DNA of 63,859 nt, the filler included, from Reclinomonas americana ATCC 50394 (taxonomy: Eukaryota), in the NCBI GenBank assembly GCA_048213135.1. It is 4 parts of 2 records of this genome, joined end to end, with 100 filler letters (N's around TTAATTAATTAA, not from the genome) between each part and the next. Parts side by side here need not be neighbours in the genome. Positions count along the whole stretch, not along the records: positions 29,052 to 51,790 come from PS015020.1; 3 more parts are not named here. One strand, 5' to 3'. The first letter of the stretch is position 1, and the number at the start of each line of letters is the position of its first letter. The position numbers and the translations under genes were made by a program. This document shows positions 1-63,859 of the stretch, one piece after another. The notes under the pieces were generated by a model. It was given only the letters and a program-made list of their open reading frames with translations. It searched no databases and was not told the origin of the DNA.

Positions 1-113
1 CCTCTCTTCCTCTCACTCTTCGTGTGGTCCGACTCACTTGTCCTACTCTCTTTCCTTACGTCACGTCCGTTCGTACGTTCTACTACTAGTTCTATCTCCT
101 CCTACTCGTTCGT

Positions 114-154
<41 letters not shown>

Positions 155-605
155 CACACTGCCTTGCATGGCCATCTTGTGCCCATCTCATATCCAGCTC
201 CCCATCATGGCTCCATGCATCACTGCTTCATTGTCTCCCTCCCCCTTTCCCTATCTCTCCCTCTCTCTCCCTCTTCTGTCTTGCTCTTCTCTCTGCGCGA
301 CCATTCATTGCCAATCTCGTATCCAACTCATTACCATGCCTCCATGCATCTCTCTCCCTCTCACTGCTGCTTCTCTCTCTTTCTCCCTCTATCACATCGT
401 CTTGCGAGGCCACTCATCGCCTCGCTCCTTTCCAGCTCGCCACCGTGACTCACAACGTATCTCTCCCTCATTCCCTCCCTCCTTCTCCCTCTCCCCCTCG
501 CTCCCCCTCTCCCTCCCTCTCCCTTGCCCCTCCCCTGCCCTCCCCTCTCCCTTCCCCTCCCCTGCCCTCTCCCTCACCTATCCCCTTCTCTTTTCCCACT
601 CGCAG

Positions 606-3600
606 GCCCAACACCTGCGGAACACTCGGAGCAATCCCCCAAACACAACATCGTGGTCCCTGTACCGGTCCGTGCCGTGTACTCGCGCGCCGGCAGCGCT
701 CAATCAGGCAGGCTGTCACTCGTGGGACCTCGCACACCTGCCGCACAGGCTCCTCCTCATGATCCGCTGGTTTGTAATTGTGGTGGTGTTATGTTCACCT
801 CCCTGCCTCGCCAAGTCCTCACGCACCTTGCATATGCAGGAGGTGCTGGACTACACGCCGACGGATCCGGTGCTCGCCACGATTGCCAAGCGTCGTCTGG
901 CCTACTTGTATGATTTATCTGTTGCGTTGCTCTCAACCACATTGGCGAGATGGTGCGCTGGCGACTGACAACCATTGATTGATCGGCAGGCCATGTACAA
1001 TATTCAAAGTGGAGATTTTAGTACGGCTCTGCAGGAGCTGACGTCGGCTATTGAGCTGGACGCGGAGAACAATTTGCTTTATTTGCATCGGTCGGTGTTG
1101 TCTGCGCTCGCGAGCAGCCGGCCCACCTCATTCTCATCCTCCTTCTCATACTTCTCTATTCGCAGTGCGACGGTGTACGCGTGTCTCACGCACTACCGCG
1201 CGTCGCTGGCCGATCTGGACCGCTTGGTGGGTCAGATTGTGTCGGACTTTGAGCTGGAAGTGCGAAAGCAGGACTCGCAAAAGTGCTTGATCACACTGCA
1301 AGCACTCCTCGTCAAGTCGCTACTGTGCCTGACGCAGCGTGAATATCACGGTGCGTTTGCGATGTATGATCAAGCCAGCAGGCTGGTCCTCGACAACCCG
1401 CTGGTTCACATTGCGGCGCAACGATTACATGTGAGTGGCAGTGGCATTGGTGGTGTACTGCGTGCGCACTCACACCACCCTCTGTCTTGCAGCGTGTATG
1501 TGAAGCACTCGCCGAGGAGGCAGACAGGATGCTGCTGCACGGCAAGTTTCTCGAGGCCACCAATTTCATATCTCGCCAACTCGATCGCATGCCGCATCAC
1601 CCGAGTTTGCTGCTGAAACGGTGAGCGCTCTCATCGTGTCGCTCTTTCTCGGCCTCTTGTTTGTCTCTGTCGCTCACTTCCCCATGTTCAGTGGGCAATG
1701 TCTGCGTGTACAGCGGCACTTTCCGCAAGCGGTGGAGGATCTGCTCGAGTGCATCCACTGGTGCAGGGGTGAAATACCACAGCGCGCTGCGCCGCCCAAC
1801 ATGAGTTCCGTGGCCATGGCGCTGACGACTCGCTTCGCCAAAGAGGGAGCTATTGTGGTGGTGCGTCGGATGGTTCAGCACGCTCTCCCCCGCCTCCGTC
1901 TTTTGTCTGTCTCAACACACTGTTCTCCCGCGTTGCAGGTAAAGCTCGACGCTCGCATATTTGCACTCTCCGACAGCGGTCTCCTCCACGTGCTGGCCGT
2001 GACGCGCGGTGCCTTGCCGTCAGTGCGAATGCGACGTGAGTACACGAGCCATCACCGCCGTCACACGCCTCTGTGAACTGAACTGACTGCTTCAATTGTC
2101 TGTGCAGCCGAGGTCGCACAAGCTGCTGCCCGATTGCGCGAAATGGAACTGGCCGTGCAGCGTCAGCTCTCCATTACGCTGAACGAAATGGGCGTCGACT
2201 TGTTCAAGTTGCGTCGATTCTCTACTGTGCATCACTTGCGTCATTGTCACTCATCCACTGATCTCTACCAGGGCCAATGGTGACATGCTCTGTTGCACTG
2301 CCCCCCCTCTCTCTCTAACTACTCACATATTGTGTGATGTTGCAGACTATCACGGCGCACTTTCGTACTTTGCCGAGGCGCTGAAATGGCACGACCTCGG
2401 CGAGATTCACATTAATCGCGCCGATGCTCTGCTCAAGCAGCAGGAGTTCGACCAGGCCGTAGACAGCTGCATTCGTGCAGAAGTTTCGTCGTCCACTTAT
2501 TTTTTTGGTTCGATTCATGCCATGCGCAACAGCTTGCTCACCCCATGTGCGCAGCTCTTTGACGAATGTCGACAAGCGGCGCGTGAGATGCGCTCCCTCA
2601 TCCACCACGATCACGGTACAATTTTGTTCAACGAGCATCGCTTTGCAGACGCCGCTCGTGAATTCACGCTGGTGCGCACTCTGCTAAGTTTGTTGTTTTC
2701 ACGTGTTGCTGCCTTTCTCACCGTCGACTGTGCAGGCGGCCGAGTGCTCCCCGAATGTGTGGCGCTACCCATTCAACGTCGGCCAGACACTTGTCTCCAT
2801 GCAGGTGCGCCCCAGCCACTCGATGTCTCATTCCCCCTTGTGGCTTATTATTGTCCATGGACAGGAATACACGGCCGCCATGCGTTTCCTCAAGCAAGCA
2901 CGACAACTTGCTCCCCACCTCGACGTCATCACCAAGGCGCTCTACCAGGTCGCCGAGCTGGAGGCTCTGACGGAGAAGAGCAAGGGTACGACGCTCATTT
3001 CATCCTTCATGATCTCTTCACTCCTCATTCTCATTCGCCCACAGTGTCGCGCTTTGAACACGCGCTGCGAACGGCTGGCGTGAGACCGCCGTCGCACATC
3101 AAGCGACCCATGCTGACCAGCATTCAGCCGGACACCGAATTGTGGATGCATGTCATGAACCCGGAGCGCACACAGCCGCCAAGCCGGCAACCGTTTACCA
3201 CCTCGCTCACCAATGCTGGCGTGCGCGTAATGGCGGTGTCGCAATTGCCGCCAGTGACCGATGTCAATGACTCGGCCCGCGACTCCCTCTACGAGGCATT
3301 CCCACCGTCGCCAGTGGACGATATTCGCTTCCGGTGCGTGCGCTGTTCATGTGTGTGTGTGTCGTCATGCGCTTGGCTGAGGAGACTGAATCCGTTTTTT
3401 TGTTTGTCTAGGTACCCCACGCTCATCTCCAGTGACCCTGATCCAAGTACGTTGTGATCTCTTCTCAAACCCACGGTGCATGACGACTGACTGTATGCAC
3501 GAATTGCACACAGATCGCCCGCCGTCGGCCAATCGCAACCGACCGCCTTCAGCACAGAGCCGACGGTCGTCTGTGTCATCGCCCGCGCATCGCACCCCGA

Positions 3601-6343
3601 TGCATCCATTCTCGGTTTGTGAGCTCCAGGCGTCCCACATCGAGGTTCATGAATGCTCACCAGTGTCTTCCATGTCTTTGCTTGCACAGAAGGGCGAAGG
3701 AGCTGCGTCGCCTTCGTCTCCCGGCGGTAAATCGGCGACGAGTCAGGTGTGTCTTGTGTGTGGAATGCTTTCGAGTGACCACTATCCAGCTCACTGTTCG
3801 TCGCAGGTGGAGATCCCAGTCATTGAGCGGGCTGCCTCGGCTCGCGCAGAGCTTGCGGCTCTCGTGCGGGAAGACGTCGACACGACGCCTCGTGGCGAAA
3901 AGGTGGCCTACACCGATCAGTCACCACGCACCGTGCAGAGTCCACCACCCGCTCGCAAGGTAGTGGCGTCGTAGAGATGTGGTTGTGTTGCCCTGCAATC
4001 CTCACCTCTTCTCTNNNNNNNNNNNNNNNNNNNNNNNNNNNNNNNNNNNNNNNNNNNNNNNNNNNNNNNNNNNNNNNNNNNNNNNNNNNNNNNNNNNNNN
4101 NNNNNNNNNNNNNNNNNNNNNNNNNNNNNNNNNNNNNNNNNNNNNNNNNNNNNNNNNNNNNNNNNNNNNNNNNNNNNNNNNNNNNNNNNNNNNNNNNNNN
4201 NNNNNNNNNNNNNNNNNNNNNNNNNNNNNNNNNNNNNNNNNNNNNNNNNNNNNNNNNNNNNNNNNNNNNNNNNNNNNNNNNNNNNNNNNNNNNNNNNNNN
4301 NNNNNNNNNNNNNNNNNNNNNNNNNNNNNNNNNNNNNNNNNNNNNNNNNNNNNNNNNNNNNNNNNNNNNNNNNNNNNNNNNNNNNNNNNNNNNNNNNNNN
4401 NNNNNNNNNNNNNNNNNNNNNNNNNNNNNNNNNNNNNNNNNNNNNNNNNNNNNNNNNNNNNNNNNNNNNNNNNNNNNNNNNNNNNNNNNNNNNNNNNNNN
4501 NNNNNNNNNNNNNNNNNNNNNNNNNNNNNNNNNNNNNNNNNNNNNNNNNNNNNNNNNNNNNNNNNNNNNNNNNNNNNNNNNNNNNNNNNNNNNNNNNNNN
4601 NNNNNNNNNNNNNNNNNNNNNNNNNNNNNNNNNNNNNNNNNNNNNNNNNNNNNNNNNNNNNNNNNNNNNNNNNNNNNNNNNNNNNNNNNNNNNNNNNNNN
4701 NNNNNNNNNNNNNNNNNNNNNNNNNNNNNNNNNNNNNNNNNNNNNNNNNNNNNNNNNNNNNNNNNNNNNNNNNNNNNNNNNNGCACACGCAGTCCTCGGC
4801 CAACTCGTCCGCTGGCGGCTCTCGACCTTCGTCACGCTCCGCCGCCGTCCGTCGTCCAAGTGGCGACGTCGGTGATGGCGAGAGGAGAGTACCGAGTCGT
4901 TCGCAATCACGGCAAGGCACATCGACCGTGGACGAATCCATCTTGTCCACTGTCAGCCGCATGAGTCCGTCACCGAGTTTGGGCGGCTCGCTGAGGCCTC
5001 CATCTGGGCCGCCACTGGAATCGCGGCAGAGCCTGGTGGAGTCGGTGATTGCCTCGGCTCTGAGTCCGTCGCTGTCGCACCTCGTCTCCAAGATCGACCC
5101 GTCTGCGTGGAGAACCGACTCGCCGTCGCCCAAGCCATCGTCACCGAGCGGTACACGAGTTCGACCGCCACTTGTCGTTGCCTCGCCACCGAGGGGCAAT
5201 GCAGGTGCCGCCAAGAACACCGCATCACCGGGCAATGAGTACCGCTGGTACCCATCGCAGCCGCCACCGCCCATGGGTCTTGTGCCGGTGTCTCAAGTCG
5301 CCGACCCGTCTGCCACTTCAACTACTACTACCACTGCCACCACCACAGTTCCCACGACAGCAGCCACCGCACCGGCAGCCGCCAGCGGCAAGTCGCCAGT
5401 GACTACCTTCCCCGGCGTCAAACTGGACTTGTCGGGCGACGTCAGCACCGAGGAACGCATTCGGCAGGAGCGACAGCGACTCGGACAGCCGAGTCCAGCG
5501 TTGGGAGACAGGCCACCACTACCCACATCCACCGTCGGCAATGCCAAGTTCCGTGTTATCCGCGAGCGGCGGGCCAAGCAGGTGAGTGTGCTTGACAGTT
5601 TAAGTGTTCGTGTGGAAGAAATGCACCCGAAGGACTTACGACCTGGTCGGCCAAAGCAGCAGCAACAACAACAGACTCCGCAGCAACAGCACGCTGGCGA
5701 CGCTGCGTCACCGACGCCGGCGCTGGGCGACATTGTGACAGTGTACTCAGCGCGGCGGTCTCAGTTGCACTCCATGGACGACGAGGAGACCGACGAGAGT
5801 CACCCGGCACGGCGCGCGGCGGCGCCCAAGAGTCCACGACCTCCAGAACGTTGCGTAGTGTCCAGTCGCAGTGTTTCCCACGCTTCTTCTCGTTTTCCTC
5901 ATTATTATGCGGTGCAGCGTGGCGACCGGCGGATTACACACCTCGACCGGCCGGACGCAGCTCCAGTCCAGATCGTATTGCGACGTACTCGCCCACACCG
6001 CGAACTCCTTCGCCTCCGCCCACAGTGTCACAACCGCCCGTCATCATCGACGCCAAGACGCACAACCGTCAAGTTCTGCAGGAGCGCATCAAGGACACGA
6101 TCAAGACGAAGCACGTGAGGGTGCGTGTGTTCATCATTTCACTCGCTCCAAGTGTTTTTGCGGCTCACAACAGGCACGTCACAGACGGCGTCCGACGTGG
6201 TGCTGCAGTGCCTGTATACGGCCCCAAAGGAGAGCGACAAGAACCACACCGTGACCACGCTCCGCAAGGCAGCCAATCGACCGGAGCTGCTCGCTGCCGC
6301 GTCGCAAGCAGGGTTTGTGATCAATCACAGGACTGCGAAATGA
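606..6343 (+). CDS. Multi-exon TPR-repeat protein with long Ser/Pro-rich C-terminal region (5' end not identified; spans gap 4015-4781, so could be two genes)
   Basis: About 21 GT-AG introns join exons reading AMYNIQSGDFSTALQELTSAIELDAENNLLYLHR, RGQCLRVQRHFPQAVEDL, IHINRADALLKQQEFDQAVDSC, HDHGTILFNEHRFADAAREF and YPFNVGQTLVSMQEYTAAMRFLKQA, which match the TPR pattern; stop at 6341-6343. Confidence 0.7.
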
Positions 6344-6876
6344 GCAGCCAGACTAACTGCACGTGTGTGCGCGCACAGAACCAAAGAGCACCAGAGCTTC
6401 TGGGGAGCGTCAAAAGATGTTGCGACACAGCTTTTCACCCTCCGTGACCATGCTCGAAAGAAACTGACTGGCTGACTTTGACTCTCTCTGCAGGGCAAAC
6501 GCCGCTAGTTGAGAATAATCGAGTGAATACTATTTTGTTCATGGGGTTTTTTTTGACAAGCGTTCTTTATGAGAGAATATGGTACGGACTTGGCGGAACT
6601 GCACAATTGCTCATTGGTGACACAAGCACAAGGCACACAGACAAACAGACAGACAGACAGACAGGCAGGCAGACAGAGGTACAGGCTACGAAATATAGAG
6701 CAGCAAAAGAGACATTCATGCAGGCGGCAGCCAAGGCCACACCGAACGACACAAAACAGTTACTAGACACACACACACACACAGACAACAACAAGCCACA
6801 GCAATATCACAACACGTGATGTCGCGATCTTGGATTTCCTTCCGTCCACTCCATTTGCACATTGTGCCAATGTTTT

Positions 6877-11134
<4,258 letters not shown>

Positions 11135-11305
11135 AGTGGCGCACACACACACAAAGACACAAAGACACACTGAGAGAGCACGCGCGATGAGAGAGGCCGT
11201 TGTGAATCGGCGGCGACCGGTGAAATGGAACTGCGGATATCGGCGACAAGGACAGCCGTGCTCGCGTGCCGCCACTGTCACTTGGTCACACCGATAACAA
11301 CAGCA
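11135..11305. promoter_or_regulatory. Probable bidirectional promoter between the divergent MAPK and CBL genes
   Basis: Only 171 bp separate the two inferred start codons; inferred from geometry, no motif identified. Confidence 0.45.
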
Positions 11306-12669
11306 ATGGGGGGTTCTGCGTCGCGTGACAAGGTCCTCCGCAAGGAGATGAAGGAACTGGCACGGAGGACACACTGTTGCGCGCGCGCGAGAGAGAAAGT
11401 GGGGGGAAGAGAGTGAAAAGAGGGCGGCCAACCGCTACAACGCGCGCGCGCGGACACACACACACTCTCTCTCTGTGTTTGTCTCTTAGTCTGTGCCTGT
11501 GTGTGTGTGTCTCGCCTACACACGAGCGCCACTTTGATCTCCGTTTGTCTCGAGCGCGCGTTTTTCTGCGTGAGATGGCTCACCGCACACGCACGCACAC
11601 GTGCACTCATTGTCATCCTCTCACGCACACACAGCACACACACACGCGTGCTCACCACTTGCGTGTCGTTGAGAGAGAGAAAGGGCGAGAGCGCGAGGCA
11701 CTCACGAAATGTCCACACTCACCTTTTTTTGCACACACACAGTCTCCAAGGAGCAGCTTGCTGGTCTTCTCTCACAGTTCAACACAATCGCCGGACGCCG
11801 AGAAGACGACGGGTGTGTGTGTGTGTGTGTGTGTGCACAAAGAACAATCTCTGTTTTTTCACTCACATTTTTTCCATGTTGTGTGCGCAGGTTGATTGAC
11901 AAGCGCGAGTTCAAGGAAGCACTTGGTCTGCAAGACAGTCTGTTTGTCGATCGTATCTTCCGGTTGTTTGATGGCGATGGCAATGTTGAGCGCGGTCCTG
12001 TATCTCGTTCTTATCTTCATCATAGCTGCTGCTCATTGTACGTGTTGCAGGGTGTAATTGACTTCAAAGAGTTCGTCGAGGCGCTGAATGTGTTCCACGA
12101 AAAGGCCTCTCTCGACGAGAAGATTCAGTTCTCGTTCCGCATTTACGACTTTGACGGCGGTATGACCGACTTCAACTCTTGCTTCCTTCCTTGGCTTCCT
12201 TCCTCGGGTTTTCACGTGTGCGTGTCGTTTTGCAGATGGCTGGATTGTGAAGGATGAGCTGTTCCGATTGCTGCAAGCGTCGTTGTTTGAGAATGAGCTG
12301 CGGTTGTCCGACGATCAGCTGTATGAGCTCGTCGGTGAGTCTGACGGTATCTCATTGTCGCGTCGACAAGCTGCTCATGATGATCCATGTCGACAGACGC
12401 CACATTTGAGCGTGTCGACAAGGACGGTGATGGGAAGATTGGCTTGGAGGACTACAAGAAGTTGTGCGAAGATTACCCGAGGTTTGCTCCATCAGCTGTT
12501 CTTTCCTCGCAGTACGGCATGGACACTGATGCGTTTGCACGCACGCAGCATTTTGAACTCAATGACCATCAACACACCAATCGTGGAGATGTCGCTGGAG
12601 CAGGCCGGTGTGGGTGGAGGCTCAGGTTCAGGAGGCGCCGGTGGATCAGGCTCCGGAGCTGCACAATAA
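11306..12669 (+). CDS. Calcineurin B-like (CBL-type) EF-hand calcium sensor, probably N-myristoylated
   Basis: 7 exons: MGGSASRDKVLRKEMKELARRTHF-SKEQL...IAGRREDDGLIDKREFKEAL...SLFVDRIFRLFDGDGNGVIDFKEF...EKIQFSFRIYDFDGDG...DATFERVDKDGDGKIGLEDY; four EF hands, MGxxxS start. Confidence 0.9.
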
Positions 12670-13469
12670 GTATGACCGCGGCCTCTTTTGTTTTTTTGGA
12701 TGGGAAGAGAGAGAGGGGGGAGGAGAGGGAAGGAGAGGGGGCCTTCTTGTTCTCTCTCTTTTTTTTCTTTCGTTTCTGCTGCTGCTGCTGTTGCTGCTAC
12801 TGCTGTGTGTGAATATCGATGATTCGTGATGTGATGTGTGTGGGGTCAAGGGTCGTGGGAGGTAAGAGGGGAGGGCGGAGGTGAGCTGGAGGGGGCAGAG
12901 AAGGGTCAGGCGGCAAGGGCCCTACATGGCTGTCGCTGAGTACACATGCCAGTGCTGTGGAGGAAGATGGTGAGCGGAGATGAGTCAAGTGATAAGGGAT
13001 GCACTGTGTTGTCGAGGAGGAAATGAGCGAAGAGAGTAAGGACGGGCAACAGACACTGTTAAGTGCATGATCCCAAGGGCAGCGAAGAGTGAAAGGAGCG
13101 AGCGACGAGCGATCCATAGAGTTGTTGCGCAGCTGGTGAATGCTGAGGAGGTGAGGGCAAAGAGCGACGAGGGACTTGCAGAAATGCCGCTGAGTACAGA
13201 CACCAAGCGACGAGGGATGCACAGTGTTGTCGAGGAGGAAATGAGTGAGGAGAGAAATGGACGAGCAACAAGGGGATTGAGTTAATGGCAAAAGAGCGAT
13301 GAGGGACTTCAAGAGATGCCGCTGAGTACAGATTGACAGAGATGGGTCAGCGACAAGGGATCCAGGGTTTTCGCTCCGTACAGCCAGCAGCAGAGTTTGT
13401 CGCCCAGCAATTCGAGTACAGTGCTCGCGCGCGGGAAAACCGACTTCATTTTCGTTTCGTTTGCAAAGA

Positions 13470-16152
13470 ATGGTGAAAGGTGCGTCCCGGTCGTGCATGC
13501 TTGATGCCTGCATCTATGCGCACATGTGCACGAGAGAGTGAGAGTGAGCAAAGTAAGTGGAAAAAGACAAGTGTGAACATGGCGCGCACATGGTCACACA
13601 CTTTCACGCGCGCGCACTTTTCTCCCACACACACGCACACACGCACACAGAGGCATCACTCACCCCATTCTCTCACACACATGCACGCGCATCTCTCTCT
13701 CAAAACAGTGACAATCAAGTGGAAGAAGGAGACGTACAGCGATGTGGAGTTGGATGTCGACGACAGCGTGCTCTCCTTCCGCGCCCTCATCTACTCGTTG
13801 ACCGGCGTTCCACCAGAGCGTCAGAAGATCATGGACCCCAAGGCGGGAATGCTCAAGGTTGCGCGTGAAGAGACGAGACAAGGAGCGCTTTTGTGTATGG
13901 CTTACATTGTCGTTCATTTAGGACGATGCCGACTTGTCCAAGCTCAACATCAAGCCAGTTGAGTGTGTATGTTGTGTTGTGTGTGAGAGAGCATGTGTGC
14001 AAGAGGAGCCGTTGCTGGAGTCTGACAAAGAAGCTCTCTCTTCGTCCGTCTGCCTGCACTCAAGTCAGCCTCGTCGATGTGCTGCTCTCTCTCTCTCTTT
14101 CTTCCTGTTGTTCTTCTTCTTGTTCTTGTTCCTCTTGTTCTTGGTTGTTCTTGTTCTTCTTCTTCTTCTTCTTCTTCTTCCTTTTGTACTTCTTGTTCTT
14201 GTTCTTCTTCCTGTTCATGTTGTTCTTCTTGTTCTTGTTCTTCTTATTCTTCTTCTTCTCTCCTTTACTCATCGTCGTTTGTGTGCTCTGATCGTCGTTC
14301 GATCCCTCTCTCTTCCTTTCGCCTTCTTTTCGACTTTGCACCGGTAGACTTCTTCTCCTTCCTCTCCCTCCTTCTCCCTCTCGCCTCTCTCTCTCCCTCT
14401 CCCTTCTCCCTGTCCCTCACCCTCCCTCACCCACAGGGCCACATCTTCATGCTGATTGGCACTGCGGACGAGCTGAGGGCGCCCGAGGCCCGACCGGTGT
14501 TCATCGAGGACGTGGTCAGCGGCGATGTGGCCTCTGCGTCGCAGGTTGGTCGCCTCCTTCGGCGACGACGTGTCGTACTGGGTTCGTTTACTGACTTCAT
14601 GCATGCCTACTCTGTCAGCTGTTCCCGGCCGGTCTCTCCAACCTCGGCAACACGTGCTACATGAACTCGACGCTGCAGGTGCTGCGTCGTGTGCCCGAGT
14701 TGTCGACTGCATTGCTGAGGTACGCATGTGTGCCACACACGCTTTCCCACTTGTATCGTGAGCTAATCTCGATGTCGGCCACCGCCATTGAAGTTTCGAC
14801 TCGCCCAACGCGGATCCCGATGCCAGGCTCACTGTCAACCTGCGCGAGCTGTACAGACAGCTGGGCGCGCAGCACAACGCAGTGGCGCCCTACATGTTCC
14901 TCCAGGAGCTGCGCAACACTTACCCGCAATTCGCCGAGAACGAAGATGGTCGGTACATGCAGCAGGATGCGGAGGAGTGCTTCACGCAGCTGCTGTCGAG
15001 TCTGCGCAACAAATTGGTCGTTGGCGGACAAAACGTGATTGACGACCTGTTTGGCGTCGAGTTTGATGTCGAGTACGGCTGCGAGCACCCGGATGCGCTG
15101 CAGGAGCCGCACTCTTTTGTGCAGGAACGCAACATGAAGCTGCGATGCAATGTGTCGCCCGAAGCCGGCAGCCTCATGCACGGCCTGAAGCTGGTGTGTA
15201 CTGTGTGTATGCAGCCCTTCGCTTTGCATTTCGCCCTCTCTCTCTAAACCTCGATCTGCAGGGCATGGTGGAAGAGGTGGAGAAGAACTCGCCGACGCTG
15301 AATGGCGCGCTGGCTCCCTATCGCAAGGTGTCGATGATTCGCCGGCTGCCGCCGTTCCTCACCATTCAATTCATGCGTTTTGCGTGGCGACAAGACACGC
15401 AGAAGCGTGCCAAGGTGTTGCGAGTTGCGTCGATAGGAGGGGGTTGTTGGCTGCTGTGATGGGGGCAGCACTCAATGCGTGCACATTGTGCAGTCGGTGA
15501 AATTCCCGTTCAAGCTTGACGTGTTCGATCTGTGCTCCGACGAGCTGAAGGAGAAGCTCAGTGTGAGCCGCCACGCTGCGGAAGCTGTGGCCGAGTTCGA
15601 GATCCAGCATCGTGGGAAGAATGTAGTCTCTCGTCGCGGTGGCGCCAGCGGGTCTGGTGCGTCGGCGTCGGCAGCTCCCCCGCCGGTGGTTGCTGCTGCT
15701 GCTGCTGCTGCCGACAGCGATGCGATGCAAGTGGATGGAGAAGTGTCGACGACGGCGCCGGAAGGTTTGTGCGCACTTGTGTGTATGTGCTTGCTCGTTG
15801 ACGCAGTGTACCTGACTACGAAGACATGGACTCGCAGCCATCAACGCTCCATGTGGCTGGTACGAGCTGTGTGGCATTATCACGCATCAGGGACGCACGG
15901 CAGACTCCGGCCATTATGTGGGCTGGGTGAAGCAGGACAATGGCGAGTGGCTGAAGTTTGACGACGACAAGGTGTCGCCGGTGTCAGACGAGAAGGTGCA
16001 GGAGCTGAGCGGTGGTGGTGACTGGCACATGGCCTATGTGATGTTGTACCGGTGAGCGCTTTCTTGCAGCGAGACACTGATACCATTCGCGGTCTCAATT
16101 CTCCTTTTGCAGCGACCACACACCGGACGGAAAGTACGTGCTGCCGTCGTAA
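13470..16152 (+). CDS. USP14: Proteasome-associated deubiquitinase USP14/Ubp6
   Basis: N-terminal UBL (MVK|VTIKWKKETY...LTGVPPERQKIM), Cys box GLSNLGNTCYMNSTLQ, QQDAEEC, His box THQGRTADSGHYVGWV, and GGGDWHMAY; 10 exons. Confidence 0.95.
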
Positions 16153-16293
16153 GAATCTGTGTGTGTATGTGTATGTGTGTTCGCCTGTCCGAGGGCGTGC
16201 TCCCCGACAGCAACTAGTGCCAACACATGCAACGCGTCGAATGTACGTACAGTCGCTACAATACGAAACTGATCCGTACATTGTCGCCCGCTG

Positions 16294-17945
16294 CTATAGT
16301 ACGACACAGCAGCCACTGCCACCGGCCTGCTGTGATGTGACGGCGTTCGAGAGTTTCTTGGCCGCCTCGCGAGGCAGGGGTTCGGAGATGATGGGAATGC
16401 GTGAAAGGTTGAGGCGAGAAAGCACGGGGGATAATTGCTCCTGGCATGGCCGGATAAGATCCTTGTACAGCCGGCCGTGCGCCGGCGTGCCGAGAGCCTG
16501 CCGAGATAGATGAGCGATGAAGCGGGTGGGGAGGGAGCAACGAATAAGAGAGAGAGAAACGCACCACAAGTTTCCAGCCAGCCTCACACCGATGGAGTGC
16601 ACACAGCAGCAGTGCTGTGTTGTGCCCGAATTCGGCTGTTACCGCGGACGAGAACAAGTGAGAAGGTGAAAGGGAAAGAGAGGCAAAGAAGATGTGGCAG
16701 AAGGAAGAGTGCGAACCGAGAGGATATCGCAGGACTTCTTTCATCTTGTCGTCCAGCAGACGGATGTAGGCCTGTGCTGAACGCATGAGCGCCGTAGGTA
16801 TCAACGAGGGCATGAAGATGAGCACTACGTACCGCCTTTACACTGGCAAACGATTCGCCCTCCGTGTACACGTCTACAAGAAACACCTGTAAGTGGGAGC
16901 GGAGAGGCAACGCCTCCGACACTGCCAACGCAACTGACGACGACAGAAATGACAAAGACCTCGGCTGGAATGGAGCGCAGCCACACTTGAATGACTTCGT
17001 CGTCGCCTTCGCCCTGGAGGGAGACAAAGAGAAAAGGGTGAGACAAAAAAGATAGAGTCGTGGGAGACGGAAGTTGAGAAGCAGGTGTGAGAGAAACGAG
17101 TCTTGTGAACTGATGACATCCGCAGCGTCACCACGAGACGAACGCGAAGCAAAGCTTCGACAACACAAACAAAGCAGCGTGCTGCCGATCACGAAACTTC
17201 GCCACTCAAGTTATCACCCGAATGTTGCACACTGTGTTGTGTGAAGGCACGCTTGAGATGCACAAACAGAGTCCGTCGCATACCACACACACCAACAGTA
17301 CCTTCCATTGCGATTCTTGGTCTTGCCGAAAAAGACACTGTCATCCACGAATGCGCCGAATGCATCAAAGAACAGGCAGCTCGCTGCACATCCCTCAGTA
17401 AATCTTCCTTCGCAGGCATGTATAGCACGACGACTGCGCAACTATCCAAATCCACAGGTCGTCCAGGAATGAGGTCCCAGCCAAGTCCAATGTACACACG
17501 GTTGAGAGACGGGTCAATGGCCTTGCGCTCACCCTTGCGAACCACGGGAATCTTGATGTTTGGCGTGATGCGAATAGAGGGGAAGATGGTTTGCATGGAG
17601 GCCTAATGACGATGCGGTGTGAGTGCTCGAGACACCCACACTGCACAGAAGAGCAGCACACCTGCATGAATGGAATCAAGTCGGCAAATGTACGACCATG
17701 GCCGCCCTCCGCCGAGCACTGCATGTTCCAAATGTCCACACCGCCCTCGTTGGCACGAAAGACCTTGGCCAGCAAGAGTCCTGCGCCAGCACATTGTGAG
17801 CAGTGAGTGGAACGCAAGCAGCATCGCAAGGTCACGAACCGGTGTGCTGACCCATGCAACCCACTGCAGCGGAGGAGGAACAACGGGTGTGAGAGCAATG
17901 TACCGGTGGGCGTTTCCGGGACACACACACACACACACACTTACT

Positions 17946-18027
<82 letters not shown>

Positions 18028-18541
18028 ACNNNNNNNNNNNNNNNNNNNNNNNNNNNNNNNNNNNNNNNNNNNNNNNNNNNNNNNNNNNNNNNNNNNNNNN
18101 NNNNNNNNNNNNNNNNNNNNNNNNNNNNNNNNNNNNNNNNNNNNNNNNNNNNNNNNNNNNNNNNNNNNNNNNNNNNNNNNNNNNNNNNNNNNNNNNNNNN
18201 NNNNNNNNNNNNNNNNNNNNNNNNNNNNNNNNNNNNNNNNNNNNNNNNNNNNNNNNNNNNNNNNNNNNNNNNNNNNNNNNNNNNNNNNNNNNNNNNNNNN
18301 NNNNNNNNNNNNNNNNNNNNNNNNNNNNNNNNNNNNNNNNNNNNNNNNNNNNNNNNNNNNNNNNNNNNNNNNNNNNNNNNNNNNNNNNNNNNNNNNNNNN
18401 NNNNNNNNNNNNNNNNNNNNNNNNNNNNNNNNNNNNNNNNNNNNNNNNNNNNNNNNNNNNNNNNNNNNNNNNNNNNNNNNNNNNNNNNNNNNNNNNNNNN
18501 NNNNNNNNNNNNNNNNNNNNNCACACACACACACACTACTA

Positions 18542-18627
<86 letters not shown>

Positions 18628-19919
18628 GCCACATAGTACATTTCTCGCTCGGCTGAGTCCAGAGCACGCACAGCGGCGGTCTCCACGCGATTGAATGGCT
18701 CGCCCGAGTAGGATGTGATCAGAATGCACATGATGGCCACACGAGGATCCATGCGCGTAAAGTCGACACTCAGCCGCTCGTCCTGCGCATAAGCAAAGCA
18801 TTGAGCAAACCATGCGCCCACAAGCGCGCAATGTCGCACAGAAGCACCTCATCGCCGCCACCACCACTCCGCGCGTCGCCACTGTGACGCACAGCGCCTC
18901 CGAGTGCCTCGAGCTTCGCGAAATAACAGCTGTCCACTGCACGTGGGATGTGAGTGAGGGTTCTGTGGCATCCTTTCTTTTCTGCGCAGCCACGTACCGA
19001 TTCGCCCGTACGCATCAAAGGCCACCAGCGAGGCGTCCAGATCGATTTCATCGTTGCCGCGACCGGCGGCAATGCCCTGTGACATGGCCCACGAGAGAGA
19101 GAAGTGGACCTGTGCGTGGTGGGGATGAGGGACGGAAGAGGCAAGAGGTGCAAGTGAAAGGCGAAGCGACGATGAAGTGAACAGGAGACGGTGAGGGAAG
19201 ACAACAGGAAAGAAGGCAAGCTGATAAAGCAGCAAGGAAAGATCTTGGCAGAGGAACAGAGAAAGAAGAGGACAGCGCAGAAGGAAAGAACGAGGAGGCG
19301 ATGAGGAGAACAGAAGAGGAAAGAGGACACAACCCGAAAGAGTAGAAGTCAGAGAGAAGGCAAGCAAAGATCAACAGCAAAGAGTGATCTGGACAGAGGT
19401 ACAGAGAAAGAAGAGCACAAGGAAAGAACGAGGAGGCGACGAAGAGGTTAACAGGAGAAGTAAGCAAACAGGAGAGAAAGAGAAGAAGCCACAAGAACAG
19501 CAAGAGGAGTAAGAAAGATGAGGTTACAAGCGGACAGACAAGACCACAGCAGAGAGAACGAGCAGAGAATCACACATACACACACACAGAGAGAGAGAGA
19601 CTGCAGTAAGAACAACAGCAACCAAGAGAGGGGTGACAAAAAAGAATGATCCGATCCATGTGACAGAGAACCAGTGCACACAAGAAATGATTTACACAAA
19701 GACACACACTCTCTCAAGAGAAAGAGAGGAACCCGCGCATGCTGATCTCTCACTCTCACTCTCACTCTCTCCTCTCAATGTGCAGCGTGATCCGCAGTGT
19801 GTCATCACAGAAACCCGAAATACACCTGATGAGCTCACTCGCTTTCTTTTCCTCTATTGTCTTGTTGCTCTCACCTGTGGCGATCCAAGTGTCACAACAT
19901 CGCCCACTCTCAACGACAT
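16294..19919 (-). CDS. Double TerD-domain protein with C-terminal CaaX motif (GCCVVL*)
   Basis: Domain 1: MSLRVGDVVTL...LSW...IDLDASLVAFD...HSGDARSG...DDERLSVDF...ITSYSGEPF. Domain 2: IGLGWD...VDLDTSCLFFD...VQHSGDNLSGEGEGDDEVIQVWL...VVNVYT...F. Gap 18030-18521 is intronic. Confidence 0.88.
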
Positions 19920-20556
19920 TGCGATAGAGAGACTTTGAGAAAGTCGACGTCGGACAACCGGACACGGTCTCTCGTACGTTGTTAAAAGACAGCTGTGTTA
20001 CGGGCGCACGTGAGTGCTCACGCGCTTATTGCACTGTTATTTCCTACTACTCTGCGTCGACTCCATCCCGACGCGATGCTGAAGCGTCCGACTCGGTAAC
20101 TGCGACGTCGATATCAACGATAAGAACGCGCGCGCAGTATTTTCCCGCCTTCACTTTCTATGCAGCGGCCTCGTTCACACCGTGCTCTGTGTTTGACTGA
20201 CGACGCGTATAAGTCTCGCGCAAGAAACGTCGCAGTGTGCATGACACAGACCAATGCAATTGTTGAGGACCGAGTAAGTTTATTTTTCTGTGGTGAGCAT
20301 TGACCACGCTACATCGATATCAGTGTGTGTGCGCGTATGTGCATGTGTAGCCTTTCCACGCGCGTATGCGCAACTCTGTTTTCTGGCTTACTGCCTTTGC
20401 TGGCTTCCCACTTTCCTTTTTCGTTCGTGCGCGTCTGCGCACACTCCAGCCCTCCTCCTCCTCTTCCTCCTCCTCTCACACACGCAGCACATTGTTTGCG
20501 TCACGAGCAAGCATCTGACCTCGCCTTGCCCGCGCAGTGGAAGAAGCAACAAGCAA

Positions 20557-20655
20557 ATGTCGGGTCGATGTGGCCTGGTGTGCGCATATGCATGCCTTGC
20601 TGCTCTGTTGGTGTTGTCTGTGCTGTACAACACAGCAGATGCAGCAGCCGGTGAG

Positions 20656-20714
<59 letters not shown>

Positions 20715-23700
20715 GCAAGTTTTGTTCTCACAAACTTTCGTTCGATGTGTGTTCCGCGCGCCCTGCACGACACTCTCTTCTTCGCTCTCATTCTCTCTGT
20801 CTCTGCACGGCGCTACGTCGCTGTTTTTGTTCTTGATCTTGCACACAGAATGAGAGACCGCACAACTCATTTTTTTCGCGCGCAAATTTCTCTTGTCTCT
20901 CCACAGTCGTCATGTCTCCAAGCAACATCTCCATCAAGGCCGGCACCGCTGGCCAGATCGTTGACATCAATGTGACTGGCTCGGCCATTGCCTGGTCAAC
21001 TGCCTCCACCGCCACACTCTTCCTCGACCGCGCGTGCACTGGCACATCGCCGACCACCGTCATCAACTCCAGCACCATCTCTGCTGCCTCGCTCACCTTT
21101 AATGCGTCGGGTGATGGCAATGGTGGTGAGCGCTATCTGTGCATCGACGTGGACGGTGCGGGCGCGGCCACGCGCAACGAGTTTGTGGCCACGGTGTTTG
21201 TCTGTTGCGTCTCCATCGCTCTCCCCTTGCCTGTGCCTCCTCCAACTGACTCCATGCTCCTTCCTTTCCCGTCGCGCAGACACCCTTGGTTCGCAGAACA
21301 AGTCGCCGCAGCTGGTCAATGGTCTCGCCGACTTTCGCGTGACGGTGACTGGCCAGCACTTTGCAAATCGCCAGCTGGGTGCCGGTGGCTTGTTTGGCCT
21401 GTACTCGGCCGCAGACTGCAGCGGGTCGGCGGCACCAAATTCGAGCGTCACTCTGCAGACCAGCGATCCTTCTGGCTTCTACGCTCTGTTCTCGGTTGCC
21501 ACTGGCGCGTCATTCACACAGGGCGCCCTGGGTGTGACGGCCGCCGGCTCGTGCTCGTTGGTCACGCCGGGCGTGTACTATCTGTGTGGCAAGTTGCGTT
21601 GATGTGCGGGAGAGAGAAAGAAAGAGCGGCACAGATTGCATTCTGTGTTATGCCGACCTCTGCATGCTTGTCACCTCTGTCAACGTGCTTGCGGACGGCG
21701 TGAGTGCCGGTCATCATCTGCTGAGCGCACCTCTCTTCTCTCTCTCGCCTTTCTCCCTTCTCTCTCCATCATCTCCCCTCTCTCACCCTTCCGCTTCGCC
21801 AGGTTCCAGGCCGGTGGCACCGCCGTGTATCGCCTGCAACCCCTCCCGCTCATCGTGACTGCCGCCTCGTCGACGCCTGTGGTTTCCTTTGCCAATCCGC
21901 CCGTGCTCAAGTACGGCAGCGCCAACGCGATTGTGATCGGCTCCTCGGCCTTCAATCTCACCGACTGCACGAGCTTCAAGTTGGTACCGGCCGGCGCTGA
22001 TTGTGCCACACTGTCGGACTACTCGACGCTGACGGGCAGTGTGGGTGCGGTGTTTGTGCGTGGTGGCGCCGAGACGTGTCAGTTCGCGACTGGCTGCAGC
22101 GTGTTCCGCGCGACCATCACGCCGAACGGATCGAGTGGCGGCGGTGCCTACAAGCTGTGTGTGGCGGCCAACAACGGACCATACGTGTCGGCGGAGGAGT
22201 CGTTCACCTCCGGCTTCATGACGGCCGGTGGCCTTAGTGCGGGCGGCCCGACGCCGACATCGACTCCACTCCCCGCTGACGACATCGACAGCAGCCCTGC
22301 CACCCCGAAGCCGAGCTTGTCAACGTTGGCGGTGACGGCAACCACGATCCAGTTCACGTTTGCTCGCGAGTTCTACCGCCGCCCGCGCGTGTTGCTCGGC
22401 TTTGCTAGTGTTGGTCGTCAGGGCGCCGCTGGCCCGATCTCCACCCTGGCCAACGAGCCGGCTGACGGCACTTTCGCGTTCTGCGCGGAGCCGGAGGTGA
22501 CGGTGGCGCAAGTGTCGACTCGATGCCATGGCGTGTCGACGGACGGCCAGCCGGGACCTACCATCACACTGAGTTGCGTTCGCCGGAGCTGTGCGATGGA
22601 AAGAAGTGTGACTAATCGTGGTCCCGCCGCTTTGTTGCATGTGCAGGCTACCTGGCGTACTATGTGCATCAGACGAATGCTTTGTCGATGGATGGTCAGC
22701 GCACGCTGACTAGCGCAGCGTGGACATCGGATGTGGTGAACAAGAACAGCTCAACTGTTGCGTGTTTTGTTTGTACCCTCCTACCTGCGCCTACCCCTCA
22801 ATATTCTTACTTCCTGTCTTTTACTTGACCACAGTTGGTGAGCGTGTCATCTACGTACCAGTTTGCGTCGGTGCCAGCCGTTCCAGTGGCCGTCATTGGT
22901 GTGCTGTCGATGCGCCAGTCGGCTGCCGGCAATGATGGGCGCGTGCGCGGCGACAACTTTTCGGTGACAAGCAGCTCAGCCTCGCGCTCGAGTTTCGTGC
23001 TCAAGGGCACGGTGAGCGGCGACTCGCGCATCGAGGCAGTGTCTGCACGCTTTGCTGTGGCACCGGCGCGCCCCGACACCACCAACAACAGCGGATTTGT
23101 CATGCTGTCGGGAGGTGCATTCTCATCCTCTCCCCCTCAGCTGGAACGTTTTGTCTCTTTGTCTGACCCATGCGTGTGGTACAGAGACGACGCACACCAG
23201 CAGTGCGACAACGCAGACCGCCAGTCTGGTGACTTCGTCGACTCCCAATGGCCTTCTGCGTGCCACTATCAGCGTGCAGCTGTTCCTGCGTGGGTGGAAG
23301 TCGACGGCAGTCATTGTGCAGAACCGCATCGATCAGCAGTCGCTCCAGTTCACCACAAAGCGCCTCGGCAACGAGGACTATGTGACGGCAATCTCGTTCG
23401 GCGCCAGTGGGGCGGATGCGTCGGACGTTGAGTATGTGACGTGGTTGGCGATTGGTCGTGCGGCGCAGGGTGCACCGATATCGTGCCCTGCCGGCTACAG
23501 CGGCTCCAACTGCGGCGTGTGCACGCTGCCCGACGGTACCACAACGTGCTCACTGAACCGACGTGCGGTGCTGAGCTGTGCCTACGGCACCACTCAGATC
23601 ATCGCGCAGTGTGCCGAGGGTCGTGAGTGCTTTGAGGCTTATGGCGTGGCGCGGTGCGGATGCTCGGCTTTGGGTACTGTGTGCTCGAGTGGCGGCGACT

Positions 23701-26700
23701 GCTGCTCTGGCAGCTGTGATTCGGGTCTGTGCGTGTCATTGTGCAGCCCAACCACCACGTGCTCTGGCAACGGAACATGCAAGACTGACGGCACGTGTCA
23801 GTGCGATACCGACTATTACGGTGCATCGTGCAGTGTGAACTGTGTGGCCGGCACGACGTGCTCCGGCAATGGAACATGCAAGACTGACGGTACGTGCCAG
23901 TGCAACAACAACTACTTTGGTGCATCTTGCAATGTGAACTGTGTGGCCGGCACGACGTGTTCAGGCAATGGAACATGCAAGACTGACGGCACTTGCCTGT
24001 GCACTGGCGACTACACCAATGCCAGTTGTAATTGCAGTCCCACCACCACGTGCTCTGGCCACGGAACGTGCAAGGCTGACGGTACGTGTCTGTGCACTGG
24101 CGACTACACCAATGCCAGCTGCAACTGCAGTCCCACTGCCACGTGTTCTGGCCACGGAACGTGCAAGACTGACGGCACGTGTCTGTGCACGGACGACTAC
24201 ACCAATGCCAGCTGCAATTGCAGTCCCACTGCAACGTGCTCTGGCAACGGAACGTGCAAGGCTGACGGTACGTGCCAGTGCAACAACAACTACTTTGGTT
24301 TCTCTTGCAATGTGAATTGTGTGGCCGGCACCACATGCTCGGGAAATGGAACGTGCAACAGTGACGGTACGTGTCTGTGCACGGGCGACTACACCAATGC
24401 CAGCTGCAACTGCAGTCCCACTGCCACGTGCTCCAGCCACGGTGCATGCAAGACTGACGGCACATGCCAGTGCACTGACGACTACACCAATGCCAGCTGC
24501 AACTGCAGTCCCACTGCCACATGCTCCAGTCACGGAACGTGCAAGACTGACGGCACATGCCAGTGCACGGGCGACTACACCAACGCCAACTGCAACTGCA
24601 GTCCCACCACTACGTGCTCTGGCAACGGAACATGCAAGGCTGACGGTACGTGCCAGTGCAACAACAACTACTTTGGTGCCTCGTGCAACGTCAACTGTGT
24701 GGCGGCGACGACGTGCTCTGGCAATGGAACGTGCAAGGCTGACGGTACGTGCCAGTGCAACAACAACTACNNNNNNNNNNNNNNNNNNNNNNNNNNNNNN
24801 NNNNNNNNNNNNNNNNNNNNNNNNNNNNNNNNNNNNNNNNNNNNNNNNNNNNNNNNNNNNNNNNNNNNNNNNNNNGACTGACGGCACTTGCCTGTGCACT
24901 GGCGACTACACCAATGCCAGCTGCAACTGCAGTCCCAGCGTCACATGCTCTGGACACGGTGCATGCAAGACTGACGGTACATGCCAGTGCACGGGCGACT
25001 ACACCAATGCCAGCTGCAACTGCAGTCCTACTGCCACGTGCTCTGGACAAGGAACGTGCAAGACCGACGGCACGTGTCTGTGCACTGGCGACTACACCAA
25101 TGCCAGTTGCAACTGTAGTCCCACTGCCACGTGCTCTGGACACGGAACGTGCAACACCGATGGAACGTGCACTTGTACAAATCCTTGGAGTGGTAAGTAA
25201 TGCGACTGCTGTCGACCGTGAATTCGCTGCTGTTCAATGCTGACTTGTTCTCGCGAGCAGGGCCCGCTTGCTCAATCTGTTCTGGCGGTCCTATTGTTTC
25301 CCTCGGATACATTGGCAGCTGGGCAACCTTGGCCTCCAGCAGTGACGGCACCAAACTGGTGGCTATAGAGAGTAGCAGCGGTCAGATGTACACCTCCACT
25401 GATAGCGGTGCGACGTGGACAGCACGTGAGTCCAGTCGCAGTTGGAGTGGGGTGGCATCCAGCAGTGACGGCACCAAATTGGTGGCTGTGGTGCTTAGTG
25501 GCCAAATCTACACCTCTACTGACTCGGGCGTGACGTGGACGGCTCGCGAGTCCGATCGCTTCTGGATTTCGGTGGCCTCCAGCAGTGACGGCAGCAATCT
25601 CGTCGCGGTTGCTCAGGGAGACAAGATTTACACCTCCACGGACTCCGGCGCAACGTGGATGCCTCGTGAATCCAATCGCGTTTGGCAATCAGTGGCCTCC
25701 AGCAGCGATGGCACCAAACTGGTGGCTGTGGTGCTCAACGGGCAGATCTACACCTCTGCCGACTCTGGCGTAACATGGACAGCTCGTGAGACCAATCGCG
25801 GTTGGCAATCAGTGGCCTCTAGCAGTGACGGCACCAAATTGGTGGCTGTTGCAGGTGGAGATAAGATTTACACTTCGACCGACTCTGGTGCAAACTGGAC
25901 AGCTCGTGATTCCAGTCGCTCCTGGTGGTCAGTCACCTCCAGCAGTGACGGAACCAAATTGGCGGCTGTGGTGCTTGGTGGTCAGATTTACACTTCCACT
26001 GACTCTGGTGTTACATGGACGCCTCGTGATTCCACTCGTGACTGGCTATCAGTAACCTCCAACAGTGACGGCACCAAGTTGGTGGCTGGGATTCGCCCCG
26101 GGCAGATGTACGTCTCCACTGACTCTGGCGTGACGTGGACTGGATTGACTTCCCAGGGACTCCATGGGAAGAGTACCTGGCAGGCAGTGGCCTCCAGCAG
26201 TGACGGCACGAAGCTTGTGGCTGTGGTGAAATTCGGGCAGATCCACACATCTGCAGATTCTGGTGTGACGTGGACTGCTCGTGAATCCGCGCGGAGTTGG
26301 CAATCAGTGGCCTCCAGCAGTGACGGCACCAAATTAGTTGCTGCTGTATCCAACGGTCAGCTTTTTACGTCCACGGACTCTGGCGTAACATGGACGGCTC
26401 GTAATTCCAGTCGCCTCTGGACCGCAGTGGCCTCCAGCAGCGACGGCACCAAGCTGGCGGCAGTGGTACAATTCGACAAGTTGTATACGTCCACTGACTC
26501 TGGTTTGACATGGACGCCTCGTGGATCCAGTCGCAATTGGACTGCAGTGGCCTCCAGTAGTGACGGAACCAAGCTAGTGGCTGTAGCAAGCTCTGATCAG
26601 ATCTACACCTCCACTGACTCGGGCGTGACATTGACTGCTCGTGATTCCAGTCGTAACTGGACTGCAGTGGCCGCCAGCAGCGATGGCACCAAGCTGGTGG

Positions 26701-28361
26701 CTGTTGAGCTGTTTGGCCAGATCTACACTTCCACTAACTCGGGTGTGACGTGGACGCCTCGTGATTCCAGTCGCGGCTGGACTGCAGTGGCCTCCAGCAG
26801 TGACGGCACCAAGCTGGCGGCTGTGGCGAACAACGATCAACTGTATATCTCTCCTGACTCTGGTGTGACGTGGACACCTCGCGATTCCACTCGTGGGTGG
26901 AATTCGGTGGCTTGCAGCAGTGACGGTACCAAGTTGGTGGCTGCTGCGGATCAGGTGTACGTTTTCTCATGTATTCCTAGCTGCAGTCCGACGACCACCT
27001 GTTCGGGTAATGGAACGTGCCAGAGTGACGGCACTTGTCTGTGCGATACCGACTATTACGGTACGTCTTGCAGCGTGAACTGTGTGGCGGGCACGACCTG
27101 CTCTGGTCACGGCACGTGCAAGAGCGACGGCACTTGTCTGTGCGATACCGACTATTACGGTGCGTCGTGCAGCGTGAATTGTGTGGCGGCCACCACCTGC
27201 TCCGGTCACGGAACGTGCCAGACTGACGGCACGTGTCTGTGCACTGGCGACTACACCAATGCCAGTTGCAACTGCAGTCCCACCATTACATGTTCGGCTC
27301 GTGGCACTTGCGACTCTTCTGGAACGTGCACGTGCACAAGTCCATGGAGTGGTAAGTGATGCAGTTGTACATTTTTTGTTGTTATATGTATTTGCTGCAC
27401 ATTCCTTCTAATTTGCGATTCGCAAATAGGGCCGTCGTGTTCAACATGCTCCGCAAGTCCCATTGTTGCTCTTGGATACGTTGGCAGCTGGAAGGCAGTG
27501 GCCTCCAGCACTGACGGCACCAAGTTGGTTGCTGCGGTGGACGGTGGCCAGCTTTACACCTCCACCGATTCTGGAGCGACTTGGACGGCTCGCGAATCCA
27601 ATCGTGAATGGACGTCGGTGGCCTCCAGCAGTGATGGCACCAAGCTCGTGGCTGGTGTACTTAATGGCCGAATCTACACCTCTACGGACTCTGGTGTGAC
27701 GTGGACTGCCCGTGATTCCGGTCGTTTCTGGAATGCAGTGGCCTCCAGCAGTGACGGTAGCAAGCTGGTGGCTGGTGTACTTAATGGCCGAATATACACC
27801 TCCACTGACTCTGGCGCGACGTGGACGGCCCGTGCGACGGATTCCAATCGCCTGTGGCGATCTGTGGCCTCCAGTAGCGACGGCACTAAGCTGGTGGCTG
27901 TTGCAGCCAGCAATCAAATCTACACCTCCACTGACTCTGGTGTGACGTGGACTGCGCGTGAATCCAGTCGAACCTGGGTTGGTGTGGCCTCCAGTAGTGA
28001 CGGCTCTATGCTTGCTGCAGTGGTGAACGGTGGTCAGATTTACACCTCCACCGACTCCGGTGTTACTTGGACTGCTCGTGAATCCAATCGCGCCTGGAGT
28101 GGAGTTTCCTCGAGCAGCGACGGTACCCAGCTGGTGGCGGTGGTGAACGGTGGCCAGATTTTCACCTCCACTAATTCTGGTGCGAACTGGACAGCTCGTG
28201 ACTCCGCTCGCCTCTGGATTTCAGTGGTCTCTGCTGGTGATGGCACCCAGCTCGTGGCTGTTGTTGACAATGGTCAGATGTATATCTCGACCAATTCTGG
28301 CGTGGTGTGGACTGCAGTTGGCGCAAACCAAGGGCTGCAGTTGGCCAGTTCCTGGCGGTCT
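20557..28361 (+). CDS. Large secreted/surface protein: signal peptide, putative H-type-lectin-like domains, EGF/tenascin-like Cys repeats and Asp-box (BNR) beta-propeller arrays; 3' end lost in gap
   Basis: Signal peptide MSGRCGLVCAYACLAALLVLSVLYNTADA. Motifs IQFTFAREFYRRPRVLLGF...LSYLAY and VTWLAIG resemble H-lectin domains. Repeats CSPTTTCSGNGTCKTDGTCxC at 23740-25190 and 26980-27350; repeats WxSVASSSDGTKLVA..GQIYTSTDSGVTW at 25318-26960 and 27488-28361. Confidence 0.85.
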
Positions 28362-28521
28362 NNNNNNNNNNNNNNNNNNNNNNNNNNNNNNNNNNNNNNN
28401 NNNNNNNNNNNNNNNNNNNNNNNNNNNNNNNNNNNNNNNNNNNNNNNNNNNNNNNNNNNNNNNNNNNNNNNNNNNNNNNNNNNNNNNNNNNNNNNNNNNN
28501 NNNNNNNNNNNNNNNNNNNNN

Positions 28522-28951
28522 TTTCAACAGCGACCAACTTGGTGCCGTCGCTGCTCGACGCCACCGACGCCCAATTGCGACTGGAGTCACGCGCGGTCCA
28601 CGTCGCGCCACTGTCGGTGGAAGTGTAGATCTGACCGCCAGCATTTGCAGCCACCAGCTTGGTGCTGTCGCTGCTGGAGGCCACNNNNNNNNNNNNNNNN
28701 NNNNNNNNNNNNNNNNNNNNNNNNNNNNNNNNNNNNNNNNNNNNNNNNNNNNNNNNNNNNNNNNNNNNNNNNNNNNNNNNNNNNNNNNNNNNNNNNNNNN
28801 NNNNNNNNNNNNNNNNNNNNNNNNNNNNNNNNNCACCACAGCGACTAACTTGGTGCCGTCACTGCTGGAGGCCACAGAGAACCAGTTACGAGAAGATTCA
28901 CGAGACGTCCACGAAACGCCAGAATTAGTGGAGGTGTAGATTCGACCACTG
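28522..28951 (-). other. Two small gap-bounded fragments encoding the same Asp-box repeat in opposite orientation
   Basis: Minus strand reads VASSSDSTKLVAANAGGQIYTSTDSGATWTARDSSRNWASVASSSDGTKLVAVE (28522-28684) and a similar unit at 28834-28951. Confidence 0.75.
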
Positions 28952-28995
28952 NNNNNNNNNNNNNNNNNNNNNNNNNNNNNNNNNNNNNNNNNNNN

Positions 28996-29007
28996 TTAAT
29001 TAATTAA
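28996..29007. other. Artificial contig-join spacer TTAATTAATTAA
   Basis: Palindromic six-frame stop 12-mer centred in a roughly 100-nt N block; identical copies at 51835 and 62769. Confidence 0.95.
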
Positions 29008-29083
29008 NNNNNNNNNNNNNNNNNNNNNNNNNNNNNNNNNNNNNNNNNNNNTCTCTCACTCACTCACTCTCTCTCTCTCACAG

Positions 29084-29970
29084 ATGCGCAAGTTTGAGAA
29101 GACCTATGGCAGCGACGAGTTCCAGCAGCGCTACTCGATCTTCAAGAGCAACATGCGCATCATTGACCAGATGAATGCCGCGCAGGATGGCGCCACCTAT
29201 GGCATCACCAAGGTGACCCACTCTCTTTGTCTCTCTCTCTCTCACATTCTTTCACACTGACTGTTGTTTGTGTGTTTGTTTGTTAGTTTGCTGATCTGAC
29301 TCCGGAGGAGTTCAAGCGCGTGTACCTGTCACCGGTGCCGATGGATCGCTCGACTGGTGGGTGGATCCTTGCTGCTGCTGTCATGACGCTTCTCTCGTGC
29401 GTGCATGATCCTTTTTCCGGAATCCACCCTGGCGGAGGATTCAAGCACCTTCCCCTGTCCTCCCCTTCTCCCTCACTCACCCGCCTCTCTCTCACTCTCT
29501 CTTGTTTGCGTGCTTCTCTCGCTGCCGTTCTGCTTGTATGTAGTACCCTTTGCTTCCACAGTCCGTCCTCTCCGCATGTTGCCGAAGGGGAACTACTGCT
29601 CACCTCCTCTCTCACACTGTTGCTTATCCTTGGTTGCTCATTCTTTCCGTGTGTCAGTCTCCGTTGTACAATCCTTTGAGCTGACTTGCTGATGCACAAC
29701 CCTTCCCTTCTACAGTCCTTCCCGCCCCTTTCCATGTCGCTTCTCTCTCTCTCTCTCGCTTGCTCTCATTCGTTCTGCGTGCATGTAGTACCCTTCGCTG
29801 CCACAATCCGTCCTATTCTCATGTTGCCGAAGGGGAACTACTGCTCATCTCCTCTCTCACACTCTTGCTTATCCTTGGTTGCTCATTCTCAGTCTCCGTT
29901 GTACAATCCTTTGAGCTGACTTGCTGATGCACGGTGCTTCCGTTCCACAGTCCTTTCCGCCCCTTTCCCT

Positions 29971-30010
<40 letters not shown>

Positions 30011-32458
30011 NNNNNNNNNNNNNNNNNNNNCTTCTCCCTTCTCCCCTCACTCACCTTCTCCTCCCTCTCCTCTCCGCAGTGCCCGCTGGTGCCACCCAGT
30101 GGACTGACAGCCTGCCGCAGCTGAAGGACATCCCCGCCAGCTGGAACTGGTTTGTCGCCCCCTTCATTTCAATCCCCTCTCCACCCTTCCCCTCACTTTT
30201 CTCCATCGCCAGGGTCGACCACGGCGCCGTCACCCCGGTGAAGAACCAGGCGTTGCGTCTTCTCTCCATCCCTCCCCTCCCTTCCCTTTCATCTCCCTTA
30301 CCCCTGCCACAGTCAGTGCGGCTCGTGCTGGGCGTTCTCGACCACCGGCGGTCTGGAGGGCCAGTGGTTCAAGAAGACTGGCCAGCTGCTGTCGCTCTCG
30401 GAGCAGCAGGTTCGTTCCTGTCACCATTTTTCTCTCATTTCCTGTTTCTGACGCATCCGCGGTCACACAGCTGGTCGACTGCGACCACGCTTGCGACCCC
30501 AAGAACCCGCAGACGTGCGATGCTGGCTGCAACGGTGGCCTGATGTGGAACGCCTTCGACTACATCAAGCAGGCGGTTCGTAATTATCCGCCTGTTGATC
30601 CGCCTGTGTTTGTGTTCTCACGTTGTCGTGAATGCAGGGCGGTCTGGAGCTTGAGGTGGGCGAAATGTTTGCAGAGGCTGAGTGTGCTGGTGCTAAATAG
30701 TGTGTTTATTCTCTTGATCGATTGACGATAGTCGGCCTATCCTTGTTGCGTCAATACCCATTCTTGTCTTCTGCTTCTTCCTTGGCTCACTCGTCATGCG
30801 GCAGACACTGCGATGGACGGCACCTGCAAGGCGAACTCATCGCTGTTCAAGGCGTCGGTGACTGGCTACACCATGGTGCGTTTGCCGGGCAAAGGCTCTC
30901 CCTGCTTGTCTTTTATGTCTGCCTTCCAGAGCCCGGCCGCTTGCACCCTTAAGCATTCCGCTCTTCGTTCTTCTCTCTTTGTTTCTCTCTCCCCCCCGTT
31001 CCCCCCCCCCCGTTCCTCTTCCCTCCCCTGTTCCTCTTCCCTCCCCCTGTTCCTCTCCCCCCGTTCCTCTTCCTCTTCTCTGTCCGTTCCTCTTCCCTCT
31101 CCGTTCCTCTTCTCTGTCCGTTCCTCTTCTCTGTCCGTTCCTCTTCCTCCCCGTTCCTCTCCCCCCGTTCCTCTTCCCTCTGTTCCTCTTCCCTCTCCGT
31201 TCCTCTTCCCTCTCCGTTCCTCTTCCCTCTCCGTTCCTCTTCCCTCTCCGTTCCTCTTCCCTCTCCGTTCCTCTTCCCTCTCCGTTCCTCTTCCCTCTCC
31301 GTTCCTCTTCCCTCTCCGTTCCTCTTCCCTCTCCGTTCCTCTTCCCTCGCCGTTTCTCTTCCCTCGCCGTTCCTCTCCCCCCGTTCCTCTCCCCCCCTCC
31401 TCTCCCCCGTTCCTCTCCCTCCCTCTCCTCGCCCTCCCTCTCTCCGTTCCTCTCCCTACTTCTCCCCACTCATCTCCTCTTCTCTCCCTCCCCACAGCTC
31501 CCGACCAACGAGGACCAGATGGCGTCGGTGAGTCAATTAACCCCCTCTCACGCCTTCAACGCAATAATCGTGTCTCACCATGTTTCTCTCTCTCCACAGT
31601 GGCTGTACGCCAACGGCCCGATCAGCATTGCCATCAATGCTGGCTGGCTGCAGTTCTACGTCGGCGGGTTCGTTTGTCGTCACATTCTGGTTTCTTTAAT
31701 GATTCTAAAGCTGACTTCTCCTTTTTGCGCGCAGTGTGACTGGTGTGTGATTCGCGTGGTTTCCCAAGGCCGTCTCTTCATCGTTGCTCACATCTCCTGC
31801 TCTTCATTACACCGTGCTTTTTCAAACAGACCCGGTTGCGTAAATTCCCCTTTGCCTTTCCCATCTCTGTCAACACCAGCAACTGACGGCCCTCTCTTTC
31901 TCATGCAGATCATCTGCGACCCGAAGAACCTCGACCACGGTGTCCTCATTGTCGGTGAGTGCGGTCTCGATCAGTCATACTTCGTTTATTGATTTCTCAC
32001 GTTCTTTTTCTTGCGCAGGCTACACCACTGCCCGCAGTTTCGCTCTGCTCACCACGCATCGTGTGTCCGCACCATCACTCACCCCTTGTTTTCTTTTCCA
32101 GCTCTGCTCGGCAAGGAGGTGCCGGCGTGGATCATCAAGAACGTTGCGTCTTTGTAGCATGATTATCTTGCACTCATCACTGTGACGCTCATGCCTTTGT
32201 TGTGCTGACTGCAGAGCTGGGGCACGAGCTGGGGGTGAGACACTGCTTTTGCTTCTCGCTCGCATTGTGCACACGATGTTTCGTTACTCACTCGCATTCT
32301 CCTTTGTCAACCCACAGCGAGAAGGGCTACTTCATGGTTTGTCCCGTCGTTCTCCGCCTCCTCATTCTCCTCCACCGCTCACCTTCCCTGCTGAACAGAT
32401 CAAGCGCGGCGACAACAAGTGCGGTCTGGCCTCGGTGCCGTGCGCCCCGACTGTGTAA
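29084..32458 (+). CDS. Papain-family (C1A) cysteine protease, cathepsin F/RD19-like; N-terminus missing at contig edge
   Basis: I29 prodomain ([12 protein letters not shown]...[14 protein letters not shown]), [55 protein letters not shown]; about 19 exons including microexons. Confidence 0.95.
29540..29960. repeat. About 240-bp direct duplication in a cathepsin intron
   Basis: catgttgccgaaggggaactactgctca...ccttggttgctcatt...gtctccgttgtacaatcctttgagctgacttgctgatgcac occurs at about 29575 and 29820. Confidence 0.85.
31000..31460. repeat. Intronic pyrimidine-rich minisatellite, unit about 18 bp (ccgttcctcttccctctc-like)
   Basis: Tandem repeat seen directly inside the cathepsin intron 30876-31497. 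Confidence 0.85.
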
Positions 32459-33387
32459 ATTGCGCAGTCAGCATGTTGTGGTGCGCGGATGGCCTCGGTC
32501 GTCTAGCGTTGCCCGCTTTCCCTCCCTCTTTTTTTCGCATCGTATGCGCTGTCCGTTTCTTTGCTTGTCTCGGAAGTGAAGCGGGCGTCAGCGGTGTGAT
32601 GAGACATGGAAGTGGGGAAGGGGGAAGAGAGATGGGAAAGAGGTGAAGGGAGACTGGAAAGAGAGGAGAAGGATGCAGCAGTCAGCCATACCGGCAACGA
32701 GAGACGAGAGGTGGCGTGTCCGTAAGATTCAGAGAGACGAGAGCACGAGAGGGAGACAAGGTCATCCAGACTGCTGTTGCTTGCTTGTTGGTGTTTTCAC
32801 TCGTGCTGCCTGTGTCTGCCGACTGAGGGAGACGCGGGCAACAAGAGAAGGGTCGGCAGACACGGCCATCAAGACAGCTGTTGCTTTTTTAGTTGGCGTT
32901 TTCACTCGTGCTGCCTGTGTCTGCCGACTATTCTCTTGTTTCCCGCGTCTCCCTCTCGTACTCGCTGTCTTGATGACCAATTGCAAGTGAAGCTCCTGTC
33001 GGTGGTGGCGTGAGCAGGCGCAGTTGTGGTCGTTGTTGTCATCGTTGTCGCAGCAGCTGCAGTATTTCAACACCGTGGCGACGTTGACCACAGACACAGT
33101 GTTGTTTTCGCTGTCATTATGTACAGCGCTGGCAGGGAAGGGGAAAGCGCTGGCTGCACGAATGCAACGCCAGTGTCAGCAGTTACTGTCACAGACTTGA
33201 TGCGTTGTTGTTGCTGTCAATGTTGTCTCTCCCTTCCCTTCCCGTCCCCCTTATTGCTGGATTCCTGGCTGCCGATTAATTGATGCTCGCCACACAAAAG
33301 TTTGCACACAAGACACACACAAAAAAGGACAGGAAAACTATCTGTTTCCTGTCGACACGCGCACATCTCTCTTCCTCGCTCCCCGCA

Positions 33388-36300
33388 TTACGGCTTTCCG
33401 TCCTCATCCTCGTCCTCCGCTGGATCGCCAGTCAACAGCTGCAGCGCTGAGCAGCTGGACGAGGCACCGCCATTGGCCGCCGAGTCGCCGCCGGCGAGCG
33501 AATACAGCCGCGCCTCCTCCTCGTGGCACAGCAAATGCGACGGCGCCGAGAAGTAGTAGAAGAGCGGGTAGTTGAGGAGATGCAAAAAGTCGCTCGCGTA
33601 AATGTCGGCGTAGCGATGCGTTTGCGTGGAGAAGAGCGTTGGTTTGCTGCCGGAGCGGAACACGCTGCCAAAGTACCTGATGGGGGGAAAGGAGGTGAGA
33701 TGAGGGAAAGAAGCAAAGGCACGGTGCGATATGAACGGCATGCGAGAGAAAGGATGTGGAGAGGCCACGCAACTTGTTGAAACATGTGTCGAATTCGGCC
33801 ATGGTGCTCTTGATCATGGTTCGCAAAAGTTCCGAGTTGGACTGGCGAATGGAAAGGTGAGGGAGTGCGGAGAGGAGATACGCGATGCATATTTTGAAGA
33901 GTGGACGCAACAGGAGCCTTTTCTGAAGTGATGTCGTACTTGTGGTACATCTTCGCACGCATGAACTCCAGGTTTTGCAGATGCGTGTACTTGTCGCGGT
34001 GGTAGGCCTGCGGAGGGGCGCCAAGAGAAGTGGATGAGATTGATGAAGCATGCAGGCAGAAATGAGAGAGAGAGAGAGAGCAAGAGTGAGGAGAGAAAGA
34101 GAAAGAAAGACAGAGAGAGAGAGAAGGAGAGCAGAGTCGCACTGTTATTTCGCTCATTGCTCGCTCTCACTGTCGTGTCGCTCGTTGCCCTCGCTCTCAC
34201 TGTCGTGTCGCTCGTTGCCCTCGCTCTCACTGTCGTGTCGCTCGTTGCCCTCGCTCTCACTGTCGTGTCGCTCGTTGCCCTCGCTCTCACTGTCGTGTCG
34301 CTCGTTGCTCTTGCTCTCACTGTCGTGTCGCTCGTTGCCCTCGCTCTCACTGTCGTGTCGCTCGTTGCCCTCGCTCTCACTGTCGTGTCGCTCGTTGCTC
34401 TTGCTCTCACTGTCGTGTCGCTCGTTGCCCTCGCTCTCACTGTCGTGTCGCTCGTTGCTTTCGCTCTCACTGTCGTGTCGCTCGTTGCTCTCGCTCTCAC
34501 TGTCGTGTCGCTCGTTGCTCTCGCTCTCACTGTCGTGTCGCTCGTTGCTCTCGCTCTCACTGTCGTGTCGCTCGTTGCTCTCGCTCTCACTGTCGTGTCG
34601 CTCGTTGCTCGCTCTCACTGCCGTGTCGCTCGTTGCTTTCGCTCTCACTGTCGCGTCGCTCGTTGCTCGCTCTCACTGTCGTGTCACTCGTTGCTCGCTC
34701 TCACTGCCGTGTCGCTCGTTGCTCGCTCTCACTGTCGTGTCGCTCGTTGCTCTCGCTCTCACTGTCGTGTCGCTCGTTGCTCTCGCTCTCACTGTCGTGT
34801 CGCTCGTTGCTCTCGCTCTCACTGTCGTGTCGCTCGTTGCTCTCGCTCTCACTGTCGTGTCGCTCGTTGCTCTCGCTCTCACTGCCGCGTCGCTCGTTGC
34901 CCTCGCTCTCACTGTCGTGTCGCTCGTTGCTCTCGCTCTCACTGCCGCGTCGCTCGTTGCCCTCGCTCTCACTGTCGTGTCGCTCGTTGCTCTCGCTCTC
35001 ACTGCCGCGTCGCTCGTTGCCCTCGCTCTCACTGTCGTGTCGCTCGTTACCCTCGCTCTCACTGTCGTGTCGCTCGTTACCCTCGCTCTCACTGTCGTGT
35101 CGCTCGTTGCCTTCGCTCTCACTGCCGCGTCGCTCGTTGCCTTTGCTCTCACTGTCGTGTCGCTCGTTGCCTTTGCTCTCACTGTCGTGTCGCTCGTTGC
35201 CTTTGCTCTCCCTTTCTCCATAGCCCTTTCCTCTGACCGTCCTTCCCGTCCTTCTCCCTCCCTCCCTTCCCCTTAAATCCCAACTCACCCACACACTATT
35301 CTCGTGATCCAACTCACGAATCACCAACAACGTGCGCCACAGACACATGCGCTTCTTCGACATGAGAATATCGGCAAACAAGTTGTCTCCGCAGTACAAC
35401 ACCTCCTCGCCCTGCAGATCAACCATCATAAGTCAACGACACACCGCCACATCTCTTCCCTCCTCTCTCTCTCTCACACACACACACATACACACAAAAA
35501 CACATATATCAGTCTTTCTCTCTGAGTCGCTCTGTCTCTCCCCTCTTCTCTCTCTCTCTCACACACACATACACACACATATATCAGTCTTTCTCTCTTA
35601 GTCGCTCTGTCTCTCCCCTCTTCTCTCTCTCTCTCTCACATACAAAAACACACATCAGTCTTTCCTTAGATGTCATTTGCTCCCTCTTACCCCACCCCTC
35701 TTGTCTCTCACACACACTCTCCGTCCCCTCCCCCCTCCTCTTCTTTCTCTTCTCTCCCCGCTCTTCCCCCTCCACCCTCTTCTCTCTCTCCCTCTCCCTC
35801 CCTCCCTCCCCCTCCAGCGCACCTTCAAATTCGTCAGCTGATGGAAGGTCTCGTAGTTGCCGCCGCTGTAGATCTTGCCGGGCTCGAAGCGGTCGCCGAG
35901 AGCCGTGAACTTGAGGTTACCGGTGGCGCGGTCGACCTCACGCAGCGTGGTGCCCTTTTCGAAAAACACCGGCTTCTTGGCGTTGACAATGGCAATGTCG
36001 AAATAGTCGCGCCACTGCGGGTACTCGGGCATGGCGCCGCGCAGCATGTAGTCCATGACGGCGTCGGTGTAGTAGTACTCGGAGTTGGTGAGCAGGAATG
36101 TCACGCGGCCGGCCTTGCGCATCTCGTGGAGCATCTTGGCCAGGCGCTCGTCGCGACGCACGTACCTGTGATGGATAGATGAGTAATCAATCGGAGGGGA
36201 GGGTGACTTGAGAGAGAAGAGCGGGGGCGCAACTTTGGCAAATCCGCAATGATGGTCTTCTTCAGCGTGCCATCGGCGTGGAAGCCGTCGACGGCGGAGC

Positions 36301-38119
36301 GCAGGTCGGCAAAGATGTTCTTGTAGGAGACGCCTCGGCTGTGGTGTGGGCGTGAGGTGGGTGGCGCGAACGAAAAATAAGGTGAGGATTCTCTTTCAGA
36401 GGCGCAACTAGATTTCTCCAGCGGCGTGCGGCTCGGAGGCGCTGCTGGCCGCCACCGACTCAAAGTAGACGACCATGTCGGCGAAGAGGCTGATCTCCGG
36501 TACCTCGAACAGCGTATTGAAGGTGTGATACCGCTTGCCGATTTCTTGCACGTGGATTTGGCCGGCGCGGTAGGCGGCGCGCACCTCTGGGTGTAGGGAA
36601 GGGGGAGGCACAGGCAAAGGCAAGGTAGGTACAGACACAAAAAGACAAGCGACGAACAAAATACAAACACAAGCGCAGGTATGCACGAACACGCAACGAA
36701 CACAGAGACACACGTGTAAACACACACGAACACACACAAGCACAGGCACGATCATAGACACAGGCACAGTAAACATGCAAACAAATAAATAACACACACA
36801 AAGAGCACATAAATGAACAGCACAATCACAACCACAGGCATACAAGCACAAACGCACAACAAGTACACAACACCAAACAAACAAGCAGACGACGCACAAC
36901 ACATGCATGGACGACCAAGTAAACACAAAACCCATAAGCACACGCACAACAACATGCAAATAATTACCCATACACAAACACACAACGAGCAAACATACAA
37001 GCACAACCACAACCACGCAAGCATACGCGTACAAAAAAAACAAACAAGCAAACAAACAAGCAAACGACATACAAACGACACACATGCGTGCACGAACAAG
37101 TAAACATATAGACACGCACAGACACACAATAACAAACAGACAATACGCACGCACGTGAGCACGCACAAACAAACAAGTAACCACACATGCACAGACACAC
37201 ATGAACAAACAAACAACAAGCACACACAAACGAAAAACAATGAGAAGGTGAGCAGCTGATGGATGTCTTGCACAACACACACACCTTCGCGATTCATCAC
37301 ACGCTTGCCGTGTACACAGCGAAGAATGTAGCCCCACTGGTCGACTTTGAGCATGTTGCCGGTGTTGAGGTCCAACAGGATGCCACTGCGCGGCAAGATA
37401 AGCAGGCTACGTTTCGAGTGAGAGCAATCGTGAGCACGCGCGCATACACACCGAATGGGGAACTCGGCGTCGTAGGTGAAGGAGAGGATCTCTGGCGGGT
37501 AGCCCATGCGTACGAGGCGATCCTTGGTCAGCTGGAAGGAGAGTTCTTCGTAGACGGGGGAGTGGTAGACGGCCAGGGTGCTGGAAAGGGGGAAAGGGGA
37601 AAAAGGGAAGTGAGGAGTGAGTGATGGCAAAGGAAAGCAAGTCATGTAGACGGAGAGAGATGATCAGTGAGAGGTTTCGACATAGGAAGGCACGAGTCAT
37701 CAACATGAGGGGAGACGATGCAGAAGAGTGCACACAAGTCCAACAATCAGAATGGGGATGGCAATGCATGCATGGAATAAAGTGAGGAGGAGAAGGTCGA
37801 AGCAAGGAAGGATACAAAGCAAGCAACCAGAGCGGGTAATCAATGCAGAGAAGTGCTGAAGCAACAAGCGAGAGAGAGAGGAGAGGAGACGCAGAGAGGT
37901 CCTCATGTCACAAACGACCAGAGAGAAAAGGCAAGTCGATGAAGGAATGCACACCAGCTCGATCCAACCTGAACACACCAGCCGAGACAACCCCCAATGC
38001 ATGTAGAGAGAGAGAGAGAGAGGGTGAAGAGGAGATGAGAGGAAAGGAGAGGAGACGCAGAGAAGTCCTCATGTCACAAACGACCAGAGAGACGGCACNN
38101 NNNNNNNNNNNNNNNNNNA

Positions 38120-38212
<93 letters not shown>

Positions 38213-38449
38213 TTCACTCTTTCAATCACTCTCTTTCTTTCAATCAATCACTCACCTCTCCGCGCCTTCGCTGGCAACGCCTCAATGGGCGCATCCACAA
38301 ACGCCGCCAACTCCTCCGCTGTAGGGTTCTCCGACAAGTCGCCTGTGTGTCACTTCCCAAGTCAGCACCACAAAAAAAGCGCGGGAAAACCATGATCATC
38401 ACACGCGCGCATATTACGAACTGACGGTGACACTGGAGACGCCGAGCAT
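33388..38449 (-). CDS. Cytosolic purine 5'-nucleotidase (cN-II/NT5C2-like, HAD superfamily)
   Basis: TLAVYHSPVYEELSF, FPIRGILLD, TFLLTNSEYYYTDAVMDYML, WRDYFDIAIVNAKKPVFF, IYSGGN, VLYCGDNLFADI, WRTLLVIREL, FGSVFRSG, RYADIYAS. The DxD motif-I exon is not visible and probably lies in gap 38099-38118; start at 38449 is tentative. Confidence 0.92.
34159..35210. repeat. 30-bp minisatellite, about 35 copies, in a 5'-nucleotidase intron
   Basis: Unit tcgctctcactgtcgtgtcgctcgttgc(cc/tc/tt), with a few shortened units near 34610-34725. Confidence 0.95.
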
Positions 38450-38747
38450 TGGCGACGGCGAGGGTGCAGAGGGCGACAAGTGTTGGCGCTTGACTGGCGG
38501 CTGTGTGGTGGTGGTGGTGGCAAAACAAAAAGTGAGCCATTTCACGCGCGCGCGAAACAAACGAAAATGCAAGACAACTTGGCGAAAGCAAGCAAGCAAG
38601 CAAGCAAGAGGAGTACCTCATCGTCGCTGGCGGCGGCGGTCGAGTCGGCGTTGCGCTTGCTGCGGCGAGTGGCCATTGGTGAAGAATGCAAGGCGAGCAC
38701 TGTCACTGTCCACTTCTCACACACGCAAACTCTCTTGTGTGTGCTCA

Positions 38748-41700
38748 ATGGCTGCCGCTGCACCGCCGTCGCCTTCGTTGCGCCGCTTCCTCTCTGTGTG
38801 CGAGAGTCTTTTCTCTCACGTGTTGATTGCAGTGGCGTCGTCGGTTCCTTGGAACCGACTTTGCGCGTTGTGAAAGCTTTGGCTGGACCTTGCACACACG
38901 CTCTACAAGCCATGCTGTCAAAAGTGTTACCGCCGTTCCTCGCTGATCATCACGCTGAAGTCGATCATTTGGCTGAGTGGGGCAAGAACACAGAAGCTCG
39001 AGACGCACGGTTTGTCATGTCTCGCAGACGCGCTCCTCCGCACTTGCACCCTGCACCTCTAACTTTGCGCGTTGATGCAGGACTAAGCTTGGCAATAGCG
39101 CACCAGCACGTTACGACAAGCAGCAGCAGACTGTGCAAGAGTGGTGCGCTGAATTTGGACCTGCACCGTATGCAAGTTCCGACTTCAGCAAGTTTGATGT
39201 CACTCTGTGTGCCTCTATCTTGGAATACGCCATTCACAATGACGGCGGAGTGCGTCATCGTATAATACCCGAATCCGTGGTGAATAGGAATGTTGTCTGT
39301 GTGTGTGCGCGCGCTATTTCTCCGCACTCAGTGTCGTGTCTCGCCAGAGCGATGTTGTCAGGCGTTTGCGTGAGATCCGGAATGCCATGAGTCACGCACA
39401 GTTGACAGTCGCCGACATGCATGAGCTGCTTGGCAGCGGGGCTGTTGGCGGCACCTCGGAGGGCAAGTTACACAAACACATACGCGGTCTGCAACTCGAT
39501 CCGGCAATTGTCGCTGAGTTGCTGCGACAGCTGGATGAGGCGCGCGATGGTTCGTGAGCGCACTTGGCATACTGTTGTGTTTCTGAGAGCGGAATTTCAT
39601 CCGCCTTGTTGCAGGTGTGCTCCATCCCGACATGGTTGCGGACCTTCTCGCGAAAGTGAGTTTGCTTTTGGCTTTCTCTCGTGCACTGTGCGTGCTAGCT
39701 GACATTCAACTGTAACATGGCCTGGCGGTTCAGTGGCTGGTAATGTTCGAACAGGTACGTTTCCTTCCTTTGGAAGTGCAACAGACAGTCAAAGTGTGCT
39801 CAGGCACGCATTTAATTTCTCACTTTGTCGCTCATGCACCCTCACTTTGTATATTTCCATTGAGTGATTGTGCTTACTGTTTCTTGGGCGTGTTGTGTAG
39901 ATTCGGGATGACGTTGATGTTGTCAAAGAAGATATCGCGAGAATCAAATGCTTTATCCAACAGGTGCAAAAACAGTGTTTCACGCTCCGGTATTTGCTGA
40001 TCACTCAACGCTGGCTCCTGCGCAGATTCTGAGCCAGATGGAGACGCGACGAACTGATGTGCCAGCCGCATCGAGCGCAGGTTTGGATCCAGCGCTGAAG
40101 TGTTGAGGTGCCAGAATTCGTATTTCTGATCACTTTTGCAGCCGCTGGCTCGCCTCTCTCCTCGTCCGGTATGCCAGAGTCGCCGATCTCTTCTCCCAGT
40201 TCCCCCCTCGGCATCGTCGCCAGCAACATTGGCCAAGTGAAGACGTTTCGCTTTCCGAGCCGCGAGGTTCTCGCCAAGGAGCACGCCAAATACGTACTTG
40301 AGCACATGCGTGGTGAGTGCTTGTGATATTCTGTCCGAGTCCTTAGCTACGTTGGTGCGCTGAATGCCTCTCTTCTCTCCGCTTACAGATAATAGTCCCA
40401 CGCCAATCGTTGTCGTCATCTCGGGCAACGGCGGTTGTGGCAAGTCGTTCCTGGCCCAGCTCATTGTCGCGGAAATGAAGGCATCATCAGTCGCAAAACC
40501 GCGCTGGAGGGGCTCAACAATGTCAGTAGACATGCGCGGTCACGTTGCCGATACGCAGAAGCACATGCAGGTGTGTGTGTACGCGCTTGTACCTGGTTCA
40601 TTACTGCCGTGGTTCACACTATTTTAGGCCCTGGATTCGCTGGTGACGTGCCTGCGCGTGTTTGCCACCAAGCAGGCGGATGCAGATCCCGCCAGTGCCA
40701 ACCGTTTGGAGCAAGAAATCGACTTTATGGTCAGGGCTGGCGCAGTTGACCCGCTTAGACGTCGTTTGCGGCAGCTGATGGTTGATTCGTGCGGCGTCCT
40801 TCTCCTTGACAACGTCGGCACCGAAGCGCAAGTGTGCTCCGTTGTGATGGACCCATCAGGTTAGTGGATTTGTTGTCAGGTGCTTTTTTTCTCAAGTCAT
40901 ACCGTAATACAGAGTACTTACCAGCCTCTCCTGCTGCAGAAGAGGAAGTGGTCGCGCCAGTGGTGATTTTAACGACGCGACATGCGTGGCTTTCCCGTGT
41001 CTTGACGAATAGGATGTCAAAGGCGGCCGGGATCATATCCCTGCCTCTCAGTGCCAAGGTGGAGGACAGCGACGTCAGCGATCTCGCCGAGTCTGTGCGC
41101 GAATACTTTCCAATGGAAGTGGTGCTGTTCGGTCGCATTGTCGAAGCGTTGAAGAGCACCGAGCGAAGTCCACTGCTACTGAACGCTTGTGTTGGGTGAG
41201 TGCGTGCTATGTCTGGGTGGTTGCATGTCATTCTGTCCTGCTTGAGTGCGCACTGTCGCCGTCCAGCGGTCGCAGCGCATACTATCTTTGTTGGCAAACT
41301 CAAATGGCGATTGGGAACATACAAGATTAACGCCTTGTGACATTACGCGTTCTCTGTCTGTATTCTGATCGCTCGTGTTCTCCTCTCACTCTCGCAAAAT
41401 TGACTCTCTTTGCTCGATGCCAGTTTCATATGCTGCCTCCCAGTCCGTTGCTTTTTCTTCTCGGCCTGTCTACCGCAACCCCTCACTGTCTCATTCTGAT
41501 ATTCCCCCACTCGCTCCCTCCTGTCTAGACTCTCTTCGCCTTCCTCCGCATCATACGCCGACAAACGATTGTCTTATTGCTCTCTTGTGTCTTGCCTACT
41601 AGAGCCCATTTCTTCCTACTATCTCTCGCATTCTGTCTCTCACAGTGACTTCTCCCTTGACAGCTGGCTGCTGAAATGTGAGGCCGCCCAGTTTATCGGC

Positions 41701-43578
41701 AGAGAATTGGAAAGCACGCTGGAGAGCATTCAGCATGCTGCACTGGCGCAACACTTGGCGTACAACGTCATGTCACAGACTTCACCGGCGCGGCAGCTCC
41801 TGGTTCTGATTACAGCGTGCAAGCAACTCGGTATCAGTGTCACGCCAGCTTTCGTACGGTTGGCACTCGGCGCTGTTGGCTCATTTCCAGATGTTGAGGT
41901 GGTTGGTGATGCCAATGTTACGATCAGTGCAGCTGCTGCTGAAGCGCCGTTTGGACAGTCGGTTGAGTGCGTGTTAGAGTGGAAGGACCAAGCAGAGGCG
42001 ATTGCTGATCGCTTACTGGACCTCAGCGAGCATGTGCGTCGTCTGTCACTGCACGACATGGCGCGTGAACGGCGCAGGAGGGCGCCGGATGTCGTTGGTG
42101 ACGAATTGCAGTTTGACGAGCTTACCGACGATGCGGAGGCAGGCGTCCGTGTGCGAATTGCGACGCTGATCCGTGCGGGTGATTACAGTGACACTGATCG
42201 CTTGTTGATTGCACTGTGTCGCACGAATCTGGCCACGACGGCAGATTCTGACAGAAGGGACGTAATGGCTCAAGTGCTCTGTCTGGATGACGATCGGGTA
42301 CAGAATTGCATGACAGAATACCGTCTGCATGACGACTACGCTGACTGGATATCGGCAGCTGGTGGTGGTATGGCCGTGTCATGTGCGAGGAGTCTTATCA
42401 TCTACCTCGTGTGTTGCACGTTGACGAGTATCGACATTGTGAATGACAGCGCCAACGTGCTGTTGGTGTCTCGCAACATGCAAGGCGTAGTTCGCACTCT
42501 CTGGCAGCAGCTGGCCGTCGATGATTCTTTGTGGGTCGGCCGTCAGTCAGTGCTGCTTCTGTTCGGTGCAGTGGAGTGGATCGCACGACAGTTTGCTGTG
42601 TCGCGACTTCCGGCACGTGATTTTGATAAGCGTTGTGGGAGGACATTAGCCGAACGAGTGACTGTGTGGGACTCGTCAGCCGTGCCGAAGGACAGTGCAC
42701 TGGGTCGCCGAATGCGGATTGCACAGCAACGTTGCTTGGCTCAACTCTGCCATTTGTTGAACGACGGAAACATGCAGATGGATGCAATACAGCAGACGAG
42801 TGATCATTATGCAATCGACGACGACCATGTGCAGTGTGCCTACGTACATCGAGAACTCCGTCAGCTTGATGCATTCCGCTGTGGCATGTGGTGCGAGCTG
42901 GCGAAGAGGGACAAGGATCGCCTGCTTGAATGCTGGTTGACACAACGTAAGACACTTGGCGAGCACCATCCGGATACGATTCGCACACTCTCGGCTCGTG
43001 CACAAGTCTGTGAAGAGATTGGCGACCAGGCAGGGGCAGAGCTGCTGTACAGGAGTTGCCGGCGGGCAAGGAAAAGGGTCCTCGGCGATGACCATGCCGA
43101 CACGATCATGTCTATGTATAAGAGGGCCTACTGTATCCAAGGTGCAACCCGTCGGAAGGAAAAGATACGTCTGTACAGGAAGTGCTTGGTTGCTAGAGAG
43201 CGCACCCTGGGTCAGCAGCATCCGGAGACGTTGCAATCTATGACCAACCTCGCCTGGGAGTTGATGAAGCTCGATGTGCCGCGGCTCCACGAGGCCAGAG
43301 GCCTGCTCAGCGAGGCCAGAGACCTGTTCTTTTTTTGTCTGAACGCACGCCTTGAGGTTCTCGGCGAGCTGCACGAGCAGACACTCAATGCTAGGGTCAA
43401 TTATGCGACTTGTCTGCAGAGGCTTGGTGGCGATGATCTTCCGGAAGCCGAAAATCAGCTGCTCAAATGCCTGAGCGGCTGTGGGATCCCGCCGACAACT
43501 GAGACTTTGCACGTCGCACAAGAGGCCAATGATGTCTATCTGAAGTTGTGGCTCCTAGACATGCCAGAGACCGAATGA
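38748..43578 (+). CDS. NLR-like STAND protein paralog 1: putative HEPN domain, helical linker, NB-ARC-type NTPase, C-terminal TPRs
   Basis: FSKFDVTLCASIL...VRRLREIRNAMSH (Rx4H); Walker A VVISGNGGCGKSFLA; Walker B VLLLDNV; sensor VVILTTR; RSPLLL; kinesin-light-chain-like TPRs LGEHHPDT, LGDDHADT, LGQQHPETLQSMTNLA; about 13 exons. Confidence 0.85.
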
Positions 43579-43721
43579 TCGTTCACTTTGTGAACCCTGT
43601 CATCGACTAATGTAGTTTACTCATTGTATTTGTGCCGAGGGGATCGTAAACATGTGTTGGCCAGCTGACGCATGTCCTGTATAATTGTTCCATTATCCGT
43701 CCGTCACACACCGCATCCGTC

Positions 43722-46106
43722 ATGGCTGCAGCTGCACCGTTGCGTCTCACTCACCTCTCTCTCTCTCTCTCTCTCACTCATTCACCCTTCTCTGTCTTCC
43801 GTGTTGTCAGTCTGCATGACAGCGACGCGGATAGCGACGAATGCATGTTGCGCATTGTGAAGGCCATTCTGCGCCCGTGCACACGTGCGCTGCAAGTGAA
43901 ACTCGAGCAAGTGTTGCCGTCATTCCGCGCAGAGCATATTGCAGAGGCTGATCATGTGGTCGAGTGGGGAAAGGCGGTGGATGCACGGAATGTGTGGTTC
44001 GTCGCAACTCACACTGATGTCGCCCTGTGCTCTCGAAGACAGTCGAGCTGTTGTTTGCTGCATGTGTTGTCTCTCTCTCTCTCTCACACACACACTCTCT
44101 CTTCCTCTCTTCTTGTCTCTTTTCCCGCTTCGTCTGCCTTCATTACCCGACTCGTCACCCTTTATCCGTCACACATACACACTCTTTTCTGTTCTCTCTC
44201 TCACACACACTTTCTCTTTCTTTCTTTCTTTTTTTCATTTCTTTCTCTCTCTCTCCCTCTCTCTCTCCCTTTGCGCTCACTCTTCGCGTTTCCAGCACCA
44301 AGCCTGGTGGCGGCGTGCCTGCGAACATGGATATGCAGCAGGAGACCGTGCGCAACTGGCTCGCAGCTGCCGCCGCATCGCCCGGCGGTCCAGCCGATTT
44401 CCGCATGTTTGATGCCACTCTGTGCATTTCTATTCTGCGCTTTGCCGCTCATCTTTCGGCGGCCCCCAAGAGCGTCACCTGCTATATGATTGCACGTGGC
44501 AGTGCTGAGGTGCGTCGAGGGAAGCTGATGTTCTTGAACTGCGCCGTCAGCGGCTGTCGCGTTTGGGCTTCCTTCTCCACGATTGATGTCGCTCCGTCTC
44601 GCTTTGGGGTGCTTTGAATTAGTGTCTCAAGATGTGCCTTGCCGAAGCCCTCTCTTTCTCTCTCCCTCTCTCTCTCTCTCTCCGTTCCCCTCTCTCCCAA
44701 TGCGCTTCGCACCCTGCCTCGCTCTTCCTGTTTTGCTTCTCCAATGTCATCATGCTCGAAGCGCGATTGCTTGTTCCTGATCGTGGCCTCTTCTCCTCCT
44801 GTCGTGCAGCTCCGCGCCATCGAAGAGCTGCGCGACTGGCGTAACAAGGTGCACGAGTTGCACCGACAAGGATCATTGCGTATTTCTTTTCACAAGTTGC
44901 TCGGCGACCGGGTCGCGGGGAGGGATGAAGGTGAGCTGCATAGGCTTGTGCGCGCTTTGCAACTTGGTCCGGCCGCCACTGCCGAGTTGGTCGATCTGCT
45001 GAATGACGCGCGCGAAGGTGAGAGACAATTCACTTGATTATCTTTGCTTTTTTTGTGAGTGCCTCTAGCGAGAGAGTGAGAGAGGCAGTGCGTTGACTGC
45101 GTGCAATCAGAGTGTGTGCGCGCGTGTGTGCGTGTGTGTTTGAGTGGGTGTCTAGAGTTCAAAGAGAGTTGTGTTTGTTTGTGCGTATGGCTACGTACCT
45201 CGGCGCTGTGACTTGCTGACTTTCGAGCCGTGTAGGCTCACTCCATCGAGACGCGACCGTCGAGCTGCTGAGAGAGGTATGCTTTCCCTGCAGCATCAAG
45301 CGAGGAACAGTCTCTCTTGTCACTCACGCTGTGCGATATGGCAGCTTCGTGACGACAGTAAGCATGACCACGAAATCGTTATCGATGAGGTGCGTACTCT
45401 TGGTCTTCTCCCTCCCCCACGTGATGATGTCACCTCACGCTGTGTTGTCTTTCCAGCTTCGCGACGGCTTCCACGACAGTCGAAGTGCACACGAGCACGT
45501 ACGTTCGCTGCTCTCCAGCCGACACCCATTCGAGCGAACTTATCGTATTCTTATCTCGCTGTCGCATGTAGATTATTCATTTATTGGTGCGCGTACTGGA
45601 GCGACTGGAGTTGTCTGGTCGGGTTTGAGGAGTCACACTTGTGGACCTTCGTAACGCTTGTATTTATTCTTTATCGTACAGGCTCGCCTTTGACGCCTGT
45701 GTATTCTCCACTGTCACCGGCCACTGCTTTTGGATCCCCATTTGGTATCGTGGCCAGCACCATCGAACAAGTGAAGACGTTCCGCTTTCCGAGCCGCGAG
45801 AGACTCGCCAAGGAACATGCCAGACTCATACTGGATCACATGCGTGGTGTGTAGTGTGTTTTTCTTCTCTCGTCTGTTTTCTGCCACATTGGGCTCGTTG
45901 TCTAATGCCGCTTCACTATCGGTACGTAGGCAACGAGTCTATGCCCATTGTTGTTGTCATCTCGGGAAATGGTGGCTGTGGCAAGTCGTTCCTTGCCCAT
46001 CTAATTGTCTCGGAAATGAGGACGTCGCCCACTCGACCGCGCTGGAAAGGCTCTGCCATGTCAGTGGACATGCGCGGCCACGTAGCCGATGCGCAGAAGC
46101 ACATGC

Positions 46107-46165
<59 letters not shown>

Positions 46166-48756
46166 TGTGTGTGTAAACGCGTGTGGAGTAAGTACCTGGT
46201 CAGCTTGATGTCTGATACTCGCGCACGACAAGGCCCTGGATTCGTTGGTGACTTGCCTGCGCGCATTCGCCTCCAAGCAAATGGTGAACGATGTCACAAG
46301 TGCCAACCGTCTGGAGCGTGAGATCGACTCGATGGTCAGGGATGGTAATATTGACTCCCTGAGACATCGGTTGCGGAAACTGATGGTGGATTCGTGCGGC
46401 GTATTGCTTCTTGACAATGTCGGCTCTGTTGAACAAGTTTGCTCCGTGACCATGGATCCGTTGGGTTAGTTGATCTGGTTCTTGGTACTGTTCCGTCCCC
46501 TCATGAAGAGTGCTTACGGAAACTCTCGTATTGCAGAAGAGGAAATGGTCGCACCAGTGGTGATTGTCACGACGCGACATGCGTGGCTTCCCGAAGACCT
46601 GACGTACCGCGTGTCAGTGGCGGCCGAGGTCATGTCAGTCTCCTTGGTTGCCGAGGTGGATGTCGGCGATGTCATCGTTCTTGCCGAATCGGCACGCAGA
46701 AAGCTGCCTATGACTCCGGAAGTATTCGGTCGTGTTGCCGAGGCGTTGAAGAGCACCGAGCGCAGTCCACTTCTACTTAACGCTTGCGTCGGGTACACTC
46801 GCGTCCTGTAGTTTCCTGTCTACTACCCCGCCATCTTACCTTTCCTGATTCCTCGCCAGTTGGCTGTTGAGATGCCCGCCGGCCCAGTTCATCGGCAGGG
46901 AGCTGGATGTCACGCTGGACAACATTCGCAGAGCTGCTGTGGCCGAACACCTCAAGTACAACATCATGTCACAGACGCCACCGGCACGGCAGCTCTTGGT
47001 GCTGATCACAGCGTGCAAGCAGCTCGGCATCAGTGTCACGCCAGCATTTGTGCGGCTCGCACTCGGCACTGTCGGTATCTTTCCAGACATTGAGTTGGCT
47101 GGTGGTGTCCATGGTGCGGTCAGCGCAGCTGCTGGTGCGGCATCTGCACAGCTAGTGGTGTGTGAGCGGCTATGTGATGACCATCACGCTGAGACGATTG
47201 CCGGTCGTCTGCTGGAGCTCAGCGAGCTCGTGCATCGAGTGTCACTGCATGAGATGGCGCTAGAGCGGCGTCAGAGAGCACCGGATGTCATTGGTGACGA
47301 GTTGCAGTTCGAGGAACTCACCGACGAGGCGGTGGCCGCAATGCGGCGGCGAATTGCGACGCTGAACTGTGCAGGCGATTACGGTGCAATCGATGACCTG
47401 CTGGTGGCACTGTGTCACACGAATCTGGCCACGATGGCCCGTTCAAACAGCAGAGATGTCATGGCACAAATGCTGCGTCTGGGAGACGAGCGGGTACAAA
47501 ATTGTGGTACCGATTATCGCCTGCATGACGAGTACGTCGAATGGATAACGGCGGCTGGTGGCGGTGTGGCCGTGTCCCGTGCCAAGCGCTTGATTGTCTC
47601 CCTCGTGTGTTGCACGCTGTTATGTATCGACATTGTGAACGACAGCAGCAGAGTGCTGCTGGTGTCGCGCGGCATGTCCGATGTGCTCAGCACTCTGTGG
47701 CAGCATCTGGCCGACGATGACGCGCTCTGGGTCGGTCAGCAGTCACTGTTGCTGGTGTGGGGTGCGGTGGAGTGGATGTCGCGACAGCTCGCAGTTTTGC
47801 GGCTACCTGCCCGTGGATTTGACAAGGATCATGGGAGGCGATTGGCTGAACGAGTGATGGGATGGGACGCCACGTCTGTGCCGGAGAACAGTGCGCTCGG
47901 GCGTCGCATGCGAATCGCGCAGCAGCAGTCCTTGGCGCAGCTGTGGTTCTTCTTGGACCAATTGGAGGACAGGAAAGGGGCGTGGCAGCGCGCGAGAGAA
48001 CTGTACGCCATCGTTGACGAACACAGTCGCTACCGGTGCGATGTGCTGCAGCGGATCGACGCGCTGCGGTGCGGCATGTGGCACGAATTTGCCAAGCTCG
48101 ACCACGACGGCATGCAGCGGTGTTGGGAAGAGCAATGCGCAGCTCTTGGCGAGTACCACCCTGAGACTGTTCGCACGCTGTTCTCCCATGCGCAGACCTA
48201 CGAAAAGGTCAACAAGTTTGTCGAAGCTGAGGCCCTGCATCGAAGATGTCTGGAGTACCGACAGCTGGTGCTCGGCGATGATCACGGCGATACTCTCACC
48301 TCCATCCTCAACGTGGCCTTTTGCATCCAGGCCCTTGAACGACTGGTGGAGAAGGTGGACATGTACCGTCGTTGCGTGGATGGACGGCGGAGCACTCTCG
48401 GTATCGAGCACCCGGAGACGTTGACGGCCACGAATAACCTGGCATGGAATCTCATGAAGCTGGCTACGGACGCGGCCCGCAACGAGGCGTGCAGTCTGCT
48501 GCTCGAGTGCCTCAATACGCGACGACGACTCCTGGGCGACCGGCACGAACGAACGCTCAACACCATGTTCATCTACGCCTCGACGCTGATGGATACGGGC
48601 GACGAGCGGCTACCAGAGTCGAAAACACTGCTGGAGGAGTGTCTGGAGGGCTGTTTGAAGGTGCACGGAGAAGATCACGAGAACACGACGGAGGCCAGAC
48701 GATGTTTGGAGGAGTGTCGGCAGAAGATGCAACAGAGGGAGAAGGGTGAGGAGTGA
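43722..48756 (+). CDS. NLR-like STAND protein paralog 2 (same architecture)
   Basis: Same MAAAAP start and shared intron positions; FRMFDATLCISIL...IEELRDWRNKVHELH; GNGGCGKS; LLLDNV; VVIVTTR; RSPLLL; TPRs LGEYHPET, LGDDHGDT, LGIEHPETLTATNNLA, HGEDHENT. Confidence 0.85.
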
Positions 48757-48876
48757 GTGTTAATAATCAATGTACTTATAGAATGCGAGAAGAGGGCGGT
48801 CGACGGACGATGCCGGGAGAAGTCGCTGTCCCATCATGCACACCACACTTTTCAATCTCGTACACAAGCAACGACC

Positions 48877-48919
48877 ATGGGCGACGAGAACCCTTTCCAG
48901 CAGCTCTTTATGGATGGTT

Positions 48920-48958
<39 letters not shown>

Positions 48959-49516
48959 TNNNNNNNNNNNNNNNNNNNNNNNNNNNNNNNNNNNNNNNNN
49001 NNNNNNNNNNNNNNNNNNNNNNNNNNNNNNNNNNNNNNNNNNNNNNNNNNNNNNNNNNNNNNNNNNNNNNNNNNNNNNNNNNNNNNNNNNNNNNNNNNNN
49101 NNNNNNNNNNNNNNNNNNNNNNNNNNNNNNNNNNNNNNNNNNNCTCTCTCTCTCTGTATGCGTTGACTCACTTCCGACAATTGTTTGCTCCTCACTGCGC
49201 AGCCATCCACATGCGATGGTGAGTTGTTGTCATATGCTGCAGAGGCAAACACACAGCAGAGAGAGACATGTGCATCTCGTTTGAGCTTTTGCAGCGTGAG
49301 ATGCCAGCAGGATTCTCCCTTGCTGCAGATGCACATGTCCTCCTCCTTCACTCAACGCTCACTCACTTGCTTGCTCTCTCTCGCAGCCACGAGCAGTTCA
49401 AGAGCGCTCATGAGTGCCAGACGCGTCATGAGAGGTGTGTTGTTGTCAGTATGTCTGACGAGCAGTGTGCATGTGTGTATGTGTGTGAGTGTGTGTGTGT
49501 GTGTGTGTCTCTCTCT

Positions 49517-49555
<39 letters not shown>

Positions 49556-50144
49556 CCTGTTGCACTTGTGTCTTGCCGCTGAACTCTTTGTGCTCTTCCT
49601 GTGCGTTGTCCCTCTCACTCTCTCTCCGTGTGTGTGTGTGTGTATGTGTGTGTGTGTGTGCATGCATCCTCAATTATAGGCTTGTGTGGTGACAGGAACC
49701 CGAAGGACCTCGAACGGTTGTGCACTCGCGAGTTCACGACTGCACGCAACTGCGTGATGGAGATGTTGCGATGATGGGATATGGAGAGGGGAGGGACAGA
49801 AGAAAGACGGGCAGGCGAATAGTGGCTCCTTCGTCAACTTGCAGACTCACAGCGTGATCGTGACACTCTTCTGCTGCCTCTGCAACTTGTTCCACATGCT
49901 TTCTCGCGTCTCTCGCACTTGGACTCAGTGCACTTTTATGTTATTTCTTTGCTCCACCTGCACCCTCGAGTGCCAAACAGCGCGGGTCTCTGCAGAGTTG
50001 CTGCAAAGGGTGTCACATCGCGATCTCCCTCTCTCCCACTCTCTCACTCTCAGTCTCCCCGCCGGCTTGCTGCATTGGTGCTCCACGTATTGGCAGTCCC
50101 CTGTTGTTCTCTCGCAGACGCTTTCTTTCTCTTTTCTTCTCTCG

Positions 50145-50185
<41 letters not shown>

Positions 50186-50565
50186 GTCTCTCACACTCGC
50201 CGCGCCTATCACATCTGCATTCACGTCACACGCCTCGCCAACTTGCTCTCCCTCGCACTTTTCCAGCTTCATTGCCCTCTGTCTCATGTGCAACCTCCAG
50301 TGCTGCTATTTGAATCCCTTCCACCTGTTATCTCTTGTCTCTGTTACTCGCCTCTTCTGATGTGCTGCTCTCGTCTCCTTCACCCTCCCCTCACCATCCT
50401 CTCCCTCTCACGCGCAGGGGCATGGAGTTGCAACGAAGATGCAACTCGGCCGCCGAGCGCATGGTGCAGTGCATCGAGCGAAACGGCAGCAAGCGCTCGG
50501 ACGAGTGCGACAAGGCCGTCATGGACTACGTGTCGTGTGTCACAGACTTTGCGGAGAACAAGTGA
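48877..50565 (+). CDS. Four-CX9C mitochondrial intermembrane-space protein (CHCHD5/Mix14-like)
   Basis: 5 exons give MGDENPFQQLFMDAIHMR-CHEQFKSAHEC-QTRHERNPKDLERL-CTREFTTARNC-VMEMGMELQRR-CNSAAERMVQC-IERNGSKRSDE-CDKAVMDYVSC-VTDFAENK*; requires the GTTGCG donor at 49765. Confidence 0.75.
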
Positions 50566-51834
50566 GATGGGATGAGTGGAGAAAGATGCAAGTTGCATTA
50601 TAGTTGGCAGCACGCACTCTCGCGTTCTGCGGGTTGAATATAGTTACCTGTAAGCGTGCGATACATTGTGGGTCACGTGAAGGAGCACAGGCCCGTGTCG
50701 AGGACTCACTTGCTGTTGCCTCTCCTGTGTGAAGGGTTAACAGTTGGTGAATGATGCTTATGGATGCAGCGTTGAAGGAGCACGGGTTCCGGTCGAGGGT
50801 GCTCATTATGTTGCTTGTTTCTGCAACTGTGGAGGGTTAACGTCGAGATTGTAGTGGTGAATAGCCTTGGGCAGTGTCTCATGGATACAGCGTTGAAGGG
50901 GTGTGTGTTCGGATCAATTGTGTTGTGGTGAAGGGCCAAGGTCGAGATTGCTGAGGTGAAGAATTTTTGTTTGCTGTCTCATGCATACAGCGATGAACGG
51001 GCACGGGTCTGAATCAAGCGTTCTGGTTGCTTCTTTCTGCAGCTGTGAAGGGTCAAGTTCACGACTGTGTTGTGACGAGCCTTGGATTCCGTTTCATGGA
51101 TGCAACTTTGATGGAGCGCGGGCTCGGGTGTAGGGTGCTCATCTCGTTGCTTCTTCAGCGATGCTGAAGGGCCAAGGTCGGGATTGCTAAGGTAAAGAGC
51201 CTTTAGTGCCGTTTCGTGGACGCATGTTTGAAGGTTCAAGGGTCACGGTTAACACTGCGGGGAATTCGACGAATGCGCAACACCAGCACTTTATTCCTTC
51301 TGGGATCTGGTCGTGTATGGCTATGGTAATGCAGCTAAGATGTCGTCGCCACCGCTGCTGCTGCTGCTCTCGCTTCTGTTGCTGGTGTTGTTGTGCTGTA
51401 GTTGCTGCGCTGCTTGCTTCAGTTGTTGTTGCTGTTACGGATGCCTCTCCTTCTGCAGTCAGGCAGTTGTTGTTGTTGTCGTCATCGTAAGCTCCTGCTC
51501 TCCCTTTGCCAATTGCGTTAGTGGTGTCGTTGCTGCTGCTTCGGATACTGATCCTTCTGCAGTCAGGCAGTTGTTATTATCGAAGTCGTTGCTTCTCTTG
51601 CTGCTCTTGCTGCAGCTATTGTTATTGTTCCTGCAACATGCTGGTGTTGTTGTTGTACACGTCGCAGTTCAGTTGCTGCTGCTTTGCTATTTGCATTAGT
51701 CGTGTCGTTGCTGCTGCAAAGGGTGCTGCTCCTGCTGCAGTGTGCTCCTGGCAGTTATTGTCATCGAGTCGTTCGATTCCTTCTAGAATTNNNNNNNNNN
51801 NNNNNNNNNNNNNNNNNNNNNNNNNNNNNNNNNN

Positions 51835-51846
51835 TTAATTAATTAA
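51835..51846. other. Artificial contig-join spacer TTAATTAATTAA
   Basis: Same 12-mer within an N block. Confidence 0.95.
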
Positions 51847-52000
51847 NNNNNNNNNNNNNNNNNNNNNNNNNNNNNNNNNNNNNNNNNNNNTACCCGTACC
51901 CCGTCCCCGTCCGTCCGTACGTAGGTTGGTTTGGTTCGGTCGGTCGGTAGTAGTCGACTTTACTTTCGTTTCGTTTCGTTTCTTCGTCTACTACGTAGTC

Positions 52001-52050
<50 letters not shown>

Positions 52051-52311
52051 TGTATGTGTGTGTATCCCTCTCTTCCCCTTCCTCGTCATCTTTCTCGCTT
52101 CTTCTCTCCATTTTTCCCTCTCTCCCTCTTCCTCTTGTCTCTTTCCCCCTCACTTCCCACCTTCTCTACCCCTCCATCCCCTCCTTCCTCCTTCCCCCTT
52201 TTTCCCCTCCTTTCTTCCTCCACTTTTCCTCCTTTTCCTCCCTTTCCCTCTTTCCCTTCCCATCCGTCCCCTCTTTCTCCCCTTTCCCTTCTCTTCCCCT
52301 TCGTTTCGCAG

Positions 52312-55300
52312 ACATGCCGGCCGACGGAGAAGTCCCCCTCTCGCGCGTGGTCAGCGATGCCTGTGAGAGCTTTCGTTGCGTGCACAGCACAGCAGGTGGC
52401 GTTTGCGCCATGCAATCTCGTCGGTGACTTTCATCGCTGTTCATCCCTCTCTTCGCGATCACAATCCTCTCCCTTTTCCTCTTTTCTCCTCTCTCTTTTC
52501 CTCTTTTCTCCTCTCCCTTCTCCTCTTTATGGCCTCCACTCCCTTCTCCTCTTTGCCTCCTCTCCCTTCTCCTCTTTGCCTCCACTCCCTTCTCCTCTTA
52601 GCCTCTTCCCCCTTCTCCCTTCGCCTCCTCTCCCCTTCTCCTCTTTGCCTCCTCTCCCTTTCCTCTTTATCGCCTTCTCTCCCTTCTCCCCTTCTCCTCC
52701 TCTCCCTTCTCCTCTTCGCCTCCTCTCCCCTCTCCTTCTTTTGCGACTTTCTCACTGGCCGGGCGCGCAGAGAGCTTTGTCAAAGTGCTGCGAAAAGAAT
52801 TCGCGATCCACTCGACGCAGTGGAGCGACGACGCCGAGACGCTACGAGTGTGGCGTCAATTGATGCACCTCCTGCAGCGTCCGCCTGGTGAGTTTTCATG
52901 CACTCCCAACATGCATGCACAACCCCATACTCACTCTTCTGCCATCGCAGCCTTTGTTGGTACGATGCCCGTCGCCATCATCACCGACTCGGTCGCCCTC
53001 CTCACCCTCCCTCCCTCCCTCCCCCCGCAGCCCCTCTGACGCCCGACATTAGACTGCACCAACTGAACGAGTACTGGTCCGTTCATCGTGACGCTCCACC
53101 GCTGTCTCCGATTGGCGACTGGTCAGTGCGCTCGCATGCTGCCATCGCCTCGCCTGTCTCCGATGAGGAGGAGGCCTTGTCGGCTCCTCTGCTGTGCGCT
53201 GCGTGGAACGCGGATGGTACGCAACTGTGGATCGGCTTCGAGAATGGCTGCCTCGGTGTCATGCCAGTCGGCTCCACCGACATTCATCTTGTGTATCGCT
53301 TTGGCGAGCTGCCACTGATCGGTCTGCGCTTCGTCACACGCGAGGTGCTGCTCGTGCAACAAGACTCGTCGCTGCGCCTGGCCGTGTTGGCGACAACGGT
53401 TGCCGACGACGGTGTCGCATACACTACCGTGATTGAGTGCCCGCCTCTGGTGATCCCCAGCAGTGTGTTCAGTCATGCGTTGGAGGTGCAGCCGCTGGAT
53501 CGCTCGCTCGTGCGCTTCGCCTGCGGTTTCGACCGCAGACGCCTGCTGCTTCTCGGTACGTCTCGCCCTCATCACCTTTGTTTATAATCCTCGCTCACAT
53601 GACTACAGAAATCGATCGTGGACTGCTGCAGCTCCACCCGTCCCCCGTGTGCATCACCGACGACCACATGACTGCCTTCTCCGTGGCTCCCGCCCTCGGC
53701 TTGGTGGCCGTGGGACTGGAAGTGGTTGGCAAGCAGTTCCAGCCGTTTTGCGTCGACGTGTACCGCTTGCATGTCACCATGCCGCCACCGATTCTTTGGT
53801 GCAAGCTGCACGCGCCGATGGCTGGGTTCAACAGGCCGCCGGGTGTGCTCGTACAACTCTGCTGGTCTCCCGACGCGTCGTCGCTGCTTGGCGTCTCCGA
53901 GAGCGGCCATCTGTCGTTGTGGCGGGAGATCGAGCGGCCGAGTCAGAAGATTGGCGAGGTGGTGCGGCTGGAGTGTGCGGTTGGCGCAGTGGCCTGGTCG
54001 CCGTGTGGATCGGTGATTGCAGTCTCTCACCGCGAGGGCGAGGCGGGACAATTGTCTCTTCTCAGCGCCCGGACGCTGGAAGTGATTCGCGTGTTTGACG
54101 TGTGTTCACCACCGCTGTCGTCTCGCTTGCTATCGTTCTCGGCGGATGGCCTCCGATTGGCCGCCGGCGACATTACCGGAGCCGTGCACTTACTGGAGTG
54201 TGCCTTGACTGACGAAGTGCCGGCTGTGATTGTCGCCGTGGCGATGGACAGTGCAAGCGGCAGCGGTGGCGACGCCGCCGCATCACACAAGGGCGGCAAG
54301 AAGGCTGGCAAGAGCAAGGCGGCGGCGGCCGCGGCCGCGGCGAATGACGATGGTAAGTTGAAGTCAGCTGATCTCGTTTTTCAGTCTTCCTTTTATTGAT
54401 GTGTCGAAGCAGATTTGGACTTGCTGCTGGCTGATTTGGTCGATCGTCCCGCGGCAAAGGCGACAACTGCAGGAGACAAGCGCAAGAAGAAGCCGGAGCC
54501 ACGAAAGCAGGAAGAGCATCAGCAGCCGAAAGACACGAAGAAGAAGCCGAAGGAGAAACAACCGTCTGGCGCGCGAGAGTCAACTGCCTCCGCCGCCGCT
54601 GCTGTTGCCACGCCACCTACTGTGGCTGCTGCGGCCGCTGCGGTGTCGCCTTCTTCTTCTATTGACGCGACGGCGGTCGACGTGGAGTCATTTGTGGCGG
54701 TGGAGGCGCGTCGCCCGCGGGGTCGGAAGCGTGTCGAGGAGGCCAGCCCGGTGGATACTCTGGCGACGGCGGCTTCCGAAAAGTCAGCGACACCACCACC
54801 ACCTCCTTCTGAGGAGGCTGTTCCTGCAGATTCACCCCTCGTGCCGGCACCTTCGGTGGAGAGGGTGGAGGAAGGTGTCGCTGAACCCGTCGCTTCCGAA
54901 CCATTGCCAGCATCGCCAAAGAAGAAGGCTGGTGGCAAGAAGGCGCGAGCGGCAACACCACCACCGCCACCTCCACCGCCGCATCCGGAAGAAGCGGTGT
55001 CTGTGGCCTCTGCGGAACCGGTGGCTTCCGTGCCCGTGCGGGCATTGCCGCCAAAGAAGGACGCTGGCGAGGAGAAGGCGCGATCAGCAACGCCACCCCC
55101 GCCACCGCCACCGCCACAGCCGCGGCCGGAAGAAGTGGCTGCATCTGTGGCCCCTGCGGAACCGGTGGCTTCTGAGCCGTTGCCTGCATCGCCCAAGAAG
55201 AAGGCTGGCGGGAAGAAGGCGCGGTCGGCAACACCGCCGCCGCCGCCGCAGCCGGAAGAAGTGGCTGCGCCTGCAGCTCCTCCAATCGTGCCGCTGCCTC

Positions 55301-56585
55301 CCGTCGAGTCGGTGCAGCCCGCGCCGCCGAAAAAGGCTGGCGGCAAGAAAGGGTGGGGATCTGCCGATGCTGCGAGTTGGAACCGGCCAGCAGAAACAGT
55401 GTCGGTGTCTCCGCAGCTCCCGCCGGCCGAGGCAGCCGGCTCGGGTGTACCGCCAGTGGCCGTTCCTGATCAGCCTGCCGCGGCTGCGCCAGGTGAATGC
55501 GCGTTCACCTCTTTGCTGTTCACTTGTTTTTGGTACTCACTTGGGGTCTCGTTGCAGCTGGTGGACGTAGCGGAGGCCGTGAGTGGAAACCACTGCATGT
55601 GTTGGAGCCGGCGAGTGGTTTTGTGCATGCGGTGGCCTTTGGTGGTCCTCGGCCGATGCTCGTGTCGGCGTGCGGTCAGTTCAAAGTGCACTTGTGGGAT
55701 CTTGCGCCACCGAATGCTGCCGGTGACTCGTCTGCCGCCGCCGCCGCCGCCGCTTCCGCTGCCCCACGATTGCTGCAGATTGTGGAGTGCCCGGATGTTC
55801 CGCTGTCGGTGTCGTGGCATCCGCAGGGCACCGCCGTGGCCGTTGGTCTGTTCAGCGGCGCGGTGATGGTGCAGCAGTTGGTGACGCGGATGTTTACGAC
55901 CGAGTTGAAACTGCTGCCGCGACAGCCTACCGTTGTGCACACGCGTGGCGTGTATGGTGTGTCGTACACTGGGGACGGCAGTTTGCTGGCCACCGGCTCT
56001 GCCGACGGCACGGTGTGCATCTATCGTGGCGCGAGTCTGTACAAGAACTATTACAGGAGCAGTGACGTGGAGGATCCGTCGCGCGGTGTCTTCCGTGTGC
56101 AGTTTAGCCCGTCGGCCATTTGCGTGGCGGCTGCGTGCATCGACGGGAGCGTGCGCGTGTTTGAGACAGAATCGTTGATGGAGTTGTACCAGCTGCGCGG
56201 ACATTCGCAGATGGTGTACGGAGTGTCGTGGAGTCCCGACAGCGAGCTGCTGGCTTCGTCCTCCTCTGACGGCACGGTGTTGCTGCACTCGAGTGCCACG
56301 CAAGATGTGGTGCGCCAACTCGCCGGTCGCGAGTCCAAGTGGCTGCGGGAGGTGGCGTGGTCGCCAGATGGACGACACATTGTGGCGGGCTCATTTGACG
56401 AGTGTGCACTGCTGTGGGACGCGGCAAGTGGCGACCTCGTGGACAGCGTCTCCGAAGCGCCACTTGGACGGCGTCGAGTCGACTGGGTGGCGGCCGTCAT
56501 GTCGGTGTCGTGGTCGGCAGACGGGCGCCAATTCGCCACCGGCTCGTGCGACGGCACTGTCAAGATTTACGCGCTGGCGCGGTGA
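52312..56585 (+). CDS. WD40-repeat protein: degenerate N-terminal propeller, Pro/Ala/Lys-rich linker, C-terminal WD40 propeller (5' end uncertain)
   Basis: LCAAWNADGTQLWIGFENG, LCWSPDASSLLGVSESGHLSLW, HTRGVYGVSYTGDGSLLATGSADGTVCIY, LRGHSQMVYGVSWSPDSELLASSSSDGTVLL, SVSWSADGRQFATGSCDGTVKIY. Confidence 0.85.
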
Positions 56586-56720
56586 CACAACAACAACTAG
56601 TAACAACTACACGGATACAATTTGTTTTGCAATGCAATAATCAATCAGCACACACTCAGACATAAAACATTAATCGTCTTTCTCTCCCTCTTGCTCTATA
56701 AAGATTGGCTATTGCTCGAT

Positions 56721-58115
56721 TCAGACGGCGGCGGCATCGCACTGCACCTGCTGTTGATTGAGCTCGTTGTGCAACTGCACCAGCGACTGCACGCCCGTCG
56801 GGTCGGCATCGGTGGCCACGGCGGCCGTCTGCACCAACACCGGTCGCCCCTGCGGCGTCCACAACTCCCGCATGGTGTCGGTGGCGGCCGCCGACGACAT
56901 GTCCGCGGCCTGCCCCCGATCAAACGAGTAGGCCCACTCGTCCGCCGGTCGCATCGCCGGTCGATACCGCACCCCGACCGCATCATACACCGGCACCCGC
57001 AGGTACTCGCCCATGCAGCGCTCCACATAGTCGACGGCCGTGAACGGCGCATCGCCCACCACACCCGTAAACGGTCCCTCGTCACGCACCGCATCCTCAT
57101 GCGCGCCCAGACACGTCATGTACAGCATATTGTCGGCCAGTGCTGCCGCCGCCGGCCCATTGATAAACACCGCTGCGGCTGTGCGACTCGCGGCAGCCGC
57201 AGGTGGCGCCCACCACGCAACCAGTGGCTCATCACGCACAGCAGCCGCCTTCATCATCGAGGCCAGCGCCTCCACATCGACCGCGAGATTGTCGCGAGTG
57301 AGTATCAAGTAGCCCTGCGCTGCATTCGGCCAGGAATCCCACAACTCCATGAACGCCAGTGCCGCCTGTCGTCTCTCAATGGTCCCACCTGTGCACGCAA
57401 CTCAGTGGCGATAAAGAGACACACACACACACAGACAGAGAGCGCGCGCTGACCATTGATCTCTGTGGGCACTCCCGGCAACATCGACACCTGCAGCGGC
57501 GCATACTCGCCATACAGACTGAGCACTTTGCGTCTCTCAAACGCGCGCAGTGTGGTCGCATGCAGACAGCGCGCGCGGCCTCCAGGCAACGCGCGATCGC
57601 TCACTCCTCCATGCAACAACACCGCCACTGCAAGTCCATCAAAGCGGCGATCTCCAACGAGCTCCTCACGCGGCACTTGCAACAGACACTGTGCGTTGTT
57701 CACCAGCACACGCGGGTCGTTGAACACAGTGAATGCTGCGCACATACACACACACAAAGAGAGAGAGAGAGCAAGTGAGTGTGAGAAAAGACGAACACGC
57801 AACACTCTATTCAGGCAGTGCGCACTCACCAAGAACGACGCCTAACAGGTATAACAGCACGCCTATCAGCACCAGAAACACGACTAGTTCGTAGCACACA
57901 TCGTAGAGCTTCTTCTCCTCGACTGTGTGTGGTTGCGGTTGAGGTGAGGTGGAACTTGTGTTTGTGTTTGATAATGGTGATGTTGTTCTTCTGTTGGGCA
58001 TGGTGGAGAGGCGGTGTCCGCCCAGCAGCACCTCTTCATCGTCGGCATCATCGTCGCCGTCATTGTTGTTGTTGTTGTTGTTGTTGTTGTGTGTCTGATT
58101 ACGCGCTCTCGACAT
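56721..58115 (-). CDS. Hypothetical single-pass (type II-like) membrane protein, 3 exons
   Basis: Poly-Asn N-terminus, hydrophobic stretch LVVFLVLIGVLLYLLGVVLAFTVF, two GT-AG introns (about 57829-57736 and 57452-57389) restoring one frame; family not recognised. Confidence 0.6.
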
Positions 58116-58194
58116 TTTGATGTAATGACTGTTATTGGGTGGGACAGCAAAGATACTGTATTGTTTGTTTTTTGTTGTCGACGTCGATGATTCA

Positions 58195-61100
58195 TCAGCG
58201 TGCGGAGATGCGTACGGTGAGTTGCTTGCCGTGGTCGCCGGATGGGTTTTTGTGCGTGATCAGAATGTGGTTCTGTGATGATGAAATCGGTGAGTTTTGG
58301 ATGCGAAAGTCAAGGTGGCGTCGCGGCGAACCTCGGTGTGCGAGTAGGATGCGGAGACGTCGCTGGGCGAGAGTTCGACAAAGTAGCCGGTGGGGTAGTG
58401 CATCAGCTGTGCGCGTGGAGAGGTGAGGCGAATGAAAACGGCATTGTTGTTGTTCGCACGACGACAAACCTCGTTGATGTAAATATCCGTCTGAGCCTTG
58501 GAGACTGAGAAGGGGAGTGAGAAACGGTGCGATGCATTTGCGTAGGTTGTGGAGAGGACTTACTGTCGCGGTCAATCACGTAGGTGATCTGCGAAAGGTG
58601 GATGAGAAGCAGCAACGGCAAAGACACACGCAGTGTATTTCTCACCGAAAAACGTGCCGTGTCGGGATCGAAGGCCATGGCTACGATGCTGGAGCCGGCG
58701 GTTGCTTGTGCGTACGTGCGACTGAGAATACGCACCTGCAGGTGCAGGTACACACGGCAGTGAGCATGGCGGCACGCATTTCCCCACTCCGGGAAAGTCA
58801 CAAACCTTGTCGACGTCGAGATCTGCGGGGAACCGGGAAGTGAGACGAATGCGAAACAAAGTACACGGATCAACATGAAAAACAAACCTCCATTGTCCAA
58901 GTACAGACTCTCGTCCGAGGCCGACGACTGCGTGGTAAAGTCGTTCCAGCTCTGCATGCACACGTTAGATGGTGACAATCTCGATAAACCCGACGTGAGT
59001 CGATCACCTTCCAGGCCCTGTGTTCGTCGGTCAGCAAACAACATGCCTGGCATCTCAACAGCAACAGCAGCCACAACTCACCAGTACGACCAGCTGACTT
59101 GGTAGAGATCCGCGAGGTCTGCATCGAGGAGAATGCATCATGATGAGTGGGTGCACCACAGAGAGCGAGAATGCGATTAACACACCGAGAAGGTCCTTCA
59201 TCATCTGCAGGCCCTTGGGCGAGTCTGGATTCGCGCCCCACTCCGTCATCATGCTCGGCACTCCGTACCGCTTGGCCTCTGCGCGCACACGCCACGTCAT
59301 TCCCTCAAGAACGCACAGGAGAAGAATGGCGCACGTGCAGAACGTACCGAGAACGCGTGTCTCAAAGAAGAGCTCCAGCGTCGTGTCGCAAATGATACGC
59401 ACAGATGGATCGCCGTGGCGGTCCGTGGCCTGCACGAAGCGAAAGGGTCAGCACACAAGCATACAGGACAACATCCACGTCGCTGTACGAAACGCAGTAA
59501 TTGTGCCTGTGTCGCCGAGAAAGTCAGCAACGACACGCTCGCAAACAGGGGGAAACACAACGTACCAGCTGAAGACACTGTTGTTGCCTCCGGGGGCGGT
59601 TTCAAAGCCAAGTGGGTACAGATCAGGCAACATGGGCTCTGGCCCGCAAATGGTGAGCGACCAGGATAGAGTACTGATGCTGCGAAAAAGAGAGGGAGCG
59701 CACCCCAGAAAATCATGCGGTTGGGGTCGGCCTCGCGAATGGCCGGCACGAGCACATCATAAAAGGGGATCTGCAAGCGCGTGATGAGTGGAGGACGAGT
59801 GTTGGAGAGCGGACGAAGCTGCGAACCAAGTTCTTCTTGTCGGCATGCTTGGCCTGTGTCGGGAGGAAAATGTCAGCAGAGTGCAGAGAGCGCACCAATA
59901 AATTTGCAAGTGGCACCCACCTCATACAGCAGCTTGGGGTCGGTGAAAATGTCACCGGGCCACTGCAACGGAGAGAGAGAACATAAGTGAGGGAGTGGGA
60001 GCGATCACACTCCAACGGTGACAAACTGGGGATAAAGGGAGTGAGTTGCAGCGCGGAAAGAGGGCGAGAACAACGACAAGCGACGTACCCGGCTCATTCA
60101 ACAGCTCCTGCAGGCGATAGGCGACAGACACAAGTGAGTCAGCACAACGAGTAACGCAATAAGAAGCATGTGGGTGCGCCTCACGATTCCAATCACGTCG
60201 GTGTCGCCGACAAAACTCGCAGCAATCGCCTGCGTGGGTACGAGAGGCGCGTGAGCAACAAGCCATGTGTGCCAGCTTGGCAAACAAAGCAAGCCAACCT
60301 TCCAAAAGTTGGCAAACAACGGCGCCTGCTCGTGGTACAATCGCTCAAATGCGTCGCCCTGCGCCACCAAAAGCAGTGAGCTCGCCGGCAAGCAGGTGAG
60401 ACTCAGGCAGGGACAAGCACGACGCAACCACAGCGTACGTCAGGTAAAATCTGCGACGGGGGAAAAGTCAGCAAAAATGCGGGTTGTGAAGCAAGGCAGA
60501 CGAATGCACGCAACTCTGCAAACACATGCTTCAAGCAATCCTCCAGCAGCGGGTGGCCCTGCGAGTCGAAGCGCAGGTGCGAGTCCACAGGGTCGCCGAA
60601 CGGATGAGTGCCTGTGCGCGGGATGGGTGAGATAGGGAGAGGTGAATGATGGCGATCGACATGCTCACCATTGTACTGCGCCGCCCAGTCGGGAATGCCC
60701 TCGCCGCAGTACTTGCGCGACAGCAAGTCTGATCCGCACACGACTTTGTCAACAACAATCACAGGAAAGGACGGCCAACCAACTGCACCTTGATGCGCAT
60801 CCAGCAGCGTGTGCACGCCGCGCGAGGCCAGCAGGTCGACCATGCGATGCAGCACATTGACGTACGTCTGATTGAACTGGCCTTGCACGGGCTCGTATCC
60901 CATCCACGCGGCGTAGAGGCGGACTGTGCAAGAAAGGGGAAGCGAAAGGTGAGGAGAGAGATAGAAGGTCGAAGGTCGCTTAGAGGAGTCCAATAATGGA
61001 GAGGCCAGATCGCGCGGACGAGGGATGTATAGATACGAGAAGAAGAGAAACCACGAGAAGAATCAAAGAGGAGATGGCGAGAAGAATGACGACGGACGCG

Positions 61101-61512
61101 GCCGGAACGAGAGCAACACCAAGGACGAGATCGAGAGGATGCGAAATAACGAGCGTTTGCTCGATGGTTGAGAGGTTGAGTGCAGGCACCAAAGCCGACG
61201 AGAAGGAGAGAGAGAGACGAGAGACGATACAGAAGCGCAGCATACAGACTTGCAAACAGACTGAGCACGTGGAAGTGATGAGGGGGCTTCATGCATTCTC
61301 TTCCCCTTCTCTTCTCTCACAGTCTCTTCTCTGCCTTTCTCATCCTCTATTTATCTCTCGTTCTCTCTCTGTCTCTCGCACTCACTCACACACCAGTCTC
61401 TTCTCACTCACTCGCAGCAGTCTCTTCTCTTCTTCTTCTTCTTCTCTCTCTCTCTCTCCCTCCCTCTCTTTCTCGCCTTCTCTCTCACGGTCGCTCAGTC
61501 TGTTCTCCATTC

Positions 61513-61555
<43 letters not shown>

Positions 61556-61856
61556 NNNNNNNNNNNNNNNNNNNNNNNNNNNNNNNNNNNNNNNNNNNNN
61601 NNNNNNNNNNNNNNNNNNNNNNNNNNNNNNNNNNNNNNNNNNNNNNNNNNNNNNNNNNNNNNNNNNNNNNNNNNNNNNNNNNNNNNNNNNNNNNNNNNNN
61701 NNNNNNNNNNNNNNNNNNNNNNNNNNNNNNNNNNNNNNNNNNNNNNNNNNNNNNNNNNNNNNNNNNNNNNNNNNNNNNNNNNNNNNNNNNNNNNNNNNNN
61801 NNNNNNNNNNNNNNNNNNNNNNNNNNNNNNNNNNNNNNNNNNNNNNNNNNNNNNNN

Positions 61857-61893
<37 letters not shown>

Positions 61894-62334
61894 CCCTGCT
61901 CCGTGCCCCGCCTCCTCTCCAACAAACCAAAGTTAAACCCCCACTGCTCCAAGTTATCCGCATCAAACGGAGTCAGCGAGGTCACCGGATCAAACGTGGT
62001 CAACGAAGGCGGATGATACGGAGGCGGCTTGTACCTAAAAAAATGATTGATTACAATGAATTACTCCGACAATGCACGCATGCACACATGAGAGAGAGAG
62101 AGAGAGAGATAACAACGCAACACTGCATTGACACCGTGAAAGATGCGAATGCGGCCTTGCTCGTCGACCATCTTCCCATCGCGAGTCTGTGTGTGTGTGT
62201 TTGTGTTTGAGCACTCTTTGTCTCTTCATCTCTTCACTCTCTCACACACTCACTGAGATGCGAGACAGCGTGTTGGCTGCCAGTGCCACGTGGCACACGA
62301 GCAGCACGAGGAGCAGCGCAAGAGCAATGCGCAT
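58195..62334 (-). CDS. Secreted glycoside hydrolase family 5, endoglycoceramidase-like
   Basis: Signal peptide MRIALALLLVLLVCHVALA; DEQGRIRIFHGVNAVYKPPPY; WGFNFVRL; LLDAHQDLLSRKYCGEGIPDW; acid/base ELLNEPWPGD; WHNYC; nucleophile MMTEWG; SWSYWAWK; SRTYAQATAG; about 26 exons. Confidence 0.92.
59963..60089 (-). other. Putative nested twin intron ([D1,2] stwintron-like): internal intron 60088-60026 interrupts the donor of an external intron (G at 60089 plus 60025-59963)
   Basis: AAT GAG CCG | G [GTACGT...CTCAC...CCCAG] TTTGT...CTCAC...TGCAG | TGG CCC GGT GAC. Confidence 0.7.
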
Positions 62335-62768
62335 TTTGCAAAGGCAGAGATTGTCAAGATTTGTCGTGTTTGTCGTGTTTGTTGTTGCATGTGGAGGCGA
62401 GTGACGCGAGGAGCTCAGTGGCGGCACATTGTGGTGTTGCTTGTGGTGGTGGTTGTTGTTGTTGTGTGTGTGCTGGTGGGTGTTGTTGTGGTGCAACGTG
62501 GTGGCGATGGGGAGGAGGATGCAGGTGAGAAGGATGAGAGGGTGATTAGGGGACTTGTCTTGCTCCTTCTTCTTGTTGTTGGTGATGATGATGATCATGC
62601 TCTCCTCCTGCCTCTCCTCCTCTTCCGTCTTCTTCTTCCTCTTGTTGTTGTTGTTGTTGTTGTTGTAATGGGCGTTGTTGCTGTCGCGCTCAGTGGTGGT
62701 TGCGGCTCACCACCACCAGTGATCNNNNNNNNNNNNNNNNNNNNNNNNNNNNNNNNNNNNNNNNNNNN

Positions 62769-62780
62769 TTAATTAATTAA
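62769..62780. other. Artificial contig-join spacer TTAATTAATTAA
   Basis: Same 12-mer within an N block. Confidence 0.95.
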
Positions 62781-63006
62781 NNNNNNNNNNNNNNNNNNNN
62801 NNNNNNNNNNNNNNNNNNNNNNNNTGTCACGACGCGCGTGCGTTCGTGCGTTCGTGTGTACGACAGCGTGTGTGTGTGTATAAGAGAGAGAGAGTGTGTG
62901 TGCATCAGTGTTGTGCACACGGTGAACCGGTGACTACCGGAAAAAAACCGCCAAACCACATTGTGTGTTGCGTTTGCGAGAGAAGAACAACAACAAAAAG
63001 GGAAGA

Positions 63007-63859
63007 ATGGCAGCGGCTACGGAAACGCGTATTTCTGTGGTCATACCACCCGCCAGCAAGAGCGGCAAGGTAAACATGATTGATGATGATGATGATCATT
63101 GAGAGCGTAATCGGACGACGTCGACTGATGATTGTGCGCTTGTGTGCCTGTGTGCATAGAGCACTGGCGGGAAGAGCACGCGGTTGAGTGAGCCGACAGC
63201 GTCATCATCAATGAAGAACCGCGACAAGGTTCTGCTGGAGGCCTTTGTCAACCCGGCGGCGGCCGCCGAGGCGACACGCGCATCGACACCGTCGCCTGCG
63301 CCTCCGCCAGCTGCCGTCCGACGCGCAGCGCGTGCAGTGGTTGCCGCCTCCAGCAAGACCAAGGTGCCGGCAGTGGGCGCAGCGAAGACTGGTGGCGCTG
63401 CTGGTGCTGCTGCGGCGCCACCAGCTGCTGACAAGGGATCGTCATCGTCGCCGACTGGGAAGAAGAAGCGCGACAGCACAGGATCGGTGACGGTCAGCGC
63501 GCCTGTGGTGCAGCGTGTGGGATCGACCACGACGGTGAGCATTGTCGTGTCGCCGACGGGCAGCAACGGCAAGTCCAAGGGCAAGAAGGCCGGTGGCAAG
63601 AAGGCGGGCGGCGGCAAGACGGCCAAGAAGAGCGGCAAGAGCGGCAAGCGAGCGGGCAAGCAGCCGGCGGAGGGCTCGGATATTGAGGAGGAGTACTGGG
63701 CCGATGGCGGCCACTCGGATGAGGATGAGGAGGTGGAGGAGGAGATTGATATGGGCACGGAGACGGATTTGAGGCAGGTGCTGGGCAGCTTTGGGCGGGA
63801 TCTGCACACGGTGGGCAGAGGTGCTGGTGCCGGTCGCGGCGCAGGCGCCACAAGAGGAG
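63007..63859 (+). CDS. 5' part of a hypothetical Ala/Ser/Lys-rich protein with an acidic patch (runs off window)
   Basis: ATG at 63007 MAAATETRISVVIPPASKSGK, intron gtaaac...catag, then open frame STGGKSTRLSEP...KKAGGKK...EEEYWADGGHSDEDEEVEEE to the window end. Confidence 0.65.

What the first reader, a model, noticed from the sequence alone, without database searches (positions are those of the whole stretch)
38748..48756. Tandem pair of NLR-like genes with a putative HEPN ribonuclease effector (HEPN - NB-ARC - TPR)
Seen after splicing: both genes have an N-terminal helical domain with FDxTLCxSIL followed by an R..H motif (LREIRNAMSH at 39378-39395; LRDWRNKVHELH at 44840-44863). A helical linker follows, then GNGGCGKS / LLLDNV / VVI(L/V)TTR / RSPLLL and 42-residue-type TPRs. 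Established: FDxT plus RN..H matches DZIP3/hRUL138-like HEPN domains; Rx4-6H is the HEPN RNase active site; effector-STAND-TPR is the layout of fungal NLRs and bacterial Avs defence proteins. Inference: a protist innate-immune or cell-death receptor in which TPR sensing oligomerises an RNase. The HEPN is split over several exons, so ORF scans miss it.
Basis: partly seen in the sequence, partly recalled or inferred. Interest (0 to 1): 0.8.

Follow-up and report, generated by a model that had tools for sequence, protein, structure and literature searches.

The report
Tandem NLR-like STAND–TPR gene pair
Two neighbouring, intron-split genes of an unidentified eukaryote encode NLR-like switch proteins (ATPase plus TPR repeats) whose N-terminal domain may be an RNA-cutting HEPN module, a layout already known from corals, oysters and bacteria.

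Summary
Two head-to-tail paralogues (38748-43578 and 43722-48756, + strand) give open reading frames of 1170 and 1184 aa once 10-11 and 9 GT-AG introns are removed. They are 56% identical, and 9 introns share position and phase. Every quoted motif sits at the stated coordinates.

The C-terminal TPR_10/TPR_12 repeats are significant in Pfam. The NTPase carries NB-ARC-type motifs: GNGGCGKS, LLLDNV, TTR, SPLLL and SLH[DE]. No profile match passes a family cut-off, because the domain is split over three exons.

The HEPN call is plausible but not shown.
- **For:** a single, aligned RN-x3-5-H motif in each protein (3-5% of shuffles), a sub-threshold DUF4145 hit, and HEPN families as nearest language-model clusters for that exon.
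- **Against:** PF18738 hit none of 6 exon pieces, profile-profile tests were not significant, and the bare Rx4-6H motif occurs in 82-88% of shuffles.

The spliced domain could not be given to Pfam or AlphaFold here, and no RNA run was listed.

HEPN-STAND-repeat proteins are already described in cnidarians, bivalves, Capsaspora and bacteria. I rate this a new member of a known kind, of moderate interest.

The parts
38748..43578 (+). Gene 1, 1170 aa. Exons: 38748-38797 (doubtful join), 38833-39009, 39081-39249, 39348-39549, 39615-39655, 39901-39963, 40026-40080, 40142-40312, 40389-40570, 40628-40859, 40940-41195, 41664-43578.
   Evidence: All introns are GT-AG and the frame is open.
43722..48756 (+). 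Gene 2, 1184 aa. Exons: 43722-43996, 44296-44509, 44810-45017, 45236-45276, 45457-45544, 45682-45846, 45930-46108, 46233-46464, 46537-46792, 46860-48756.
   Evidence: All introns are GT-AG and the frame is open. The protein is 56% identical to gene 1.
38833..39549 (+). Gene 1 N-terminal domain (exons A, B, C; about 180 aa). Putative HEPN-like effector.
   Evidence: Conserved with gene 2 at 55%, 46% and 43% amino-acid identity, with dN/dS 0.145. HEPN evidence is weak only.
39193..39210 (+). FDVTLC motif, gene 1
   Evidence: conserved in gene 2
39378..39395 (+). RNAMSH (R-N-x3-H), the candidate HEPN catalytic motif of gene 1
   Evidence: DUF4145 aligns here, E 0.039 and 0.12.
44296..45017 (+). 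Gene 2 exons B and C of the N-terminal domain (intron 44510-44809 lies between them)
44408..44425 (+). FDATLC motif, gene 2
44840..44863 (+). RNKVHELH (R-N-x5-H; also Rx3H), gene 2
40424..40447 (+). Walker A GNGGCGKS, gene 1
   Evidence: Weak P-loop hits to KAP_NTPase, NPHP3_N, nSTAND3, NB-ARC and NACHT. hhalign to an NB-ARC set gave probability 72% over 26 columns.
40799..40816 (+). Walker B-like LLLDNV, gene 1
   Evidence: It is placed on the NB-ARC Walker B by an in-box HMM, but the score is not significant.
40960..40980 (+). VVILTTR (sensor-1 / RNBS-B type), gene 1
41164..41181 (+). RSPLLL (GxP / GLPL-like), gene 1
42046..42060 (+). SLHDM, a possible MHD/LHD-type motif about 135 aa after the GxP motif, gene 1 (SLHEM at 47242-47256 in gene 2)
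   Evidence: The reading as an MHD motif is by eye and from recalled knowledge.
42913..43560 (+). TPR_10/TPR_12 array, gene 1 (about 5 repeats)
   Evidence: Pfam. In the AlphaFold2 model most 10-residue blocks from about residue 440 to 630 of the last exon have mean pLDDT 76-95.
45965..45988 (+). Walker A GNGGCGKS, gene 2
48067..48753 (+). TPR_10/TPR_12 array, gene 2
   Evidence: Pfam TPR_12 E 9e-19 and TPR_10 E 4.3e-16. NCBIfam FxSxx_TPR E 9.6e-21, below its cut-off.

Best explanation
Each gene encodes a tripartite NLR-like STAND protein with five parts in order:
- an N-terminal domain of about 180 aa that is most likely a divergent HEPN-type ribonuclease module, resembling the DZIP3-like kind in motif order (FDxTL, then RN-x3-5-H);
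- a poorly conserved linker of about 90 aa;
- a P-loop NTPase with NB-ARC-type motifs;
- a spacer of about 400 aa;
- about five TPR_10/12 repeats.

Proposed mechanism, all inferred by analogy. The TPR array holds the protein in an off state and senses a ligand. Nucleotide exchange then lets the NTPase oligomerise. This brings the N-terminal domains together so that paired RN..H sites cleave RNA, leading to growth arrest or cell death.

Shown here: gene structure, paralogy, purifying selection, the motifs and the TPRs. Inferred: the HEPN fold, RNase activity, oligomerisation and an immune role.
For: - **Gene models:** open models with 20 of 20 GT-AG introns and 9 shared intron positions. Gene 2 has no ATG upstream of the conserved block that precedes the P-loop, so the NTPase part has no start of its own.
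- **Selection:** pN < pS in every segment. The N-terminal domain has dN/dS 0.145.
- **TPRs:** TPR_12 and TPR_10 pass Pfam's cut-offs, and the TPR part of the model is confident.
- **NTPase:** Walker A, hhhhDN, TTR, SPLLL and SLH[DE] occur in NB-ARC order. The P-loop aligns to an NB-ARC set at probability 72%.
- **HEPN motif:** RN-x3-5-H occurs once per protein, at the aligned place, in 3.4-4.7% of shuffles.
- **HEPN family hints:** DUF4145, a HEPN family, hits gene 1's motif exon at E 0.039 and 0.12. hhalign puts the motif onto the DUF4145 and Abi_C catalytic motifs.
- **Language-model clusters:** the nearest named Atlas clusters for the motif exon are Csm6-HEPN/Cas02710, Apea and DUF4145. Scores are 0.77-0.83, which the tool calls a lead only.
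- **Literature, passages read:** in the pearl oyster, 194 of 202 DZIP3-like HEPN proteins have Rx4-6H. Rx4H is the commonest form, and asparagine usually follows the R (PMC9646362). HEPN at the N-terminus of NACHT or NB-ARC proteins with TPR, LRR or WD40 repeats is common in cnidarians and bivalves and is listed for bacteria (PMC8260672, PMC10236652, PMC3710099).
Against: - No HEPN profile reaches significance. PF18738 hit 0 of 6 exon pieces at E<=10.
- DUF4145 is below its cut-off and hits only 1 of the 2 motif exons.
- hhalign of the spliced domain gave P 0.3 against 12 DUF4145 sequences and P 0.19 against 7 Abi_C sequences. A positive control, DUF4145 against Abi_C, reached only P 4e-4 and probability 34%.
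- The exon C profile found 0 relatives among 1.84 billion representative proteins and 0 PDB chains.
- The Atlas search with exon B returned viral RdRP fragments, which I read as noise.
- Bare Rx4-6H is at chance level.
- Gene 2's histidine spacing differs from gene 1's.
- NB-ARC (PF00931) is below its cut-off, and the in-box NB-ARC profile matched only the P-loop.
- The fold of the N-terminal domain could not be predicted, because spliced sequence cannot be handed to the structure tool.
- There is no transcript evidence.
Confidence: 0.5

Rival explanations
1. The proteins are STAND-TPR switches, but the N-terminal domain is not a HEPN RNase. It would be a lineage-specific adaptor or another kind of effector, for example a membrane-disrupting or protein-recruiting bundle. 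The RN..H motif would be structural or coincidental.
For: - No significant HEPN profile match in any test.
- No relatives of the motif exon in 1.84 billion representative proteins.
- RN-x3-5-H still arises in 3-5% of shuffles, and the histidine spacing is not conserved between the paralogues.
Against: - Motif-on-motif alignment with two HEPN families.
- HEPN families dominate the Atlas neighbours of exon C.
- R, N and H are invariant between paralogues that are only 43% identical in this exon.
- HEPN is the commonest N-terminal partner of such NTPases in cnidarians and bivalves.
Confidence: 0.3
2. The genes encode housekeeping or regulatory P-loop-TPR scaffolds, for example nephrocystin-3-like or kinesin-light-chain-like proteins, with no role in defence or cell death.
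For: - NPHP3_N scored E 8e-4 on the P-loop exon, and TPR_NPHP3 scored E 9.4e-6 on gene 2's TPRs. Both are below their cut-offs.
- The neighbouring genes are ordinary: kinase, UCH, 5'-nucleotidase, WD40.
Against: - There are no orthologue-like hits. The pre-TPR 415 aa found nothing among proteins of 728-2075 aa, and the whole last exon matched only TPRs at 16-34% coverage.
- Tandem duplication with fast-diverging ends is typical of NLR-like families rather than conserved scaffolds. Amino-acid identity is 43-55% in the N-terminal domain and 46% in the TPRs, against 72% in the NTPase.
Confidence: 0.12
3. The gene models are wrong or the genes are silent. The 5' exons might belong to separate transcripts, or one copy might be a decaying duplicate.
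For: - No RNA evidence could be obtained.
- The first join of gene 1 needs a 35-nt intron or an assembly frameshift.
- Only 143 nt separate gene 1's stop from gene 2's ATG.
Against: - Both copies keep more than 1100 codons open across all introns, with shared phases.
- pN < pS in every segment.
Confidence: 0.08

Closest known systems
DZIP3/hRUL138-like HEPN fused to NACHT or NB-ARC with TPR, LRR or WD40 repeats, in cnidarians and bivalves. Lineage-specific expansions are also listed for Capsaspora. Sources, passages read: PMC8260672, PMC10236652, PMC9646362, PMC3710099.
   Same: - N-terminal position of the domain on a STAND NTPase with C-terminal repeats.
- Tandem arrays of paralogues.
- An R-N-x3-H type motif; an FDxTL-type motif upstream of it is my own recollection of the family and comes from no call.
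   Different: - Pfam PF18738 does not hit any single exon here.
- The loop between the two motifs is short in gene 1.
- The NTPase has NB-ARC-type, not NACHT-type, motifs.
- The host has no close annotated relative.
Bacterial HEPN-STAND ATPase-TPR proteins (Npun_F6454 type), listed in Table 1 of PMC3710099 (passage read)
   Same: HEPN, then STAND NTPase, then TPR, in one polypeptide. Proposed role as a suicidal or defensive RNase.
   Different: - These are prokaryotic and intron-less, and are assigned to the Swt1-like HEPN group.
- No sequence relation was found here. PADLOC gave no defence-system match beyond weak P-loop hits.
NB-ARC-TPR proteins of fungi and actinobacteria. Examples are P0006, P0008 and P0046, and the NCBIfam FxSxx_TPR family.
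   Same: TPR_10/12 arrays, 30-36% identical over the TPR part. FxSxx_TPR scored E 7.6e-16 and 9.6e-21. NB-ARC-type motif order.
   Different: - Their NB-ARC and DUF7779 domains pass Pfam cut-offs; ours do not.
- Their N-terminal domains differ (TIR, patatin, none).
- The spacer between NTPase and TPR is unrelated.
Avs (antiviral STAND) proteins of bacteria. The name is recalled, not taken from a paper read here.
   Same: The same logic: an effector, a STAND NTPase and a TPR-like sensor.
   Different: No PADLOC Avs model matched any of the 14 exon pieces at E<=1.

Membership tests
HEPN superfamily | Conserved Rx4-6H motif, usually with N, D or H after the R | tested here: met
   RNAMSH in gene 1 and RNKVHELH in gene 2 are aligned, with R, N and H invariant. 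The bare motif is at chance level. The RN form occurs in 3.4-4.7% of shuffles.
HEPN superfamily | Significant profile match to any HEPN family | tested here: inconclusive
   - DUF4145 scored 14.5 and 12.9 bits against a cut-off of 23.1, on gene 1's exon only.
- hhalign gave P 0.3 and 0.19 for the spliced domain, and P 0.18 and 0.12 for exon C alone.
- The query profile has only 2 sequences. The HEPN-versus-HEPN control reached only probability 34%.
HEPN superfamily | All-alpha helical-bundle fold with the motif at the start of a core helix | not testable with these tools
   The domain spans three exons, and spliced sequence cannot be passed to structure prediction.
HEPN_DZIP3 (Pfam PF18738) | Match to PF18738 at or above 27 bits | tested here: not met
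   There were 0 hits among 6 trimmed exon pieces at E<=10 and 0 among 18 ORF pieces at E<=1. The model was never run on the joined domain, so a summed borderline score is not excluded.
NB-ARC / AP-ATPase clade of STAND NTPases | Motif series: Walker A, Walker B, TTR (sensor 1), GxP, MHD-like | tested here: met
   GNGGCGKS, LLLDNV, VVI[LV]TTR, RSPLLL and SLH[DE]M occur in this order in both genes. Assigning these motifs to NB-ARC is from recalled knowledge.
NB-ARC / AP-ATPase clade of STAND NTPases | Match to PF00931 at or above 23.5 bits | tested here: not met
   The score was 17.1 and 13.4 bits, on the P-loop exon only. KAP_NTPase, NPHP3_N, nSTAND3 and NACHT scored alike. An in-box profile of 8 NB-ARC domains matched only the P-loop. 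The domain is split over 3 exons.
TPR_10 / TPR_12 repeats | Pfam match above the cut-off | tested here: met
   TPR_12 scored 56.1 and 67.9 bits (cut-off 30.1). TPR_10 scored 32.7 and 58.8 bits (cut-off 27.5).
Bacterial Avs and other PADLOC defence STANDs | Match to a PADLOC model | tested here: not met
   Only weak P-loop hits, the best being PDC-S01 at E 7.9e-4.
Nephrocystin-3 | NPHP3_N and TPR_NPHP3 above their cut-offs | tested here: not met
   NPHP3_N scored 20.0 and 16.7 bits against 24.8. TPR_NPHP3 scored 25.6 bits against 100.

The most novel reading that the evidence does not exclude
The N-terminal module is a previously unsampled effector family, either a very divergent HEPN RNase or something new. 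It is carried on an NB-ARC-like/TPR chassis in a poorly sampled eukaryotic lineage. That would make it an RNase-STAND-TPR death or immunity switch assembled or retained outside animals and bacteria. Its motif exon has no detectable relative among 1.84 billion representative proteins.
Probability: 0.3. Interest if true: 0.6.

Novelty: new member of a known kind. Interest (0 to 1): 0.4.

Why it matters
If the N-terminal domain is an active HEPN RNase, these genes would extend the RNase-armed NLR-like architecture to a eukaryote with no close annotated relative. That architecture is so far described for cnidarians, bivalves, Capsaspora and bacteria. Such a case bears on whether effector-STAND-repeat receptors were inherited or assembled repeatedly. 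The pair also shows that exon-wise scans miss domains split by introns. The exon coordinates given here let anyone run the decisive searches on the spliced proteins.

Tried and rejected
- **Whole genome:** none is held for the window, so paralogues could not be counted genome-wide.
- **RNA evidence:** no RNA holder was listed. The single DNA run X1 gave one 410-nt contig identical to 40820-41203, intron included, with a loose 26-letter adaptor-like end. It says nothing about splicing.
- **Relatives of the last exon:** the search returned only TPR matches at 16-34% query coverage.
- **Relatives of the pre-TPR 415 aa:** nothing among proteins of 728-2075 aa.
- **Exon C profile:** 0 hits against 1.84 billion representative proteins.
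- **PDB sequence searches:** exon C and exon B profiles gave 0 hits. The spacer profile gave 4 chance hits at E 0.79-1.5.
- **Atlas with exon B:** viral RdRP fragment clusters, scores 0.83-0.94 with 153 or fewer shared features. I read this as a short-fragment artefact.
- **NCBIfam:** nothing except FxSxx_TPR, below its cut-off.
- **Genome and metagenome scans:**
  - The TPR part found no relative in genome contigs.
  - Alignment A2 found none in metagenome contigs.
  - Alignment A4 found two loci. Both are chance pattern matches: a LINE-like ORF in L062 and an AT-rich bacterial ORF in L063.
- **PF18738 in prokaryote genomes:** no match over the cut-off in 5 and then 401 genomes searched, nor in the 14 controls. 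No reference set of DZIP3-type HEPN sequences could therefore be fetched for an in-box test.
- **phmmer:** the spliced N-terminal 620 aa against the 50 proteins gave no hits.
- **Global hhalign** of the NTPase against NB-ARC plus the winged-helix region gave a meaningless alignment.
- **AlphaFold2 of the last exon:** mean pLDDT 50.7. Residues 1-414 were nearly all below 50 apart from a few single residues, so no fold search was run on the spacer.
- **Taxon probe:** a 5'-nucleotidase exon gave a best hit of 61% identity to an unnamed protein. The three closest named hits were 49% (Andalucia godoyi), 46% (Stigmatella sp.) and 45% (a Polyangiaceae metagenome genome), so the lineage stays unidentified.
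- **RNA genes:** Rfam and tRNA scans of the window found none.
- **Complex prediction** was not used, because a pass would not tell HEPN from another fold.

Full report
**What is there.** The stretch 38748-48756 holds two head-to-tail genes on the + strand. ORF listing under the standard code shows the conserved peptides scattered over three frames. DNA comparison of the two halves finds 74-76% identity only from the P-loop region onward.

I read the exon borders from the sequence and checked them by script. Gene 1 has 12 exons and encodes 1170 aa. Gene 2 has 10 exons and encodes 1184 aa. All 20 introns begin GT and end AG.

Nine of gene 1's ten firm introns share position and phase with gene 2's nine. 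Intron 39964-40025 is present in gene 1 only. Joining gene 1's ATG (38748) to the next exon needs a 35-nt intron or an assembly frameshift, so that join is doubtful. Gene 2's ATG (43722) is in frame with its first conserved block.

The proteins are 56% identical over 1137 aligned residues. tblastn finds no third copy in the window. Only 143 nt separate gene 1's stop from gene 2's ATG.

**Are they coding?** Non-synonymous differences are fewer than synonymous ones in every segment. dN/dS is 0.145 for the N-terminal domain, 0.43 for the linker, 0.27 for the NTPase and 0.29 for the spacer. Synonymous sites are saturated in exon C and in the TPR part.

Exon GC is 0.56/0.585, with GC3 0.61/0.66, against 0.50 in introns. 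Gene 2 has no methionine upstream of the conserved block that precedes the P-loop, except the ATG at 43722 and two Met codons in exon B. This argues that the 5' exons and the NTPase exons make one protein.

No transcript evidence could be had. No RNA run was listed. The one DNA run holds a single genomic contig that includes an intron.

**C-terminal and central parts.** Both last exons pass Pfam's cut-offs for TPR_12 and TPR_10. NCBIfam's FxSxx_TPR model matches below its cut-off.

An AlphaFold2 model of gene 1's last exon is confident only in the TPR part. There most 10-residue blocks have mean pLDDT 76-95, while residues 1-414 are nearly all below 50 apart from a few single residues.

The NTPase is split over three exons. 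It carries GNGGCGKS, LLLDNV, VVI[LV]TTR and RSPLLL, followed about 135 residues later by SLH[DE]M. That order matches what I recall of NB-ARC (AP-ATPase) domains.

Profile evidence is weak. The P-loop exon gives sub-threshold hits to KAP_NTPase, NPHP3_N, nSTAND3, NB-ARC and NACHT alike. I built a profile in the script box from 8 NB-ARC domains taken from proteins, using the coordinates. It matched only the P-loop, at hhalign probability 72% over 26 columns. Walker B and TTR were placed correctly but without significance.

The roughly 400-aa spacer between the NTPase and the TPRs has no detectable relative.

**The N-terminal domain.** Three exons (A, B, C) encode about 180 aa that are 55%, 46% and 43% identical between the paralogues. 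Exon B holds FD(V/A)TLC. Exon C holds LR(E/D)xRN followed by a histidine.

The motif occurs 9 and 19 times in the two proteins, and in 82-88% of shuffles of the domain. The RN-x3-5-H form is found once per protein, at the aligned place, and in 3.4-4.7% of shuffles.

Evidence for HEPN:
- Pfam DUF4145, a HEPN family, hits gene 1's exon C exactly at the motif. The E-values are 0.039 and 0.12, below the cut-off, and gene 2 gives no hit.
- The nearest named ESM-Atlas clusters for exon C are Csm6-HEPN/Cas02710, Apea and DUF4145, with scores 0.77-0.83. The tool calls this range a lead only.
- hhalign lays our motif on the catalytic motifs of DUF4145 and Abi_C sets. I fetched these from cyanobacterial-phylum genomes (12 and 7 sequences used).

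Evidence against, or missing:
- Those hhalign results are not significant. P is 0.3 and 0.19 for the spliced domain, and 0.18 and 0.12 for exon C alone.
- The control between the two accepted HEPN families reached only P 4e-4 and probability 34%. A two-sequence query therefore has little power.
- PF18738 (HEPN_DZIP3) hit 0 of 6 exon pieces at E<=10.
- The exon C profile found nothing in 1.84 billion representative proteins and nothing in PDB sequences.
- Exon B's Atlas neighbours were viral RdRP fragments, which I take as noise.

From memory, and from no call, DZIP3-type HEPN domains of invertebrates show the same order of short motifs: an FD[IV][ST]L-type motif, then RN-x3-H. This raises my own odds but is not a test.

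I also could not fetch a reference set of PF18738 proteins. None passed the cut-off in the 5 and then 401 prokaryote genomes searched.

**Surroundings and host.** The window carries ordinary eukaryotic genes:
- a protein kinase exon (8672-9175, - strand);
- an EF-hand;
- a UCH protease (14595-15244);
- a BNR/EGF protein (25197-27356);
- a 5'-nucleotidase (34704-36395, - strand);
- WD40 proteins (53437-56582).

It has no tRNA or Rfam match.

A 5'-nucleotidase exon finds at best 61% identity to an unnamed protein. The three closest named hits are 49%, 46% and 45%. The host therefore has no close annotated relative in the collection. 'Protist' is plausible but was not established.

**Comparison with what is known.** I read passages of four papers.
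- Anantharaman et al. 2013 list DZIP3/hRUL138 HEPN domains fused to TPR, NACHT, CARD, DEATH and LRR, with lineage-specific expansions in Nematostella, oyster and Capsaspora. They also list bacterial HEPN-STAND-TPR proteins (PMC3710099).
- In cnidarians, the DZIP3-like HEPN is the commonest partner of NACHT in 9 of the 15 species surveyed (PMC8260672).
- In corals, NB-ARC proteins mostly carry TPRs, and many N-terminal DZIP3-like HEPN domains are seen (PMC10236652).
- In the pearl oyster, 194 of 202 such domains keep Rx4-6H, mostly Rx4H with N after the R. More than 50 sit at the N-terminus of NACHT proteins, in tandem arrays (PMC9646362).

I found no paper on such proteins in protists with the terms (11 papers listed, none on this). 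That is one search and does not show absence from print.

**Verdict.** A tandem pair of NLR-like STAND-TPR genes is well supported. The HEPN RNase effector is the best single reading, at about even odds for the whole mechanism, but it is unproven. DZIP3-family membership failed the only test that could be run. I rate the finding a new member of a known kind, of moderate interest.

Noticed in passing
43579-43721: Only 143 nt lie between gene 1's stop codon and gene 2's ATG. That is very short for a eukaryotic terminator plus promoter. The tandem repeat unit is 4974 nt from ATG to ATG.
   Followed up: partly
38748-38849: Both genes start with MAAAAP. In gene 1 this ATG is out of frame with the next conserved exon, unless a 35-nt GT-AG intron (38798-38832) or an assembly frameshift is assumed.
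   Followed up: partly
40389-42900 and 45930-48090: The central NTPase and spacer are much more alike between the paralogues than the two ends. Amino-acid identity is 72% and 64% with dS 0.7-0.9 in the centre. It is 43-55% in the N-terminal domain and 46% in the TPRs, where dS is saturated. Gene conversion in the middle, or faster change of the effector and sensor ends, could explain this.
   Followed up: no
46109-46232; 44060-44277; 38120-38180: Long (GT)n/(CA)n and (CT)n microsatellites sit inside introns and next to the genes. N-runs at 38099-38118 and 48960-49143 flank the pair.
   Followed up: no
969-3454 (+): Two further ORF pieces give weak TPR hits: TPR_11 at E 9e-4 and TPR_2 at E 1.6e-4. 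They may belong to another TPR gene unrelated to the pair, since tblastn with gene 1 did not hit them.
   Followed up: no
25197-27356 (+): A 720-aa open frame with BNR/Asp-box repeats and teneurin-like EGF domains.
   Followed up: no
window 40820-41203 (run X1): The only public contig found is identical to this stretch. It carries a 26-letter loose end that looks like a sequencing adaptor, so homopolymer or adaptor artefacts in the underlying data are possible.
   Followed up: no
L062 2953-3027: A metagenome contig shares an 11-residue identical peptide with gene 1's exon B, inside a LINE-like ORF. It is a by-product of the pattern search, not a relative.
   Followed up: yes

Follow-up and report, generated by a model that had tools for sequence, protein, structure and literature searches.

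The closest described counterparts of the locus reported here are the [D1,2] stwintrons, in which an inner U2-type intron lies between nucleotides 1 and 2 of the donor of an outer intron. PMC5587772 defines them by a 5'-G|GU at the 5'-most donor, a complete inner intron and the regeneration of a canonical donor on its removal, and the papers by Flipphi, Fekete and co-workers describe them from ascomycete fungi (PMC5587772; PMC12403724; PMC9024468; PMC7138796), the Lipomyces stwintron being called, in a 2020 paper, the first outside Pezizomycotina. We found no U2/U2 stwintrons outside ascomycete fungi in the literature searched. In recursive splicing, the ratchet points (zero-length exons) of long animal introns have the sequence AG|GT, with the whole of the regenerated donor on the downstream side of the junction; exitrons arise from alternative splicing inside a coding exon, the retained intron being in frame. 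Here we describe a 127-nt interval in an endoglycoceramidase-like GH5 gene, found in a window of 63,859 nt (the whole stretch of DNA analysed, filler included), which has a somewhat better than even chance, judging from its sequence, of being a nested intron of the [D1,2] stwintron type, interrupted in its donor and spliced in two steps.

The host gene and its NEP junction

The main body of the gene and its upstream exons lie on the minus strand (Table 1). The joined coding sequence of the model measures 1277 nt and is open over 424 codons, and the spliced model aligns end to end, over 421 residues, with its closest homologue, P0007 (E 3.3e-117), to which identity is 52% over the matched stretches of a 198-residue search fragment. 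All junctions of the 23-exon model other than the one considered here are GT-AG and keep the frame, and microexons of 10, 17 and 18 nt are backed by the alignment to P0007. Residues 32-95 of P0007 matched the upstream exons by tblastn (E 1.2e-09); an intron of ~1 kb, containing GA/CT repeats and an N gap (61556-61856), parts these exons from the main body, and by eye a GTTTGT donor, the fourth in the gene, follows ..AACTTTG of the upstream exon. A search for relatives of the 44-residue first exon returned none.

Catalytic-domain homology to solved or annotated endoglycoceramidases is present, both through P0007 and through a read-through fragment of the gene that matches the PDB entries 6jyz_A (E 9.9e-06) and 2osx_A (E 0.02); on this fragment alone, Pfam PF00150 scores 16 bits, under the cut-off of 23.5. 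With the GH5 endoglycoceramidases of known structure (PDB 6jyz, 5j14 and 2osx) the gene has in common the motifs VRL..W..EP..G, LLDxHQD, NEP and TE[WF]G, and it aligns over its full length with metatranscriptome homologues, one cluster of which is named endoglycosylceramidase in a source. It differs from these enzymes in its unusual intron density, with 23 exons in a coding sequence of 1277 nt and about one intron per 55 coding nucleotides, which is extreme. The acid/base glutamate of the NEP motif sits in the 18-nt ELLNEP exon, which aligns at the invariant N243, E244 and P245 of the homologue alignment A1, and the nucleophile glutamate is that of MMTEWG (exon 59278-59186), aligned with the invariant T363, E364 and G366.

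In the homologues the two sides of the interval correspond to an ungapped NEP-W junction. On the minus strand TGG CCC GGT GAC begins at 59962, and NEPWPGDIF of the model pairs with NEPWLGDIY of P0007 with no gap. NEP is followed directly by [WFYL]x[GAN] in 65 of the 72 homologous proteins with enough sequence, and the same juncture occurs at 59 of the 72 NEP sites in 80 related metagenome loci; no insert-like sequence is present among the exceptions listed (7 and 13, respectively). These metagenome loci match contiguously, at 30-42% identity, and therefore afford no intron comparison, and an exact search with the 42-nt exon against metagenome contigs gave 0 matches. In the model of P0007 (pLDDT 87.6), strand 236-243 ends at NEP, and the junction falls immediately after this beta-strand.

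The gene content of the window includes teneurin-type EGF, BNR, papain-like C1 and cN-II 5'-nucleotidase matches, while Rfam and tRNA searches gave no match. From this content a non-fungal host, as supposed by the initial annotation, is plausible.

Anatomy of the interval and the proposed order of splicing

The interval between the ELLNEP exon and the WPGD exon starts GGTACGT on the minus strand, and its sequence anatomy is established: the exon, GGTACGT, the two CTCAC motifs, CCCAG, TTTGT and TGCAG described in the initial annotation are confirmed base for base, and removal of 60088-59963 as one GT-AG intron does leave an extra G and a stop codon (CCG GTG GCC CGG TGA). Two intron units, overlapping by one base, can be laid out within the 127 nt. 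The inner unit (X) carries its CTCAC 16 nt from the 3' end. Joining G60089 to 60025-59963 yields an outer intron (Y) of 64 nt with a GTTTGT donor and a CTCAC 25 nt from the 3' end. G60089 is exonic relative to X and would become nucleotide 1 of the outer donor once the first splice is done.

Table 1. Features of the GH5 gene and of the interval at its NEP junction, in coordinates of the window.
Feature	Position	Strand	Details
Endoglycoceramidase-like GH5 gene, main body	58195..60923	-	23 exons of 10-135 nt, 21 short GT-AG introns, 127-nt interval
Stop codon of the GH5 gene	58197-58195	-	
Upstream exons of the GH5 gene (VDEQGRIRIFHGVNAV.., YKPP..WGFNF)	61929..62210	-	tblastn and frames read
ELLNEP exon, 18 nt	60107-60090	-	reads GAG CTG TTG AAT GAG CCG
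Pivotal G	60089	-	part of GGG run 60090-60088 (plus-strand CCC at 60088-60090)
Putative inner intron X, 63 nt	60026..60088	-	donor GTACGT 60088-60083, CTCAC 60045-60041, acceptor CCCAG 60030-60026
Putative outer intron remainder Y'	59963..60025	-	starts TTTGT 60025-60021; CTCAC 59991-59987; acceptor TGCAG 59967-59963
Contiguous genomic GTTTGT donor	60021..60026	-	G60026 common to the acceptor of X
Alternative donor GTGATC	60003..60008	-	after X removal: 17-nt microexon 60025-60009, 46-nt intron, 6-residue insert
42-nt exon encoding WPGDIFTDPKLLYE, begins WPGD	59921..59962	-	ungapped alignment to WLGDIYSDPMLLLK of P0007

The other 21 short GT-AG introns of the gene model served as the reference set. 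They measure 43-77 nt (mean 63.1, SD 7.3), and the two units, at 63 and 64 nt, are thus of typical intron size, as had been claimed. GTTTGT, previously noted as a common donor, in fact ranks first among the gene's donor hexamers (3 of 21, with one more upstream). A CT[CG]AC motif stands 13-27 nt from the 3' end in 15 of the 21 introns and CAG ends all 21 of them; the base at -1 of the donor is G in 17 and A in 1, and T follows the AG in 1, as it does in X.

We infer that X is spliced, that it leaves before Y and that the regenerated donor is used. In the proposed pathway, the spliceosome would remove the 63-nt inner intron 60088-60026 (G|GTACGT ... CTCAC ... CCCAG|T), giving an intermediate in which the CCGG exon end is joined to TTTGTCACC. 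G60089 and TTTGT would then form CCG|GTTTGT, the gene's commonest donor hexamer in a better -1 context than that of the genomic copy, and the 64-nt outer intron would be excised by way of its own CTCAC branch motif (59991-59987) and the TGCAG acceptor ending at 59963, so that the proline codon of NEP would meet the tryptophan codon of WPGD and restore the conserved active-site sequence. Only this route, 60088-60026 first and then G60089 with 60025-59963, joins NEP directly to WPGD as in the homologues. If Y were to go first, X would lose its acceptor and the insert would remain; since the inner unit is in frame and stop-free, splice order would decide between the NEP-W form and a form with a 21-residue insert. 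Removal of Y followed by splicing of X to the next AG in exon 8 gives a stop, by reading of the sequence, and a [A2,3] arrangement is impossible, the base after the last AG being T and not G.

The initial annotation overlooked that G60026 and TTTGT already form a contiguous GTTTGT donor. Its direct use yields a canonical 64-nt intron and a stop-free, in-frame insert of 21 residues.

Signal scores and competing parses

The scoring model was trained on the same-gene reference introns, whose leave-one-out scores range from 5.6 to 25.0 bits (median 17.0). By this small model X, at 10.5 bits, is a weak intron that ranks about fourth lowest, and 8982 nt of long ORFs contain 20 segments that reach 10.5 bits or more. 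Y outscores X, reaching 19.5 bits after X removal, with G at -1; the genomic GTTTGT copy, with A at -1, reaches 16.3 bits, the regenerated donor scoring higher because G replaces A at that position. When whole paths were scored (intron log-odds, less a 9-bit prior per intron, plus the coding score of any insert), the nested route obtained 12.0 against 1.4-2.0 for the best canonical parses, a lead over any canonical parse of ~10 bits from signal and coding together that includes no rarity prior; such a prior for stwintrons would cancel most of it. The 63-nt inner unit looks non-coding by composition and codon usage: its pyrimidine fraction is 0.73 as against 0.30-0.63 for exons, and its codon log-odds sum is -5.87, while 21-codon windows of the coding sequence of the gene score 0.01 at the lowest and have a median of 7.1.

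We also scanned both strands of the window for G|GT..AG|T twins with both units at or above 10 bits, using the reversed sequence as a control. Four were found in the window and 3 in the control, so the bare pattern is not enriched, and no second supported twin intron came from the scan of the window; one candidate, at 11432-11316 on the minus strand, was rejected as low-complexity, non-coding sequence upstream of a kinase gene. The placement, by contrast, is not a product of chance: the twin described here exactly fills the gap between two homology-supported exons.

Sixteen canonical GT-AG parses of the interval keep the frame, among them the single 64-nt intron 60026-59963 and the 17-nt microexon, and the canonical forms that leave an insertion are, taken together, unlikely, if deserving of real weight. 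It is improbable that the exon extends over 60107-60027 (81 nt) and is followed by the single 64-nt intron, adding the 21 residues GTSLVVVLALFPRCNSLPLSP after NEP, or that this form is the dominant one because Y precedes X, which would then act as a retained in-frame intron. An ordinary mechanism would suffice for it, an annotation pipeline without RNA data would probably pick such a model, and the contiguous GTTTGT at 60026-60021 scores above X. The 63 nt that would be retained are divisible by three and free of stops, though the latter says little, since 43 of 63 reading frames in introns are likewise stop-free. The insert, moreover, has the highest pyrimidine fraction of all exon-sized pieces and a codon score below every 21-codon window of the coding sequence, would place a hydrophobic stretch right after the catalytic strand, is absent from all homologues examined and bears the full set of intron signals, bounded exactly by conserved residues. 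Slightly less probable again are two canonical introns flanking a microexon, either X, a 17-nt exon (60025-60009) and a 46-nt GTGATC intron, which add 6 residues (VCHRWS), or a 9-nt microexon between introns of 49 and 54 nt, which adds 8. The homologues are ungapped where these 6-8 residues would be added, even though true microexons of 10, 17 and 18 nt exist in the gene and a gene-finder restricted to GT-AG introns picked the 9-nt version, with its 8 extra residues beside the active site. By summed log-odds this arrangement supplies the best two-intron canonical parse (21.1 bits), and GTGATC serves as the donor of one other intron of the gene, at 59007; yet after X removal GTGATC (10.6 bits), whose 46-nt intron has its branch A only 21 nt from the donor, competes with GTTTGT (19.5 bits, 64-nt intron) for one acceptor, and the path totals are 1.8-2.0 against 12.0 for nested splicing.

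The remaining explanations dispense with a second intron. One spurious G in the GGG run, through an assembly or sequencing error, would turn the interval into a single 126-nt GT-AG intron (CCG|GTACGT ... TGCAG|TGG) of 11.6 bits; the scaffold is of draft quality, with 16 runs of N, a one-base homopolymer change gives a simple gene model, and longer introns are known, both in the GH5 gene (~1 kb, upstream) and in a kinase gene (227 nt, (CT)n-rich). We nevertheless hold this to be very unlikely: all 41 exon homopolymer runs of at least 3 (14 of them at least 4) are frame-consistent, the GGGG at the 59704 donor among them, and an intron of 126 nt would stand over 8 SD apart from the 21 short introns, without low-complexity expansion. 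The single intron would also hold a full branch motif and a CAG at the modal distance from the donor, an acceptor that shifts the frame, and with GG in place of GGG neither unit-wise route restores the frame, by reading of the sequence. A gene-finder with a flat length prior over-predicts and merges genes and is unusable for the length distribution; the long introns among its 14 filtered introns are errors or (CT)n-expanded. More improbable still is a non-productive locus, with a real frameshift in a decaying copy, or direct removal of a 127-nt GG-AG intron. Read literally, one cut between the GTACGT donor and the final AG does end in a stop, but elsewhere the gene is intact, with 424 codons and 21 junctions and the catalytic NEP and TEWG kept, a GG donor scores -3.4 bits (the whole intron 3.0) and all other introns of the gene are canonical.

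Relation to described systems and meaning of the proposed nested splicing

Compared with the published definition of [D1,2] stwintrons, G60089 precedes the GTACGT at 60088 as in 5'-G|GU, X has the donor, branch and acceptor of a complete U2-type inner intron at the sequence level, with a score inside the leave-one-out range, and G plus TTTGT makes GTTTGT, the donor of a 64-nt intron with its own CTCAC and TGCAG. As in those introns, the inner unit would interrupt the outer donor after its first nucleotide, the outer unit is equipped with a separate branch motif and acceptor, both units are of normal host size, and the inner AG followed by T makes a competing contiguous GT. In contrast to them, the host is apparently non-ascomycete and probably non-fungal, the case is known here from DNA sequence, and the inner unit is in frame and stop-free, so that the wrong order would give an inserted and not a truncated protein. 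Unlike the stwintron families of Hypoxylaceae, the twin shows neither terminal symmetry nor a notable RNA fold (z -0.64), and it has no sister copies in the window, where only short (CT)n stretches match X or Y; an introner or repeat origin found no support, the introns being no more alike than shuffled controls (best local score 14, null maximum 15).

Like splicing at ratchet points, the proposed pathway has two consecutive steps and a 5' splice site regenerated at the junction, but the donor borrows its first G from the upstream exon, whose end moves back by one base, and the intervals measure 63-64 nt, not kilobases. The locus is not itself a ratchet point, the internal AG preceding TTTGT and the G of the new donor being the exon end. 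G60026 belongs by sequence to both an acceptor AG and a donor GT, as in dual-specificity AG/GT splice sites, and the 63-nt unit resembles exitrons in being a multiple of three without a stop and differs from them in looking non-coding.

The stwintron reading of the initial annotation is supported in part, in that it fits the published definition, provides the sole NEP-W route and leads by ~10 bits, whereas its statements that the exons "must join" and that the order is "obligatory" derive from homology, and 16 canonical parses keep the frame. The idea that splicing gates the exon of the active site is speculative. A [D1,2] stwintron that is genuine and functional, outside Ascomycota and probably outside fungi, whose splice order would decide between an active NEP-W enzyme and a form with 21 hydrophobic residues behind the catalytic glutamate, falls a little short of an even chance in our estimate. 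If the reading is wrong, the locus comes down to an everyday ambiguity of annotation or to a single-base error of the assembly. If it is true, splice order would be a possible on/off switch for the enzyme, and in the interval nature would have preserved the arrival of a new intron within an older intron's donor. If verified, as a case from an unrelated and very intron-dense lineage, it would mean that gene finders confined to canonical introns add spurious residues in such places, a warning to annotators, that ordered two-step excision with strict intron definition is not a fungal peculiarity, and that there is a second system for studying intron gain inside introns and one-base shifts of intron position.

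Structure of the glycosidase gene

We assembled the exon-intron model of the endoglycoceramidase-like gene by hand and verified it by translation. Besides a 127-nt interval behind the catalytic NEP motif it contains 21 GT-AG introns of 43-77 nt, and its joined coding sequence of 1277 nt (424 open codons) is divided among 23 exons, an extreme intron density of about 1 per 55 coding nt (58195-60923, minus strand). HMMER with a 198-residue read-through frame retrieved 415 relatives (E ≤ 0.001), the best of which, P0007, aligned with the spliced model over 421 residues (E 3.3e-117), NEPWPGDIF and NEPWLGDIY being paired without gaps. The read-through fragment also matched solved endoglycoceramidases (6jyz_A, E 9.9e-06; 2osx_A, E 0.02), reached 16 bits against Pfam GH5 when used alone, under the 23.5-bit cut-off, and one cluster of homologues carries the name endoglycosylceramidase in its source. 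An 18-nt microexon, like those of 10 and 17 nt, is supported by homology. The gene is intact save for the NEP junction.

The shortest intron (59430-59478, minus strand) is ambiguous, being 43 nt with donor GTTGTC or 49 nt with donor GTGGAT; either choice preserves the frame, and the alignment with the homologue has a gap there. Adjoining genes contain few introns, with ORFs reaching 2 kb. The glycosidase stop (58197-58195) lies very compactly, about 80 nt from the ATG (58115) of the next predicted minus-strand gene, which opens with an Asn/Asp-rich run.

Features of the glycosidase gene and the 127-nt interval
Feature	Position	Strand	Basis
N-terminal exons, past N gap	62210-61929	minus	homology
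Intron of ~1 kb, GA/CT microsatellites, N gap 61556-61856	60924-61928	minus	GTTTGT donor after exon ending ..WGFNF
Main body, 23 exons (10-135 nt)	60923-58195	minus	hand model and homology
Exon ELLNEP (GAG CTG TTG AAT GAG CCG)	60107-60090	minus	sequence
Pivotal G, then GTACGT donor	60089, then 60088 on	minus	sequence
Inner CTCAC, then pyrimidine run	60045-60041	minus	
Inner acceptor CCCAG, then TTTGT	CCCAG ends at 60026	minus	sequence
Second CTCAC	59991-59987	minus	sequence
Next coding block TGG CCC GGT GAC, preceded by TGCAG	starts at 59962	minus	sequence
Microexon, 10 nt (AWK)	59017-59008	minus	P0007 alignment
Microexon, 17 nt (DLDVDK)	58822-58806	minus	P0007 alignment

Two overlapping intron units

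Direct inspection located every sequence element named in the initial annotation at the coordinates given there, and a single GT-AG excision (60088-59963) of the 127 nt between the ELLNEP exon and the TGG CCC block does yield a stop, reading CCG GTG GCC CGG TGA. The two units of 63 and 64 nt, with CTCAC-to-CAG distances of 16 nt (inner) and 25 nt (outer), are of typical size, as had been claimed, compared with the 21 short introns of the gene (mean 63.1 nt, SD 7.3), among which GTTTGT is the commonest donor hexamer (3/21). Signal counts over these introns gave CAG acceptors in 21/21, CT[CG]AC 13-27 nt upstream of the 3' terminus in 15, G at donor position -1 in 17 and a GTACGT donor in two, with a preceding G in each. 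In the rest of the window, CTSAC..CAG units most often lie 60-80 nt from a strong donor (32 cases versus 4 in the control). The G at 60026, with which CCCAG ends, also forms with TTTGT a contiguous genomic GTTTGT donor that the initial annotation had not noticed, so that the canonical introns X (60088-60026) and Y (60026-59963) overlap by one base. The introns of the gene form no repeat family, neither X nor Y has another copy in the window, and folding of the interval is unremarkable (z -0.64).

Scored with a small model trained on the other 21 introns of this same gene (leave-one-out scores 5.6-25.0 bits, median 17.0), X reached 10.5 bits, Y with its genomic donor 16.3 and Y', the 64-nt intron formed by G60089 and 60025-59963 after removal of X, 19.5, compared with 10.6 for a 46-nt intron from GTGATC, 11.6 for a single 126-nt intron and 3.0 for a 127-nt GG-AG intron. 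Long ORFs totalling 8982 nt contain 20 segments that score 10.5 bits or more, and the twin pattern G/GT..AG/T is not enriched in the window (4 versus 3 in the reversed control). Another twin pattern, at 11316-11433 (minus strand; 59 + 59 nt, 12.9 and 14.3 bits), is situated within low-complexity DNA upstream of a kinase gene; it probably arose by chance, or may be part of a 5' UTR.

Alternative parses of the interval

The initial annotation held that ELLNEP must join TGG CCC by obligatory ordered splicing. A homologue-like junction does need the nested route, but enumeration found 16 canonical parses in which ELLNE.. and ..WPGDIFTDPKLLYE share a reading frame; "must" is thus conditional on the protein resembling its relatives, and "obligatory" was overstated. 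Among 72 homologues with at least 12 residues after NEP, 65 have [WFYL]x[GAN] immediately behind it, as do 59 of 72 NEP sites in 80 related loci, and no exception in either set resembles the 21-residue insert considered here. That insert, placed after NEP, would result from the simplest of the 16 parses, an 81-nt exon followed by excision of Y alone, which we consider unlikely: the retained 63 nt are stop-free, which is weakly informative because 43/63 intron frames are stop-free, but their pyrimidine fraction is 0.73 (exons 0.30-0.63, introns 0.48-0.71), their codon log-odds add up to -5.87 (21-codon CDS windows: minimum 0.01, median 7.1), and in the AlphaFold prediction for P0007 (pLDDT 87.6), in which strand 236-243 ends at the NEP motif, the added residues would sit immediately behind the catalytic Glu.

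Two canonical introns might instead flank a microexon, either X, 17 nt and a 46-nt intron (+6 residues), the best two-intron canonical parse, or a 49-nt intron, 9 nt and a 54-nt intron (+8), as chosen by a GT-AG-only gene-finder that recovered 20 of the 23 exons of the hand model; we judge this quite unlikely, given path totals (intron log-odds minus a 9-bit prior per intron plus insert coding score) of 1.4-2.0 for canonical parses versus 12.0 for the nested route. An assembly error, with GG for GGG and hence a single 126-nt GT-AG intron, is conceivable in a draft scaffold with 16 N runs but very improbable: homopolymer runs of at least three inside exons keep the frame in 41/41 cases, such an intron would differ in length from the short ones by more than 8 SD and would hold a full branch motif and CAG at the modal donor distance, an acceptor that shifts the frame, and with GG neither unit-wise route restores the frame. 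At 28952-29051, 51791-51890 and 62725-62824 the window shows one recurrent odd arrangement, two stretches of exactly 44 N with 12 bases between them, which may be a scaffolding or masking artefact. Longer introns in the window exist but are repeat-expanded. The predicted 227-nt intron of a protein-kinase gene (9173-9399, minus strand) is made up mostly of (CT)n-like repeats, which suggests that introns lengthen by microsatellite expansion in this genome. Allowing for the rarity of stwintrons in the prior would use up most of the 10-bit margin; homology and composition then tip the balance to nested two-step splicing, which we slightly favor as the best single, if unproven, explanation.

Proposed order of splicing and relation to stwintrons

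We infer from sequence all steps of this route: the splicing of X, the order and the use of the regenerated donor. X, transcribed first, would be defined and excised first, its G/GTACGT context being the same as in the two other GTACGT introns; G60089 would then meet TTTGT to give CCG/GTTTGT, which improves on the -1 context of the genomic CCA/GTTTGT, and excision of the 64-nt outer intron would join NEP to WPGD. In the reverse order, excision of Y would remove the AG of X and leave the 21-residue form.

By its sequence the interval corresponds to the definition of a [D1,2] stwintron in PMC5587772; the [A2,3] alternative described there is impossible here, because a T follows the last AG, and was ruled out. 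In the non-subscription main texts covered, the stwintron literature was all fungal or cited fungal work, and wider literature on spliceosomal or nuclear twintrons added organellar and U12 cases only; a Lipomyces stwintron is called the first outside Pezizomycotina in PMC7138796. Large gene(s) at 20300-28400 (plus strand; ORFs 23016-24770 and 25197-27356) carry many teneurin-type EGF and BNR/Asp-box repeats, and 41500-43578 and 46849-48756 each hold a TPR_10/TPR_12 gene. The predicted gene content of the window (teneurin-type EGF, BNR, TPR_10/12, a papain-like C1 motif, cN-II 5'-nucleotidase, kinase, UCH and WD40) argues against a fungal host.
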